Shown piece by piece: positions 1-41,281 of a stretch of DNA of 41,281 bases. Source of the stretch: Actinomyces sp. (GTDB taxonomy: Bacteria; Actinomycetota; Acidimicrobiia; Acidimicrobiales; Aldehydirespiratoraceae); the NCBI GenBank assembly GCA_003697065.1, contig RFFY01000191.1, forward strand, positions 1 through 41,281, in the 5' to 3' direction. Position 1 is the first letter of the stretch, and each line of letters starts with the position of its first letter. The notes under the pieces were generated by a model. The model was given only the letters and a program-made list of their open reading frames with translations, was not told where the DNA came from and made no database searches. Both the position numbers and the translations under genes were made by a program.

Positions 1-375
1 GTGAGCGAGATCCGCCCGGCGTTCGAGCCGGGCCCGGCGCGGTGGATGTGGCCGACCGAGCGGGGGTCGCGGGTGGCATCGGGGGCGATCAACGCACGGT
101 TCGCTGCCTACCGCGACGCCATCGGTCTCGATCCGGTCCTGTCCCCGCATTGTCTGCGGCACTCCTACATCACCCACCAGCTCGAGGACGGGGTCGACCA
201 GTTGTTCGTGCAGCAACAGGTCGGACACCGGTGGGGGTCCTCGACCGCGGGTTACACCAAGGTGGGCAGCGACTACCTGCAGGCCGCTCTGGCCCGCGCC
301 TTGGAGCCGGCGTGGCACGACGACGGCGACGCCGAAGCGCCCGTCGCTGGAACCAACACGATGAGGAGGCGGTGA
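1..375 (+). CDS. Tyrosine recombinase/integrase, C-terminal part (5' end outside the window)
   Basis: The frame is open from the window edge. It shows the box II motif HCLRHSY, then VGH....TAGYTKV with the catalytic Tyr. The TGA at 373-375 overlaps the next ATG at 375. Confidence 0.85.
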   Translation: MSEIRPAFEPGPARWMWPTERGSRVASGAINARFAAYRDAIGLDPVLSPHCLRHSYITHQLEDGVDQLFVQQQVGHRWGSSTAGYTKVGSDYLQAALARALEPAWHDDGDAEAPVAGTNTMRRR

Positions 376-710
376 TGGCGGCCAAGCTCGGCTATCAGTG
401 GAACCTGCGGTTGTTGATGGCCGAGGCCGGCATGTTCGCGACCACCGACTTGGTGCCGTTGCTTGCCGAACGGGGGATCGTGTTGTCCTCGACGCAGGTG
501 TACCGGCTGGTGACCCAGACCCCGGAACGGTTGAGCCTGCCCGCGTTGATGGCGTTGTGCGACATCCTCGACTGCACCCCGAACGATCTGATCGAACCGG
601 TGGCCAAGACTCGCACCAAGCGCGCCGCCGCCAGCGGCACCGGTCGTAGGGGCGCAGCGAGTTCGCTCAAGGGTCGACGTCCCCGCCGAGCCGAGATCAC
701 CGACCAGTGA
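375..710 (+). CDS. Small helix-turn-helix DNA-binding protein (XRE/Cro-like) with a basic tail
   Basis: ATG 375 overlaps the upstream stop. SSTQVYRLVTQTPERLSLPALMALCDILDCTPNDLI resembles an HTH domain. The R/K-rich C-terminus ends in a stop that overlaps the next GTG (GTGA at 707-710). Confidence 0.7.
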   Translation: MAAKLGYQWNLRLLMAEAGMFATTDLVPLLAERGIVLSSTQVYRLVTQTPERLSLPALMALCDILDCTPNDLIEPVAKTRTKRAAASGTGRRGAASSLKGRRPRRAEITDQ

Positions 711-3094
711 CCGAACAGGTTGGCGTTTGTGCACGGTGTGGCCGCCGGGTGCGGCTGCCGGGACGTCGCCCCGAGGGGCGGATCTGCTCCAACTGCGTAG
801 GCATCCAGAACAGCGACCACTGCGGCACGTGCGGCGACTACCGGCGTGTGTTCGGCCGCGACCCGGACGGGGTCGTGTGGTGCGAACGCTGCGCCCGCCG
901 CCACCGAGCCCAGGTCGTCGACGCGCACCGCCGAACCCGAATCATCGCCGCCGTCGCCCGGGCCGACCCGACGATGGACACGACCGTCATCGACGCCGTG
1001 CTGGCCGCCGAAGTGACGTCGCGTCGGTCGCTGGGCAATCTCGATCGCTGTCTCGCCGACCATCCTGAGGCGTTGGACGTCGGGCCGACGAGCACCGTCG
1101 CCGTGCTGGACCGCTTCGTCTCCGGGCTCGTCAATGCTGGTTCGACCCGGATCGTCGGCATCCACCCGGTCTGTGAACGGTGTGGTCGCCAGCGGCGCTG
1201 GCATGCTCGCACCGACACGGGCGGGGTGTGCTCGACGTGCTGGGCACGCACCCACCGCGAACCGTGCGTCGAGTGCGGACGGGCCCGACGGGTCGACCAC
1301 CGCGAGGCTGGCCGGCCGGTGTGCGCACCGTGCCAGACACAGCGACGACGACGTCGGCAGCTTGACGACCTCACCGCCGCCATCATCGACTTGATCCGGG
1401 CTGCCGACCCAGACATCGATGCTGGTGCCGTCACAGCTGCCGTCGACAGGGTTGCGCCGAAGGTGCCGACGAGGAAGGCAATGATGCGGGGGCTCCAGGC
1501 ACAACCAGACCTTTCGAGCAGCACCCACCAGCCAGCGAAGATCGCTCAGCTCCTCAACGACCTGCGGGCGGCCGGATCATCGCTGCCGGCGGTGCTGTGC
1601 GAGGTCTGCGACGGCCCAGCGGTGCCACTGATCGTCTACCTCGATGTCGCGCGTTGCCGGCGGTGCGCAACCCGATGCCCCGACTGCGACCGACACACCA
1701 AGGAACCCAACGGTCCACGTTGTGGCCGATGCGATGCCGGGCCACGAGGCACTTGCTCGGACTGTGGCCGTGTCAACCGGCTCCTCGATCGAGCCGGTCG
1801 GTGCCGGAGGTGCCGTGAACTGAAAGAGCGGCGCTGTACGCGCTGCAATGACCGGGCGCCGCGGACCTTCGACCAGGGCCGATGGCTCTGTCAGCCGTGC
1901 GCGCTCGGGGTGGACCTCGATCAGCGCCTCGGGCCGGTCGACAAGCTGCCCGCTCCCTTGGCCGCTGTGCGGAGGGCGATCGCCGCCGCGGACAATCCAA
2001 CCCGGGTGAGGCGCTGGCTGCGGGCCAGCACCGCCGGTCATGTGCTCGCCGGTCTCGCCGACGGCACCATCGCCTTGACCCATGACGCACTCGACACCCA
2101 CGCCGACGGCGACCGCGGCATCGACTATCTCCGCGCCCTGCTCGTCGCATCCGGCGCGTTGCCAGCCGAGGACCGCACCATCCACCGGTTCGAAGACTTC
2201 GCCCGACACCAGATGGATGCCGTCACCGATGCCGGGGACCGGACCGCCCTGGCCGGCTGGCTGCGCTGGCAGATCCTCCCCCGGCTCCGCCTACGGGCTG
2301 AGTCCGGCAAGCCCATGGCCTACAGTGCCAACAACGCCCGCCGAGCGTTTCGCCAGGCCAGCCATCTGCTCGCCGCCCTCGCCGACCGAGACCGGAACCT
2401 GAAGACCTGTCGCCAGACCGACATCGACGACTGGTTCTCCACCAGCGGCCACAGCGTGTGGCAGGTCCGCCCGTTCCTCACCTGGGCCATGACCAGAGGC
2501 CACGTCTCTGCCGGAGTGTCGATCCCGGCGACGCCGCCGCGGACCCTGAGACCGGTGCTCGATGACGCCGCGCGCTGGATCATGGCCCGCCAGCTCGTCA
2601 CCGACACCACGCTCAACGACGCCGACCGCGTCGCCGGCGCCCTTTTGGTCCTCTATGGGCAACCGCTGACGCGCATCGCCGCCATCACCACCGGCGACAT
2701 CCACCACAGCAGCGACGGAACCACGATCGTCGAGCTCGGCGGGCATCCTGTGCCGTTGCACGAGCCGTTCGTCACGCTCATCTGCCAGCTCCCCCACCGT
2801 GACACGCAGGGCATGTCCGACCAGCTCGACCGCACCGGCTGGCTGTTCCCCGGACGCCACGCCGACCGCCACATCAGCCCCAACGCGCTCGGCGTCCGGC
2901 TCCGGCGCATCGGCATCGAAGCCCGCCTCATGCGCAACAGCGCCCGAGCCCAACTCGCCACCGAAATCCCGCCCGCCTTGCTGGGCGAGATCCTTGGCGT
3001 CAACGCCACGACCGCCACCCGCTGGGCGGCGCTGACGGCGGGCAACTGGACCGACTACGTCGCGGCATCCGTCAGCACTCGCAGCGGAGACTGA
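707..3094 (+). CDS. Zinc-ribbon-rich protein with a C-terminal tyrosine-recombinase-like domain (catalytic residues appear degenerate)
   Basis: The N-terminal ~400 aa carry 16 CxxC motifs in three clusters (4+4+8), enough for 8 putative zinc ribbons. The C-terminus has a box I-like LLVLYGQPLTRIAAITTGDI, but RLMRNSA replaces HxLRH and LGVNATTATRWAA replaces LGH....T..Y. Confidence 0.75.
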   Translation: MTEQVGVCARCGRRVRLPGRRPEGRICSNCVGIQNSDHCGTCGDYRRVFGRDPDGVVWCERCARRHRAQVVDAHRRTRIIAAVARADPTMDTTVIDAVLAAEVTSRRSLGNLDRCLADHPEALDVGPTSTVAVLDRFVSGLVNAGSTRIVGIHPVCERCGRQRRWHARTDTGGVCSTCWARTHREPCVECGRARRVDHREAGRPVCAPCQTQRRRRRQLDDLTAAIIDLIRAADPDIDAGAVTAAVDRVAPKVPTRKAMMRGLQAQPDLSSSTHQPAKIAQLLNDLRAAGSSLPAVLCEVCDGPAVPLIVYLDVARCRRCATRCPDCDRHTKEPNGPRCGRCDAGPRGTCSDCGRVNRLLDRAGRCRRCRELKERRCTRCNDRAPRTFDQGRWLCQPCALGVDLDQRLGPVDKLPAPLAAVRRAIAAADNPTRVRRWLRASTAGHVLAGLADGTIALTHDALDTHADGDRGIDYLRALLVASGALPAEDRTIHRFEDFARHQMDAVTDAGDRTALAGWLRWQILPRLRLRAESGKPMAYSANNARRAFRQASHLLAALADRDRNLKTCRQTDIDDWFSTSGHSVWQVRPFLTWAMTRGHVSAGVSIPATPPRTLRPVLDDAARWIMARQLVTDTTLNDADRVAGALLVLYGQPLTRIAAITTGDIHHSSDGTTIVELGGHPVPLHEPFVTLICQLPHRDTQGMSDQLDRTGWLFPGRHADRHISPNALGVRLRRIGIEARLMRNSARAQLATEIPPALLGEILGVNATTATRWAALTAGNWTDYVAASVSTRSGD

Positions 3095-3176
3095 GCGTGG
3101 CCGGTCTTGACGTACTCCACCTCAAGCGCGAGTCTCGATATACGAAGTGAATGAGGCGGATCTGGGGGAACAAGTC

Positions 3177-4364
3177 ATGAGATTTCGAACGTGCGCAATG
3201 GCGGTTCTTGTACTCGCGGGACTGGGACTCGCTGGACCCCCCATTGCACATGCAGAACAGTCCGGGGCGGTAGCCGACCAAACCCTTGAGGATCGTCCCG
3301 ACACTCAGCCGGTCCACGAGGACCGGGCCAGGGGATTCGCGCCGGCAGAACCGGGTGAGCCTGGGCCGACACTCCCATTCCCAGGACTGACTCGAAAGGA
3401 GGCGAACGAGGCGCGAGCCGAGCTCGCCAAACAAGATGCGCGAGACTTCGCCGCCGCTGCACGGGCCGACTCCCAGTACCGAGAGTCCGGTGGCGAGCGC
3501 GGGCCCGTGGACCCGCAGCTCGATCACGGAGAGCCGACCGACTACGAACCCAGCGATGATTCACCGAGGCAGGTACCAGAGCTGGCGCCGTCGGCCGACA
3601 AGGGCACGGGTGGAGCCGAAGCAGCGAGCGGCTGCTCGGGTAACTGCTACCAGTCCGATCGAATCCAGCTGACGGATCCAAGCACACCCTTGTACGCCAG
3701 CGAATACTGGGTCTGGCTCGCCGTGCCCCAGACCTACGAGACGAACAAGTGCGACGGCAACGGATACTCGAGTGCCTGCTTCTGGTTCGCCGCAATGAAT
3801 CACTACACCAACTCCTCGACCTCTACGGCGGCATTCCACATCGGGCCGCAACGAGGAACCAGCATCGCCGGAGCGACCGGAACCCAGTGGCGAATGAACA
3901 TCGACGGCTACATCAACGGCTCGCACATCGGAGGACAGAGTTCGGTCTCGCTCCCAGTCGCAACATGGATTCGCGTCAGAACGTGGCGGCTTTCGTACGG
4001 CAGCGGGGGCGGCGGGCCGTGGTCCACGTGGGGCGTTTGGGCCTACTACAACGGCTCTGACCACTACCTGGGATCGCTCACGATCGACGGTCAGCTTCTC
4101 ACCGACTCGATTGTGTTCCAGGAGATCTACGAAGAGAACGGTCAGTGCACGACGGACTTCGAGCGCACCTACTTCAACGACTATCGCTGGTGGAACACGT
4201 CAGCGTCGCAGCAGCCGTACTCGAAGGGGACTGCTGACTACGAATCGAACTGCGTCACCACTTCGTGGGAGCGTCCGACCCAGTACAGCGGCGAGTTCCT
4301 GCGCGACGAACGCGAGACGGTACGCAGCATCGGACAGGGCTGGACCTTGTGGCAGTACATCTGA
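3177..4364 (+). CDS. Secreted protein of unknown function
   Basis: ATG 3177 lies 9 nt after GGGGGA. The signal peptide reads MRFRTCAMAVLVLAGLGLAGPPIAHA/EQ. An acidic, likely disordered linker precedes a W/Y/Cys-rich C-terminal domain of about 250 aa. I could not recognise a family. Confidence 0.7.
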   Translation: MRFRTCAMAVLVLAGLGLAGPPIAHAEQSGAVADQTLEDRPDTQPVHEDRARGFAPAEPGEPGPTLPFPGLTRKEANEARAELAKQDARDFAAAARADSQYRESGGERGPVDPQLDHGEPTDYEPSDDSPRQVPELAPSADKGTGGAEAASGCSGNCYQSDRIQLTDPSTPLYASEYWVWLAVPQTYETNKCDGNGYSSACFWFAAMNHYTNSSTSTAAFHIGPQRGTSIAGATGTQWRMNIDGYINGSHIGGQSSVSLPVATWIRVRTWRLSYGSGGGGPWSTWGVWAYYNGSDHYLGSLTIDGQLLTDSIVFQEIYEENGQCTTDFERTYFNDYRWWNTSASQQPYSKGTADYESNCVTTSWERPTQYSGEFLRDERETVRSIGQGWTLWQYI

Positions 4365-4389
4365 CACTCGAATAGATCGAGGCAAGACA

Positions 4390-4968
4390 ATGCCCGTACC
4401 CTCAAGAGTCCTCCTCGTTCTGATGGGGTCGTTCGCCCTAGGAGCTTCGCTCGCAGGCTGCGGTAGCGGCGCGGACGATCCGGCCCACGCCGGCGGCGAC
4501 CTTCCCGCAACTCGCATCCAACCAACGCAGGACACCGCGCCTGCGTCCTCATCCGAATGGCAATGGCAAGCGCCAAGCGATCCCACTCCAACGGTTGCGG
4601 GAAACGGCCTCACACTTCTCGTGCCTGTCTCCTCACCAGACGATGATGTTGCTGCTCTGACGCTTCGGGTAACCCCCGGCGAGCACGGGAGCCCCGGCGC
4701 GACCGTGGAAGTTGCCTGGAGTGACTCACAAGCCGCACTTGTGATGTCTGCCATCGACCAGACAGCCGACTGCCGCGATCGCACCGATGCCGAGTGGCAC
4801 GACACGACCATCCGAGGGAGTTCTGGCTGCGAGTTCCAGAATGCCGCTGGCATCTACTTCGCCGCGTGGGCTGCCGACGGCACCGCGTACTTGTTCAGCT
4901 CCCGTGAGGTCGCTGGAGAAGCGGCCCTCGCGTATCTCAGCGCCTGGACGCCACTCGAGACCTCGTAG
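4390..4968 (+). CDS. Lipoprotein of unknown function
   Basis: ATG 4390 lies inside the longer ORF 4111-4968. The signal peptide ends in the lipobox SLAGC (MPVPSRVLLVLMGSFALGASLAGCGSG). The gene starts 26 nt after the previous one. Confidence 0.75.
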   Translation: MPVPSRVLLVLMGSFALGASLAGCGSGADDPAHAGGDLPATRIQPTQDTAPASSSEWQWQAPSDPTPTVAGNGLTLLVPVSSPDDDVAALTLRVTPGEHGSPGATVEVAWSDSQAALVMSAIDQTADCRDRTDAEWHDTTIRGSSGCEFQNAAGIYFAAWAADGTAYLFSSREVAGEAALAYLSAWTPLETS

Positions 4969-4979
4969 TCATTGCGGCC

Positions 4980-5728
4980 TCACCTGTCGACACGCCAGGG
5001 GACATCCGCACGGCCGTCATCCCGGCGAGGAGCTGACGGATCCTCGCCCGATTCACCGACTTCGGACATGTCACTTCCGCCGGTCGCGTGACGGCCCCGG
5101 TTGTGGCGGGGGTCGTGGGGGGTGAGCTTGGCGAACGGCACGTTGCCGATCACCAAGTCAAAACAGCCGTCTTCGACCCGCAGCTCCTCGAAGGCGCCAG
5201 CGACGATGGTGGCCCGAGCGCCGTAGAGGTGCTCGGCAATTGCTGCGGTGGTCGGGTCGAGCTCCACGCCGGTCAGCAGTGCTCCGGGCGGAGCGAAGCC
5301 CAGGAAGTTGCCCGACCCGCAGCCCGGTTCGAGCACCGCGGCATCTCCGGTCACACCGAGGTCGGCTGCCGCCTGCCACATGACCTGCACGACCGCCGCC
5401 GAGGTGTAGTGGGCGTTCAGCGTGGTGCGCCGGGCCTGAGCCCAGGCCTCGTCGGTGCCCAGCAGGCGGCGCAGCTCGGCCCGTTCGTCGCGGTAGCGCT
5501 CGTCGGTCTCATCGAAGACCTGGGGAATGGCGCCCCAGCCGGACCATCGGGCCAGCACCGCCTGCTCGGCCGGTGTGGCCCACCGGTCGCCGTCGGCCCG
5601 GCATCGGGCCAGCACCGCGAGCGCCTCGAGATTGGCGCGCAGCTTGGCCGCAGCACCGGCTGGGGCCAAGTCGTGTTGACCGGTGGGGTGGAACGCCGCC
5701 GGGCGAGGCCGGTCGGCCGACCGGTCGT
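4980..5728 (-). pseudogene. Remnant of a conjugative-element N6-adenine DNA methyltransferase (the N-terminal methylase part of large methylase/helicase proteins), truncated just after motif IV
   Basis: FHPTGQHDLAPAGAAAKLRANLEAL...ARWSGWGAIPQVFDE matches the family. Motif I is LEPGCGSGNFLG and motif IV is GNVPFAK. After ...DPRHNRGRH (about nt 5088) the frame runs 35 unrelated codons to a stop. No canonical start codon lies upstream of the conserved FHPTGQ; the only in-frame TTG is at 5669. Confidence 0.6.
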
Positions 5729-6088
5729 CTACAGGGGGGTGTTGATGGCCTGGTTGATCTCGGCCAGCAGCCGGTAGCGGTGCTCCAGGTCGCCGTCGTC
5801 GGCCTCGGGGGTCTCGGCGGTCGGGTCCGGCTCCGGTTGCATCAGCAGGTGCTCGGCCAGGATCAGCTCCTCGGCGGTCGCCCACGCCTGGTAGCCGCGC
5901 AGCCGGTATGCCTCCGGGCTCTCCCCCTGGCGGATCGGGCCGAGAATCTCGTCGCGCAGGCGGCTCACCGCCTCGGCGATCTGCTCGCCCACGGCGGCGA
6001 AGAACGACTCCGGGGCGGGGATCTGCGAATAGGCGGCCGGGCGGTGCCGGCGGTTGTGGTCCAGGACCAACTGCCCGTAACGGTTCAT
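5729..6088 (-). CDS. TnpV-like small protein associated with conjugative elements
   Basis: ATG 6088 is preceded by AGGAGG. MNRYGQLVLDHNRRHRPAAYSQI...ESFFAAVGEQIAEAV...AEELILAEHL follows the TnpV-family pattern as I recall it. The composition looks like a real protein, unlike the overlapping R/P/G-rich frame. Confidence 0.6.
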   Translation of the reverse strand: MNRYGQLVLDHNRRHRPAAYSQIPAPESFFAAVGEQIAEAVSRLRDEILGPIRQGESPEAYRLRGYQAWATAEELILAEHLLMQPEPDPTAETPEADDGDLEHRYRLLAEINQAINTPL

Positions 6089-6245
6089 GGTGCGCCTCCT
6101 GCGCCGACGTCGTGTCGGCTTCCACCGGGGGGAGCGCCGGATCGAACAGCGAGAGCTGCCCGGAACGACGAAGGCGGGCGCTCCGATCGCTTCGCCCCAC
6201 GCTATCCCCACCTGCCACCCCGAGCGGTGAATCCCAGCCGAGCGG

Positions 6246-6635
6246 TCACACGCCCCGACCCTCGACCCGGCCCGGTCCGGCCGTGTGGCCGACAGAGCGG
6301 GCCGAAACTGGCGCCACGTCGGCGTGTCCCGCGTCGGAGCGTTCCACCCGGCGGTCGTCGAGCACAGTGACCCGCTCCCGGGCGGTCTGGGGCGCCTCGG
6401 CGAGGTTGCGGACCCACATCTCCTGGGTGCCATCCACCGCCAGCCGGCGGAACCCGGCGGCGGCCAGAGCCGCTCGTGTCCGGTCTCCGGGATCGCTACG
6501 CACCAGGGCGATCTGGTGGCGGTTCGGGTCATAGACCACCTCGACGCGGCGCCCCGCCCACACCCCGGCCGGTTCGGCCACCCAACCCACCGGGGCCAGG
6601 CGGGCCCGGTGGGTAGCCCGCAGGAACGGCCTCAC
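6246..6635 (-). CDS. Hypothetical protein, translationally coupled to the coupling-protein gene
   Basis: GTG 6635 overlaps the T4CP stop (GTGA at 6632-6635). This is the C-terminal part of the longer ORF 6246-7619. No family was recognised. Confidence 0.5.
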   Translation of the reverse strand: MRPFLRATHRARLAPVGWVAEPAGVWAGRRVEVVYDPNRHQIALVRSDPGDRTRAALAAAGFRRLAVDGTQEMWVRNLAEAPQTARERVTVLDDRRVERSDAGHADVAPVSARSVGHTAGPGRVEGRGV

Positions 6636-8317
6636 CGCCGGCCTCCGTCCCGGGCGGGCATCGCCGGTCCTGCCGACCCGAACGCTTCGACCTCGACCGG
6701 TGCGTGGCGGCCGTCGGGGGCGGTGACCACCAGCGAGGACCGCTCGATCAGACGGCGGCTCCCATAGAAGGGCCGGGTCCGCACGTGCGCCGGCGGAAGC
6801 GTGCCGTGCAACAACAGCGCGTCTCCTGGGCGCATCTGGCGCAGCACGTGCGGTGGGGTCAGCGGCACCCGCACCGTGGCGAACTGATCTGACCCGCCGT
6901 GGAGCCGCTCGGTGGCCGAATGCGACCGGGTGTCCACCTCGGCTTCGCCCAGCACCTGGTCCACGTATCGCAGTGACGCCGGGTCCGACAGCCCGGCGTA
7001 GAACACCTTGGTGAGGTGGTTGGTCAGGATCGTGTCCGCTGCCTTGCCGTAGGCGACCTCGATCTGGGCCAGCGACTGCCAGATCGTCACCAGCAGCACA
7101 CCGATGCCGGCCAGGGTCGACGCGTACTCCGGCAGGGCCCGCAGCGGGGTGTTCCCAGCCTCGTCGATCACCACCAGCAGCGGCGGATCCAGCGGCCCGC
7201 CGGTCGCGGCCACATGCCGGTACGCCTGATTGATCAGATCGTTCAGCAGGCCACCGAACGCCGGGGCGAGCCGACGCTGATCCTCGATCGGCGAACACAG
7301 ATACACCGTGTTGGGGCCCGACAACAGCCACGGCAGATCGACCCCGGATGCGGTTGGTCCCCGCCCGGTCGACCTCGGGGCACGCGCCGAGGCGGCCACC
7401 CCTGGGTCGGTCCACGGCCAGATCACCGTCTGGGCGGTCGCGTAGATCGACGAGCGGGTGCGCTCCTCCATCTCCCACACCGACACCAGACCCTTGGCAG
7501 CCTCCAGCGCGCCACGGGCCACCACGGCGTTGTTCGACCGGCACAAAACCTCCAGCGCCGCGCGCACCTCCCCAGGGCCCAGCTCCCCGGGGCGATCCTG
7601 GGTGAGCACCCACTCGCACACGGCGTCCATGTCCCGGTGGGCGTGATGGGCCACGAACAACAGACCCGACAACAAGATCTCCGCCTGGGCCAGCCAGAAG
7701 TCCAGACCGCCCTCCACCCCGCCCTTGGGGGCCGCGTCACACAGCGCCCGGGCCGCCCGCTGGGCGCCGGCCACCGTGCCCGCCTGCTGCAGGGGCGACC
7801 ACCACGCCGAGGTCGCCCGAGGCACCGTCGAGCCGGTTGGGTCATAGACCCGCACCTCACCCAGCCGGGAACGCCATCCCTGGGTGGCGGCCAGCAGATC
7901 GGCCTTCACCGACGACAACACCGCCGGACCGTCCCAGTCCAAGATACCGGCCACCGCGGCGGTGGTCTTTCCCGACCGCGACGGGCCCACCAGCGCGACC
8001 GCTCCCCGATCGCCCCGCCGGCCCCGGTTCGCCCGCCACGACCGGCCCGATACCCGGGGTGGCGGTGCTTCGGTCGCCACCAGACGCCGACCGAACCGGG
8101 CGAACACGAACCGGCCCGACACCGGACCCGACACCAGCACCGGCGCAAGATCACGACGGGATGCGAACCTGGTCCGGGCGTCCACACCCAGGGGGCGGCG
8201 CCGCGCCGTCCCCACGCGGGAGCGGCCCCACCACCGCACCGCCAACCCGACAACCACGACAGCCGCTACTGCGGCCGCGGTCGTGGTCAGCCAATAGACC
8301 GGTGCGCTCGGCAGCAA
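6632..8317 (-). CDS. Type IV coupling protein (VirD4/TraG/TraD family ATPase)
   Basis: There is an N-terminal TM segment. Walker A is VGPSRSGKT and Walker B is LLVVIDEAGN, followed by LLVTIWQSLAQI. The TTG start at 8317 is uncertain. Confidence 0.85.
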   Translation of the reverse strand: MLPSAPVYWLTTTAAAVAAVVVVGLAVRWWGRSRVGTARRRPLGVDARTRFASRRDLAPVLVSGPVSGRFVFARFGRRLVATEAPPPRVSGRSWRANRGRRGDRGAVALVGPSRSGKTTAAVAGILDWDGPAVLSSVKADLLAATQGWRSRLGEVRVYDPTGSTVPRATSAWWSPLQQAGTVAGAQRAARALCDAAPKGGVEGGLDFWLAQAEILLSGLLFVAHHAHRDMDAVCEWVLTQDRPGELGPGEVRAALEVLCRSNNAVVARGALEAAKGLVSVWEMEERTRSSIYATAQTVIWPWTDPGVAASARAPRSTGRGPTASGVDLPWLLSGPNTVYLCSPIEDQRRLAPAFGGLLNDLINQAYRHVAATGGPLDPPLLVVIDEAGNTPLRALPEYASTLAGIGVLLVTIWQSLAQIEVAYGKAADTILTNHLTKVFYAGLSDPASLRYVDQVLGEAEVDTRSHSATERLHGGSDQFATVRVPLTPPHVLRQMRPGDALLLHGTLPPAHVRTRPFYGSRRLIERSSLVVTAPDGRHAPVEVEAFGSAGPAMPARDGGRR

Positions 8318-8323
8318 CCCCCG

Positions 8324-8536
8324 CTAGGGCTCCGGCCACGCCAACGCCGGCGTCGACACATTCCCCGGCAGCCGCCCCACTGCCTCCGCCGCAGCGCCCA
8401 GCGGCAGCCCCCGCCCCGAACCCGAGACCGCCAACGCCAACCACGCACCAGCCCACACCACCCCCACCACGGCGAGCCCCACCCCCGCCACCGCCACCAC
8501 CAGCACCTCGAACACGCCGACACCATCACGGTCCAT
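8324..8536 (-). CDS. Small hydrophobic membrane protein
   Basis: This 70-aa ORF is mostly V/A/G/L with two TM-like stretches. Its stop lies 7 nt before the T4CP start. Confidence 0.45.
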   Translation of the reverse strand: MDRDGVGVFEVLVVAVAGVGLAVVGVVWAGAWLALAVSGSGRGLPLGAAAEAVGRLPGNVSTPALAWPEP

Positions 8537-8728
8537 ACCCCCGTAAGCCCGGACCGACGGGCAGACTTCGCGAATGGCACCCCTCGACGTGGGCCCGGAC
8601 GATCAAATCACGACTGCGTTGGGCGTGATGGCGAGGGCTGCTCCGACCATCGCCGTAGCATCGGTGTCAATGCCCCTGGTCTGGATGCCTATGGGAGTCG
8701 GTCTTGATCAAGCAAAGGTAGTCAGCTG

Positions 8729-9682
8729 GTGCGGTCGCGAAGCCAAGAGCTAGTTGATCGCGCTATCGCTGCGATGATCGCCGCGATCGACGCTCATAAT
8801 CGGTTACAAGCCTCCTATCGGGAGGAGACCTTCTCGATTCTGGCCGTGAACGCCTGGGAGTTGCTGCTGAAGGCCAAGTGGCTGGCGGAAAACAAAAACC
8901 GTCTAAACAGCCTATACATCAATGAGGCCAAAGCAGGTAGCCGTCGACGCCGCTACAAGAAGTCCCGTTCCGGCACGTACAGGACCCACGGCCTCCTGTA
9001 TCTGGCTAGAAAGCTGTCCGCGGACGGAATCTTGGATGATATCGCCCTCAGAAATCTCGAAGCAATGGTTGAAGTGCGCGATACGGCAATCCACTTCTAC
9101 AGCCCAAGATCCCGAATCTCAGCAGAGCTATTCGGGCTAGCACTGGCCTGTGTAAAGAACTTCACTTCGGCAGCGGAGGATTGGTTTGGACAGAATCTGG
9201 CGGACCTCAGGACGAGTGTGCTTCCGATTTCGCTAGGACCGGTCAACCTACGCGACTTTGAGGCCCTTTCCACAGACGAACGATCGTTCCTGAGATACCT
9301 CGAAGAACAGAGACCTGAGCACGACGATGGCTCCGGCTCCTACGCGTTCGCAGTTGCGATTGAAGTCAAGTTGGTCGGCTCCGGATCACCAGAAGCAACT
9401 TCGGTCCGGTTGACATCTGATCCGTCAGCCCCCGCCATCAGGCTGACCGAAAAGCAGGTCAAAGACCGCTACCCATGGGACTATAAGGAGTTAACACGCC
9501 GCTGCAAGGAGCGCTATTCAGGCTTTAAGGTCAATAGCGAGTATCACTCACTGCGGAAGGCCCTAGAGAATGACCCAAAGTACGCACACGAGCGGCGACT
9601 CGATCCGGATAAGCCAAGACCAAAGAAGGTATTCTACTCGCCGGCAATACTTGAGGTTCTTGACCGCCACTACAAACGGTAA
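8729..9682 (+). CDS. DUF3644-like protein with an RDxxxH (HEPN-type) motif
   Basis: The N-terminus AIAAMIAAIDAHNRLQASYREETFSILAVNAWELLLKAKWL matches my recollection of the DUF3644 signature. The motif EVRDTAIHFY is present. The gene is visibly AT-richer than its flanks: 28/60 GC at 8881-8940 versus 45/60 at 8401-8460 by hand count. It lies on the strand opposite to the transfer operon. Confidence 0.7.
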   Translation: MRSRSQELVDRAIAAMIAAIDAHNRLQASYREETFSILAVNAWELLLKAKWLAENKNRLNSLYINEAKAGSRRRRYKKSRSGTYRTHGLLYLARKLSADGILDDIALRNLEAMVEVRDTAIHFYSPRSRISAELFGLALACVKNFTSAAEDWFGQNLADLRTSVLPISLGPVNLRDFEALSTDERSFLRYLEEQRPEHDDGSGSYAFAVAIEVKLVGSGSPEATSVRLTSDPSAPAIRLTEKQVKDRYPWDYKELTRRCKERYSGFKVNSEYHSLRKALENDPKYAHERRLDPDKPRPKKVFYSPAILEVLDRHYKR

Positions 9683-9706
9683 AGGCAATCGAATCTTGCT
9701 GGGTCG

Positions 9707-11397
9707 CTAGCCCCGATCCTTCACGAGTCTGTGGGGGTTGATGGGCGCGTATCCGCGTAGAGGCCCTCGTGGGCTGGGATTCTGATCTGACGTTGTCGAC
9801 GCGTCCGAATCTCGCACCAGGAGGGCACCTACGAGGTGAACAGTATCTGCACGGTTCCGGTGGTTGTGGAAGGGGGCGGCGAAGGTGTCGTCGCTCACGT
9901 TGGGTTGCATGCTCTTGGCGCGTTCGCGGACCGTCTCGGGTTGGGCCATTCGCTCTCGGCGGTGATCCCGTGGACCGGTGAGCGGGCGCCGGTCCATGAC
10001 CGCGGCAAGGTCCTCACGCAGACCATGTTGATGCTGGCCGGGGGCGGCGAGGCGTGCACCGACATCGAACATCTCCGAGCCCAGGGTGTGCTGTTCGGGT
10101 CGGTGCCGTCGGACTCGACGCTGCACCGGGTCATGCATCAACTCGACGAGTCGACTCGGGCCGGGTTGTGGGACGCAATGGCGGGGGTGCGCGCCCAGGT
10201 GTGGTCGCGCTCGTCGGCGACGATGAGCGGTGAGGTCGTGTTGGACATCGACGCGTCCCTCCACGAGATCCACTCGGAGAACAAGGACGGGACTGCTCCG
10301 CATTACAAGGGCGGGTTCGGGTTCGCTCCGATGTATTGCACCGCGGATGCCACCGGCGAGGTGCTCGGCGTGAAGCTGCGGCCGGGCAACGCCGGCGCGA
10401 ACAACATCGCCGATCACGTCGCGGTCCTCGACCAGGCCATCGCCGGGCTTCCCGCCGAGGTCGCCGCCGGGCACGCCCGCGGCGACGATCCGGGTCTGGT
10501 GCAGCGCAGCGTTCGGGTGCGGACCGACTCCGCTGGGTGCACCGCGTTCGTTCATCGCTGCTGTGAACGCAACATCGGCTTCAGTGTCGTGGCTCGCCGC
10601 AACGCCAGTGTTCACGCAGCGATCAGCCGGATCCGTTTCGACGACGAAGCCTGGACCCAGGCGCTCACCCAGCACGGCAAGCCCCGCAAAGGCGCCGCGG
10701 TCGCCGACGTGACCGAACACGCCGACCTGTCGGGCTGGCCGGCCGGCACCCGGCTGATCGTGCGACGCGAACCGTTGCATCCCGGCGCGCAAGGATCGCT
10801 GTTCCCTTCCGAGACGTTCCGCTACTGGGGCCACTACACCGACTCGACCCTCGATCCGGTCGCCGCCGACCTCGACATGCGCGGCCACGCCCGAGTCGAA
10901 GACAACATCCGCCGCCTCAAGGACTCCGGCGCCTCCCGGTTCCCGTTCCGCGATCTCGACGCCAACACCGCTTGGCTCGATGTCGTGTGCTTCGCCGACG
11001 CCCTGGTCCGCTGGTTCCAGCTCCTCTGCCTCCCCGGCCGCTACACCAACGCGGAACCCAAAACGATGCGCTGGCAGTTCTGGCACACCCCCGCCCGCAT
11101 CGTTCGTCACGCCCGACGACACGTCCTGCGGATCCTCGATGGCTGGCCCAGCACCGGAGAGATCCTCGCCGCCTACCGCCACATCGAACTCCTCACCTGA
11201 ACACCGGACATCCCGTCGCCCGCGACCACCCCGCCGGCCATGAGGCCCTGCTTCACGCCGCCCCGAAACGGCCGCCAAGCCCCAAATGGCCTCGACCCCA
11301 ACCTCGCCGCCCACGAAATCACCGAGCCCCGACCTCAGCCACTCAGGACAAGACCGCCCCGACCCGCCCGGCCAATCTCATGAGCAATCGGGGCTAG
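9707..11397 (+). mobile_element. IS1380-family insertion sequence
   Basis: Imperfect terminal inverted repeats match at 17/21 positions: CTAGCCCCGATCCTTCACGAG at 9707-9727 and the reverse complement of 11377-11397, CTAGCCCCGATTGCTCATGAG. The CTAG-type ends resemble the CCTAG ends of ISEcp1-like IS. The length is about 1.69 kb with a single transposase ORF. Confidence 0.8.
9836..11200 (+). CDS. IS1380-family DDE transposase
   Basis: VLDIDASLHEIHSENKDGTAPHYKGGFGFAPMYC...LRPGNAGANNIADHVAVLD is typical of IS1380-family transposases. The start is GTG. Confidence 0.85.
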   Translation: MNSICTVPVVVEGGGEGVVAHVGLHALGAFADRLGLGHSLSAVIPWTGERAPVHDRGKVLTQTMLMLAGGGEACTDIEHLRAQGVLFGSVPSDSTLHRVMHQLDESTRAGLWDAMAGVRAQVWSRSSATMSGEVVLDIDASLHEIHSENKDGTAPHYKGGFGFAPMYCTADATGEVLGVKLRPGNAGANNIADHVAVLDQAIAGLPAEVAAGHARGDDPGLVQRSVRVRTDSAGCTAFVHRCCERNIGFSVVARRNASVHAAISRIRFDDEAWTQALTQHGKPRKGAAVADVTEHADLSGWPAGTRLIVRREPLHPGAQGSLFPSETFRYWGHYTDSTLDPVAADLDMRGHARVEDNIRRLKDSGASRFPFRDLDANTAWLDVVCFADALVRWFQLLCLPGRYTNAEPKTMRWQFWHTPARIVRHARRHVLRILDGWPSTGEILAAYRHIELLT

Positions 11398-11421
11398 GTG
11401 CACCCAGGTGTTTTGACCAGG

Positions 11422-12495
11422 TTAGGGGAAGGCGCACGTGCTACCGCCCCGGTCTGGGCTTGCTCGCGCCTCGTTGAGGTGCCTGTCAAGAGTTCCGTGC
11501 CAGTTCCTCGATGTCCGCATCATGTCGTTTAGGTCGCCAGCGGAGAGGTGGAGGACGACGGGTTGGCGGCCGCGGGTCTCGAGGAGGGCGGCGAGCTGCT
11601 GGGCGGCGGCTTGGCCGGCTTGGTCGGGATCGAGGGCGATGACGAGGGGGTGGGGAAGCTTGGCGAGGGCGACGGCGGCGGCTTCGTCGGCGTAGGCGGC
11701 ACTGAGAAGGGCGACGGTCCGGTAGCCGGCCGTGGCAGCGGTGAGGGCGTCGATCATGCCTTCCGTGATGATGATCTCGGGGTGCTGGACGGCCGGTGGC
11801 CGGATGCGGGCAAGCCGAGGGTTGGCGGCGAGCTTTCCCGAGGGGTTGAGGTAGCGGCTCCAGTCGGGCCGGGGATTGGGGATGCGAATCTGGGCGTAGG
11901 TGGCACGTCTGGCGGTGATGACGGGCAGGACGACGCCGGAGGCGCGGGGCATGCCGTCGGGTCGGGGTTGGCGGCGGGGACCCAGGTCGGCGCCGATGCG
12001 GTTACGGGCGAGGACCTCGGCGGGTAGGCCACGGGTGTGGGTAAGCCAGTGTCGGAGCCGGGTGGCTTCGGGGTGCCAGAGGCGTTCGGCGCACTCGTCG
12101 ACGTACCGGTTCAGCCCGTCGAGGTCGTAACAGCCAGCCGCTTCTCGGGTGGGGGCTGGCCGGCGGATCGGCTTTGAGACGGGGGGCTGGCACGGTCGTT
12201 CGTGGTGGCCGGCGCGGGCGGCGAGGTAGGCCATGGCGTCACGGATGGTTGAGCCGTGACAGGCCAGGACAAGGTCGATGGCGGTGCCGCCGTCCCCGCA
12301 GCCGTGGCAGCGCCAGCGCTGTTCTCCTCGGCGGCTGGTGAAGATGCTGACCGGTGGGGTGCGGCCGGTCTGGGCGTGGTTCGGGTTGGGGCAGGGCCAC
12401 ATGCGGCTGCGCCCCCGCCCGTGGCCAGGCCCGAGGAGGTCGTCGGCGAGACTGCGTAGGTCGGTGGCGGCCAGCAGGGCGTCACGGTCGTACAT
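11422..12495 (-). CDS. DnaG-like primase of a conjugative element (CHC2 zinc finger plus Toprim)
   Basis: The CHC2 finger reads CPNPNHAQTG...WRCHGCGDGG. The Toprim domain reads IIITEGMIDAL ... IALDPDQAG. The stop lies 24 nt from the right end of the IS. Confidence 0.85.
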   Translation of the reverse strand: MYDRDALLAATDLRSLADDLLGPGHGRGRSRMWPCPNPNHAQTGRTPPVSIFTSRRGEQRWRCHGCGDGGTAIDLVLACHGSTIRDAMAYLAARAGHHERPCQPPVSKPIRRPAPTREAAGCYDLDGLNRYVDECAERLWHPEATRLRHWLTHTRGLPAEVLARNRIGADLGPRRQPRPDGMPRASGVVLPVITARRATYAQIRIPNPRPDWSRYLNPSGKLAANPRLARIRPPAVQHPEIIITEGMIDALTAATAGYRTVALLSAAYADEAAAVALAKLPHPLVIALDPDQAGQAAAQQLAALLETRGRQPVVLHLSAGDLNDMMRTSRNWHGTLDRHLNEARASPDRGGSTCAFP

Positions 12496-12498
12496 GGC

Positions 12499-13866
12499 TC
12501 ACGCTGCGGCGGTGCGGGATCGCCGGGCCGGGTCGCGCCTTGGAGGGCGGGGGTGTCCGGACCTGCTCGATCGTTGTTCCGGGCGGGCCCGGGCGGTGCC
12601 GTGCATCCGGGAGTCGGTGTCGCAGAGGACGACCTCGGCGGGAGCCAGGACGTGTTGGACCACGGCGCTGCGCCCGCCCAGCTTCCAGAGGGCCCGCCCA
12701 CGCGCGAGTTGGGTGACGATGGCGGCTTCGGGTTCGGTGAGCCCGAAGTGGCTTGTGGCAGCGGCGATCTGGTCGGGGGCTTGCCGGAGAATGATCTTGG
12801 TGGCCGAGTCGGCCAGCAGCCCGGCGGCGATCTTGCTGGTGGCGGTGCCGTCGTCGGCTTGGGCGGCCAGGTCGCTGGCTCTGTGGGTGATGCAGAGGTT
12901 GGCAACGCCGTAGGTTCGGCCGAGCTTGAAGCACGATTGCAGGTAGGCGGCGGTATGAAGGTTGCCGAGCAGAGCCCAGGCTTCGTCGAGAACCTGGATT
13001 CGTTGGGGGCCGGGGCAGGCCATGAGCTGTTGGAACCAGCCGGCGGTGGCGACCATGACCAGAGGAAGCGCGTCGGAGTCGAGGGGCACCGCAGACAGGT
13101 CGAGCACGACGCCGGCGCCGTCCCAGCGCAGCGTGACGGTCGAAGGCCCGTCGAACATGCCTCGCAGGGAGCGAGTGAGGAGCTTGTCGACCGCGTAGGC
13201 GACGGTGCGGGTCTCCGCGGTGAGGTCGGCTCGGGGCCCGAGGCGGTCGTCGAGAATGTGGTCGGGGTTGGTGACGAGATGGGCGACGTCGGCGAGGGTG
13301 GGCTCGGCTCGGATGGTGGTGAGGTGTTCGACGGCGGCGAACAGCAGCGCGTCTTCGGGTTGGGTGAGGGCGCGTTCGAGCACACAGCTGACCAGGGCGG
13401 CGCACATGTGGGCGCGGCGAAGCGTCTGCTTGTCGGGTGGTTCGTGGTCAGCGGCTGGCCCGGGAGCCAGTGGATTGAGGGTGGCGGTGCCGCCGGGGCT
13501 GAGGCGAATGGTGGTGAGCCCGAGATCCTCAGCCAGAGACGTGTACTCGCCTTTGGGGTCGGCGATGGCAACCCAGCGGCCCCCTGGCCCGGTGCCATAC
13601 ACGGCGGCTTGGCGCCATAGGAGGGTCTTTACGAGCGCCGACTTGCCGTTTCCGGGTTCACCGAGCACCCAGGCGTTGGGATTGGTGACCAGCCCGGCCG
13701 CGTAGGCTTCGAAGGGATCCCAGCAGAACTCACCACCGCCCGCGAGCAGATCCAGTCCCACATAGGTACCCCGGTGCCCGAAAGAGCCCTGGACCGAGAA
13801 CGGGTAGATGCTGGCGGTGTGGGCGGTGGTGCCCTGGTGGTAGCGGAGCCGTAGCGAGGGTCGCAT
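12499..13866 (-). CDS. VirB4-like T4SS ATPase, C-terminal NTPase half
   Basis: Walker A is LGEPGNGKS and Walker B is IQVLDEAWALL. ATG 13866 overlaps the upstream TAA (TAATG). Confidence 0.85.
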   Translation of the reverse strand: MRPSLRLRYHQGTTAHTASIYPFSVQGSFGHRGTYVGLDLLAGGGEFCWDPFEAYAAGLVTNPNAWVLGEPGNGKSALVKTLLWRQAAVYGTGPGGRWVAIADPKGEYTSLAEDLGLTTIRLSPGGTATLNPLAPGPAADHEPPDKQTLRRAHMCAALVSCVLERALTQPEDALLFAAVEHLTTIRAEPTLADVAHLVTNPDHILDDRLGPRADLTAETRTVAYAVDKLLTRSLRGMFDGPSTVTLRWDGAGVVLDLSAVPLDSDALPLVMVATAGWFQQLMACPGPQRIQVLDEAWALLGNLHTAAYLQSCFKLGRTYGVANLCITHRASDLAAQADDGTATSKIAAGLLADSATKIILRQAPDQIAAATSHFGLTEPEAAIVTQLARGRALWKLGGRSAVVQHVLAPAEVVLCDTDSRMHGTARARPEQRSSRSGHPRPPRRDPARRSRTAAA

Positions 13867-15365
13867 TAGAGGGCGAGCAGGGTTGCCGGGGCGAGACCCA
13901 GCGGAAGGCTGGCGGCCCAGGCCAGGTCTTGGCGGGCGTCGAGGAGCCGCAGATCCATGCCGGCCTCGCGGGCGAGCTGTTCGACGATCTCGGCGTGTTC
14001 GTCGAGCTCCTCGAGGGTGCGGGCAGACACGCAGACCAGCCCGACATAGCCCATCTCTGGGTAGCCGGCGACGAGTTCTTCTTCCCGGTCCAGCAACGCT
14101 TGGGTGGCCCGCCGGTGTCGGGCATCCACGCGTCGGCCCTTGTCCTGTTTTGTGGCGGCGTCGGACTCGAGCTTCACGAGGTCGCGCTCGATACGGCGCC
14201 GACTCTGGAAGGTGGAGACCGGCCGGAAGTAGACGGTCATGGATCGGGTAACACCCCCGCCCGACAAGAAGGGCTCCAGCCAGCTGGGAGGTACGGCCAT
14301 CCGGGGCCAGGTGCCGACCCACCAGGTGCGGTGGTAAGCGCCGTCGACCCGCAGGTGCCGCCAGTCGCCTTCGACGGCCATGGGACCGGCGGTGGAGGAC
14401 CGAAGATGGGCGAGCCGGTCGACCAGCCGGCCGTGGCGCGGCCGGGGCCGGGCGTCGAGGGGGTCGATGCGGGTCCGGATCAGTCGTTGCAGTCCGGGCG
14501 GGTCGTGAGGGTCGCCGGCGGCGAGGTCCGCTGATTGCAAACCCCGCAAGAGGGCTTCGACGGCGGTGATCAGGGCCCGCTGGAGAGGTTCGTCGCCGCG
14601 GTTGGTTCGACTGTGGTGGCGGGCCAGCCGGTCACGAGCAACCGTGATGGACACGACGACCTGGTGGTTGATCGCCGAGGTGGCGCCGAGCTCGAGCAGT
14701 TGCCGGTAGGAGTCCACTGCTACCGGGTTGGGCGTGCCGCGGCCGGCGCTGTCGATCCAGGCGAGATGGTCACCCAGCCCGGAGGGCTGGGCCAGGTCCG
14801 ACCAGGAGAGGTGAGTCACGACTCCCCGCTCGACCGCGTACTGACCCAGGAGATCGCCCCAGCCCGCCAGCAGGCGTTCTTGTTCGGGGCGGGGAGCCAC
14901 CACGAACTGGGGCCCGCTGACCGGCACGACCGCGGTGAGAGTGTGGCGGTGCCGATCGCGGATCGCTCCGAGCGTGGATCCGGCCCGCCAATCGATCCCG
15001 ACGATGTCGAGACCGGCCAGGCACGGCGGCATCGGAGCCGCCGCATCGCCGGTGGGCCACAGGGGAAGCGGCGCGACCCACTGGCGACCGCGCCGCCACC
15101 GGGCCCACGACCAGCCGGCCAGCAGTGGCACCCACTCCCACGTGGGATGACCACCCAGCCGCGTGAAGCTGACCAGCGCGGCGACCAACACCGGAACGGC
15201 GGCCACCGGCAACACAACCCCAGCGGTCAGAGCCGCAACCCCAACGGTGAGACCCCCGCCGATGAGGGCGCACTGGGTCAGCCCGAGGCCCAGGAAGATG
15301 CCCGAGTCATCCAGCGGCTCGAGCCGGTAGGTGCGCTCGGAACGTTCACCGGCCATCGCGGCCAC
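13866..15365 (-). CDS. Membrane protein equivalent to a VirB3-like TM region plus the VirB4 N-terminal domain (SCO6880-like)
   Basis: Two N-terminal TM helices (GLTQCALIGGGLTVGVAALTAGVVLPVAAVPVLVAALV) precede a soluble domain of about 400 aa. The gene sits directly in front of the VirB4 ATPase half and is coupled to it. An alternative ATG start lies at 15356. Confidence 0.65.
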   Translation of the reverse strand: MAAMAGERSERTYRLEPLDDSGIFLGLGLTQCALIGGGLTVGVAALTAGVVLPVAAVPVLVAALVSFTRLGGHPTWEWVPLLAGWSWARWRRGRQWVAPLPLWPTGDAAAPMPPCLAGLDIVGIDWRAGSTLGAIRDRHRHTLTAVVPVSGPQFVVAPRPEQERLLAGWGDLLGQYAVERGVVTHLSWSDLAQPSGLGDHLAWIDSAGRGTPNPVAVDSYRQLLELGATSAINHQVVVSITVARDRLARHHSRTNRGDEPLQRALITAVEALLRGLQSADLAAGDPHDPPGLQRLIRTRIDPLDARPRPRHGRLVDRLAHLRSSTAGPMAVEGDWRHLRVDGAYHRTWWVGTWPRMAVPPSWLEPFLSGGGVTRSMTVYFRPVSTFQSRRRIERDLVKLESDAATKQDKGRRVDARHRRATQALLDREEELVAGYPEMGYVGLVCVSARTLEELDEHAEIVEQLAREAGMDLRLLDARQDLAWAASLPLGLAPATLLAL

Positions 15366-16653
15366 CTCGATGCGGAGGCCGGGCCGGGTCGGCCGTTTGG
15401 CCTGGGCCGGGTGGGCGCCGGCGGGACGGGTTGGGATCTCGTCGGGCGGCCGCGCTGACCGCGCCGGCGGTCTCGGTGACTACCCGTCCCCCGCGGGCGG
15501 CCGCACCTGCCGTGGCGCGTGCCGCCACTGCGCCGACGGTTGCCGCGCCGACCGGTGAGGACCCTGGTGGGGATGCCGTGGCCGCCGTGGGTGTGCCGGG
15601 GGCGGACCGGGCGTTGGCGATCTGCGCGTAGCGACGCCCCGAGACCATCTGGGCCGTATTGGCCAGCATGAGCCCTTGGTGGCCGGCTCGGACCGGTCCG
15701 CTTCGGATCCCCTGGGCGACCATCGCCGCTTCGGTCAACGGCAGCAAACGGGCGACCAGCAACGGCGAGAAGGCCGACACGCCGAAAGCGGCCGCCGCGG
15801 TGAGCAGGATCCCCACGGCTTGGGTGACCGACCCGCCGGGATCCTCGGCGAACACCTCCGGCGGCGGGAGTGCGGTGACCTCCCCACCGGCGCCGGTGCC
15901 GACCGCCGCGGCTGCGGCCACCGACAGAGCGACCGCAATGACCAGCTTGGAGACGACCAGGGCCACGAGCAGGTCCAACAGCCGACGGCTGGCGCCTTTG
16001 GTCGCCGGCCACAGGCGTGCGGCGAACACCAGCGGGGCCAGCGCCACGACGATGTAGATGAGCGCGGAGCGCACCACCAGCTCGGCAACCAGCACCAGAC
16101 CGGCGAGCACGGTGACCAATCCGAGGATGAACACCACGAAGGCGCTGGCCGGTCCGCCGCTGAGCACGGCGAGGCTGCTCACCACCGCACCGAAGTCGGC
16201 GAGGTCGTCCTGGAAGGTGGCCAGCACCTGACCGGAGAGGGCGTCGGTGACCCGGATGAGGATCTGAGTGATGGTGACCCGCCCGATCATCCCGAGGACC
16301 GAGATGGGCAACTCGACGCCGATGCGGTGCAGCATCCCGGCGGCGTCGCCGGCCAGGGTCCCTTGGACGATCCCCGCGAGCACGAACAGCACCAGCAGTC
16401 CCGCCCCGATCTGCAGCGTGGTCGCGTAGGGGCCGTCGCCGGTGATGAACCAGTCCGCCTGCACATTGGGGTCGCTGGCGTCGACGAAGAAGTTGAACAC
16501 TCCGCCCACGACCCACACCACGGCGTCGATGACCCAGGCAGTGAGCCCGCCGATGATGACCTCGAACCCGGCGGTGGCCACGTCACCGACGAATCCGGTG
16601 ACCTTGTCGATCACCCATCCGACGGGATTGGGAAACCCGAAAGCCAGGATCAT
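15346..16653 (-). CDS. Polytopic membrane protein, TrbL/VirB6-like
   Basis: There are at least 6 hydrophobic helices and an A/P/G/R-rich C-terminal tail. ATG 16653 overlaps the upstream stop (ATGA). The position between the VirB8-like and VirB4 genes fits this role. Confidence 0.7.
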   Translation of the reverse strand: MILAFGFPNPVGWVIDKVTGFVGDVATAGFEVIIGGLTAWVIDAVVWVVGGVFNFFVDASDPNVQADWFITGDGPYATTLQIGAGLLVLFVLAGIVQGTLAGDAAGMLHRIGVELPISVLGMIGRVTITQILIRVTDALSGQVLATFQDDLADFGAVVSSLAVLSGGPASAFVVFILGLVTVLAGLVLVAELVVRSALIYIVVALAPLVFAARLWPATKGASRRLLDLLVALVVSKLVIAVALSVAAAAAVGTGAGGEVTALPPPEVFAEDPGGSVTQAVGILLTAAAAFGVSAFSPLLVARLLPLTEAAMVAQGIRSGPVRAGHQGLMLANTAQMVSGRRYAQIANARSAPGTPTAATASPPGSSPVGAATVGAVAARATAGAAARGGRVVTETAGAVSAAARRDPNPSRRRPPGPGQTADPARPPHRGGRDGR

Positions 16654-17372
16654 CGGACCGGCTCCCCATCCATACGGACAAAGCCGTCCAGGGCCCGGTC
16701 GAACGGTTCGGCGTCCCAGGGCTGATCGTGAGGGCCGGCCAGGGGTGTCGGTCCCGGGCTGTTGCGCACCCCGTCGACCCGCCAGTCCCCGTCGACCCAG
16801 GCGAGATCGAGGGTGACGGTGAGGAACTCGGTCTGGGGTGCGGCCACCCCGGCCGCAGAGAGGATCGTGATCGTCCACACCGACACCCGGGCCTCATGGG
16901 GCCCGTAGTGCTCGACCCGCCAAGCCAAGGGTCGCACCAGCCACCAGATACGACCGCTGGCGCGGGCGAGCTGGTCACGGGCCATCGACACCTCGGCGAC
17001 CACCTCGTCGGCCAGCCGGGCCGCCGCCACCGGGGTGGCGATCCCACCGACCGCGGCGCGGATCTCCTCGTCGGTGAAGTACAACCAGCGCTGGGAAGCC
17101 GTCGCGTAGGCCACCGCCGCGGCCACCGCTCCAGGCTCATCTCGGGAAAAGCCGACCGGAACCCCGGCCACCTCGCCAGCCGGACCAGGCGTGCCGGCCA
17201 GGACGGTGGCCTGTACCGGGACCGCGGCCGTGGTCGTGGTCGACCCCCCGCGGTTCCCCGGCGAACCGTTCGGCCACCGGACGAGCAGCGTCCCGGCCAC
17301 CGCCAAGCCCAACGCCACGAGGACCACCGCGGCCGTCCGCGGCAGCCGACGGTTCGCGCCGGCGGCCCTCAT
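16650..17372 (-). CDS. Membrane-anchored extracytoplasmic protein (possible VirB8/TcpC-like T4SS component)
   Basis: The N-terminal anchor RLPRTAAVVLVALGLAVAGTLLV is followed by a globular domain of about 190 aa. ATGA overlaps occur at both ends. The functional call rests on position only. Confidence 0.5.
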   Translation of the reverse strand: MRAAGANRRLPRTAAVVLVALGLAVAGTLLVRWPNGSPGNRGGSTTTTAAVPVQATVLAGTPGPAGEVAGVPVGFSRDEPGAVAAAVAYATASQRWLYFTDEEIRAAVGGIATPVAAARLADEVVAEVSMARDQLARASGRIWWLVRPLAWRVEHYGPHEARVSVWTITILSAAGVAAPQTEFLTVTLDLAWVDGDWRVDGVRNSPGPTPLAGPHDQPWDAEPFDRALDGFVRMDGEPVR

Positions 17373-17659
17373 CGCGCCGCCTGGAAGAGCATGTTGACCG
17401 CCGTGGGGGCGACACCGGCCAGGATCGCACCCACCACGCCGCCCAGCGCCAGCGCCTTGCCTCGGCTGGCGCCACCGTAGCTGCCGCCCTCACGGGCCAG
17501 GCCGTACATGGCCGCCCCGATCAGCAACGCCGCCAGGCTGCCCCACAACGCCAGCATCTGGGCCCAGTTCAAGAGCCGCTGGATCAACTCGGCGCCGGGC
17601 ATGCCGTCGGTGCTCGGATCCACGCTCACCTGGGCCAACACGGCTCGGACGACAAACAT
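17369..17659 (-). CDS. Small two-TM protein, VirB2/TrbC pilin-like candidate
   Basis: The protein is 96 aa with two hydrophobic helices (MLALWGSLAALLIGAAMYG and LALGGVVGAILAGVAP). A GGAGGTG SD precedes the ATG. It is the first gene of the transfer operon. Confidence 0.55.
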   Translation of the reverse strand: MFVVRAVLAQVSVDPSTDGMPGAELIQRLLNWAQMLALWGSLAALLIGAAMYGLAREGGSYGGASRGKALALGGVVGAILAGVAPTAVNMLFQAAR

Positions 17660-17742
17660 CGGGGCTCACCTCCACGGGATCAGGGATGGGGTCAACCCCG
17701 TAAGCCCCCCGGCGGCCCGAAACTCTCCACAACCGACGCGAA

Positions 17743-17759
17743 GAACCCCAGCGGGGTTC
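17743..17759. promoter_or_regulatory. Perfect palindrome GAACCCC-AGC-GGGGTTC in the divergent promoter region
   Basis: The 7-bp arms and 3-nt spacer sit 14 nt upstream of the hydrolase ATG. The palindrome lies between the divergent transfer operon and the hydrolase unit. Confidence 0.3.
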
Positions 17760-17772
17760 GGCCTACCCGACC

Positions 17773-18909
17773 ATGAGACGCTCCAGGGTGGGCACCGCGA
17801 TCGCCGCCGGCGTGCTGGTATGCGCCGCCGGGTTCACCGCCCTGCCCGTACTGGCCGTAGCCAACGGGTCAACCGGGACTGGCTGCGCCGTGGCGGACCC
17901 CGCCGACGACGACGGGACCCCCAGCATCCTCGGGCCCGCCACCGTGGGCGTCCCCGAGCTGCGCGCCTGGTGGGCCAGCACCGGACGCGGCCAACCGGAG
18001 CGGCTGGCCCTCGACATCGACGACCTCATCGCCTTGTATGTGACCGAGGGCGACACCGAAGGCGTTCGAGGGGACCTCGCCTTCGCCCAAGCCGTGCTCG
18101 AAACCGGCGGGTTCACCAACCGCGACACCACCATCAACAACTACGCCGGGATCGGCCACTACGACACCGCCCCCGCCGGCCTGGCGTTCCCCGACCCCAT
18201 CACCGGGGTGCGCGCCCACATCCAGCTCCTCAAGAAGTACGCCGCGGGCAACTCCGCTCCCCTGGCCACCCCCGACGTCGCCCCCGACGCCGGGGCCGCC
18301 GCCACCACCTGGGGCGGCCTGGCCGGCACCTGGGCCAGCTCCCCGGTCTACTGGCAGTCCCTCAACGCCATATGGCAGGCGATGACCACCCATGCCGGCG
18401 CCGCCCAGGTTCCCGCCCCGGCGCAAGCGGCAAGCCTGGGATGTGCTGATCTGCTCGTCGAGGTCGCCGGTGGATACGCCCTGCCCGTCGCCCGCCGCTG
18501 GTACGACCAGCACCCCGAATGGTTCAGTCGACCCCACCACGACTACCCGGCCATCGACCTCCCCGTACCCGTCGGCACCGCCCTATACGCCATCACCGAC
18601 GGGGTGATCGTGGCCACACCAACAGGAGGCCGTTGCGGCACCGGGGTCGTGCTCAACGGCGACGACCACGCCCAATACACCTACTGCCACGGGCGGACCG
18701 CCAGCACCACAGTGCGAGCCGGAGACCGGGTCCGTGCCGGCCAGCACCTGCTCGACAGCGCCTCCACCGGCAACAGCACCGGCCCCCACCTGCACCTGGC
18801 CATACTTGCCGCCGGCCAGCAGCGCTGCCCCGGGCCGCTGCTCGTCGCCATCGCCAACCAACAGCCCATCCCACCCGCGGGCCTGCCGGCCAGCGGCTGC
18901 ACCAGCTGA
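17773..18909 (+). CDS. Secreted bifunctional cell-wall hydrolase: glucosaminidase-like plus M23 peptidase (functional VirB1 analogue)
   Basis: A signal peptide is present. FAQAVLETGGFTN...NNYAGIG is a glucosaminidase-type motif. HHDYPAIDL and GNSTGPHLHL are M23 metal-binding motifs. Confidence 0.85.
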   Translation: MRRSRVGTAIAAGVLVCAAGFTALPVLAVANGSTGTGCAVADPADDDGTPSILGPATVGVPELRAWWASTGRGQPERLALDIDDLIALYVTEGDTEGVRGDLAFAQAVLETGGFTNRDTTINNYAGIGHYDTAPAGLAFPDPITGVRAHIQLLKKYAAGNSAPLATPDVAPDAGAAATTWGGLAGTWASSPVYWQSLNAIWQAMTTHAGAAQVPAPAQAASLGCADLLVEVAGGYALPVARRWYDQHPEWFSRPHHDYPAIDLPVPVGTALYAITDGVIVATPTGGRCGTGVVLNGDDHAQYTYCHGRTASTTVRAGDRVRAGQHLLDSASTGNSTGPHLHLAILAAGQQRCPGPLLVAIANQQPIPPAGLPASGCTS

Positions 18910-18936
18910 CCGCAACACCTACCGTTCATCGCCGCC

Positions 18937-19338
18937 ATGGCCCGCTTCCACGCCGTCTACTACCGGGCACGCGACGGAACCGAACCGGTCCGCGAGTTCC
19001 TCGACGCCCTCGACGACACGACCGCCGCCGTGCTCGCCCACCAGATCGACCGGCTCAACCTGCTCAGCGACCAGATGCCCCACCTGCCGTTTCCCCACAG
19101 CTCCCAGGTCGACGGCGAGCTACGGGAACTGCGCTGCCACCACGGCCGCAGCCACTACCGCATCCTCTACCGCCGCTCCGACCGGCTCCTGATCCTGCTC
19201 CACATCTTCGCCAAACGCACCGGCAAGATCCCCGCCGCCGAGATCGCCGTCGCCCAACAACGCTGGGACGACTTCAAAGACCGCATGAACACCCAGCCTC
19301 GCACCCCACCCCGGGCCGCCGGCCACGACGCCCCCTGA
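18937..19338 (+). CDS. RelE/ParE-superfamily toxin, HigB/Gp49 (DUF891)-like
   Basis: ELRELRCHHGRSHYRILYRRSDRLLILLHIFAKRTGKIPAAEIAVAQQRWDDF is the typical Gp49-like pattern. Confidence 0.8.
   Translation: MARFHAVYYRARDGTEPVREFLDALDDTTAAVLAHQIDRLNLLSDQMPHLPFPHSSQVDGELRELRCHHGRSHYRILYRRSDRLLILLHIFAKRTGKIPAAEIAVAQQRWDDFKDRMNTQPRTPPRAAGHDAP
19311..19338 (+). repeat. Direct repeat copy 1 (last 28 nt of the toxin gene, including the TGA)
   Basis: CCGGGCCGCCGGCCACGACGCCCCCTGA is identical to 19809-19837 except for one extra C in copy 2. Confidence 0.95.
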
Positions 19339-19357
19339 TCGCAAGGGTGCCGGTGTC

Positions 19358-19708
19358 TCAGGCCCCTCCGCTTGCGGTGGCGACGGTCGCCACCATGTCC
19401 GCCGTCGTGCAGAAGGTGGCGTCGGGGAACCGCTTTCGGGTGGCGGCCACCTTGTCGGGGGAGCCACCGGCGAAGACGATCGGGATGTGCCGGCGGCTCT
19501 TGGCCTCCCACAGCCACTCTGCTATCGCTCGACCGTGGGACGGAAGCCGGTCCAAGGAGACCACCATGACGTCGGGCAGAGGATCGGGCCGTTCGGGGCG
19601 ACTCCCCTGGCGCCAATGCACCATCACCTGATGGCCGGCGTCCTCCAGCGCCCGGCGTCGCTCGGCCACTTCCTGCTCATGCCAGTGAATGAGCCAGACT
19701 CTCGCCAT
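19358..19708 (-). CDS. Small protein with a CheY-like receiver-fold pattern (degenerate); function unknown
   Basis: ATG 19708 is preceded by GAGGA. RVWLIHWHEQE...DVMVVSLDRLPSHG...IPIVFAGG mimics receiver beta1/beta3/beta4 spacing but lacks the N-terminal acidic pair. A TTG start at 19735 is also possible. Confidence 0.5.
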   Translation of the reverse strand: MARVWLIHWHEQEVAERRRALEDAGHQVMVHWRQGSRPERPDPLPDVMVVSLDRLPSHGRAIAEWLWEAKSRRHIPIVFAGGSPDKVAATRKRFPDATFCTTADMVATVATASGGA

Positions 19709-19808
19709 CGCTGGTCCTCGCTTCGACGCCGACAACCCCCTGGCTGGCCCTCAAACAACTCGCCCCCCACTGACTCGGCCCGAAGCATACCCGGCCGAAG
19801 CCCGCGGA

Positions 19809-19837
19809 CCGGGCCGCCCGGCCACGACGCCCCCTGA
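19809..19837 (+). repeat. Direct repeat copy 2 (orphan copy of the toxin 3' end)
   Basis: CCGGGCCGCCCGGCCACGACGCCCCCTGA lies 8 nt upstream of the palindrome, SD and HTH gene. Confidence 0.95.
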
Positions 19838-19845
19838 CACCACCA

Positions 19846-19863
19846 GTTAGCAGAACTGCTAAC
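19846..19863. promoter_or_regulatory. Perfect palindrome GTTAGCAG-AA-CTGCTAAC, candidate operator of the downstream HTH protein
   Basis: The 8-bp arms and 2-nt spacer are AT-richer than the surroundings. The palindrome sits 25 nt upstream of ATG 19888, just before the GAGGAGG SD. Confidence 0.5.
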
Positions 19864-19887
19864 CTGCCTGCGAGGAGGTGAAACACC

Positions 19888-20232
19888 ATGCCCCCATCGC
19901 CGACCAGCCCAGCCGGCAGCAGCGTGGCCGACCACATCAGCGACCGGCGAGCCCGCAGCGCCACCTACCGCGACACCCAGGACCGGCTGCGGCCCTTCGA
20001 GGAGATCGCCCGCATGGTCATCCTGCGCCGCGCCGAACTCGGGCTGACCCAACAGGAGCTCGCCGAGCGGATGGGCACCACCAAATCGGTGATCTCCCGC
20101 ATCGAAAGCGGCCAGCACCGCACCAGCACCGAAACCCTCCGGCGGCTCGCCGAAGCCCTCGACGGTCACGCGGTGGTCGGTTTCGACTTCAACCCCGATC
20201 ACAGATCCAAGCCCGAGGTTGTGCGCCTCTGA
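19888..20232 (+). CDS. XRE-family HTH protein, HigA-like antitoxin/repressor
   Basis: A GAGGAGG SD lies 9 nt upstream. LRRAELGLTQQELAERMGTTKSVISRIESGQHRTSTETLRRLAEAL is a classic XRE HTH. Confidence 0.85.
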   Translation: MPPSPTSPAGSSVADHISDRRARSATYRDTQDRLRPFEEIARMVILRRAELGLTQQELAERMGTTKSVISRIESGQHRTSTETLRRLAEALDGHAVVGFDFNPDHRSKPEVVRL

Positions 20233-20260
20233 CGCGGCTCGCACGCAGGATCGCCGCGGG

Positions 20261-21550
20261 ATGAACTGGCCGAACTACGAGGTGGCCGTGGGTGACGAGC
20301 TCGCCCTCTATGCCGGTCCGGCCAGGGTGAACGGCCGGCCTGTCACCGCCAGAGTGTGGTTCCCGCTGGCCTCAACCGACCTGAGGTTGCGCTGGGAGGC
20401 GACTGGGGGAGCCGATCTCGACTTGCACATCACCGACCAGGGCGGCGTCACCCAGCAGGCAGCGCTGGAGATCGACCACCCGCACATCGGGTCGTTCAGG
20501 GTTGATGCCACAGTGAACGAGGCGACGACGTCGATCGCGGGGTCTGCTTCGACGACGACTGGTTTCGGGACGGTCGACTCTGAGGTCCTCGGGGACCGGG
20601 CCGGCTCGGCCCAGCTGGTCAGCTGCGGGTGGTTGAACCTGCCCTCGCTGGCAGCCACGCCAAGCGGATCGTCTGAGTATCCGACGGTGCTGTCGGCCTG
20701 CGGATGGAACCTGGCGCTAAGGCCGATCGAGCCATTCACCGAGCGGGTCCGGGAGTTCCGCCGGCGGGGCCATCCCGTTTATGTGTCGCACCACGGCGAG
20801 TTGACGCGAGCCGATGGACATGCCTTCTCTGCCGAGGACGCCTTGGAGACGTTGCATGCATTCCAGTTGGCGTTGTCGTTCGTGCTGGGTCGCTTCGTCG
20901 CACCGTTGGCCCCAGCCGGAGAGCGGCACGGTGAGGTCGCATGGGTGCTCGCTCCTGCGTGGTTCTGCGATGAGGGTGTGGCCAACGATGGGATCATCTG
21001 GCCACTCGACCCCGAGGATCTCACCGGTGCCGTGGCCCGAATAGTCGCCGGGCTCCTTGACGGCGCTGACGCCTCACATCATCTGCGCCACGTTCTCATG
21101 CATGCGGTCGGCTGCCACCGGGTCGGCTTCGCCGAGCAGCGTCTCCTGACCGCCCAGGCAGGCCTGGAGTTCTTCCACAACTGGCAGGGCGGAGCAGGCA
21201 TAGGCGGGGCGGCGACGAGGATCAGCGGACTCCTCCAAGCCGCTGGCATCTCCACCGAGCTGCCCCCGGATTTCGATGCGCTCACCCAACTCTGTAGCGA
21301 TCCGGACATCGAACGACGACCGTCGCAGACCGGGCCCGATGCGGTGGTCTGGGTCCGCAATGAGGTGACCCACCCTAAGGATCCGCGGCGGCTGTATGAC
21401 ATTGACCGGCTCGTCTATGAGGCGTCGGCTCTGGCCCGTGAATACCTCGAACTCCTGATCCTCCACCGGCTGGACTATCGGGGCTACTGGCGGAAGCTCT
21501 ACCGGCCCGGGGCTTGGGCCTTCGAGCGCGAACGAGTCCCTTGGGCCTGA
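20261..21550 (+). CDS. Protein of unknown family with a C-terminal HEPN-type RNxxxH motif
   Basis: ATG 20261 lies 29 nt after the HTH stop. The C-terminal helical region contains AVVWVRNEVTHPKD followed by LVYEASALAREYLELLILHRL. I could not assign the N-terminal ~300 aa. Confidence 0.65.
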   Translation: MNWPNYEVAVGDELALYAGPARVNGRPVTARVWFPLASTDLRLRWEATGGADLDLHITDQGGVTQQAALEIDHPHIGSFRVDATVNEATTSIAGSASTTTGFGTVDSEVLGDRAGSAQLVSCGWLNLPSLAATPSGSSEYPTVLSACGWNLALRPIEPFTERVREFRRRGHPVYVSHHGELTRADGHAFSAEDALETLHAFQLALSFVLGRFVAPLAPAGERHGEVAWVLAPAWFCDEGVANDGIIWPLDPEDLTGAVARIVAGLLDGADASHHLRHVLMHAVGCHRVGFAEQRLLTAQAGLEFFHNWQGGAGIGGAATRISGLLQAAGISTELPPDFDALTQLCSDPDIERRPSQTGPDAVVWVRNEVTHPKDPRRLYDIDRLVYEASALAREYLELLILHRLDYRGYWRKLYRPGAWAFERERVPWA

Positions 21551-21566
21551 ACAAACAGCCGCAGGT

Positions 21567-21580
21567 GAGCCATTCGGCTC
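21567..21580. terminator. Short hairpin GAGCC-ATTC-GGCTC between convergent genes
   Basis: The stem is 5 bp and lies in the 46-nt gap between stops at 21550 (+) and 21597 (-). There is no U-tract, so support is weak. Confidence 0.25.
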
Positions 21581-21596
21581 GATTGGAACCCGCCAG

Positions 21597-23156
21597 CTAC
21601 CGGCGTTGGAGGTCGAAGCGGAGTTGTTCGATGGTGTCGTCGGGGTCGCCGAGTTGGGCTTGTTGGAGGGCGGCGGCGTGTTCGCGGTAGACGGCTTCGG
21701 CACCGGCACGGTCGTCGTTGGCCAGGTGGGCGCGCATGAGAGCCTCGACCACGGTGCTGTTGAGCGGGACCGCTTGGGCGAGGCGCCGGAGAACGCCGAT
21801 GGCCTCGGTGGGCTGGTCGAGTTCGAGGTACAGCTCGGCGCACGCCTGCGCGATGGTGGCGATGCGGTACTCCCAGGTGGTGCTGTGGTGTTCGAAGTCG
21901 ACCCAACCAAACGAGGCACGAGCCGCGTTGGGGTAGGAGAAGGGCTTGCCGGTGACCAGATCGAGCGCCGCCCGGTAGTGGGCGACAGCACCGGCTGGCT
22001 CGAGGTCCGCGGCGGCTTGGACGTGCCAATCGAACAGCTCCAGATCGGTGCGCACACCCGGGCCGACGTCGTAGGTGCCGCTTCGGTTGGCCGGGAAGTG
22101 GTGGGAGCCGAGCGCGTCGCGGCATTCGGTCATGACGTCGCGCAGGCGTTTTCGATGTGAGGTGCCGTCAGAGCCGAACCAGCAAGCCTCCTCGAGGCGC
22201 TCGGTGGTCACCGACCGGTGCATGGCCAGGTAGGCGGCGACGGCGGTGGCCTTGGGCTTGAGCGGTTTCCCGCCTTCGACGCAGATGTCGCCGAGCAGCC
22301 GCACGAGCACCTCGTAGTCGGGGGGTTCGGCTGGGTGTGCAGCCGGATTGGAACCGCCTGGTGTGGCGGGCTCGGACCCGTTGGAGGACCCGGAATGTTC
22401 GGCCACGAGGAGGTCGATGAGGGTCTGTTCTTCGGGGCTTGCGGGGGTCACGAGCAGGCGGCACATATCGGCGAGCTCGTCGCCGTTGAGCTCCTGGGGT
22501 GGGCAGGCGATGTCGGCCGGCTCGAAGGTGAGGGTGTCGGGTTCGCAGCGGACGGTGGCACACGCCCCATCGAACGCTCCGACCACAACGACGGCAACCG
22601 TCGAGGGCAGGCTGGTGCGCAACGTGTCGTGGAGCCCGGACGGGGGTGGCTGGTCGGCGACCACGGCGAGCGGCACGAGCGCGTCGTGGTCGGGGTCGTG
22701 GGCCCGGCCGATGAACGAGTTTGGCCAGCCGTTGTCGGATAGTGCCTGGTGGGACTGGCCGGCCCAGGCGGCCACGTCGTCGGTGATGTCCTCCCAGGTG
22801 TTGACGACGGTGAGGTGTTCGAGGACGCTGACGTCCGCGTCTCCGACGAGGTCCCCGACAACGATGACCCGCAGTGTTTCGGCGAGGGGGCTGAGGGCCA
22901 GTTCGGTAAGGATGGACCGGGCAACGTCGGTGGCCACGGACTCGTCACCCGTAAGCGAGATCAACCCGTCGGTCTCGAGATCGAGGTAGAGCTGCGCGTC
23001 GTCTTCGGGTTGGCCGATGGTGACCAGCAGCGGTGCGGCGCATCGGGGTCCTTCGATGGCCTCAGGCTCTGGTGGGTCCAGGAGGGTCCAGATTGCGCCG
23101 TCGTCGGTGCTGTCCCATCCGGGTGGCGGGTCGGGGTCGGGCGGTTCGATCAGCAC
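21597..23156 (-). CDS. Regulator with a winged-helix (OmpR/SARP-type) plus BTAD domain in its C-terminal half
   Basis: YEVLVRLLGDICVEG...KPKATAVAAYLAMHRSVTTERLEEACW is the wHTH region. DLELFDWHVQAA...YRAALDLVTGKPF...WV..E and a TPR-like tail form the BTAD region. The N-terminal ~270 aa are unassigned. Confidence 0.7.
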   Translation of the reverse strand: MLIEPPDPDPPPGWDSTDDGAIWTLLDPPEPEAIEGPRCAAPLLVTIGQPEDDAQLYLDLETDGLISLTGDESVATDVARSILTELALSPLAETLRVIVVGDLVGDADVSVLEHLTVVNTWEDITDDVAAWAGQSHQALSDNGWPNSFIGRAHDPDHDALVPLAVVADQPPPSGLHDTLRTSLPSTVAVVVVGAFDGACATVRCEPDTLTFEPADIACPPQELNGDELADMCRLLVTPASPEEQTLIDLLVAEHSGSSNGSEPATPGGSNPAAHPAEPPDYEVLVRLLGDICVEGGKPLKPKATAVAAYLAMHRSVTTERLEEACWFGSDGTSHRKRLRDVMTECRDALGSHHFPANRSGTYDVGPGVRTDLELFDWHVQAAADLEPAGAVAHYRAALDLVTGKPFSYPNAARASFGWVDFEHHSTTWEYRIATIAQACAELYLELDQPTEAIGVLRRLAQAVPLNSTVVEALMRAHLANDDRAGAEAVYREHAAALQQAQLGDPDDTIEQLRFDLQRR

Positions 23157-24676
23157 TTCAAGGGTGTCGTCGCTGTGTCGGACGAGTCGAGGCCGACTGG
23201 CTGAGGATCGTGCGACGAGGGAGGCGGCAAGCCAGCCGAGGACGCTCTGCAGGTCTTCGATGCGGTCCTCGTCAGCCTGGGCGACGACCGCCTGATGGAG
23301 GGCCTGGTGGTCGGCCGGGGTGGGGTTTGTGATCTGTCCGGGGTGGTCGTTGGCGAAGCGGCGACGGCGTCGGTGCAGGAGCCGCTTGAGGCCGACGCCA
23401 ACGCGATGCTGGATAGTCCACCCAGGGCAACGACCGCCGGCGCGGACGCTGGCCTGTCATCGCTGCGCGGGTGCGGGGCCTGCGGGTCTGGCGGCTGCTC
23501 TGATGCCGGTTCGGTTGGCGGGGTGGGTTCGCTGTCGTCTGTCGTCGCCTCTCCGGTCTCGGGCAGCGGTGCAAAGGTGGAAGTTGGCGTGTCGGGTGCG
23601 GCCGTTTCCACCGGGGAGCGGTCAGGTGGAGGTGCCGTTCGATCATCCACGGGTGATGGCGGGGGGACGGCAGCTGGTTCAAACCCGGTGGGCGGAAGGG
23701 TGAGGATCTGGCCTGGCAGGATGAGGTCAGGGTTGCCCGGCTCCACGTAACGGCCTCGGTTCTGTTCGATCAGCTGCTGCCAGTAGGGGAGGATCTCGGT
23801 ATCTGTTGGTGACCGGCCCAGATCTGTGGCGAGGCGGTGCTCGGCGATGGTCCACAAGTTGTCGCCCGGCTCGACTGCGATCGTCTCCGACACGACTGGC
23901 GGCGAGGGTACGGTCGGGTCGACGGACCCGGACGACCTGTGGTCGGCGGTGGTGGGGCCGACCGTGGCGTCGGGGGGTAGTGCGAGAAGCCAGCCGGGGC
24001 GAAGGGTGTCGTCGTTGGGAGCGACGACGGCGCCGTCGGGCTGTACCCGCCCGACGTTGAGGTCGAGGATCTCCCGCCAGCGCAGGCCGTCACCGAGGGT
24101 GCGCTCGGCGATCGCCCAGTAGCTGTCGTGGCGCTGCACGGTGACGGTGGGCAGCGCTGATGCCGGGGGCGCTTGAGGGCCGGTGCGAGTGCCGGTCGAC
24201 GAGTTGGTATCGGGAGCCGTGCTCGGGACGGGTGGCGGTGCCGTGGTGGGGGCGACCGTGACGACCGGAGGTGTGAGCACCAGGGATGGGGTGGCGGCGT
24301 GTGCCCGGGCGGGTTGGAACGCGGAGGCGATCATGAGGATCCCGCCGATGAGGCGTGCGGCGGTGGCCTGGAACCCAGGGAGGACGGGTAGCCGGGTGGT
24401 GGGGCGGCCCCGGGCGGCAGCGATGATCTCGACGACGACCGCCAGGGTGAGCTGGGCCCAGGCGAGCCATGCGATGACGGCCAGGGTGTTGACGATGACC
24501 TCGTCGGCGATCCCAGAGCGGGCCCCATCAGCGAGGGCGTCGATGGAGGGGATGTTGGTCGGCAGTGGCCAACCGGCTCCGACGATCAGCACGGCGGGCA
24601 CCCCGGCGACCAGTCCCACGGTGAGCGAGAGTGACAGCAGGGCGCGGCTGATGCGGGGGAGGCGATGGTGGGTCAT
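23150..24676 (-). CDS. Membrane protein with two LysM-like peptidoglycan-binding repeats
   Basis: Three N-terminal TM segments are present. The LysM-like repeats are VTVQRHDSYWAIAERTLGDGLRWREILDLN and IAVEPGDNLWTIAEHRL...ILPGQILTLP. The C-terminus is P/T-rich. Confidence 0.75.
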   Translation of the reverse strand: MTHHRLPRISRALLSLSLTVGLVAGVPAVLIVGAGWPLPTNIPSIDALADGARSGIADEVIVNTLAVIAWLAWAQLTLAVVVEIIAAARGRPTTRLPVLPGFQATAARLIGGILMIASAFQPARAHAATPSLVLTPPVVTVAPTTAPPPVPSTAPDTNSSTGTRTGPQAPPASALPTVTVQRHDSYWAIAERTLGDGLRWREILDLNVGRVQPDGAVVAPNDDTLRPGWLLALPPDATVGPTTADHRSSGSVDPTVPSPPVVSETIAVEPGDNLWTIAEHRLATDLGRSPTDTEILPYWQQLIEQNRGRYVEPGNPDLILPGQILTLPPTGFEPAAVPPPSPVDDRTAPPPDRSPVETAAPDTPTSTFAPLPETGEATTDDSEPTPPTEPASEQPPDPQAPHPRSDDRPASAPAVVALGGLSSIALASASSGSCTDAVAASPTTTPDRSQTPPRPTTRPSIRRSSPRLTRTASKTCRASSAGLPPPSSHDPQPVGLDSSDTATTPLKC

Positions 24677-25065
24677 GGTTGGGCCTCGTCGACGGCGGTG
24701 GCGGTCTGGCGAACGGTGATGACCCGGTCCGGTCCGGGAAGGATGAGCATCGGTTGGGTGCGGGTGGCGGTGACGGTGATCGACGCGCGAGACACAACGG
24801 CGCTTCCGGCGAGTCCGACACGCTCGAGGTAGTCGAGCGCGGCCGACCGGGCGGCGTCGGGGTCCAGGCGCGGCTCACCGGTGGCGCGGAGCTGAGCCAG
24901 GTCGATCTGTTGGGCGCCGGCGCGGGCGGCTCGTTCGGCGGCATGGCGAGTGGCGTTGTGGGCGGTGATGACTCGACCTCCGTCGTAGGCCATGCCAGCG
25001 ACCAGGACGAGGGCAGTCGCGACGACGGCGACGAACGCGGTGATCGCGCCCCGGTCGTCGCTCAC
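24673..25065 (-). CDS. TadG-like pilus assembly protein / pseudopilin
   Basis: GTG 25065 overlaps the upstream stop (GTGA). The N-terminus SDDRGAITAFVAVVATALVLVAGMAYDGG matches the TadE/G-like N-terminal motif. Confidence 0.7.
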   Translation of the reverse strand: MSDDRGAITAFVAVVATALVLVAGMAYDGGRVITAHNATRHAAERAARAGAQQIDLAQLRATGEPRLDPDAARSAALDYLERVGLAGSAVVSRASITVTATRTQPMLILPGPDRVITVRQTATAVDEAQP

Positions 25066-25490
25066 GGGGCGCCGCTCCGGTAGATGTCGATTACCTCCAC
25101 CGCGGTGGCCCTGAACGTCCGGCGGCCGGGCACCCCCAGGAGGGTGACATCGGCCATCGAGGCTTCGCAGTTGACGGTCACGCTGACGGTGCCCCCGGGG
25201 ACGAACCGGGAGGTGTCCACCTCGACGGTGAGATCGGTGCATCGCAAGCCGGCGGCGCTGAGATTGTCGGCGGCGGCCTGACGGGCGTCCGCGGTGGCGT
25301 CGGCGGGCCGCTGGCGCAGCGACGCGGCGCGGGCAGCTGCCGTCGCTGCGCGCTCGACGTTGCCGTCGGCTTCGGCGATCCTGCCGGCGTACACGACCAG
25401 CAGCATCAGGAACAGCAGGGCCGGGGCGATCACGGCCACTTCGACCGCGACTGATCCCCGGTCGGCGCGGACGACGGGACGCCCGGTCAT
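25062..25490 (-). CDS. tadE: TadE-family pseudopilin
   Basis: ATG 25490 overlaps the upstream stop (ATGA). ADRGSVAVEVAVIAPALLFLMLLVVYAG is a TadE N-terminal signature. Confidence 0.75.
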   Translation of the reverse strand: MTGRPVVRADRGSVAVEVAVIAPALLFLMLLVVYAGRIAEADGNVERAATAAARAASLRQRPADATADARQAAADNLSAAGLRCTDLTVEVDTSRFVPGGTVSVTVNCEASMADVTLLGVPGRRTFRATAVEVIDIYRSGAP

Positions 25491-25873
25491 CGTTCCGGTT
25501 CCGGGATGAATCGCTCGACCGGGGCGGCACTGCGGGCGGTCACCGACCAGTTGAAGCCGGGAACAAGGCGAGGCGCGTCGCCGTGCACCTCGGCGGTGAC
25601 CAGGGTGGGCTTCCAGGTCACCGACACGGTGACGTTGGCGAGGTTGCCGGCCTGCGCGAGGTAGCTCCGCGCGGCGTCCTCGCCGAGCCGGGCGTCTCCG
25701 TCGGGCACCCGCGCCGTCGCTACGGCTTCGGCGGCGGCGGCGTTGGCGACCTGCTTGGCGTGCCACCACAGTCCGTACTGGACGATGAGCATGATCCAGA
25801 ACAGGACGACAGGGAAGAGAATGGCGACCTGGATTGTCGTCACACCGGTCTCGTCGTGTCGCCGCTGGCCCAT
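25487..25873 (-). CDS. tadE: TadE-family pseudopilin
   Basis: The gene starts at ATG 25873. DETGVTTIQVAILFPVVLFWIMLIVQYG is a TadE-like N-terminus. Confidence 0.7.
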   Translation of the reverse strand: MGQRRHDETGVTTIQVAILFPVVLFWIMLIVQYGLWWHAKQVANAAAAEAVATARVPDGDARLGEDAARSYLAQAGNLANVTVSVTWKPTLVTAEVHGDAPRLVPGFNWSVTARSAAPVERFIPEPER

Positions 25874-25877
25874 CGGT

Positions 25878-26087
25878 TCATCCGGCGGGCTGCTCGGGTG
25901 TTGGGATGCTGTCGGCGTTGTTCTTGGCTGCCGTGTAGATGATGCCCAGCACAACGATCGCCGCCCCGACGAGCAGGAAGGTGATCACCGCGACCTCGGT
26001 GGTGGTGAGGCCCCGTTCGTCCCGGGAATTGATGCCGAGCCGGGCGCAGCAGTAGGCGATCAGGAAACGGGGGTCGATGATGTGCAT
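25878..26087 (-). CDS. flp: Flp-family prepilin
   Basis: AAGGAGAAG lies 7 nt before the ATG. RDERG/LTTTEVAVITFLLVGAAIVVLGII is a G/xxxxE(V/Y) Flp processing motif followed by a hydrophobic helix. The protein is 69 aa. Confidence 0.8.
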   Translation of the reverse strand: MHIIDPRFLIAYCCARLGINSRDERGLTTTEVAVITFLLVGAAIVVLGIIYTAAKNNADSIPTPEQPAG

Positions 26088-26117
26088 GACTTCTCCTTTG
26101 TGGTGTGGGTCTGGTCT

Positions 26118-27029
26118 TCAGGGCTGGGGCCCGCTGACCGTGGTGATCTGGATGACGGCCGGGTAGGCGATAAAGACGAGGAAACCGAACAGCAGAACCG
26201 CCACGGGAACGGTCATGCGCTCGGTGGCCGCTTCGGCGGCGGCCTCGGTCTCTGCGATCTGATGGCCGCGCAGCGTGTCTGCCTTGGCGGCGAGCGAGGC
26301 GCGGATGCGGGCGCCGTGCGAGCCCGCGAGGGAGACGCTGGCAGCCAGCACGGCCAGCTCGTGGATGCCCAAGCGGTCGTCCAGCTGGGCGAAGGTGTCC
26401 CACGGGGACTGGCCGGTCAGCCGGGCTCGGCGCAGCTCGGCGCGAATGGTCCGATACCCCCAACCGTCACCGGCCTCGGCGGCGGCGTGCAGGGCGGTCT
26501 CGATTCCTGCCCCACCGGCCAAGAGAACGTTGACCAGGTCCAGGTAGGACGACAACGTGTGACGAAAGGCCCGGCGACGTTTGTCGGCTTCGTCGCGGAG
26601 CACCAGGTCGGGTAGGACGAATCCGCCCCCCGCGGTAGCCAGCGAGAGCGCCGCCACCCCGCCGAGGGGCAGCGCAAGCCCGGCCGAGACCATTCCGGCC
26701 GCGGCCAGGTTCGGGATCAGCAGACCAGCGGATGCGCCAAGGAGCTTGTCGAAGGCGTGCCGTTCGGGAGTGCGACCGACGAGTTCGAGCTCTTGGCGGT
26801 AACGGTTGGGATCAGCGCCGAGAGCTTCGACGATACGGCGGACCATCGGCCCCGCCCGAGCGGTCAGTGATGCCCGAGCCGAACTGCTTGAGATCACCGG
26901 CACGCCGGGCCGGGCGAGCCGCCCCAAGACCTCGTCGAGATCCGGAGGACGGGGGGCGACGGCGCGCCAGCAGAGCAGCAGGCCTGTAGCCGCGCCCGCC
27001 CCTAGCACGGCCATCACGACGAGGGTCAT
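26118..27029 (-). CDS. tadC: TadC-like inner-membrane platform protein (T2SS F family)
   Basis: The protein has TM helices at both ends and a cytoplasmic helical domain. Its position after TadB and the ATGA overlap at 27026-27029 fit this call. Confidence 0.75.
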   Translation of the reverse strand: MTLVVMAVLGAGAATGLLLCWRAVAPRPPDLDEVLGRLARPGVPVISSSSARASLTARAGPMVRRIVEALGADPNRYRQELELVGRTPERHAFDKLLGASAGLLIPNLAAAGMVSAGLALPLGGVAALSLATAGGGFVLPDLVLRDEADKRRRAFRHTLSSYLDLVNVLLAGGAGIETALHAAAEAGDGWGYRTIRAELRRARLTGQSPWDTFAQLDDRLGIHELAVLAASVSLAGSHGARIRASLAAKADTLRGHQIAETEAAAEAATERMTVPVAVLLFGFLVFIAYPAVIQITTVSGPQP

Positions 27030-27916
27030 CGGTCCTGCTCCACGGTGGAGGGTCCGCCGGCGCGGGCGGTGAACCGCTCGGGCTGTTCGATCTCAGCCAT
27101 TCGTGTGAGCAGCCAGCCGCCGGCAGTGAAAATTCCGATGACCACAGCCAGGACAAGCTGCCCGCCCGGGCTGTCGTAGACCTCGAGGTAGCTGCGATTG
27201 ACTACGGCCAGGAACAGAACCGCTGCTACGACGACTCCGACAATGACCTTGGTTGCTGTCCTCACTCGGGTGCGGCCCACCTCCACCCGGATCCGCATCC
27301 GGGCCTCGCCCCGTGTGGCGTCCGCCAGCCGGCACAGCAGGCTGGACAGGTCGGCGGCTTCCATGCGGGAGGCGATCACCAGCGCGGCCACCACCAGGTC
27401 CCCGGAGGGGTGATCGAGGTCCTCGCCGAAGGCGACCAGCGCGTCAGACAGCCGGTGGTGATCGAGGCGGCGGACCAGGGTATGGACCTCGGCTGCGATG
27501 GGCTTCGGGGCGACCGGGGCGGTCGCGGCGACGGCCTCCTCGAGGCCGGAGGCTGCGGCGATCGAGTCGCGGATCATCTCAGTCCAGGATGCGATCGCCT
27601 CAGTGCGGTCGATGACACGTTGGCGTGCCGCCTTGCCACCCAGGAGCCGGGGTAGCACGACGGTGGCCGCCGCCGCGCCGACGCCGCCGACCACCCAGCC
27701 GGTCACCGCCACGGCGAGCAGGGCGGCCGCCAGTGCGGCGGCCGCCCGGGGCAGCAGGGAGCTGCGGGTTACGCGTTCGACGGCTCGCGACGGCTGGTCG
27801 AAGAGCTGCCGGCCGGTCAGCCCCGCCACCGCGAGCAGCAGCCCCAAGCCGGAGGTAGCCGCGAAACCGGCGAAGACCGCGGTACTCACCTCCACCACCC
27901 CTGGGCGGTAGCGCAC
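27026..27916 (-). CDS. tadB: TadB-like inner-membrane platform protein (T2SS F family)
   Basis: The architecture matches TadC. The start is uncertain: in-frame GTGs lie at 27916, 27898, 27895 and 27889, and 27889 would give a GTGA overlap with the cpaF stop. Confidence 0.7.
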
Positions 27917-29238
27917 AGCGCGCTATCGAAGCCGTGCGCCTCGATTGCGGCGGCGAACTCGGGCGTGGGCGGAGCAGCCGGCACACCGGCGCCGGTGTGA
28001 TCCGGACGCCACAGTTCGTTGGAGACCACGTGGCCGCCCTCGACCGTCCCGGTCACTTGGCGGACACTCGTAATGCGACGGATCCCCCGAACCCAACCGA
28101 GGTGCACGATCAGATCGACGGCGTTGGCAACCAGGAGGTTTGTCACCTCGGGTACGAGTCGCTCGGGCGTCATGGCCGCGTACATGGCAAGCCGGCCGAA
28201 GACCCCCTTGGAGGAGTCGGCGTGGATCGAGCACATCGATCCGTCGTTGCCCTGGCTCATGGCCAACAGCATCGGGAGGACTTCCGCGCCGCGGACCTCG
28301 CCGACGATGACCCGCTGGGGGTCCATGCGTAACGCCGAGCGGACAAGTGCCGCGAGTGTGAACGCGCCGACCCCTTCGGTGTTGGCCTCCCGGGCCTCGA
28401 GGGTTTCGTGGTCAGGATGCAGGTGCTCGAACCGCTCCAGGCCGATCTCGAGGGAGTCCTCGATGGTGATGAGTCGCTCGTCCGGGGGGATCTCGTTGAT
28501 CAGGCAGCGCAGCGTGGTGGTCTTGCCGGTACCGGTGCCGCCGGCGACGATGATGTTGGCCCGGGCCTGTACCGCCGCGGACATGAAGCTGGCCAGGAGT
28601 TCGTCGCACACGCCGAGGTCGACGAGCTGGTACAGCCGGTGGATGTCGAAGTCGTGTCGGCGGATGGTGACCGTCGGCCGACCCGAGACGGCCATCAAGG
28701 CGTGGAGCCGGTCACCGTTGGGAAGCTGCAGGTTGAGTTCGGGGTGGGCGTGGTCCCAGCGGCGTTCGCTCCGGCCAAGTCGGCGGGCCGCGGTGGCGAT
28801 CAGCTCGATGAGCTCGTCGTCGGAGTCGGCGACCGCCGGTCCCCGAACCTTGGTGCCGTCCCGCAAGTTGAGCCAGACCCGGTGTGCCCCGGAGATGTGG
28901 ATGTCCCGGATCTGCGGATCGTCAAGGAGGGGCTGGAGACGGGCCAGGCCGTGGAGCCGGTCCAGGACTGCCGCGGCGACGCGGGCTTCTGCTTGTTCGT
29001 CGAGGGGCTCACGGCCGTCGGTGTAGGCCCGGGCGGCGAGGCGTCGGAGCTCGTCGGCGATCAGTTTTCGGGCCAGCGCACGCTCGTCGGCTGGGGTCAG
29101 ACGGCCGCGCCCCGCTTGTTCGTGGGCAACGTGAGCCGAGGTGAGCGCCTCACCGACGCTGCGGTGAAGGCTGTTGATCAGTTCGGGGTCGAGGCCGTCC
29201 CCGTTCCAGGTCCCGGGGGGCGCCGTCGCCTGGCTCAT
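27886..29238 (-). CDS. cpaF: CpaF/TadA secretion ATPase
   Basis: Walker A is [35 protein letters not shown] and the His box MCSIHA are also present. Confidence 0.9.
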
Positions 29239-29939
29239 GATCCGAGCTCCTCGAGCGTGCGGTCACCATGGACCGCGCGGGCAAGGGCGAGAGCTCCGCG
29301 TGCCAGTCGCGACCGCCGCAGGCGACCGGCCGGAGCGCCGCCATGACACAGCGCTTCAGCGACGGGCCGATCCTCCGGCAGCGACCCGATGATCGGGACC
29401 TCCATGGTCCGTTCGATGTCGGCGGCTCGGTACGGGCCGTCTCCGGCGAGCACGATTCCCAGCACCCCACGGACGGTTGGGCGCAGGACCGGCAGCAGGT
29501 GGGTCAGTGCGACCAACTGTTCGGCGACGGGTCGAACAACCAGGCCGAGCACATCAGACGCCGTGACTATCGGGCGCGGCATGCGCACCCGGCCGGCGTC
29601 GACGACGGCAACACCGTCGGCAGCAAGCAACCTTCGGGTGATCCGCTCGCCGGCGGTCCGCCACAGTGCCGCGCTCGCTGCCGGTGCGTCCGGGCCCACC
29701 ATCACGGCAACCCCGCCGGCCTCCTGGGCGTGCGGCCGCCAATCCTCGCCGGTCTCGGCAGCCGCGGCCGCGAACGTGATGAGACCCGGCTCGCGGCCCA
29801 GGCCGTAGCGGACCGCGAGCACCCCGCCGTCGAGGTCGCCTTCCACGACGACCGCTCCCTCTATCGCCGCGCCAAGCAGCACCGCGGCGGTCGTGACCCC
29901 GGGAGAGCCACGCACCGAGGCCAAGGTCAGGATCCTCAT
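29235..29939 (-). CDS. TadZ/CpaE-like ParA/MinD-fold protein with a degenerate P-loop
   Basis: MRILTLASVRGSPGVTTAAVLLG stands in place of KGGxGKTT. The gene lies between the SAF-domain gene and cpaF, with ATGA overlaps at both ends. Confidence 0.65.
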   Translation of the reverse strand: MRILTLASVRGSPGVTTAAVLLGAAIEGAVVVEGDLDGGVLAVRYGLGREPGLITFAAAAAETGEDWRPHAQEAGGVAVMVGPDAPAASAALWRTAGERITRRLLAADGVAVVDAGRVRMPRPIVTASDVLGLVVRPVAEQLVALTHLLPVLRPTVRGVLGIVLAGDGPYRAADIERTMEVPIIGSLPEDRPVAEALCHGGAPAGRLRRSRLARGALALARAVHGDRTLEELGS

Positions 29940-30601
29940 GGCGCCACCAGCACCAACCGCAGGCCTGTCACACCAGCGGAAGCGGCGACCACCTCGGCGT
30001 CAGCCCGGGCGGCCAGGATCGACACCAACAGCCGGTCGCCGGTCAACTCCTCGACCGCGAACACCGTGGCATCACGAGCAAGCACGCGGGGAGCCGCGTC
30101 GAGGTCAGCCGCCTCGGCGGCACGAACCACGTTGACCCTGTCACCGGGAGCGAGCCCGCGAGCCGGATAGGCGCCGGGGTCGAGGGCGAGACCGACCACC
30201 CCGTCGCTGGCACGGACCGTGACCGGTTCGGCTACCAACGACGGGGTCATCAGCGTGCCTTCGGCCAAGTCCACCAAGGCCACCCGGCCCACCAGCTGGC
30301 TGGCCTCGGAGGGGTCGAGGCGGACGAGCGCGCCGTCGTCGGACACGTACACCGTCCGCAGGTCCCCGGGCTCAACGACCTGACCGCGCTGGAGGTGCGA
30401 TGCCGCGGCCAAGGCGGGCACCTTCTGGACAGCGCTGAGATGCCACAGGACGGCGCCCAACGCGAACAGGACCGTGACCAGCAACCCGACCATCAGCTCG
30501 GGGACACGTACCCGCCGCGCGGCAGGCCGCACCTCGAGCCCAGCGCGCCGCCGGTGCCCGTTGGAGGTCGTCGCTGGCGAGGTTGAGGTCGACGTCGCCA
30601 T
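29936..30601 (-). CDS. cpaB: CpaB/RcpC-like Flp pilus assembly protein (SAF domain)
   Basis: An N-terminal TM anchor is followed by HLQRGQVVEPGDLRTV (SAF-like) and GDRVNVV. Confidence 0.7.
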   Translation of the reverse strand: MATSTSTSPATTSNGHRRRAGLEVRPAARRVRVPELMVGLLVTVLFALGAVLWHLSAVQKVPALAAASHLQRGQVVEPGDLRTVYVSDDGALVRLDPSEASQLVGRVALVDLAEGTLMTPSLVAEPVTVRASDGVVGLALDPGAYPARGLAPGDRVNVVRAAEAADLDAAPRVLARDATVFAVEELTGDRLLVSILAARADAEVVAASAGVTGLRLVLVAP

Positions 30602-30607
30602 GGGATC

Positions 30608-31438
30608 TCAAGCTCCTCTCGTCCCGATCGCCTGAATCTCCCCGACCTCCACGTCCCGGAACGAGGTGCGCGAAATCGGCGGGAGGCTGCCGCCCGCACC
30701 CGGTGCGTTGGAGGTCCACGAGATCTCCAGGGTGACCGTCGGCTGCAGCCGGAAGGTTCCCTGCGGGGTTGTCGCCGACGACCGCCGGTAGGTGTGAGTG
30801 CAGTCGCTGGCACCCTCGGGCATGCCCGGACGCCACGCCGTTCCCGGACCACGACAATCCACACGGTCGCCGTCGCCGGTGTCCCATGTAGTTGCCACTG
30901 GGGTGGCCCGCACGGTCGACCACACTCGACCCGCTCGGGCCGTTGCCTCATAGGGTCGCCACCAGCCCTGCTCCACCCAGAGCCAGGTGGGCACACCCAC
31001 GTAGAGCCGCCCATTCTCCGACGGGCTGGTGTGGAAGGTCGGGCCGTCGATGCCCACCGACGCCAACGCGTCGACCGCCAGCTGCGACGGGTCCACCGCC
31101 TCGCCCTCGGGCACCAGGGCGAAGCCGTTGATGGGGACGATCCCCTGATCGGGGCACCAGTACTCCAGCCAGCGACCGGTCTCGGAGTGCAGCCTGGTGA
31201 AGTCGACGTCGTAGATCGCGAACTCGAAATCGTCACCGATCACCACGCGCCAACGGCACTGATCCTCGCCCGTGCCGGCCGCGGGGACCTCGCGGACCTC
31301 CACGTCTTTGGCGACCGCGGTCGGGTCGCCGTCGTTGTCCACGAACGCGTCCGCACCGTCGTCAGCCCACACCGACGGTGCGGCGCCCGAGATCACAACG
31401 GTGACGACCAGCGCGGCGATCAGCGGGCGCCGGCGCAT
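30608..31438 (-). CDS. Secreted protein of unknown function in the Tad operon
   Basis: ATG 31438 begins the signal peptide MRRRPLIAALVVTVVISGAAPSVWA/DD. No family was recognised. Confidence 0.6.
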   Translation of the reverse strand: MRRRPLIAALVVTVVISGAAPSVWADDGADAFVDNDGDPTAVAKDVEVREVPAAGTGEDQCRWRVVIGDDFEFAIYDVDFTRLHSETGRWLEYWCPDQGIVPINGFALVPEGEAVDPSQLAVDALASVGIDGPTFHTSPSENGRLYVGVPTWLWVEQGWWRPYEATARAGRVWSTVRATPVATTWDTGDGDRVDCRGPGTAWRPGMPEGASDCTHTYRRSSATTPQGTFRLQPTVTLEISWTSNAPGAGGSLPPISRTSFRDVEVGEIQAIGTRGA

Positions 31439-32061
31439 CCCGCTACCCCTTCCCATTCCTGGACGACGCTCGCCCGCTGCAGCTTCCACAGGCCGTCGAC
31501 CTTGACCATCACGGCCAGGACGTTGCGGGTCACGACCGAGTCGTCGACCACCTCGCCGGTGGCCACCCGGTAGACGACGCCGTCGTTGACGAAGCAGTCC
31601 TGCAGTTCGGCGCGGTCACCGCTTCGGGACACAACGGTCACGATGTGCTCGGTCCGGGAAGGCTCAGCAGCCCGTAGCGCCAACCCTTCCTCGCGCCGCC
31701 GGCGGGTCTCGGCGATGACCGTCTGGAGCTGTTCGCCGGTGGCGAACTCTGCCAGCGCGGGGTCGTCCGGATCAGGCGTGCCGCTGTTGGCGGCAAGACG
31801 AGCGTCCCAGAACCCGAGGTACCGGGCGACGATCTCTTCCTCTGCCGGGACCGCTGTGGTGCTGGTCGCCGGCGAGGTCGTCTCGGGCCCTGTGCCCGAC
31901 GTAGCACCGGACGTTGACGGGACCGAGGAGGTGGTGGTGGGCGTCGGCGTCGCCGAGTCGCTTCCCGCGCAGGATGCCGCCAGCAGGCCGAGCCCAGCCA
32001 CGACTACCGCGAGACATAGTCCCCGTCGTGTTGCGGGTCCGGAAGCGTCGCACCTGGCCAC
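31420..32061 (-). CDS. Lipoprotein of unknown function, first gene of the Tad operon
   Basis: GTG 32061 lies 7 nt after GAGGAGG. The lipobox LLAASC is followed by a T/S/P-rich linker and a globular domain of about 130 aa. Confidence 0.65.
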   Translation of the reverse strand: MARCDASGPATRRGLCLAVVVAGLGLLAASCAGSDSATPTPTTTSSVPSTSGATSGTGPETTSPATSTTAVPAEEEIVARYLGFWDARLAANSGTPDPDDPALAEFATGEQLQTVIAETRRRREEGLALRAAEPSRTEHIVTVVSRSGDRAELQDCFVNDGVVYRVATGEVVDDSVVTRNVLAVMVKVDGLWKLQRASVVQEWEGVAGCAGAR

Positions 32062-32303
32062 GATCTCGCCTCCTCGTCCGGGACGGCCCTTTCCGCTGAC
32101 GCCAGCGTGGCTGCTGGGCGGGTCGACCGCTGTGTCACCGCCGAGGCGGCCGCGCGGGCCTGAGGAGAGGTGGTCCGTCCCGTGACGGTCAGACGGACGA
32201 GACCGGACACCTACGTGTCGGTGCCAGTCGCAACGATACCGAAGAATGGCGCCTTCTGCTCGGGAGCGACATTCGTTAGACACCGGTCGAACCGGTCGGA
32301 GGT

Positions 32304-32984
32304 TCAGCTTGCCCACGCGACCTGGCGGAGGCGGGCCTCTGCTCGCCACCGGCGATGCCAGAGCACCTTGACCGGCAGGTGCTGTTCGGCGGCCAGATCG
32401 GACATGGACTCGCCCCAGGCACGGCTGCGAACGACGGTGTCAAGCGCAGCTTCGGACACACCGTGTCGGCGGCCGGCTTCGAGCAGGTCCGACAGGTAGG
32501 CGCGGGTGACGATCAGGTTCTCCGGGGACGGCACCTGGGGATCACCGGCGACGGTGAGGTCGACCGTGTCTGGGTGGTGGTGCTGACGGTTGTAGCGCTT
32601 GCGGACATCGAGCAGGACGTTCCCGGCGATCGAGCCGGGACGCTGCGCCGGGTAGGTGCGGATGCGTTCCCACGCGAGGCTGATCAGCTCGTCGGCGGCG
32701 TTGGCATCACGGCCGATGCTGTTCGCGAGGTTGCAGAGCCCACCCAGGATCGCCTGGAGCAGTGTGCGGGCCGCCATGGTGTCGACTGGCGCGAGCTCGG
32801 CGAGCACGCGGCGAACCTGGGGGCCGGTCGCTGGGTCGTGGCCCAGATCGAGGAGATCGTTGAGGTCACGGGCCGGCCCCAGCAGCGGACGGGTGGCCTT
32901 CCACCGCATGACCGCTCGCCGGGCAGCGGGCGAGCCGGCGAGATGAGCCCACTCGTGGTTCAAGACGCTGAGAATGTGTGCCAT
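32304..32984 (-). CDS. Sigma-70-like / HTH regulator
   Basis: ATG 32984 lies 7 nt after AGGAGGG. ELISLAWERIRTYP is region-2-like. ESMSDLAAEQHLPVKVLWHRRWRAEARLR is a region-4-like HTH. Confidence 0.5.
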   Translation of the reverse strand: MAHILSVLNHEWAHLAGSPAARRAVMRWKATRPLLGPARDLNDLLDLGHDPATGPQVRRVLAELAPVDTMAARTLLQAILGGLCNLANSIGRDANAADELISLAWERIRTYPAQRPGSIAGNVLLDVRKRYNRQHHHPDTVDLTVAGDPQVPSPENLIVTRAYLSDLLEAGRRHGVSEAALDTVVRSRAWGESMSDLAAEQHLPVKVLWHRRWRAEARLRQVAWAS

Positions 32985-33196
32985 GGGAACCCTCCTGGTG
33001 TCGTTTGGCACCAGCAGGGTCCGGGGCGCGCCTCCCGCCGAACGTCCCGTCGGACCTCCCGTTTCGGCACCTTGTTGGCAGTTCGTGCCGCTGATCACCC
33101 CGACGGTGTCCCGGCACACCTCCCATTCGGCCCACCTGACAGCTCCGGTGGGCGCCACGGCGCGCGCTCGAGGCCGACCCGAGGGCCTACCGGGGC

Positions 33197-33721
33197 ATGG
33201 AACGAGATGACCTGTTGTGGTTCACTCCGGTCGACCATCCGGACCCGCGGGTCCAGCGTGTGGGCTTCGATCTGGACGACCCCTACGTGGAGCAGTGCTG
33301 GTCTGCGGTGATCGGGCCGAGCTCGGTGCTGTTGCTGCGTCGACTACCGGTGCTGTGGGTTGCCGAGGTCCCCGCCCGCATCGCCGCCAGCGAGCTGTCC
33401 CAGTCGATCGGATTGGGTGCCGGCGTCGGTGAGCGGAGCCGGCTCGCCAACACGCTGGACCGGGTGGTCCGGTTCGGTCTGGCCCGACCTGCCACCGACA
33501 GCACCGGGCTCGACGTGTACCGGCAGGTGCCTCCCCTGAGCCCCCGCCAGGTCCAGCGCAGCTCAACCTGGACCCGAACCACCCACGAGCGGCTCTTCGC
33601 CGCCCACCTCCAGGACCTGGCCGGGCGGGGCGACCTTGCAGGCACGGTGGCGTCCCTGCGCGCCCGGATGGACCGCCTCGAGAACACCCGGGCCCGGTCC
33701 CTGGGAACCCTCGGCCGATGA
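33197..33721 (+). CDS. Hypothetical DNA-binding protein upstream of the relaxase (possible relaxosome accessory factor)
   Basis: IAASELSQSIGLG...SRLANTLDRVVRFGLA looks like a winged helix. The position directly upstream of the relaxase supports the accessory-factor idea, which rests on position only. Confidence 0.45.
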   Translation: MERDDLLWFTPVDHPDPRVQRVGFDLDDPYVEQCWSAVIGPSSVLLLRRLPVLWVAEVPARIAASELSQSIGLGAGVGERSRLANTLDRVVRFGLARPATDSTGLDVYRQVPPLSPRQVQRSSTWTRTTHERLFAAHLQDLAGRGDLAGTVASLRARMDRLENTRARSLGTLGR

Positions 33722-33811
33722 CCCCGACGCACCAACGGGAGGCTTCGGCGCACCGGGTCGTCGGCACCGGCGCGGTCGGCGCGGAACGGCAGGTCCGGCG
33801 CGCACACACTT

Positions 33812-33836
33812 GCAGGTTCCCCTCCGGGGAACCTGC
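33812..33836. promoter_or_regulatory. Perfect hairpin GCAGGTTCCCC-TCC-GGGGAACCTGC: candidate oriT inverted repeat, or alternatively a terminator
   Basis: The 11-bp arms and 3-nt loop lie 91 nt after the 33721 stop and 25 nt before the relaxase GTG at 33861. Confidence 0.45.
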
Positions 33837-33860
33837 CCGGCCTCCCGCGGACGCACAGCC

Positions 33861-36800
33861 GTGAGGTTCACGGTCACTCCGCTGGGCGGTGCCCGCTCCG
33901 ATACGGCCCGGGTGGTCGATGCCATCGTCCGCTACCTGCAACCGCCCCCGGCACCAGCCCCGGCCCCGCCGAGGGTCACCGATCCGAGCGAGGTGGAAGG
34001 GCCGGCCGCCTACTACGCCGACCAGGCCAACGAACCCGGCCGCTGGCTAGGCCGCGGAGCCCGGGCGGCGGGGCTGGCCGGGCACGTGAACCGCTCCGCG
34101 TTCGCCTCGGTGCTCTCGGGCCGTGACCCCCACAGCGGTGAACGGCTCATCACCGCCCAGGGCTCAGCCAGGCGTCGCCCGACCCTGGGAGTGGGTGCGC
34201 CCACCCGCCTCGACAGCGACGGTGCCGCCCTGTACGGCCCGGCGGACGCGGCCGCGGCACTGGGCGTCTCTGCCCGTGAGATCAAGCGGATGCTGCAGGT
34301 GGGGTCGGCCATCGCGGTCGCCTCCTGGTTGACCGCGGTTGTGGGTACGGCCACCGCGCCGCCCGCCGCCGGACAGAGGGCCGTCACACCTCCCGGCGGA
34401 CCTCCCGTCACACCTCCCGGCGGGAACGGAGGGCTGGGTCGGGTCCTCGGCCAGCCCGGTGGTTCCTACCTGGTTCCGGTCATGAGCCCGGACGGGTCCC
34501 GCTGGGTGCGGCAGACCGAGCTGAGCCGGTGCCAGGCCGCCCGTGCCGAGGGGCCCGATGCCGAGACGATCCGGTCGTTGGGTGACCCTGGCGATCAGCT
34601 CAGCTTGGCCGAGGCGGCCCGGCTGGTTGGGGTCACGACCCGGTACCTGCGACGTCTGGCCCGCTACTGGGAAGCCAACCAGGCTCGGATCGAGGCGGCC
34701 GTGGCGGCGGGCCGCCGTCCCCGCCGGGCGTTCCTGGCCGCCCACCGGGGCACCGGGGCCCGCTGGCTGGTCACCCGCCAACGGCTGGTCGAGTTCATCG
34801 AACGACGCCGACCGCCGGCGGTTCGCGTCGGCTATGACCTGACGCTGACCACCGAGAAGTCCCTGGGTGTGCTCGCCCTGCTGTCGGACCCGCCGGTGCG
34901 TGACGTGGTGCTGGGCGCGATCCAGGCCGGTAACGATTGGGCGATGGGCTGGCTGGAGGACACCGCCGCCGCGGGACGTCTCAACGGCAAAACGGTGAAA
35001 GCCCACGGGTGGATGGTGGCGTCGTTCCGGCACCTGACCTCGCGGGCGCTGGACCCGTTTCCCCATCATCACAACGTCGTGGCCAACACCGTCCGCCTCG
35101 CCGACGGTACCCATCGGGCCCTGGACGCCCGGGGCCTGTACCGGCACGCCCAGGCCGCCTCGGCGTTGGCCACCGCCGAGATGCGCCACCAGCTCAGCGG
35201 CCGTCTCGGGGTGCGGTGGCGGCCCGGTCGCAGCGGCGGGTGGGAGGTCGCCGGGATCGGTGACCGGGTGATCGCCGAGTTCTCCCAGCGACGCAACGAG
35301 ATCGACGAAGCGCTCATCGAGCTCGAAGAGGCCATCGGCCGGGGCGCCCACCCGGCCGAGATCGAACACGTCGTGCTGCGCACCCGCCCGGCCAAGAACC
35401 ACACCCCCGCGGGGGTGCTGGTCGACACCTGGCGGGAGCGGGCAACCCGCTGCGGTCTCGATCCCGACGGGTTAGCCGGACTGTGTGCGGGCCCGCCGCC
35501 CCGTCAGGTCGTGGACACCGACGCGTTGTTCGCGTCGCTGGCCGGCCCAGAGGGGATCTGTGCGGGCGGGTCGGTGTTCACCCGAGCCCAGGCGATGGCC
35601 GCGCTGGCCAACCATCCCATCGACAGCACCGACGGGCCCGCCCAGCCCCTGCTGGGCGGCGCCGACCAGCTCCTCGAGTTCACCGACGCGTTCTTGGCCT
35701 GCCCGCACGTGGTGCGCCTCACCGACGGCGACGACCCGCTCTATGGCACCCGGGAGATGCTCGCGGTCCAAGGCCGGATCGTGGACCGGTACCGGGCCGG
35801 TCTGCACCGGGGCGCCCACCTGGTCGGTGACAGCCAGCTGGCCGACACGTTGGCCGCCCATGCCCATCTCAGCGAAGAACAACGCCGACTGGTCACCGCC
35901 TGGTGCCAGAGCGGCCACCGGATCCAGGCCGCCATCGGCCGGGCCGGCGCCGGGAAGACCACCACCGTGGCCGCCTGCGCCCAAGCCTGGGCGGCCGCGG
36001 GCTACCGGGTCGTCGGCGCCGCCGTCAAAGGCGAGGCCACCCGCACCCTGGCCGCCGCCACCGGGATCGACTGTGAGACGGTCGCCTGGTACCTCGCCCA
36101 CCCCGACCCGGCCCGGACACCCCTGGACGCCCGCACCATCCTGGTCGTCGACGAGGCCTCCACCCTGGCCGACCGGGACCTGGACGCCCTCATCGGCATG
36201 GCCGCCGCCACCGGCGCCAGTCTGCGGCTCATCGGCGACCCCGCCCAGCACGGCGCCATCGCCGCCGGAGGCATGTTCCGGGTCCTGTGCGACCAGCACC
36301 CCCACCACACCCCCGAGCTGACCAGCAGCCACCGGCTCACCAACCCCCACGATGCCGCCGCCGCCCACGCCCTTCGCGACGGCCACATCGACGCTGCCCT
36401 GGACCATCTGGCCGCCGCCGGGCACCTGCATGTCGTCGCCGACGACCTCGCCCTGTACCGGCATATCCTGGGACGCTGGTGGGACGCCCACCGCCGCGGC
36501 CAGGACCATCCCATGGTCGACCGGCGCAACCGCACCCGCCACCAGCTCAACCGGCTCGCCCACCTGCTGCGCTGGGTTCACGGCGAACTCGGCCCCCAAA
36601 GCCTGCCCGCCAGCGCCAACCGCCGGTTCGCGGTCGGCGACCGGGTCTGCGCCCGAGCCCCCAACCGGCACCTTCACGTCCCCGGCGACCCCCACGCCTA
36701 CGTGCGCAACGGGGCGCTCGGCACCATCACCGCCATCGGCCAGGACACCACCAGCCCCGATCGCGACACCCTCACCGTCGACTTCGACGGCATCGGCCCC

Positions 36801-37172
36801 ATCGAAGTGCCCCGCAGCTTCTTCGACCACCACCTGATGCCCTCAGGCCGCCGAGACGCCGGAATCGACCACGCCTACGCCCTCACCAGCTACGCCGTCC
36901 AAGGCGCCACCCACCCGGTCTCCACCAGCCGCATCGACCCCACCGCCACCCGCGCCGAAGCCTACGTCGACATCACCCGAGGCCGGCACGCCAACCACCT
37001 GTACCTCACCACCGGCGTCGACCCCCTCGACGGCGAAACCCTCCCCCGCATCCCCCCAGCACCCGCCGATGTGGCCGTCGCCGACCGGCTGGCCCGGTCC
37101 ACCAGCGAAATCACCGCCTGGGAACTCACCCACCCCGGCCCCCGGACCACCGGCCCCGGTCTCAGCCGCTGA
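33861..37172 (+). CDS. MobF/TrwC-type relaxase fused to a RecD-like helicase (TraA-like)
   Basis: The start GTG 33861 (VRFTVTPLGG...) was chosen over the ORF-track start at 33636. AAYYADQANEPGRWLGRGA carries the catalytic Tyr pair region. The His motif is FPHHHNVVAN. The helicase Walker A is IGRAGAGKTT, followed by VVDEAST and a C-terminal YVDITRGR. Confidence 0.9.
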   Translation: MRFTVTPLGGARSDTARVVDAIVRYLQPPPAPAPAPPRVTDPSEVEGPAAYYADQANEPGRWLGRGARAAGLAGHVNRSAFASVLSGRDPHSGERLITAQGSARRRPTLGVGAPTRLDSDGAALYGPADAAAALGVSAREIKRMLQVGSAIAVASWLTAVVGTATAPPAAGQRAVTPPGGPPVTPPGGNGGLGRVLGQPGGSYLVPVMSPDGSRWVRQTELSRCQAARAEGPDAETIRSLGDPGDQLSLAEAARLVGVTTRYLRRLARYWEANQARIEAAVAAGRRPRRAFLAAHRGTGARWLVTRQRLVEFIERRRPPAVRVGYDLTLTTEKSLGVLALLSDPPVRDVVLGAIQAGNDWAMGWLEDTAAAGRLNGKTVKAHGWMVASFRHLTSRALDPFPHHHNVVANTVRLADGTHRALDARGLYRHAQAASALATAEMRHQLSGRLGVRWRPGRSGGWEVAGIGDRVIAEFSQRRNEIDEALIELEEAIGRGAHPAEIEHVVLRTRPAKNHTPAGVLVDTWRERATRCGLDPDGLAGLCAGPPPRQVVDTDALFASLAGPEGICAGGSVFTRAQAMAALANHPIDSTDGPAQPLLGGADQLLEFTDAFLACPHVVRLTDGDDPLYGTREMLAVQGRIVDRYRAGLHRGAHLVGDSQLADTLAAHAHLSEEQRRLVTAWCQSGHRIQAAIGRAGAGKTTTVAACAQAWAAAGYRVVGAAVKGEATRTLAAATGIDCETVAWYLAHPDPARTPLDARTILVVDEASTLADRDLDALIGMAAATGASLRLIGDPAQHGAIAAGGMFRVLCDQHPHHTPELTSSHRLTNPHDAAAAHALRDGHIDAALDHLAAAGHLHVVADDLALYRHILGRWWDAHRRGQDHPMVDRRNRTRHQLNRLAHLLRWVHGELGPQSLPASANRRFAVGDRVCARAPNRHLHVPGDPHAYVRNGALGTITAIGQDTTSPDRDTLTVDFDGIGPIEVPRSFFDHHLMPSGRRDAGIDHAYALTSYAVQGATHPVSTSRIDPTATRAEAYVDITRGRHANHLYLTTGVDPLDGETLPRIPPAPADVAVADRLARSTSEITAWELTHPGPRTTGPGLSR

Positions 37173-37240
37173 ACCTCCCGGCCGCGAAGTCACCGCCCAC
37201 CCGGAGGCCTACCCCCACGAGCCCGCACAGGAGACACCCC

Positions 37241-37462
37241 ATGCCCACCACCCCCACCACCCAGGCCGAAGTGCTCACCATCGAAGAAGCCGCCGCCATC
37301 CTGCGCATCAGCCGCAACGCCGCCTACGCCGCCGCCCGCCAATGGCGCCACACCGGCGGCAAAACCGGGCTGCCCTGCATCGAAATCGGCCGCACCCTGC
37401 GCGTCCCCCGCCACCAGCTCGACCAGCTCCTCGGCCACCATCCCCACCACCAGCCGGACTGA
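37241..37462 (+). CDS. xis: Excisionase-family HTH protein
   Basis: ATG 37241 follows CAGGAGA. LTIEEAAAILRISRNAAYAAARQ...IEIGRTLRVPRHQL is a MerR/excisionase-type HTH. Confidence 0.8.
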   Translation: MPTTPTTQAEVLTIEEAAAILRISRNAAYAAARQWRHTGGKTGLPCIEIGRTLRVPRHQLDQLLGHHPHHQPD

Positions 37463-37601
37463 GCAGAACCGGCCAACCGAGGGTCTCGCTGCGGCTTGCT
37501 GGTGACCCCGGGCTGGCAGGCTCGAGCTGGCCCAACGGCAGCGCCTCGGCAGGACACGGGAACGACCGGGCGCGAGCCGACGTGCGACCGTGTGGCCGCT
37601 C

Positions 37602-38210
37602 TCAGATGCCCGTCGTCGGCATTCCGCGGGCGTCCTCGACGCGGACCGCCTCGTGGAAGCCGGCGGACTGCTTCCAGGCAACCTGGCCCTGGAGCCCCTT
37701 GAGCACCGCGATCTCGCCGCCGTGAATGCGCACATGATGGGTGCCGTGCAGCTCGATGAGCTCACGGCCTTCCCACATCCCAAGCCCCGCCCGGGTCATG
37801 TCGATCGGTTTGTCGAGATGCTCCAGTGTGAGTTCCTCTAGCCAGTTCTCCACGTCGGCGTGAACAGCCCGGCCGTAGTCGCGTAGCCGGGCCCAGTCCA
37901 CCGCACTATGACGGACCCACCGGTCGAACGCGTCGGGTTCGTAGGCGCCCGGCTGGCCAACCTGGCCGCCGAAGGTCTCCTCGACCAGCGGCACCCGGTC
38001 GAACACGAGGCGTCGAACTTCAACGTCGGCGTTGATCACCACGTGCAAGTAGGTCGCACCGATCGAGTTCGCTGTGCCCGGAGGCCACCAGTTGGCCTGT
38101 TCGGCGGTGACGTCAGCGACGGTGCCCTCAAACCAGCGCCACGCCTGCCGAGCCTGATCGCGCAGAACCGTGAGTTCGGTTCGACCAGCGGTGTCGGCCA
38201 TCACGGGCAT
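37602..38210 (-). CDS. DinB-family (DinB_2-like) protein
   Basis: The His-containing helices SIGATYLHVV, AVHADVENW and HGTHHVRIHGGEI are typical of the DinB/YfiT fold. Confidence 0.7.
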   Translation of the reverse strand: MPVMADTAGRTELTVLRDQARQAWRWFEGTVADVTAEQANWWPPGTANSIGATYLHVVINADVEVRRLVFDRVPLVEETFGGQVGQPGAYEPDAFDRWVRHSAVDWARLRDYGRAVHADVENWLEELTLEHLDKPIDMTRAGLGMWEGRELIELHGTHHVRIHGGEIAVLKGLQGQVAWKQSAGFHEAVRVEDARGMPTTGI

Positions 38211-38295
38211 TCTGGCACGACCGGGACCGGCACCGGCTCAGCCCGGGAGTCCCCGCGATGGACACCGCGGCGCGGACCGTGCTGCACATTCGAGG

Positions 38296-39462
38296 TCAAG
38301 AGCCGTTCCGCCGGCGCCGGTCGAGGAGTTCGGCGAAGGTCCCGGCGGCGTGGGCCTGCATGCCGGGCAGGACGTGCTGGTAGACGTTCATGGTGAACGC
38401 CACGTTGGCGTGCCCCAGGCGTTCGGAGACGACCTTGACCGGCACCCCGGCCCGCAGCAGCAGGCTGGCGTGGGTGTGGCGCAGGTCGTGCAGCGAGATG
38501 GCCGGCACATCCAGGCGGGCGACGGTGCGGTCGAAGATCTGGCTGAACACATCCGGGTGCACCCAGGAGCCGTCGGCCTTGACGAACACCAGCTCGTCGG
38601 GCTCCGGCGGGGTCCCGTCGCGTTCGACGGTGCGCACCTGGCGCCAGTGGGCCAGCAGTCCGCACACGCCCGGGTCGATGTCGATGCTGCGCCGGGCGGT
38701 GCTGGTCTTCACGTCGGTGACCGACACCTCGTAGGCGACCGACACCAGGGCTTGGCGCACCGAGATCCGCCCCGCCGCCAGGTCCACATCGGCCCAGCGC
38801 AGGCCAAGGATCTCGCCCCGGCGCATCCCGGTGTGGGCGGCCAGCACGAACGCCGGGGCCAACCGGTGCGAGCCGATCGCGTCCAAGAACACCACCAGCT
38901 GATCGGCGTCCCAGGCTTTGACCTCGGCCCGTTTCCGAGACGACGTCGACGGCGGGTCGGCGAGCGCCACCGGGTTGCGGACGACCAGCCCCTTGCGGGC
39001 CGCATCCCCGAGCGCCTTGTTGAGCATCACGTGGATGTTGCGCACCGTCTTGGGAGCCAGACCCCGGGAGCTGCCGGGACGTCGGCTGCCGTTGGTGAGC
39101 AGGTCGGCGTAGAACACGTCCAGGTCGCTGGGGTCCAGCCGGTCCAGCGGACAGCAGCCCAGGGCGGGGATGACGTGCAGGTCGATGGTGCGCCGGTACG
39201 AGTCGAACGTGGATGGGCGCAGCCGGGTCCGCTGGACCGGCAACCACCGTCCGGTCAGGTACTCGGCCAGGGTGATCTTCTCGGTCGCTACCGGCTCGCC
39301 CCGGTGGGCTCGCTGCACCAGTTCGGCCACGAGCCGCTCGGCGTCGGCTCGGCGGGTGCCGGCCTGCACCCACCGGCGCCGGTACTTGCCGGTTGCCGGG
39401 TCGATGCCGTCATAGACGACCGCGTACCACTTCTTGCCCTTCTTCTGGACCGAGCCCCGCAT
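38296..39462 (-). CDS. int: Tyrosine integrase of the ICE
   Basis: ATG 39462 (MRGSVQKKGKKWYAVVY...) was chosen over the ORF-track start at 39693. AHTGMRRGEILGLRWADVDL is box I. HDLRHTHASLLLRAGVPVKVVSERLGHANVAFTMNVYQHV carries HxxR, H and Y. Confidence 0.9.
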   Translation of the reverse strand: MRGSVQKKGKKWYAVVYDGIDPATGKYRRRWVQAGTRRADAERLVAELVQRAHRGEPVATEKITLAEYLTGRWLPVQRTRLRPSTFDSYRRTIDLHVIPALGCCPLDRLDPSDLDVFYADLLTNGSRRPGSSRGLAPKTVRNIHVMLNKALGDAARKGLVVRNPVALADPPSTSSRKRAEVKAWDADQLVVFLDAIGSHRLAPAFVLAAHTGMRRGEILGLRWADVDLAAGRISVRQALVSVAYEVSVTDVKTSTARRSIDIDPGVCGLLAHWRQVRTVERDGTPPEPDELVFVKADGSWVHPDVFSQIFDRTVARLDVPAISLHDLRHTHASLLLRAGVPVKVVSERLGHANVAFTMNVYQHVLPGMQAHAAGTFAELLDRRRRNGS

Positions 39463-39713
39463 CAGCGTCCCCTTCGGATCCGACCGAACGGGGACGCCAG
39501 CCCCACACCACTGGTGGCGGTCCTGGGACGTCCTACCGGGACCGCCGAGGGCGACACCGATGGTAGCGGTCCCCAACCCGAAGATCGACCGACCCCCACC
39601 GCGACGGTCCTGGCCCCCGGGCCAGCGGCGAGCTCGACGGTCCCGGCCGGATGGCCGGCGGGTGTCGTCGCGTCCCTTCCCGTGACAGCCCATGGCGGCC
39701 GGTCCCGGCCCGC

Positions 39714-39735
39714 ACAGTAGAAAAAACAGTAGAAA
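39714..39735. repeat. Two direct copies of ACAGTAGAAA (12-bp period) between int and the tRNA: candidate arm-type/regulatory sites
   Basis: The copies lie at 39714-39723 and 39726-39735. This is a markedly AT-rich patch in GC-rich DNA, about 250 nt upstream of the int start. Confidence 0.6.
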
Positions 39736-39755
39736 TCTGGGTGGCCGGGCATGGA

Positions 39756-39789
39756 AGAGGCCCTCCTCGATGTGTCGAAAAGGGCCTCT
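39756..39789 (-). terminator. Hairpin AGAGGCCCT-(16 nt)-AGGGCCTCT just downstream of the tRNA 3' end
   Basis: The 9-bp perfect stem begins 17 nt after the tRNA CCA on the minus strand. There is no U-tract. Confidence 0.4.
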
Positions 39790-39805
39790 GACCTGGGGTT
39801 TTAGT

Positions 39806-39882
<77 letters not shown>

Positions 39883-39967
39883 GCCCACGACGATAGCGGC
39901 CGCGCCCCCCGACGCCAACCGGGCCCGGGTTCGACACGGCGGGCCCGACCGGCGAGCATCGGGCGCC

Positions 39968-40387
39968 GTGACCGAGCCCGCCCTCACCCCCGACCTGGTC
40001 AACGCCACCATCGCCGAGTTGTGGGGCGCCACCCGCCACCGCTGCGTCGAGGTGTCCCCCACCCACGCCGTCGCCAGCGTCGAGATCGACCAGACCAACC
40101 TCCGCCCCGGCGGCTACGTGAGCGGCCCCACCCAGTTCGGCCTCGTCGACGCCGCCTTGTGGTACCTGACCTTCGGTGCCCTCGACCGGGTCGAACCCAT
40201 GGCACTCACCTCGGAGCTCTCCATCCGCTTCCTGCGTCCCGCCGTCGGCCGGGTCCTGTGGGCCCGGGCCGAGCTCGACAGGGCGGGGCGCACCGCCGTC
40301 GTCGGCACCGTGCGCTGCTGGATGGACGACGCCCACGACCGCCCCGTCTCCACCGCCCAGGGCACCTACACCCTGCCCCGCCCCTGA
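39968..40387 (+). CDS. PaaI-family (hotdog-fold) thioesterase
   Basis: GTG 39968 lies inside the longer ORF 39692-40387. PGGYVSGPTQFGLVDAALWY...LSIRFLRPA...AELDRAGRTAVVGTV follows the PaaI-like pattern. Confidence 0.65.
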   Translation: MTEPALTPDLVNATIAELWGATRHRCVEVSPTHAVASVEIDQTNLRPGGYVSGPTQFGLVDAALWYLTFGALDRVEPMALTSELSIRFLRPAVGRVLWARAELDRAGRTAVVGTVRCWMDDAHDRPVSTAQGTYTLPRP

Positions 40388-40392
40388 CACGG

Positions 40393-40443
40393 CCGCCGGG
40401 GCACCCGCCCGAGTGTCGACCCGCCGGGGCACCCGCCCGAGTG
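40393..40443. repeat. Perfect 23-bp tandem direct repeat CCGCCGGGGCACCCGCCCGAGTG (two copies, 5-nt spacer)
   Basis: The copies lie at 40393-40415 and 40421-40443, between the thioesterase stop and IS3 orfA. Confidence 0.9.
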
Positions 40444-40501
40444 ACGGGGGTCCCTGATTTCGGTCCACGTTGTATGGGTCTGATTCCCGAAGGATGGGAG
40501 G

Positions 40502-40789
40502 ATGACCGGGATGAAGCGACGCCGGCACACGCCAGAGCAGGCGGTCCGCAAGGTCCGTGAAGGCGAGCGGATGCTCAACGCCGGCTCGGATCTGGCCGAA
40601 GTGCTGCGGGCCTTGGAGATCACCGAGTCGACCTGGAACCGATGGCGCAACCAATACGGCGGCATGAAAGCCAACGACGCCCGCCGGCTCAAGGAGCTCG
40701 AGGCTGAGAACGCCCGGTTGAAGAAGCTCCTCGCTGAAGCGGAGCTGGACAAGGCGATGCTCAAGGACCTCGCGGAGGGAAAATGGTGA
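40502..40789 (+). CDS. IS3-family transposase OrfA (HTH plus leucine zipper)
   Basis: RRRHTPEQAVRKVREGERML...RLKELEAENARLKKLLAEAELDKAMLKDL is typical of IS3 OrfA. Confidence 0.85.
   Translation: MTGMKRRRHTPEQAVRKVREGERMLNAGSDLAEVLRALEITESTWNRWRNQYGGMKANDARRLKELEAENARLKKLLAEAELDKAMLKDLAEGKW
40777..40783 (+). promoter_or_regulatory. Candidate -1 programmed frameshift heptamer G GGA AAA
   Basis: The X XXY YYZ pattern is in the orfA frame, 4 nt before the orfA stop. After the slip, the frame continues as ATG GTG ACC..., which is orfB. Confidence 0.55.
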
Positions 40790-41281
40790 CCCCGGACCGT
40801 CGCCGGATCGCCGTGGGGCGGCTCCAGGATCGGTTCGGGGTGTCTGAACGGCGGGCGTGTCGTGTGGTGGGTCAGCACCGTTCGACCCAGCGACGACCGA
40901 AGGCCGAACCCGACGATGCCGAGACCGAGTTTCGGGAGTGGCTGCGTGACTTCGCTCGGGCTCATCCCCGGTGGGGGTGGCGCAAGGCCCACCACGTCGC
41001 CGCAGCCGATGGTCTGGCGACGAACCCCAAGCGGACTCGGCGGTTGTGGCGTGATGAGGGTCTGCAGCGGCCCCCTCAGCGGCGCTGCAAGCGACGCCGT
41101 CTGAGGGATGGCACCGCGGCCAGGTTGCGGGCCGAGTGCCCGAGCCATGTGTGGGCGCTGGACTTCCAGTTCGATGAGACCGCGCAGCGGCGTCGGTTGA
41201 AGCTGTTGAACGTGGTGGATGAGTTCACCAGGGAATGCCTGGCGATCGAGGTCGCCCATTCCATCGGCGCTGACCACGTCA
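40783..41281 (+). CDS. IS3-family transposase OrfB (HTH_21 plus start of the rve/DDE domain), 3' end outside the window
   Basis: My own translation in the -1 frame gives MVTPDRRRIAVGRLQDRFGVSERRACRVVGQHRSTQRR...HPRWGWRKAH...HVWALDFQFDET...LNVVDEFTRECLAIEV. The frame is open to the window end. Confidence 0.8.
   Translation, partial: MVTPDRRRIAVGRLQDRFGVSERRACRVVGQHRSTQRRPKAEPDDAETEFREWLRDFARAHPRWGWRKAHHVAAADGLATNPKRTRRLWRDEGLQRPPQRRCKRRRLRDGTAARLRAECPSHVWALDFQFDETAQRRRLKLLNVVDEFTRECLAIEVAHSIGADHV

Follow-up and report, generated by a model that had tools for sequence, protein, structure and literature searches.

HEPN domains are defined by an Rx4-6H motif in which the arginine is followed by a polar residue (N, D or H), together with an acidic residue in helix 2; the motif occupies the last part of core helix 3 and the beginning of the loop leading to helix 4 (PMC3710099). 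Some HEPN domains are non-catalytic, and these typically lose the Rx4-6H motif (PMC3710099). The HEPN protein ApeA from E. coli confers anti-phage abortive infection and carries out ligand-activated cleavage of tRNA anticodons, properties so far known solely for the E. coli protein (bioRxiv 10.64898/2026.01.26.701840). The E. coli ApeA proteins studied so far are described as predominantly α-helical, Ec2ApeA comprises at least 583 residues, and the ApeA HEPN domain is reported to be closest to structures of HepT toxins, including 5YEP (bioRxiv 10.64898/2026.01.26.701840). Two further systems are relevant to the locus described here. One is the type II toxin–antitoxin arrangement of a Gp49 (DUF891)/HigB-like toxin and an XRE-HTH protein, and the other is the YopA family, whose namesake is the B. 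subtilis SPbeta prophage protein YopA.

The window analysed here is a 41,281-nt stretch of DNA from Actinomyces sp. (contig RFFY01000191.1), and the features of the locus within it are collected in Table 1. A preliminary description had reported an HTH gene with its Shine–Dalgarno sequence and upstream palindrome, followed by a 429-aa ORF with an RNEVTH motif, and each of these was found at the coordinates given there. The palindrome consists of two perfectly complementary 8-nt arms separated by a 2-nt spacer (GTTAGCAG-AA-CTGCTAAC); with up to three mismatches allowed, it matched only itself in the window, against a chance expectation of 0.02. The description had also placed these genes on an integrative conjugative element and noted a RelE/HigB-like gene upstream. 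The former is supported by the presence in the window of genes for a T4SS coupling protein, a TrbL/VirB6-like protein, an M23/glucosaminidase hydrolase and a Toprim primase, and the latter corresponds to the Gp49 gene in Table 1. For the 429-aa gene, a TTG start at position 20219 would give a 443-aa product; it was discarded, since the N-termini of the closest homologues coincide with the ATG at 20261.

Table 1. Coordinates of the features in and around the 429-aa gene.
Feature	Position	Strand	Evidence or remark
Gp49 (DUF891)/RelE-HigB-like toxin gene, 133 aa	18937-19338	+	PF05973, E=3.5e-17
Insertion of ~499 bp splitting the Gp49-HTH pair	19339-19837		bears a minus-strand ORF of 124/125 aa (19358-19735)
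Operator-like palindrome GTTAGCAGAACTGCTAAC	19846-19863		within the Gp49-HTH spacer
Shine–Dalgarno sequence AGGAGG	19873-19878		9 nt 5' of the HTH ATG at 19888
HTH ORF	19888-20232	+	XRE family, 114 aa; Pfam HTH_3, E=9e-16
Variable cargo slot	20233-21596		HTH stop to BTAD-gene stop; filled here by the YopA-like gene only
429-aa ORF, YopA family	20261-21550	+	RMH80579.1, "hypothetical protein D6683_05085"
N-terminal β-rich domain, residues ~1-155	20261-20725	+	AF2 strands from 14 to 155; candidate sensor domain
Mid α/β domain, residues ~156-244	20726-20992	+	AF2, alignment
C-terminal HEPN-like helical domain, residues 245-429	20993-21547	+	AF2, Foldseek, hhalign
E303, helix-2 acidic residue of the proposed HEPN core	21167-21169	+	kept in 105/108
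R366-N-E-V-T-H371, Rx4H catalytic signature	21356-21373	+	motif VWVRNEVTHPKD; codons R366 21356-21358, H371 21371-21373
BTAD-domain protein, 519 aa	21597-23156	-	PF03704, E=1.3e-10; convergent with the YopA-like gene

The 429-aa protein belongs to the YopA family. The precomputed annotation of this protein and its homologues (P0001-P0005) includes both Pfam PF26308 (YopA_M) and PF27216 (YopA_C), and UniRef names the relatives "YopA central domain-containing protein". The family is large, with at least 1040 cluster representatives (50% identity clusters, E<=1e-3), and the closest homologue shares only 46–51% identity with the 429-aa protein. Most members come from Actinomycetota, with others in Acidobacteriota and, as a single weak Rhizobiaceae match, Pseudomonadota; the name of the family implies a Bacillus prophage as well. 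Searches of the searchable literature for PF26308, PF27216, YopA with HEPN, and SPbeta yopA returned no published function for any family member, and neither the family names nor the NCBI names mention HEPN. In hmmscan runs, the 429-aa protein had no match in Pfam-A (a set without the YopA models), NCBIfam or PADLOC, and neither did the full-length and C-terminal family consensus in the local Pfam, NCBIfam and PADLOC libraries. Among 108 family members scanned against PHROGs and PADLOC, there were only isolated weak matches, and phmmer and profile searches against PDB sequences yielded only chance-level matches. The 429-aa protein also found no match by tblastn in phage and plasmid collections, which indicates that it is remote from the SPbeta prototype.

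The AF2 model of the full-length protein (pLDDT 93.2) is composed of a β-rich N-terminal domain, an α/β Mid domain and a helical C-terminal domain, the last of which was also modelled separately (pLDDT 93.7). The preliminary description had proposed that the C-terminal region is a HEPN-type domain. In accordance with this, R366 and H371 are each retained in 107 of the 108 aligned family members, so that the motif is kept in homologues to a degree far beyond chance, and the position following the arginine is occupied by N in 94 members, H in nine and D in four. The proposed HEPN core in the model consists of helices H1 (residues 270–287), H2 (291–308), H3 (358–370) and H4 (384–403); like canonical HEPN domains, it has a helical insert (317–346) separating H2 from H3. 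RNEVTH is located at the C-terminal end of helix 358–370 and in the loop that follows, after which a short turn leads into helix 384–403. Two acidic residues fall within helix 291–308, namely E303, kept in 105 members, and E292, kept in 95 and replaced by D in nine more. The protein thus combines a conserved Rx4-6H motif and its polar residue with the motif position, in the predicted structure, and the helix-2 acidic residue by which HEPN domains are recognised.

Profile comparison tentatively linked this domain to ApeA, which the preliminary description had named as a possible relative. Using hhalign, the YopA family alignment matched an alignment of genuine ApeA sequences over 218 columns with a probability of 59.6% and P=8.9e-5; such probabilities against the ApeA HEPN domain (about 58–60%) fall short of what is normally taken as confident, and the alignment that served as the ApeA template is low in diversity. 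The match takes in the Mid region from residue 182 onward, and both the RNxxxH motif and the helix-2 glutamates are in register, with E292 and E303 aligned to the E345/E356 region of ApeA. Control comparisons with the reversed alignment and 20 column-shuffled alignments reached probabilities of at most 2.6% and scores of at most 20.5, compared with 42.5 for the real alignment. ApeA was a sound lead. Neither the 429-aa protein nor the family consensus reached the curated thresholds for ApeA_NTD1 (PF18862) and HEPN_Apea (PF18739). The latter model was matched weakly by 5 of the 108 members (best E=0.012) and ApeA_NTD1 by two; these ApeA families aside, no Pfam family was matched in more than one member.

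Structural comparison with solved HEPN structures, which are four-helix up-down bundles carrying an insert between H2 and H3, pointed in the same direction at a non-significant level. A Foldseek search of the PDB with the C-terminal domain returned HepT/HEPN toxins as 11 of the top 30 matches, none of them significant (E 0.6–3.7, TM 0.3–0.47); the top matches of this kind included 8xeh, 8xdj, 8yuf, 6m6w, 5yep, 7ae6, 7ae2 and 6m6u. Across the full-length and domain models no Foldseek match was significant (best E=0.59), and the full-length model found nothing at E<=1e-3 in the PDB and BFVD. Because the motif is conserved and correctly placed, the helix-2 acid is kept and the ApeA profile matches in register, the C-terminal region of the 429-aa protein is, judging from sequence and predicted structure, very probably a HEPN-type RNase domain.

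For the N-terminal domain, the Foldseek search gave no significant match; weak matches to Hcp, tail-tube or baseplate-like folds (E>=0.47) were not trusted. Nor did hhalign detect similarity between the N-terminal domain and the ApeA alignment, including ApeA_NTD1. The Mid domain contains several near-invariant residues, corresponding to [TS]176-H177, F189, S206-F207, G210 and G220. Overall, the 429-aa protein resembles ApeA in being a single polypeptide in which N-terminal and Mid regions, whose homology is unknown, precede a HEPN domain at the C terminus, and in having HepT toxins as its best, albeit non-significant, structural neighbours. It differs in its β-rich N-terminal domain, whereas the E. 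coli ApeA proteins are mainly helical and larger. With HepT, of the HepT/MntA (HEPN-MNT) type II/VII toxin–antitoxin systems, it shares the Rx4H motif, and the minimal HEPN fold of such toxins provides its top, non-significant structural matches (8xeh, 8xdj, 5yep, 7ae6). However, HepT is a protein of ~130 aa that is always paired with an MNT nucleotidyltransferase antitoxin, whereas no MNT gene accompanies the 429-aa gene, and ~245 aa of N-terminal domains precede the HEPN domain in the same chain.

A HEPN-like fold may also serve functions outside of biological conflict. The 429-aa protein could be an RNA-processing, nucleotide-binding or prophage life-cycle factor, as SPbeta YopA might be, and this would fit with a family named for a prophage gene of unknown function, with structural matches that are not significant and with the existence of non-catalytic HEPN domains (PMC3710099). 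However, non-catalytic HEPN domains typically lose the Rx4-6H motif (PMC3710099), whereas its arginine and histidine are almost invariant in this family. A housekeeping role is further opposed by the patchy distribution of the family, its mobile-element and defence-gene neighbourhoods and its lack of conserved synteny, and we consider a non-conflict function improbable.

The HTH gene located upstream had been suggested to encode the repressor or antitoxin of the HEPN protein and, together with Gp49, to form a three-gene addiction or defence unit. Cognate antitoxins are known for many HEPN toxins. The two genes share a strand with 28 nt between them, the operator-like palindrome lies 5' of the HTH gene, and no terminator was predicted between the genes, the scan of positions 18700–21900 having returned neither promoters nor terminators and being uninformative for a high-GC actinobacterium. 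Comparison across related loci argues against such a pairing. Homologue loci of the YopA-like gene were retrieved with an alignment of 14 closer sequences, as the 108-sequence alignment was too divergent and contained no stretch conserved enough. The neighbours in ~30 of these loci were heterogeneous, with no conserved partner, and no XRE gene was identified beside a YopA-like homologue in any of them. The best phmmer score among immediately adjacent genes was E=0.039, and a gene two positions away in one locus (L013_-2) scored 0.0017.

The HTH gene follows a different partner. We identified more than 1000 homologues, the best at 70–81% identity, and in all relatives checked they were located directly downstream of a Gp49 gene, the Gp49 copies being 72–80% identical to that in the window. 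The closest YopA-like homologue reaches only 46–51%, and the HTH and YopA-like genes thus do not co-vary. Exact copies of the operator sequence GTTMGCAGAACTGCTAAC occurred in 17 related loci, in every case in the spacer separating Gp49 from HTH, and aligned relatives show the order Gp49 stop, operator and HTH without an insertion. The arrangement is therefore that of a Gp49 (DUF891)/HigB-like plus XRE-HTH type II system, with Gp49, a palindromic operator, a Shine–Dalgarno sequence and an HTH_3 gene. The pair in the window differs in being split by the 499-bp insertion with its unrelated minus-strand ORF, for which no match was found in Pfam, NCBIfam or the PDB; accordingly, the distance between Gp49 and HTH is 550 bp here versus ~60–70 bp in ~20 loci. 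At its end, the insertion repeats the 3' end of Gp49 (19310-19338) as a second copy (19809-19837), forming a direct repeat.

Because the Gp49-HTH adjacency and the operator remain constant whatever lies downstream, we assign the HTH protein, on the basis of gene order, as the putative antitoxin/repressor partner of the upstream Gp49 and not as a specific partner of the 429-aa gene. In sister loci, CBASS, TOTE, DoxX or other genes are found downstream of HTH. The interpretation as an HTH–HEPN type II toxin–antitoxin pair is largely refuted by comparative genomics, and we regard it as highly improbable. The HTH and operator would contribute to the 429-aa gene transcription at most, and read-through transcription from HTH may extend into this gene.

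The region downstream of HTH is a variable slot. In DNA alignments with sister elements, similarity is lost right after the HTH stop and returns at the stop of the BTAD gene, which delimits the slot on the right and is part of a LysM/BTAD-Tad backbone module. The BTAD gene is syntenic in three sister elements (L047, L057 and L059) at 65–68% identity. In L047 the slot contains a HIRAN gene and a type II CBASS (patatin, two CD-NTases and E2), in L059 a 214-aa RNxxxH protein, and in L057 DoxX, a hydrolase and a kinase-like gene; its contents are thus not exclusively defensive. The GC content of the 429-aa gene (65–67%) is slightly lower than that of the backbone (70–73%), consistent with acquired cargo. 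By comparison of these elements, the 429-aa gene appears as swappable cargo in the very slot where L047 carries CBASS, a context that makes a defence or toxin role plausible.

Elsewhere, YopA-like genes occupy defence-type neighbourhoods. In one Streptomyces locus (L034) the YopA-like gene lies directly beside, and convergent with, a genuine ApeA that scores 4e-52 and 8e-22 on the ApeA Pfam models, and other neighbours match Mokosh-like helicase/REase, MADS, AbiEii and RmrA models. A two-gene system of YopA-like protein and helicase/REase in Streptomyces was considered, as the pair occurs in six loci, and was not adopted because it is missing from most others. The absence of a conserved partner gene in ~30 loci, like these neighbourhoods, is a property shared with ApeA.

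BTAD homologues also flank YopA-like genes in other loci, which raises the question of whether the 429-aa protein serves the LysM/BTAD-Tad or conjugation machinery, for instance as a regulatory or exclusion RNase, instead of acting as an anti-phage effector. A BTAD or LysM-BTAD gene adjoins the YopA-like gene in the window and in L001/L002, where the homologue is 47% identical, and likewise in L006/L007, where identity is 32% and Tad genes follow further out. However, the backbones of L047, L057 and L059 retain the BTAD/LysM-Tad module without a YopA-like gene, and in ~25 Streptomyces and other loci the YopA-like gene has no BTAD, LysM or Tad gene nearby. A hotspot for insertion at the BTAD gene's 3' end, shared by these loci, accounts better for the adjacency, and a role in this machinery seems to us very unlikely.

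Another possibility is that Gp49-HTH acts as a regulated landing pad whose autoregulated promoter and operator drive the cargo, with HTH controlling the HEPN gene transcriptionally and not as an antitoxin. The first cargo gene is on the same strand and 13–83 nt past the HTH stop in five of seven elements (28 nt in the window, 26 in L043, 13 in L046, 25 in L057 and 83 in L059), and cargo at this first position includes TOTE and HEPN-like genes. Conversely, the gene right after HTH is on the opposite strand in L047, which carries CBASS in the slot, and in L038, and no promoter or terminator was predicted by the scan that is uninformative at high GC. We consider this arrangement rather unlikely as the principal explanation, but it is compatible with the one preferred here and does not exclude it.

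Taking the domain and locus comparisons together, we favour, with somewhat better than even confidence, the interpretation that the product of the 429-aa ORF is a YopA-family HEPN ribonuclease that resembles ApeA and acts on its own, and that its gene is exchangeable cargo in a hotspot of an actinobacterial conjugative element. By analogy with ApeA, its function would most likely be that of a single-protein abortive-infection RNase. In the proposed mechanism, the C-terminal HEPN domains would dimerise, with R366, N367, H371 and E303 making up a composite RNase site that is independent of metal, as suggested by ApeA and other HEPN effectors. The β-rich N-terminal and Mid domains would keep this site off until they sense a cue arising from infection or stress. 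The activated enzyme would then cleave cellular RNA, with tRNA as the likeliest target, leading to cell arrest and aborting the propagation of a phage or rival element. A dedicated antitoxin would not be needed for such an enzyme.

On a broader scale, we tentatively propose that two statements may hold jointly, although we place this combination a little short of even confidence: that the YopA family is an unrecognised sister of ApeA, representing a widely distributed HEPN abortive-infection system that consists of one protein and has a new β-rich sensor and a different trigger, and that the interval from Gp49-HTH to BTAD is a defence-cargo hotspot expressed from the regulated promoter of the toxin–antitoxin module. 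If the YopA family acts as an active ApeA-like nuclease, the known HEPN immune effectors that work as single proteins would gain a large group not labelled as such until now. Its members now carry the labels "hypothetical" or "YopA central domain-containing", and most of them are found in Actinomycetota, a phylum in which tests of defence systems have been few. Because the N-terminal domain is unlike that of ApeA, a different signal should be sensed, which bears on how HEPN effectors that act alone recognise an infection. Assigning the HTH gene and operator to the Gp49 toxin also corrects a tempting mis-annotation of the locus as an HTH–HEPN toxin–antitoxin pair. The slot itself is cleanly bounded, with identical borders across elements that enclose CBASS, HEPN or other genes, and could be mined for further defence genes.

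The cargo of the proposed hotspot includes CBASS and HEPN-like proteins, and TOTE was located beside the Gp49-HTH pair in a different element.

The window is a complete contig of 41,281 bp from a high-GC actinobacterial MAG carrying the record label 'Actinomyces sp.'. All of the features named in the preliminary description (the palindrome, SD, HTH ORF, 429-aa ORF, RNxxxH peptide and upstream RelE/HigB-like gene) were found in the sequence. Because a T4SS coupling protein, a TrbL/VirB6-like protein, an M23/glucosaminidase cell-wall hydrolase, a Toprim primase, a DDE transposase and Tad-pilus genes are also encoded there, the ICE setting it proposed is reasonable. The transposase gene (DDE_Tnp_1_4, E=1e-47; 9836-11200) lies amid the conjugation genes, with the coupling-protein gene on one side and the Toprim gene on the other, and probably represents an IS that entered the element.

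Features of the window and of the related loci compared with it (coordinates refer to each contig)
Feature	Position	Strand	Details
Gp49/RelE-HigB-like gene	18937-19338		upstream of HTH; PF05973, E=3.5e-17
ORF in insertion, 124/125 aa	19358-19735	minus	no recognisable family
Palindrome	19846-19863		GTTAGCAG-AA-CTGCTAAC; single occurrence in window, chance expectation 0.02
SD AGGAGG			9 nt 5' of ATG at 19888
XRE-type HTH ORF, 114 aa	19888-20232	plus	HTH_3, E=9e-16
429-aa ORF (YopA-like), RMH80579.1	20261-21550	plus	start 28 nt past HTH stop, same strand
Peptide VWVRNEVTHPKD of 429-aa protein			contains R366 and H371
Slot, window	20233-21596		YopA-like gene alone
Slot genes, L047 (JGI 3300009868, Ga0130016_10000887)	10577-15849		HIRAN protein and type II CBASS
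Slot gene, L059	10411-11055		214-aa protein with VVRNHIAH (RNxxxH); sub-threshold HEPN_RiboL-PSP, E=0.011
Slot, L057			DoxX, alpha/beta hydrolase, kinase-like gene
L034 gene pair	4668-6035 and 6249-7775	plus and minus	one genuine ApeA, one YopA-like
L046, Acidobacteriota MAG contig CAVTAI010000012.1	9553-12436		Gp49-HTH, then 13 nt, then TOTE primase (AEP-TOTE, 1e-81) and DEAD/ResIII helicase

Searched against the local Pfam-A, NCBIfam and PADLOC libraries, the 429-aa protein had no match. In the precomputed annotation of the protein collection, it and its four word-index homologues are assigned PF26308 (YopA_M) and PF27216 (YopA_C), newer Pfam models whose name comes from YopA, a protein of the SPbeta prophage. 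In an exhaustive phmmer search, 1040 YopA-like cluster representatives passed E<=1e-3, of which 198 also passed E<=1e-10, and the closest relatives shared just 46-51% identity. Homologues occur in genomes of Streptomyces, Actinoplanes, Acidimicrobiia, Microthrixaceae and Bifidobacteriaceae and in an Acidobacteriota MAG, and a Rhizobiaceae MAG gave a single weak match (24% identity, E=2e-8). Members of the family appear in source records as 'hypothetical protein' or 'YopA central domain-containing protein', and a literature search on the YopA family turned up no paper. The family itself is known already in Pfam, with no function attached.

In a 108-member full-length alignment of the family, the residues of the motif are conserved: 107 members have R366 and as many have H371, while position 367 is N in 94, H in nine and D in four. 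Of the 108, 105 have E303 and 95 have E292, with a further nine carrying D. This pattern matches the HEPN signature, defined as Rx4-6H with a polar N, D or H following the arginine, plus a second acidic position within helix 2 (Anantharaman et al. 2013; PMC3710099). Confident AF2 models of the full-length protein (pLDDT 93.2, pTM 0.93) and of residues 245-429 (pLDDT 93.7) predict a beta-rich N-terminal domain (~1-155), a Mid domain of alpha/beta type (~156-244) and, at the C-terminus, a helical domain. In the latter, RNEVTH forms the C-terminal end of helix 358-370 and the conserved Glu residues lie within helix 291-308; a helical insert (317-346) separates the two, and a long final helix spans 384-403. 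The predicted helix arrangement is that of the canonical HEPN topology (PMC3710099). When the 245-429 model was compared with the PDB using Foldseek, 11 of the top 30 matches were HepT/HEPN toxins (entries 8xeh, 8xdj, 8yuf, 6m6w, 5yep, 7ae6, 7ae2 and 6m6u), but none was a significant fold match (E 0.6-3.7, TM 0.3-0.47). The full-length model had no usable match in the PDB or BFVD. Foldseek matches of the N-terminal beta domain (window 20261-20725) were weak and short of significance; they fell on Hcp, VgrG, phage tail-tube and baseplate proteins, 9vne_B Hcp2 among them (E=0.65; TM 0.50 relative to the target), and offer at most a hint of what this putative sensor domain looks like.

The 429-aa protein itself matched neither ApeA Pfam model. 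When the 108 members were scanned singly, HEPN_Apea matched five of them weakly (best E=0.012); the only other Pfam family matched by more than one member was ApeA_NTD1 (two). In Streptomyces sp. NPDC050636 (L034), a genuine ApeA gene (ApeA_NTD1 4e-52, HEPN_Apea 8e-22) is convergent with a YopA-like gene across a gap of ~210 bp, so that two single-protein HEPN candidates adjoin each other. Starting from this ApeA, we constructed an alignment that hhalign matched to the YopA-like family over 218 columns with a probability of 59.6% (P=8.9e-5), or 57.9% with the C-terminal domains only. The match placed 'VRNxLvHPk' opposite ApeA 'ARNDLAHEG' and 'fvEqR...aaLE' opposite 'yvENN...AAEVL'. Controls with the template reversed, or with its columns shuffled (20 versions), stayed at or below a probability of 2.6% and a score of 20.5, where the true template scored 42.5. 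No similarity was detected between the N-terminal domains. On these lines of evidence, the C-terminus is very probably a HEPN-type domain, as the preliminary description had proposed, and a catalytically intact one. Sequence comparison identifies it as a putative distant relative of the ApeA HEPN domain, whose closest structural homologues are the HepT toxins 5YEP and 7AE8 (bioRxiv 10.64898/2026.01.26.701840); 5yep is also among our Foldseek matches. Because the curated ApeA models do not recognise the 429-aa protein, we did not class it as ApeA. ApeA-type single-protein HEPN effectors are an established kind of system; new here is the evidence for an intact ApeA-related HEPN domain in the YopA family, joined to an N-terminal region that differs from that of ApeA and is rich in beta structure.

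The HTH gene had been proposed to encode the antitoxin or repressor of the 429-aa protein, in a three-gene unit with the RelE/HigB-like gene. Of ~30 loci encoding YopA-like homologues, none has an XRE gene immediately adjacent, and the neighbours are heterogeneous. With over 1000 homologues, the best 120 of them 70-81% identical, the HTH protein is much more conserved than the YopA-like gene (46-51% for nearest relatives). In every relative with upstream sequence, its homologue lies 60-70 bp 3' of a Gp49 gene (L038, L039, L040/L047, L043, L045, L046, L048, L049, L051, L053, L055, L057, L059 and others), and GTTMGCAGAACTGCTAAC is exact in 17 of these loci, each time within the Gp49-HTH spacer. 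On this basis we assign the palindrome, SD and HTH to a Gp49/HigB-like-XRE module, a reassignment of HTH and operator to the Gp49 toxin that is new. Comparative genomics thus contradicts an HTH-HEPN pair or three-gene unit, which we consider highly improbable.

In the window only, the Gp49-HTH module is interrupted by a 499-bp insertion (19339-19837) that ~20 related loci lack. Its end (19809-19837) duplicates the last 29 bp of Gp49 (19310-19338), stop codon included, so that a 29-bp direct repeat, its copies differing by one indel, bounds the insertion. The ORF within it had no match in Pfam, NCBIfam or the PDB, its sole match being a weak ThsB/TIR-like one in PADLOC (E=0.03).

Three metagenomic or MAG contigs (L047, L057 and L059) share the backbone of the window at 52-91% protein identity. 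The common left part runs Toprim, 499-aa protein, TrbL-like, DUF8175, 96-aa protein, M23, Gp49 and HTH, and the right part comprises BTAD/LysM and Tad/TadE genes. DNA similarity ends just past the HTH stop codon and returns at the BTAD stop codon, delimiting a slot with variable contents. The slot of L047 holds CBASS genes (patatin, CD-NTase, E2-CBASS and a second CD-NTase with AGS-C) where the window has its YopA-like gene, whose location in a defined ICE cargo hotspot with CBASS as an alternative is also new. The 214-aa protein of L059 may be a further, unrelated HEPN cargo. Slot contents are not all defensive, as L057 illustrates. A YopA-like gene also adjoins a LysM-BTAD gene in the more distant L006/L007, with Tad genes beyond, and in L001. 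A functional tie of the 429-aa protein to the BTAD/LysM-Tad module is nevertheless quite improbable, since the sister backbones lack a YopA-like gene and most homologues lack BTAD neighbours. LysM and BTAD are encoded apart in the window (21597-24676), by two overlapping ORFs of 508 aa and 519 aa, whereas L047, L057, L059 and L006 encode a single LysM-BTAD protein of 1021-1179 aa; a split, a frameshift or an error of assembly may account for the separation.

The first cargo gene lies on the same strand, 13-83 nt past HTH, in five of seven elements. Given this layout and the 28-nt gap in the window, transcription of the 429-aa gene from the regulated promoter of the TA module is possible. That the module is a landing pad whose role is to have inserted cargo transcribed is rather unlikely, and is a reading compatible with our main model.

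The best-supported model, which we favour with modest confidence, is that the 429-aa protein would act as a stand-alone ApeA-like HEPN RNase. ApeA works as a single protein: a ligand activates it by way of a pocket that separates the N-terminal from the HEPN domain, and the enzyme cuts tRNA in the anticodon loop and brings about abortive infection (bioRxiv 10.64898/2026.01.26.701840). By analogy, dimerisation of the HEPN domains would create a composite active site, which the N-terminal and Mid domains would keep gated until a trigger binds; near-invariant Mid-domain residues ([TS]176-H177, S206-F207 and G210) are speculative candidates for an ApeA-like ligand pocket. We infer activity, target, trigger and phenotype alike from this analogy. 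A HEPN-like protein with a non-conflict or non-catalytic role is unlikely, given the near-invariant R and H and the mobile, patchy context. The protein is a good candidate for experiment, and the first reading has been usefully corrected.

In a different element, L046, a TOTE conflict system lies 3' of a Gp49-HTH pair whose HTH is 73% identical to that of the window and whose operator is identical. Its 518-kb contig also carries two YopA-like paralogues ~13 kb apart (L032 and L033), with a second Gp49-HTH pair nearby. Elsewhere, genes within two of a YopA-like gene encode a Mokosh-like helicase/MTES_1575 nuclease (5-6 Streptomyces loci), STAND NTPases, MADS-like proteins, AbiEii, RmrA and transposases. 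The GC content of the YopA-like gene is slightly under that of the backbone. The slot and these neighbourhoods are the footprint of mobile, conflict-related cargo. In six Streptomyces loci (L018, L021, L023, L024, L028 and L031), a ~1500-aa gene (487 aa as called in L018) adjoins the YopA-like gene. Among its copies, the five long ones have matches to AAA_11/AAA_12 helicase and MTES_1575 nuclease models as well as to PADLOC MkoA/MkoC, Hhe and PDC-S37. On the opposite flank, L019, L023 and L028 encode a 1535-1624-aa protein without a Pfam domain. Together these genes may form a conserved island or a system of several genes.

Follow-up and report, generated by a model that had tools for sequence, protein, structure and literature searches.

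Chromosomal Tad/Flp systems of monoderm Actinobacteria, such as Bifidobacterium breve tad2003 and those of Micrococcus luteus and M. tuberculosis (Rv3654c-Rv3660c), comprise TadZ, TadA/CpaF, TadB, TadC, Flp and TadE/F with no secretin, often with tadV encoded elsewhere, and their known roles lie in gut colonisation or transformation, not in conjugation. Tad loci are classically viewed as adhesion islands that move horizontally. The only published precedent that we found for a pairing of Tad and conjugation genes is that of Cutibacterium acnes linear plasmids (p15.1.R1 / pIMPLE-HL096PA1 type), in which a tad locus adjoins VirB4-/TcpC-like transfer genes (PMC5696575). A TadE-type pilin of these plasmids was detected on the cell surface, and the authors of that report, which contains no family-wide comparative evidence, put forward, but did not settle, the idea that the locus might be connected with conjugation (PMC5696575). 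Type IV pili that serve conjugation are known from the IncI plasmids TP114 (PMC9045228) and R64 (PMC4027160).

The window considered here, a stretch of 41,281 nucleotides, holds an ICE of the MOBF/VirB4 type that is integrated at tRNA-Met and whose host is Acidimicrobiia-like, and within this element the minus strand of positions 21597-32061 is occupied by a tightly packed Tad/Flp operon. Its gene content marks it as a Tad/Flp (type IVc) pilus cassette of the monoderm type. The cassette has the same core set as the chromosomal systems, but resides in a conjugative element, carries extra lipoprotein, PKD-like secreted, SAF and LysM-TM-SARP members, and encodes a Flp that lacks the Tyr of the G↓XXXXEY signal. 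The C. acnes plasmids, compared here by their published description, also have tadZ/A/B/C, several TadE-like pilins and a Flp-like pilin whose signal is of the G↓SSTVET type, although they are linear replicons of Actinomycetes with an FtsK/TraB-like translocase, whereas the present element is a tRNA-integrated ICE of Acidimicrobiia with a TrwC relaxase and VirD4. The closest functional analogy is offered by the type IVb thin pilus of R64/TP114 and the PAPI-1 pilus, which are element-encoded, separate from the T4SS and devoted to mating-pair formation or stabilisation. These are, however, diderm systems of type IVb rather than IVc/Tad, with a secretin and PilV adhesins with a shufflon; their homology to the present genes is limited to the ATPase, platform and pilin superfamilies, and their function has been demonstrated, whereas that of the present cassette is predicted. 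Finally, the actinobacterial T4SS-type ICEs described by Ghinet et al. (2011, PMC3218068) and Choufa et al. (2022, PMC9513070) share with this element a TrwC/MOBF relaxase, a VirD4-like coupling protein, a VirB4-like ATPase and a tyrosine integrase at a tRNA gene. Neither report mentions Tad or pilus genes, and the present family, unlike theirs, comes from Acidimicrobiia.

The operon and its conjugative setting

All 13 ORFs listed in a first-pass annotation are present on the minus strand, with the support from Pfam/NCBIfam and profile searches that is given for each below, and an independent gene caller run on the source contig returned the same 13 genes. The operon had been called complete, which holds only if tadV is left out of the count, and most of its junctions had been described as ATGA/GTGA overlaps. 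Seven of the 12 junctions are indeed 4-nt overlaps of this kind, but the GTGA-type overlap between the LysM and BTAD ORFs is an artefact, because these two ORFs are one frameshifted gene. With the pair merged the cassette has 12 genes, and the other eleven are intact.

The surrounding transfer genes lie where they had been placed, with VirB4, the coupling protein and a hydrolase on one side and the relaxase on the other. Specifically, a T4SS cluster on the minus strand (11422..17659) encodes a 96-aa protein, a DUF8175-like 240-aa protein, a VirB6/TrbL-like protein, an SCO6880-family protein (13866-15365), VirB4 (12499-13866) and a Toprim primase (11422-12495). The VirD4-type coupling protein (T4CP), identified by Pfam, occupies 6632..8536 on the minus strand and is interrupted by an in-frame TAG at 8321-8323. 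A plus-strand cell-wall hydrolase with glucosaminidase and M23 peptidase domains (17773..18909) is followed by cargo encoding a Gp49/HigB-like protein, an HTH_3 protein and a YopA-like protein (18937..21550, plus strand), which fills the space between the hydrolase and the operon end. Upstream of the operon, and divergent from the relaxase operon, lies a minus-strand gene for a 226-aa protein (32304..32984) that has no Pfam, NCBIfam or PDB match and is kept in 33 related loci. The MOBF (TrwC) relaxase-helicase gene (33861..37172, plus strand; PF08751 E 5e-60, PF13604 E 5e-52; start inferred from homologues) is preceded by a plus-strand gene for a 174-aa protein (33197..33721) that is kept in 46 related loci and matches no Pfam or NCBIfam family. 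A minus-strand tyrosine integrase gene (38296-39693) and tRNA-Met (39806-39882) mark the right end of the ICE; the window contains no second att copy.

Components of the pilus cassette

The genes of a putative membrane machine form the centre of the operon. The CpaF/TadA secretion ATPase (450 aa, 27886..29238, minus strand) is recognised by PF00437 T2SSE (E 4e-36), carries a Walker A motif at aa 233 and is 72-87% identical to its counterparts in related ICEs. Of the two platform proteins, the TadC-like one (303 aa, 26118..27029, minus strand) matches PF00482 T2SSF at E 4e-10, and the TadB-like one (287 aa, 27026..27889, minus strand) does so below the gathering score (E 3e-4) and is homologous to T2SSF genes annotated on plasmids. 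The TadZ-like MinD/ParA-fold protein (234 aa, 29235..29939, minus strand) gave no match in the Pfam search; its family profile, A3, matches MinD (1hyq, E 2.8e-6) over its full length and also ParA (3ea0, E 1e-3), its Walker A motif is degenerate (RGSPGVTT, without the Lys) and a receiver domain is absent. A CpaB/RcpC-like protein with an N-terminal TM helix (221 aa, 29936..30601, minus strand) contains a SAF domain (PF08666, E 7e-6) and matches TIGR03177 pilus_cpaB weakly. Together, ATPase, platform, degenerate TadZ and SAF-domain CpaB would form the machine that assembles a thin filament across the cell wall.

With respect to the filament itself, the candidate Flp-type prepilin (69 aa, 25878..26087, minus strand) has a 26-aa leader ending in DERG, followed by LTTTEVAVITFLLVGAAIVVLGII, and its combination of leader, G↓LTTTE and hydrophobic helix is conserved in about 18 relatives or loci. 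The only family match is to DUF4244, below threshold (E 0.036). The mature pilin is predicted to be ~43 aa long, and flp, set off by a 30-nt gap, is preceded by an AAGGAG RBS of its own. Conserved signals are likewise found in two TadE-type pseudopilins, of 128 aa (25487..25873, minus strand; PF07811 E 1e-10; class III signal ETG↓VTTIQ) and 142 aa (25062..25490, minus strand; PF07811 E 5e-8; DRG↓SVAVE), and in a TadG-like minor pilin of 130 aa (24673..25065, minus strand; PF13400 E 8e-7; DRG↓AITAF). These four proteins, with their conserved (D/E)RG↓xxxxE-type signal, are the predicted substrates of an A24 prepilin peptidase, which would cut Flp, TadE1, TadE2 and the TadG-like protein after the conserved (D/E)(E/R)G motif. 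In agreement with the first-pass annotation, no such peptidase was found in the window by Pfam on the main ORFs, tblastn or six-frame hmmsearch. Some relatives encode an A24 peptidase themselves; here the enzyme would have to come from the host.

Two further products may be envelope or tip accessories. The first gene of the operon, with a GGAGG RBS upstream and a 243-nt non-coding gap to the 226-aa gene, encodes a 213-aa lipoprotein (31420..32061, minus strand) with a signal peptide, the lipobox LLAASC and a Thr/Ser/Pro-rich linker. It has no Pfam/NCBIfam family match and is kept in 25 relaxase-anchored loci and on an Embleya plasmid. The second, a secreted beta-rich protein (Sec; 276 aa, 30608..31438, minus strand) with a PKD-like WDTGDG motif, reaches only a sub-threshold PKD match (E 0.037) and has no family assignment, one member of its family being named 'PKD domain-containing'; its AF2 model (pLDDT 78) gave no significant PDB fold match. 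Homologues occur on five of six distant plasmids, and the protein is a cassette-specific marker.

The remaining gene (21597..24676, minus strand; Pfam LysM + BTAD) encodes a membrane-anchored SARP-type regulator. The LysM ORF (23150-24676) and the BTAD ORF (21597-23156), both minus-strand Pfam matches, had been taken for two proteins; the domains stand, the separate genes do not. The two ORFs constitute one gene of ~1,030 aa, split by a 1-nt deletion within 23396-23410 (~23,401), and the orthologues are read in a single frame in loci L049, L027 and L089-92 (1,034 aa) and on plasmids (1,068-1,137 aa). In the predicted layout, TM helices at the N-terminus are followed by two LysM-like regions outside the cell and, after a further TM helix, by a wHTH+BTAD half in the cytoplasm. 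The wHTH-BTAD assignment is borne out by profile matches to EmbR (2fez, E 8e-17) and AfsR (8hvr, E 1e-13) that reach into the wHTH, the cytoplasmic half aligning with these proteins over wHTH+BTAD. Unlike EmbR and AfsR, the regulator has no FHA or NB-ARC domains and places its SARP module behind TM helices and extracellular LysM regions, which amounts to a ToxR-like membrane-bound topology. It would act as a membrane-bound transcription activator and could couple a cell-wall signal to expression.

Linkage of the cassette to conjugation genes

The comparison proposed in the first-pass annotation, with ICEs that share the relaxase or VirB4, revealed that such elements usually carry the Tad block, in the same position and co-diverging with the element. 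Among species-representative genomes surveyed from the relaxase, 30 loci extend 8 kb or more upstream, and 24 of these have the block: 23 retain CpaF and the rest in identical order and orientation, and in the 24th (L057) the block is displaced by a 6-kb insertion. In the other six, the 10-kb flank is free of Tad genes. The position between T4SS and relaxase is fixed across relaxase identities of 50-72%, and in three loci (L011, L017 and L027) another Tad lineage, with CpaF 38-50% identical, sits in the same slot. Pairwise distances for CpaF, TadB, TadC, SAF, TadZ and Sec correlate with those of the relaxase across 14 elements (Mantel r 0.82-0.94, p 0.0002), a signal that partly reflects shared ancestry of whole elements. 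Surveyed from VirB4, metagenome loci have the operon end just past the hydrolase in about 16 of 31 cases and no Tad genes within the 10-kb flank in about half; a distant VirB4 clade (~43% identity) is mostly Tad-negative. The presence of the Tad block in this element family is ancestral.

The block is not a separate island missing from all related ICEs, since it has no boundaries of its own (no flanking integrase, tRNA or repeats), its GC content is the same as that of the rest, and in a very common relative (111 collection blocks) its end lies 33 nt from the hydrolase/T4SS cluster. True cargo behaves otherwise: the insert at 18937..21550 is absent from the related loci compared, the DinB gene next to the relaxase recurs in 0 of 79 loci, and YopA and DUF3644 recur in none.

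Beyond this family, the cassette, including Sec, SAF and LysM-BTAD, occurs on six plasmids in four further actinobacterial orders and on a Streptomyces 2.8-Mb replicon. These copies have VirB4-like, T4CP, NlpC/P60 or relaxase-type genes as neighbours; on four Streptomyces plasmids, CpaF lies >60 kb from the SCO6880-type marker. On the Iamia plasmid NZ_CP050949, where the block was lost through IS3 elements, all that remains is a BTAD remnant between IS3 copies. In Nonomuraea gerenzanensis the cassette is chromosomal; its neighbours are a T7SS/ESX locus and housekeeping genes, and the 20 kb around it contain no T4SS.

Possible function of the filament and state of this copy

We favour, at about even odds, a reading of the Tad/Flp cassette as a long co-inherited core module of Actinomycetota MOBF/VirB4 elements rather than niche-specific cargo, with a filament that most likely aids donor-recipient contact. 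The filament would set up or stabilise cell-cell contact for the adjoining T4SS, analogous to the IncI type IVb thin pilus, and would not serve as a DNA conduit.

Whether this particular copy still works is a separate matter, compatible with any functional reading. Its regulator is frameshifted and its T4CP is interrupted by a stop where 32 relatives have a sense codon, so that it is probably no longer fully functional. The T4SS region has taken up an IS and DUF3644, only 127 of the 1,595 aa of the methylase-helicase are left, and tadV and a second att copy are absent from the window, all of which suggests that the copy is decaying and may no longer transfer. That its Tad operon is a relic, not properly expressed or used, has somewhat less than an even chance: its eleven other genes, whose start and stop codons overlap, are intact, the single-base lesions could be short-read metagenome assembly errors or very recent, and a T4CP restart at TTG 8317 might keep some activity.

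A less probable but serious alternative is that the cassette is adhesion or aggregation cargo, a 'widespread colonisation island' that helps the host attach to surfaces or flocs and affects transfer indirectly, via denser biofilms. Tad loci are known as horizontally spread adhesion and colonisation determinants (Tomich 2007, as cited in PMC5696575), many relatives were recovered from sludge metagenomes, in floc-forming Microthrixaceae and other members of Acidimicrobiia, and both the Nonomuraea cassette away from any T4SS and the related elements with Tad-negative flanks fit such a role. These last two observations also count against a mating role, as do the classical view of Tad loci as adhesion islands, the distant CpaF genes of Streptomyces and, in this copy, the missing tadV and the regulator and T4CP lesions; linkage and co-divergence would also be expected of stable, host-benefiting cargo. 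The block nonetheless acts as backbone, with a fixed slot, tight co-divergence and like-for-like replacement by another Tad lineage, whereas the adjoining true cargo turns over completely. Moreover, the cassette recurs with conjugation genes in very different habitats, and the range of its hosts, from sludge, soil and marine sediment to skin, argues against a niche-specific adhesin. A DNA-uptake pseudopilus that imports DNA or helps the recipient side, as suggested by the M. luteus tad genes needed for transformation (Angelov 2015, as cited in PMC5696575; PMC6370729) and by the adjoining DNA-processing genes, is highly improbable, given that no ComEA, ComEC or DprA-type genes occur among the window ORFs scanned by Pfam, that an element already exporting DNA via a T4SS would gain little, and that the lipoprotein, PKD-like and LysM-SARP proteins have no counterpart in competence systems.

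For the preferred reading, a filament that aids mating contact, the generalisation in the first-pass annotation that Gram-positive conjugation relies on adhesins, not pili, is pertinent and somewhat overstated, the C. acnes tad plasmids with VirB4/TcpC being a partial exception (PMC5696575). If these elements use their pilus in transfer, as the Tad linkage hints, they would depart from textbook Gram-positive conjugation.

Organization of the integrative element

The window, with a GC content of ~70%, was mapped by third-codon-position GC filtering combined with Pfam and NCBIfam searches, and it carries an ICE of the T4SS type, with a tRNA gene as its probable site of integration. Specifically, a TrwC/MOBF relaxase (33861–37172; PF08751, E 5e-60, with an AAA_30 helicase domain) is followed directly by a DinB-like gene and then by a tyrosine integrase (38296–39693) that adjoins the 3′ end of tRNA-Met (39806–39882). 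The remaining transfer genes comprise a VirD4-type T4CP (6632–8536, minus strand), a Toprim primase (11422–12495), and VirB4 (12499–13866), beside which lies a mating-channel set made up of an SCO6880-family protein (13866–15365), a VirB6/TrbL-like protein with two small membrane proteins (as far as 17659), and a glucosaminidase plus M23 hydrolase (17773–18909). The Tad block (21597–32061, minus strand) occupies the space between this hydrolase and two conserved genes (32304–32984, minus strand, and 33197–33721, plus strand), the second of which precedes the relaxase. By the homologues of its relaxase and VirB4, the element groups with the Acidimicrobiia (Iamia, Microthrixaceae, Ilumatobacteraceae, and many MAGs), the VirB4 family numbering 2,919 homologues, some of which bear the name 'type IV secretory pathway VirB4 component'. 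An att-site search for another copy of the tRNA-Met 3′ end found none in the 41-kb window, and the left end of the ICE probably lies beyond 5085 or is disrupted near there.

Several smaller features of this map deserve mention. The SCO6880-family protein is weakly similar to EccE, a T7SS component (PF11203, E 0.005), and one of its plasmid homologues carries the annotation EccE, a likeness that may point to kinship between the membrane components of the T4SS and T7SS of actinobacteria. The conserved gene at 32304–32984 had no match in Pfam, NCBIfam, or PDB-profile searches, and its candidacy as a sigma-like regulator was dropped on these grounds. Within the conserved gene just upstream of the relaxase, a 27-nt inverted repeat (33239–33265 and 33446–33472), with 85% complementarity and 180 nt between its arms, could be related to oriT.

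With respect to integrity, the copy of the ICE in the window departs from its relatives at four sites outside the Tad block. Although both the T4SS-DNA_transf and TraG-D_C domains of the T4CP are present, its gene contains an in-frame TAG at 8321–8323 (minus strand), after about 72 codons, at a position that is Tyr, His, or another sense codon in 32 relatives; a TAC to TAG replacement requires a single-base change. The T4SS region is interrupted by an IS and a DUF3644 gene, where relatives have only a 193-aa gene; this DUF3644 gene and the accompanying DDE_Tnp_1_4 transposase (8729–11200) separate the Toprim primase from the T4CP operon, and GC there drops to 0.57. Downstream of the T4CP, relatives encode a 1,595-aa methyltransferase/ResIII helicase, of which the window keeps the first 127 aa (remnant ~5085–5465, cut at ~5085). 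The sequence beyond this remnant (1–5000) is lower in GC (0.63) and encodes a 795-aa Cys-rich, Zn-ribbon-like protein (707–3094) as well as the C-terminal end of another tyrosine integrase (1–375); a second element may have inserted into, or replaced, the left part of the ICE. Lastly, the trio of genes at 18937–21550 is an insertion, as only 33 nt separate the end of the Tad operon from the hydrolase gene in relatives. This trio encodes a Gp49/HigB-like toxin, an HTH_3 protein, and a 443-aa YopA_M/YopA_C protein, and may constitute a toxin–antitoxin or defence module. That this particular copy is no longer functional is, in our estimate, a little short of an even chance, an estimate separate from the functional readings of the family considered below.

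Genes and predicted pilins of the Tad block

All 13 genes that the first-pass annotation had listed for the Tad block were recovered, and gene calling done independently on the source contig (Logan SRR7905024) agrees, giving products of 213, 276, 221, 234, 450, 287, 303, 69, 128, 142, 130, 508, and 519 aa. The overlapping ATGA/GTGA junctions, which had been described as the majority, account for 7 of 12. Assignment of the assembly core is straightforward for the TadA/CpaF-type ATPase (PF00437, E 4e-36, 124.9 bits against a cut-off of 24.9, Walker motif present) and for TadC (PF00482, 40.1 bits, above the cut-off of 25.2). TadB falls under the same cut-off with 21.1 bits, and both proteins are homologous to annotated T2SSF pairs of plasmids. 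Two TadE-type pseudopilins (PF07811, E 1e-10 and 5e-8), a TadG-like protein (PF13400, E 8e-7), and a SAF-domain CpaB/RcpC protein (29936–30601; PF08666, 26.9 bits against a cut-off of 21, TIGR03177 weak) were likewise identified. The TadZ-like protein has no Pfam match; a profile of 11 orthologues matches MinD (1hyq) over its full length (E 2.8e-6) and also ParA-family ATPases (3ea0), an assignment that holds at the superfamily level only, and its Walker A motif is degenerate (RG[S/A]PGVTT) with no receiver domain. For the 276-aa PKD-like secreted protein (30608–31438), an AF2 model (pLDDT 78) gave no significant Foldseek match in the PDB, the best hits being generic Ig-like folds (E 5e-3, TM about 0.1–0.2). 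Between the lipoprotein gene and the conserved gene at 32304–32984, a 243-nt non-coding gap (32062–32303) is the likely promoter region of the operon. No sigma-70-type consensus is present in this gap, and promoter and terminator scans yielded nothing above shuffled expectation, as is expected for high-GC DNA.

In terms of predicted filament subunits, the 69-aa Flp candidate, whose gene follows a 30-nt gap and has its own AAGGAG RBS, reads leader-DERG↓LTTTEVAVITFLLVGAAIVVLGII. Its processing motif (DERG↓LTTTEV) has Glu at +5 and Val rather than Tyr at +6, followed by a hydrophobic helix, and motif and helix are conserved in ~18 loci; DUF4244 is matched below threshold (E 0.036), and Flp_Fap is not matched. 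TadE1, TadE2, and the TadG-like protein carry the same class III signal, (D/E)(E/R)G↓xxxx(E/Q/F), again followed by a hydrophobic helix, and the pilin processing motif is conserved over ~20 related loci. The shared signal thus predicts four substrates for a prepilin peptidase. Consistent with the first-pass annotation, which had seen no such peptidase, Pfam searches of the main ORFs, tblastn with two plasmid A24 queries, and a six-frame hmmsearch were all empty for the window. A weak tblastn match to the 795-aa ORF at 707–3094 was rejected, as this is a Zn-ribbon-rich protein. In known monoderm Tad systems, tadV is often unlinked. A Peptidase_A24 gene does close the cassette in L146 (948–1499, E 1.9e-14), a related locus whose VirB4 belongs to the same family as that of the window (60% identity), and also on plasmids of Kineococcus and Kitasatospora. 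The peptidase gene stands directly after the LysM-BTAD gene in the cassette versions of L146, L086 (23738–24685), and L002 (29910–30680), and the lineage of the window has at this position only 33 nt, or cargo.

The last gene of the block (21597–24676) required a correction. LysM and BTAD had been listed as separate genes; they are one gene split by a frameshift. Plasmid proteins of 1,068–1,137 aa run colinearly across both ORFs, LysM first and then BTAD in a different frame, and the BTAD match already begins ahead of the start that had been called for this ORF. Two related loci (L049 and L027) have both halves in a single uninterrupted frame, and in four others (L089–L092) the gene encodes a single 1,034-aa protein. 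Nucleotide alignment (AGCATCGCG-TTGG versus AGCATCGCGCTCG) places the 1-nt deletion within 23396–23410, inside a TM helix that is followed by KRLLHRRRRRF. The BTAD domain is matched by PF03704 (E 1e-10), and a profile built on the last 300 residues aligns with EmbR residues 13–248 (E 8e-17) and the AfsR SARP domain, residues 28–274 (E 1.4e-13). Both matches reach into the wHTH, in keeping with the original wHTH call; Pfam Trans_reg_C has no match in the product. On this domain evidence the protein is predicted to be a membrane-anchored SARP regulator with extracellular LysM regions, and would represent a new regulator of this kind.

Linkage of the Tad cassette to conjugation modules

The first-pass annotation had proposed asking whether related ICEs also carry the Tad block. 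A relaxase alignment yielded 79 loci from species-representative genomes, 30 of which have at least 8 kb upstream of the relaxase. At 23 of these 30, CpaF and the remaining block genes are present with order and orientation unchanged; at one of the 30 (L057) the first three genes are shifted by ~6 kb. Distances among CpaF, TadB, TadC, SAF, TadZ, and the secreted protein track relaxase distances closely (Mantel r 0.82–0.94, p 0.0002, 14 elements). By comparison, DinB lies beside the relaxase at none of the 79 loci. Six of the 30 have no Tad genes within the 10-kb flank, a limit at which loss and displacement are not separable, and in the three of these checked by Pfam the slot is taken by an RM methylase-Vsr, helicases, a serine recombinase, a patatin, and similar genes. 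Another Tad lineage occupies the same slot at L011 and L017 (relaxase 65% identical, CpaF 50%) and at L027 (CpaF 38%), which we read as a module swap; the relaxases of these three loci are 53–65% identical to that of the window. On the Iamia sp. SCSIO 61187 plasmid NZ_CP050949 (relaxase 64% identical, SCO6880 protein 65%), two IS3 copies bracket the expected Tad site (25607–31098), with only a 485-aa BTAD remnant. This plasmid is typed as non-mobilizable by MOB-suite and carries many metal-resistance genes.

The same association is apparent from the VirB4 side, where one very common relative has a compact order of Tad, hydrolase, and T4SS. TadG/LysM-BTAD lies just past the hydrolase in ~16 of the 31 VirB4-anchored metagenome loci with sufficient flank, and this is a minimum, as sequence is available only ~4–5 kb beyond the hydrolase; a distant VirB4 clade (~43% identity) is mostly Tad-negative. 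A separate Tad island, with boundaries of its own, was also considered and rejected: the block edges show no integrase, tRNA, direct repeats, or compositional break, and 33 nt is all that lies between the block and the T4SS cluster in relatives. Taken together, the Tad cassette is a co-inherited part of the backbone of this Acidimicrobiia ICE family, which is large and environmentally abundant.

Outside the Acidimicrobiia, when CpaF was compared with 72,556 plasmids, its closest homologues all proved to be actinobacterial. Six plasmids were inspected (Embleya, Kitasatospora, Paenarthrobacter pTC1, Nocardioides pNOCA01, Streptomyces anulatus, and Kineococcus pKRAD01), and every one has the order (lipoprotein)-secreted protein-SAF-TadZ-like-ATPase-2xT2SSF-small ORF-TadE-TadE-TadG-LysM/BTAD, adjoining conjugation-type genes (VirB4-like ATPases, T4CP, NlpC/P60, and replication-relaxation proteins). 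Homology of the plasmid secreted, SAF, and LysM-BTAD proteins is detectable at the sequence level, and a 2.8-Mb Streptomyces replicon has a similar cassette. On pNOCA01, an insertion at 17216–20476 with a tyrosine recombinase, an HTH regulator, and a hypothetical gene splits tadB from tadC. A plasmid-wide linkage statistic based on the SCO6880 marker was set aside: four Streptomyces plasmids have their match >60 kb from CpaF, and the statistic is not counted for linkage because the 22–29% identity to most plasmid homologues is too weak to catch all T4SS clusters, the main Iamia plasmid alone reaching 65%. The Nonomuraea gerenzanensis chromosome (NZ_LT559118, 1.86–1.90 Mb) has this same Tad-like cassette, with a 1,092-aa LysM/BTAD protein and a similar secreted protein, adjoining housekeeping genes and a T7SS/ESX locus (EccB, EccC, EccD+YukD, WXG100-like). 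As no T4SS was detected up to 20 kb away, the cassette is not exclusive to T4SS elements. It is nonetheless a recurrent partner of actinobacterial conjugation modules, found with conjugation genes on plasmids of Streptomyces, Kitasatospora, Embleya, the Arthrobacter group, Nocardioides, and Kineococcus.

Possible roles of a predicted Tad filament

Gram-positive conjugation is described in textbooks as relying on surface adhesins, not pili. The plasmid-encoded type IV pilus with an established role in mating is the type IVb pilus of R64 and TP114; the Pfam content of the present cassette is of the Tad type (TadE, PF13400) and not type IVb. R64 and PAPI-1 serve as functional analogies only. In the literature, we found the association of Tad with T4SS genes in Actinobacteria described only for C. 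acnes, apart from passing annotation remarks. There, linear plasmids pair a tad locus with VirB4/TcpC/FtsK-like genes, and a TadE-type pilin was detected on the cell surface, the authors regarding the link to conjugation as unclear (PMC5696575). Papers on actinobacterial ICEs and systematic T4SS surveys make no mention of Tad genes, the surveys being explicitly without data on the composition of actinobacterial systems (PMC4027160), and in a 2026 paper on Rhodococcus, genes for pilus assembly and peptidoglycan binding figure among plasmid 'transfer proteins' but are not analysed. The presence of Tad in an ICE is thus real and, with a published precedent, more general than could be seen from the window, extending a single-species remark to a phylum-wide pattern.

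Of the roles that had been suggested for the block, namely mating-pair formation, surface colonisation, and DNA uptake, we rank the first highest: a Tad filament has roughly an even chance of serving cell contact or mating-pair formation. Reading the block as adhesion cargo is less likely. A DNA uptake system is very improbable. A broader proposal, which we regard as doubtful at present, is that an element-encoded Tad/Flp filament is generally needed for T4SS-type conjugation in Actinomycetota. The 12–13-gene cassette (lipoprotein, PKD-like protein, LysM-SARP, and in some lineages tadV) would then be an obligatory mating-pair-formation module, the monoderm counterpart of the conjugative pilus, and might have deeper ties to other envelope-spanning systems of actinobacteria, given its T7SS neighbours in Nonomuraea and the likeness of the SCO6880 protein to EccE.

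Should the mating role prove true, the missing contact apparatus of actinobacterial ssDNA conjugation would be identified, and the cassette would provide a marker for finding such elements. Should it prove false, the pattern would still document an unusually stable 'cargo' together with a new, putatively membrane-anchored LysM-SARP regulator.
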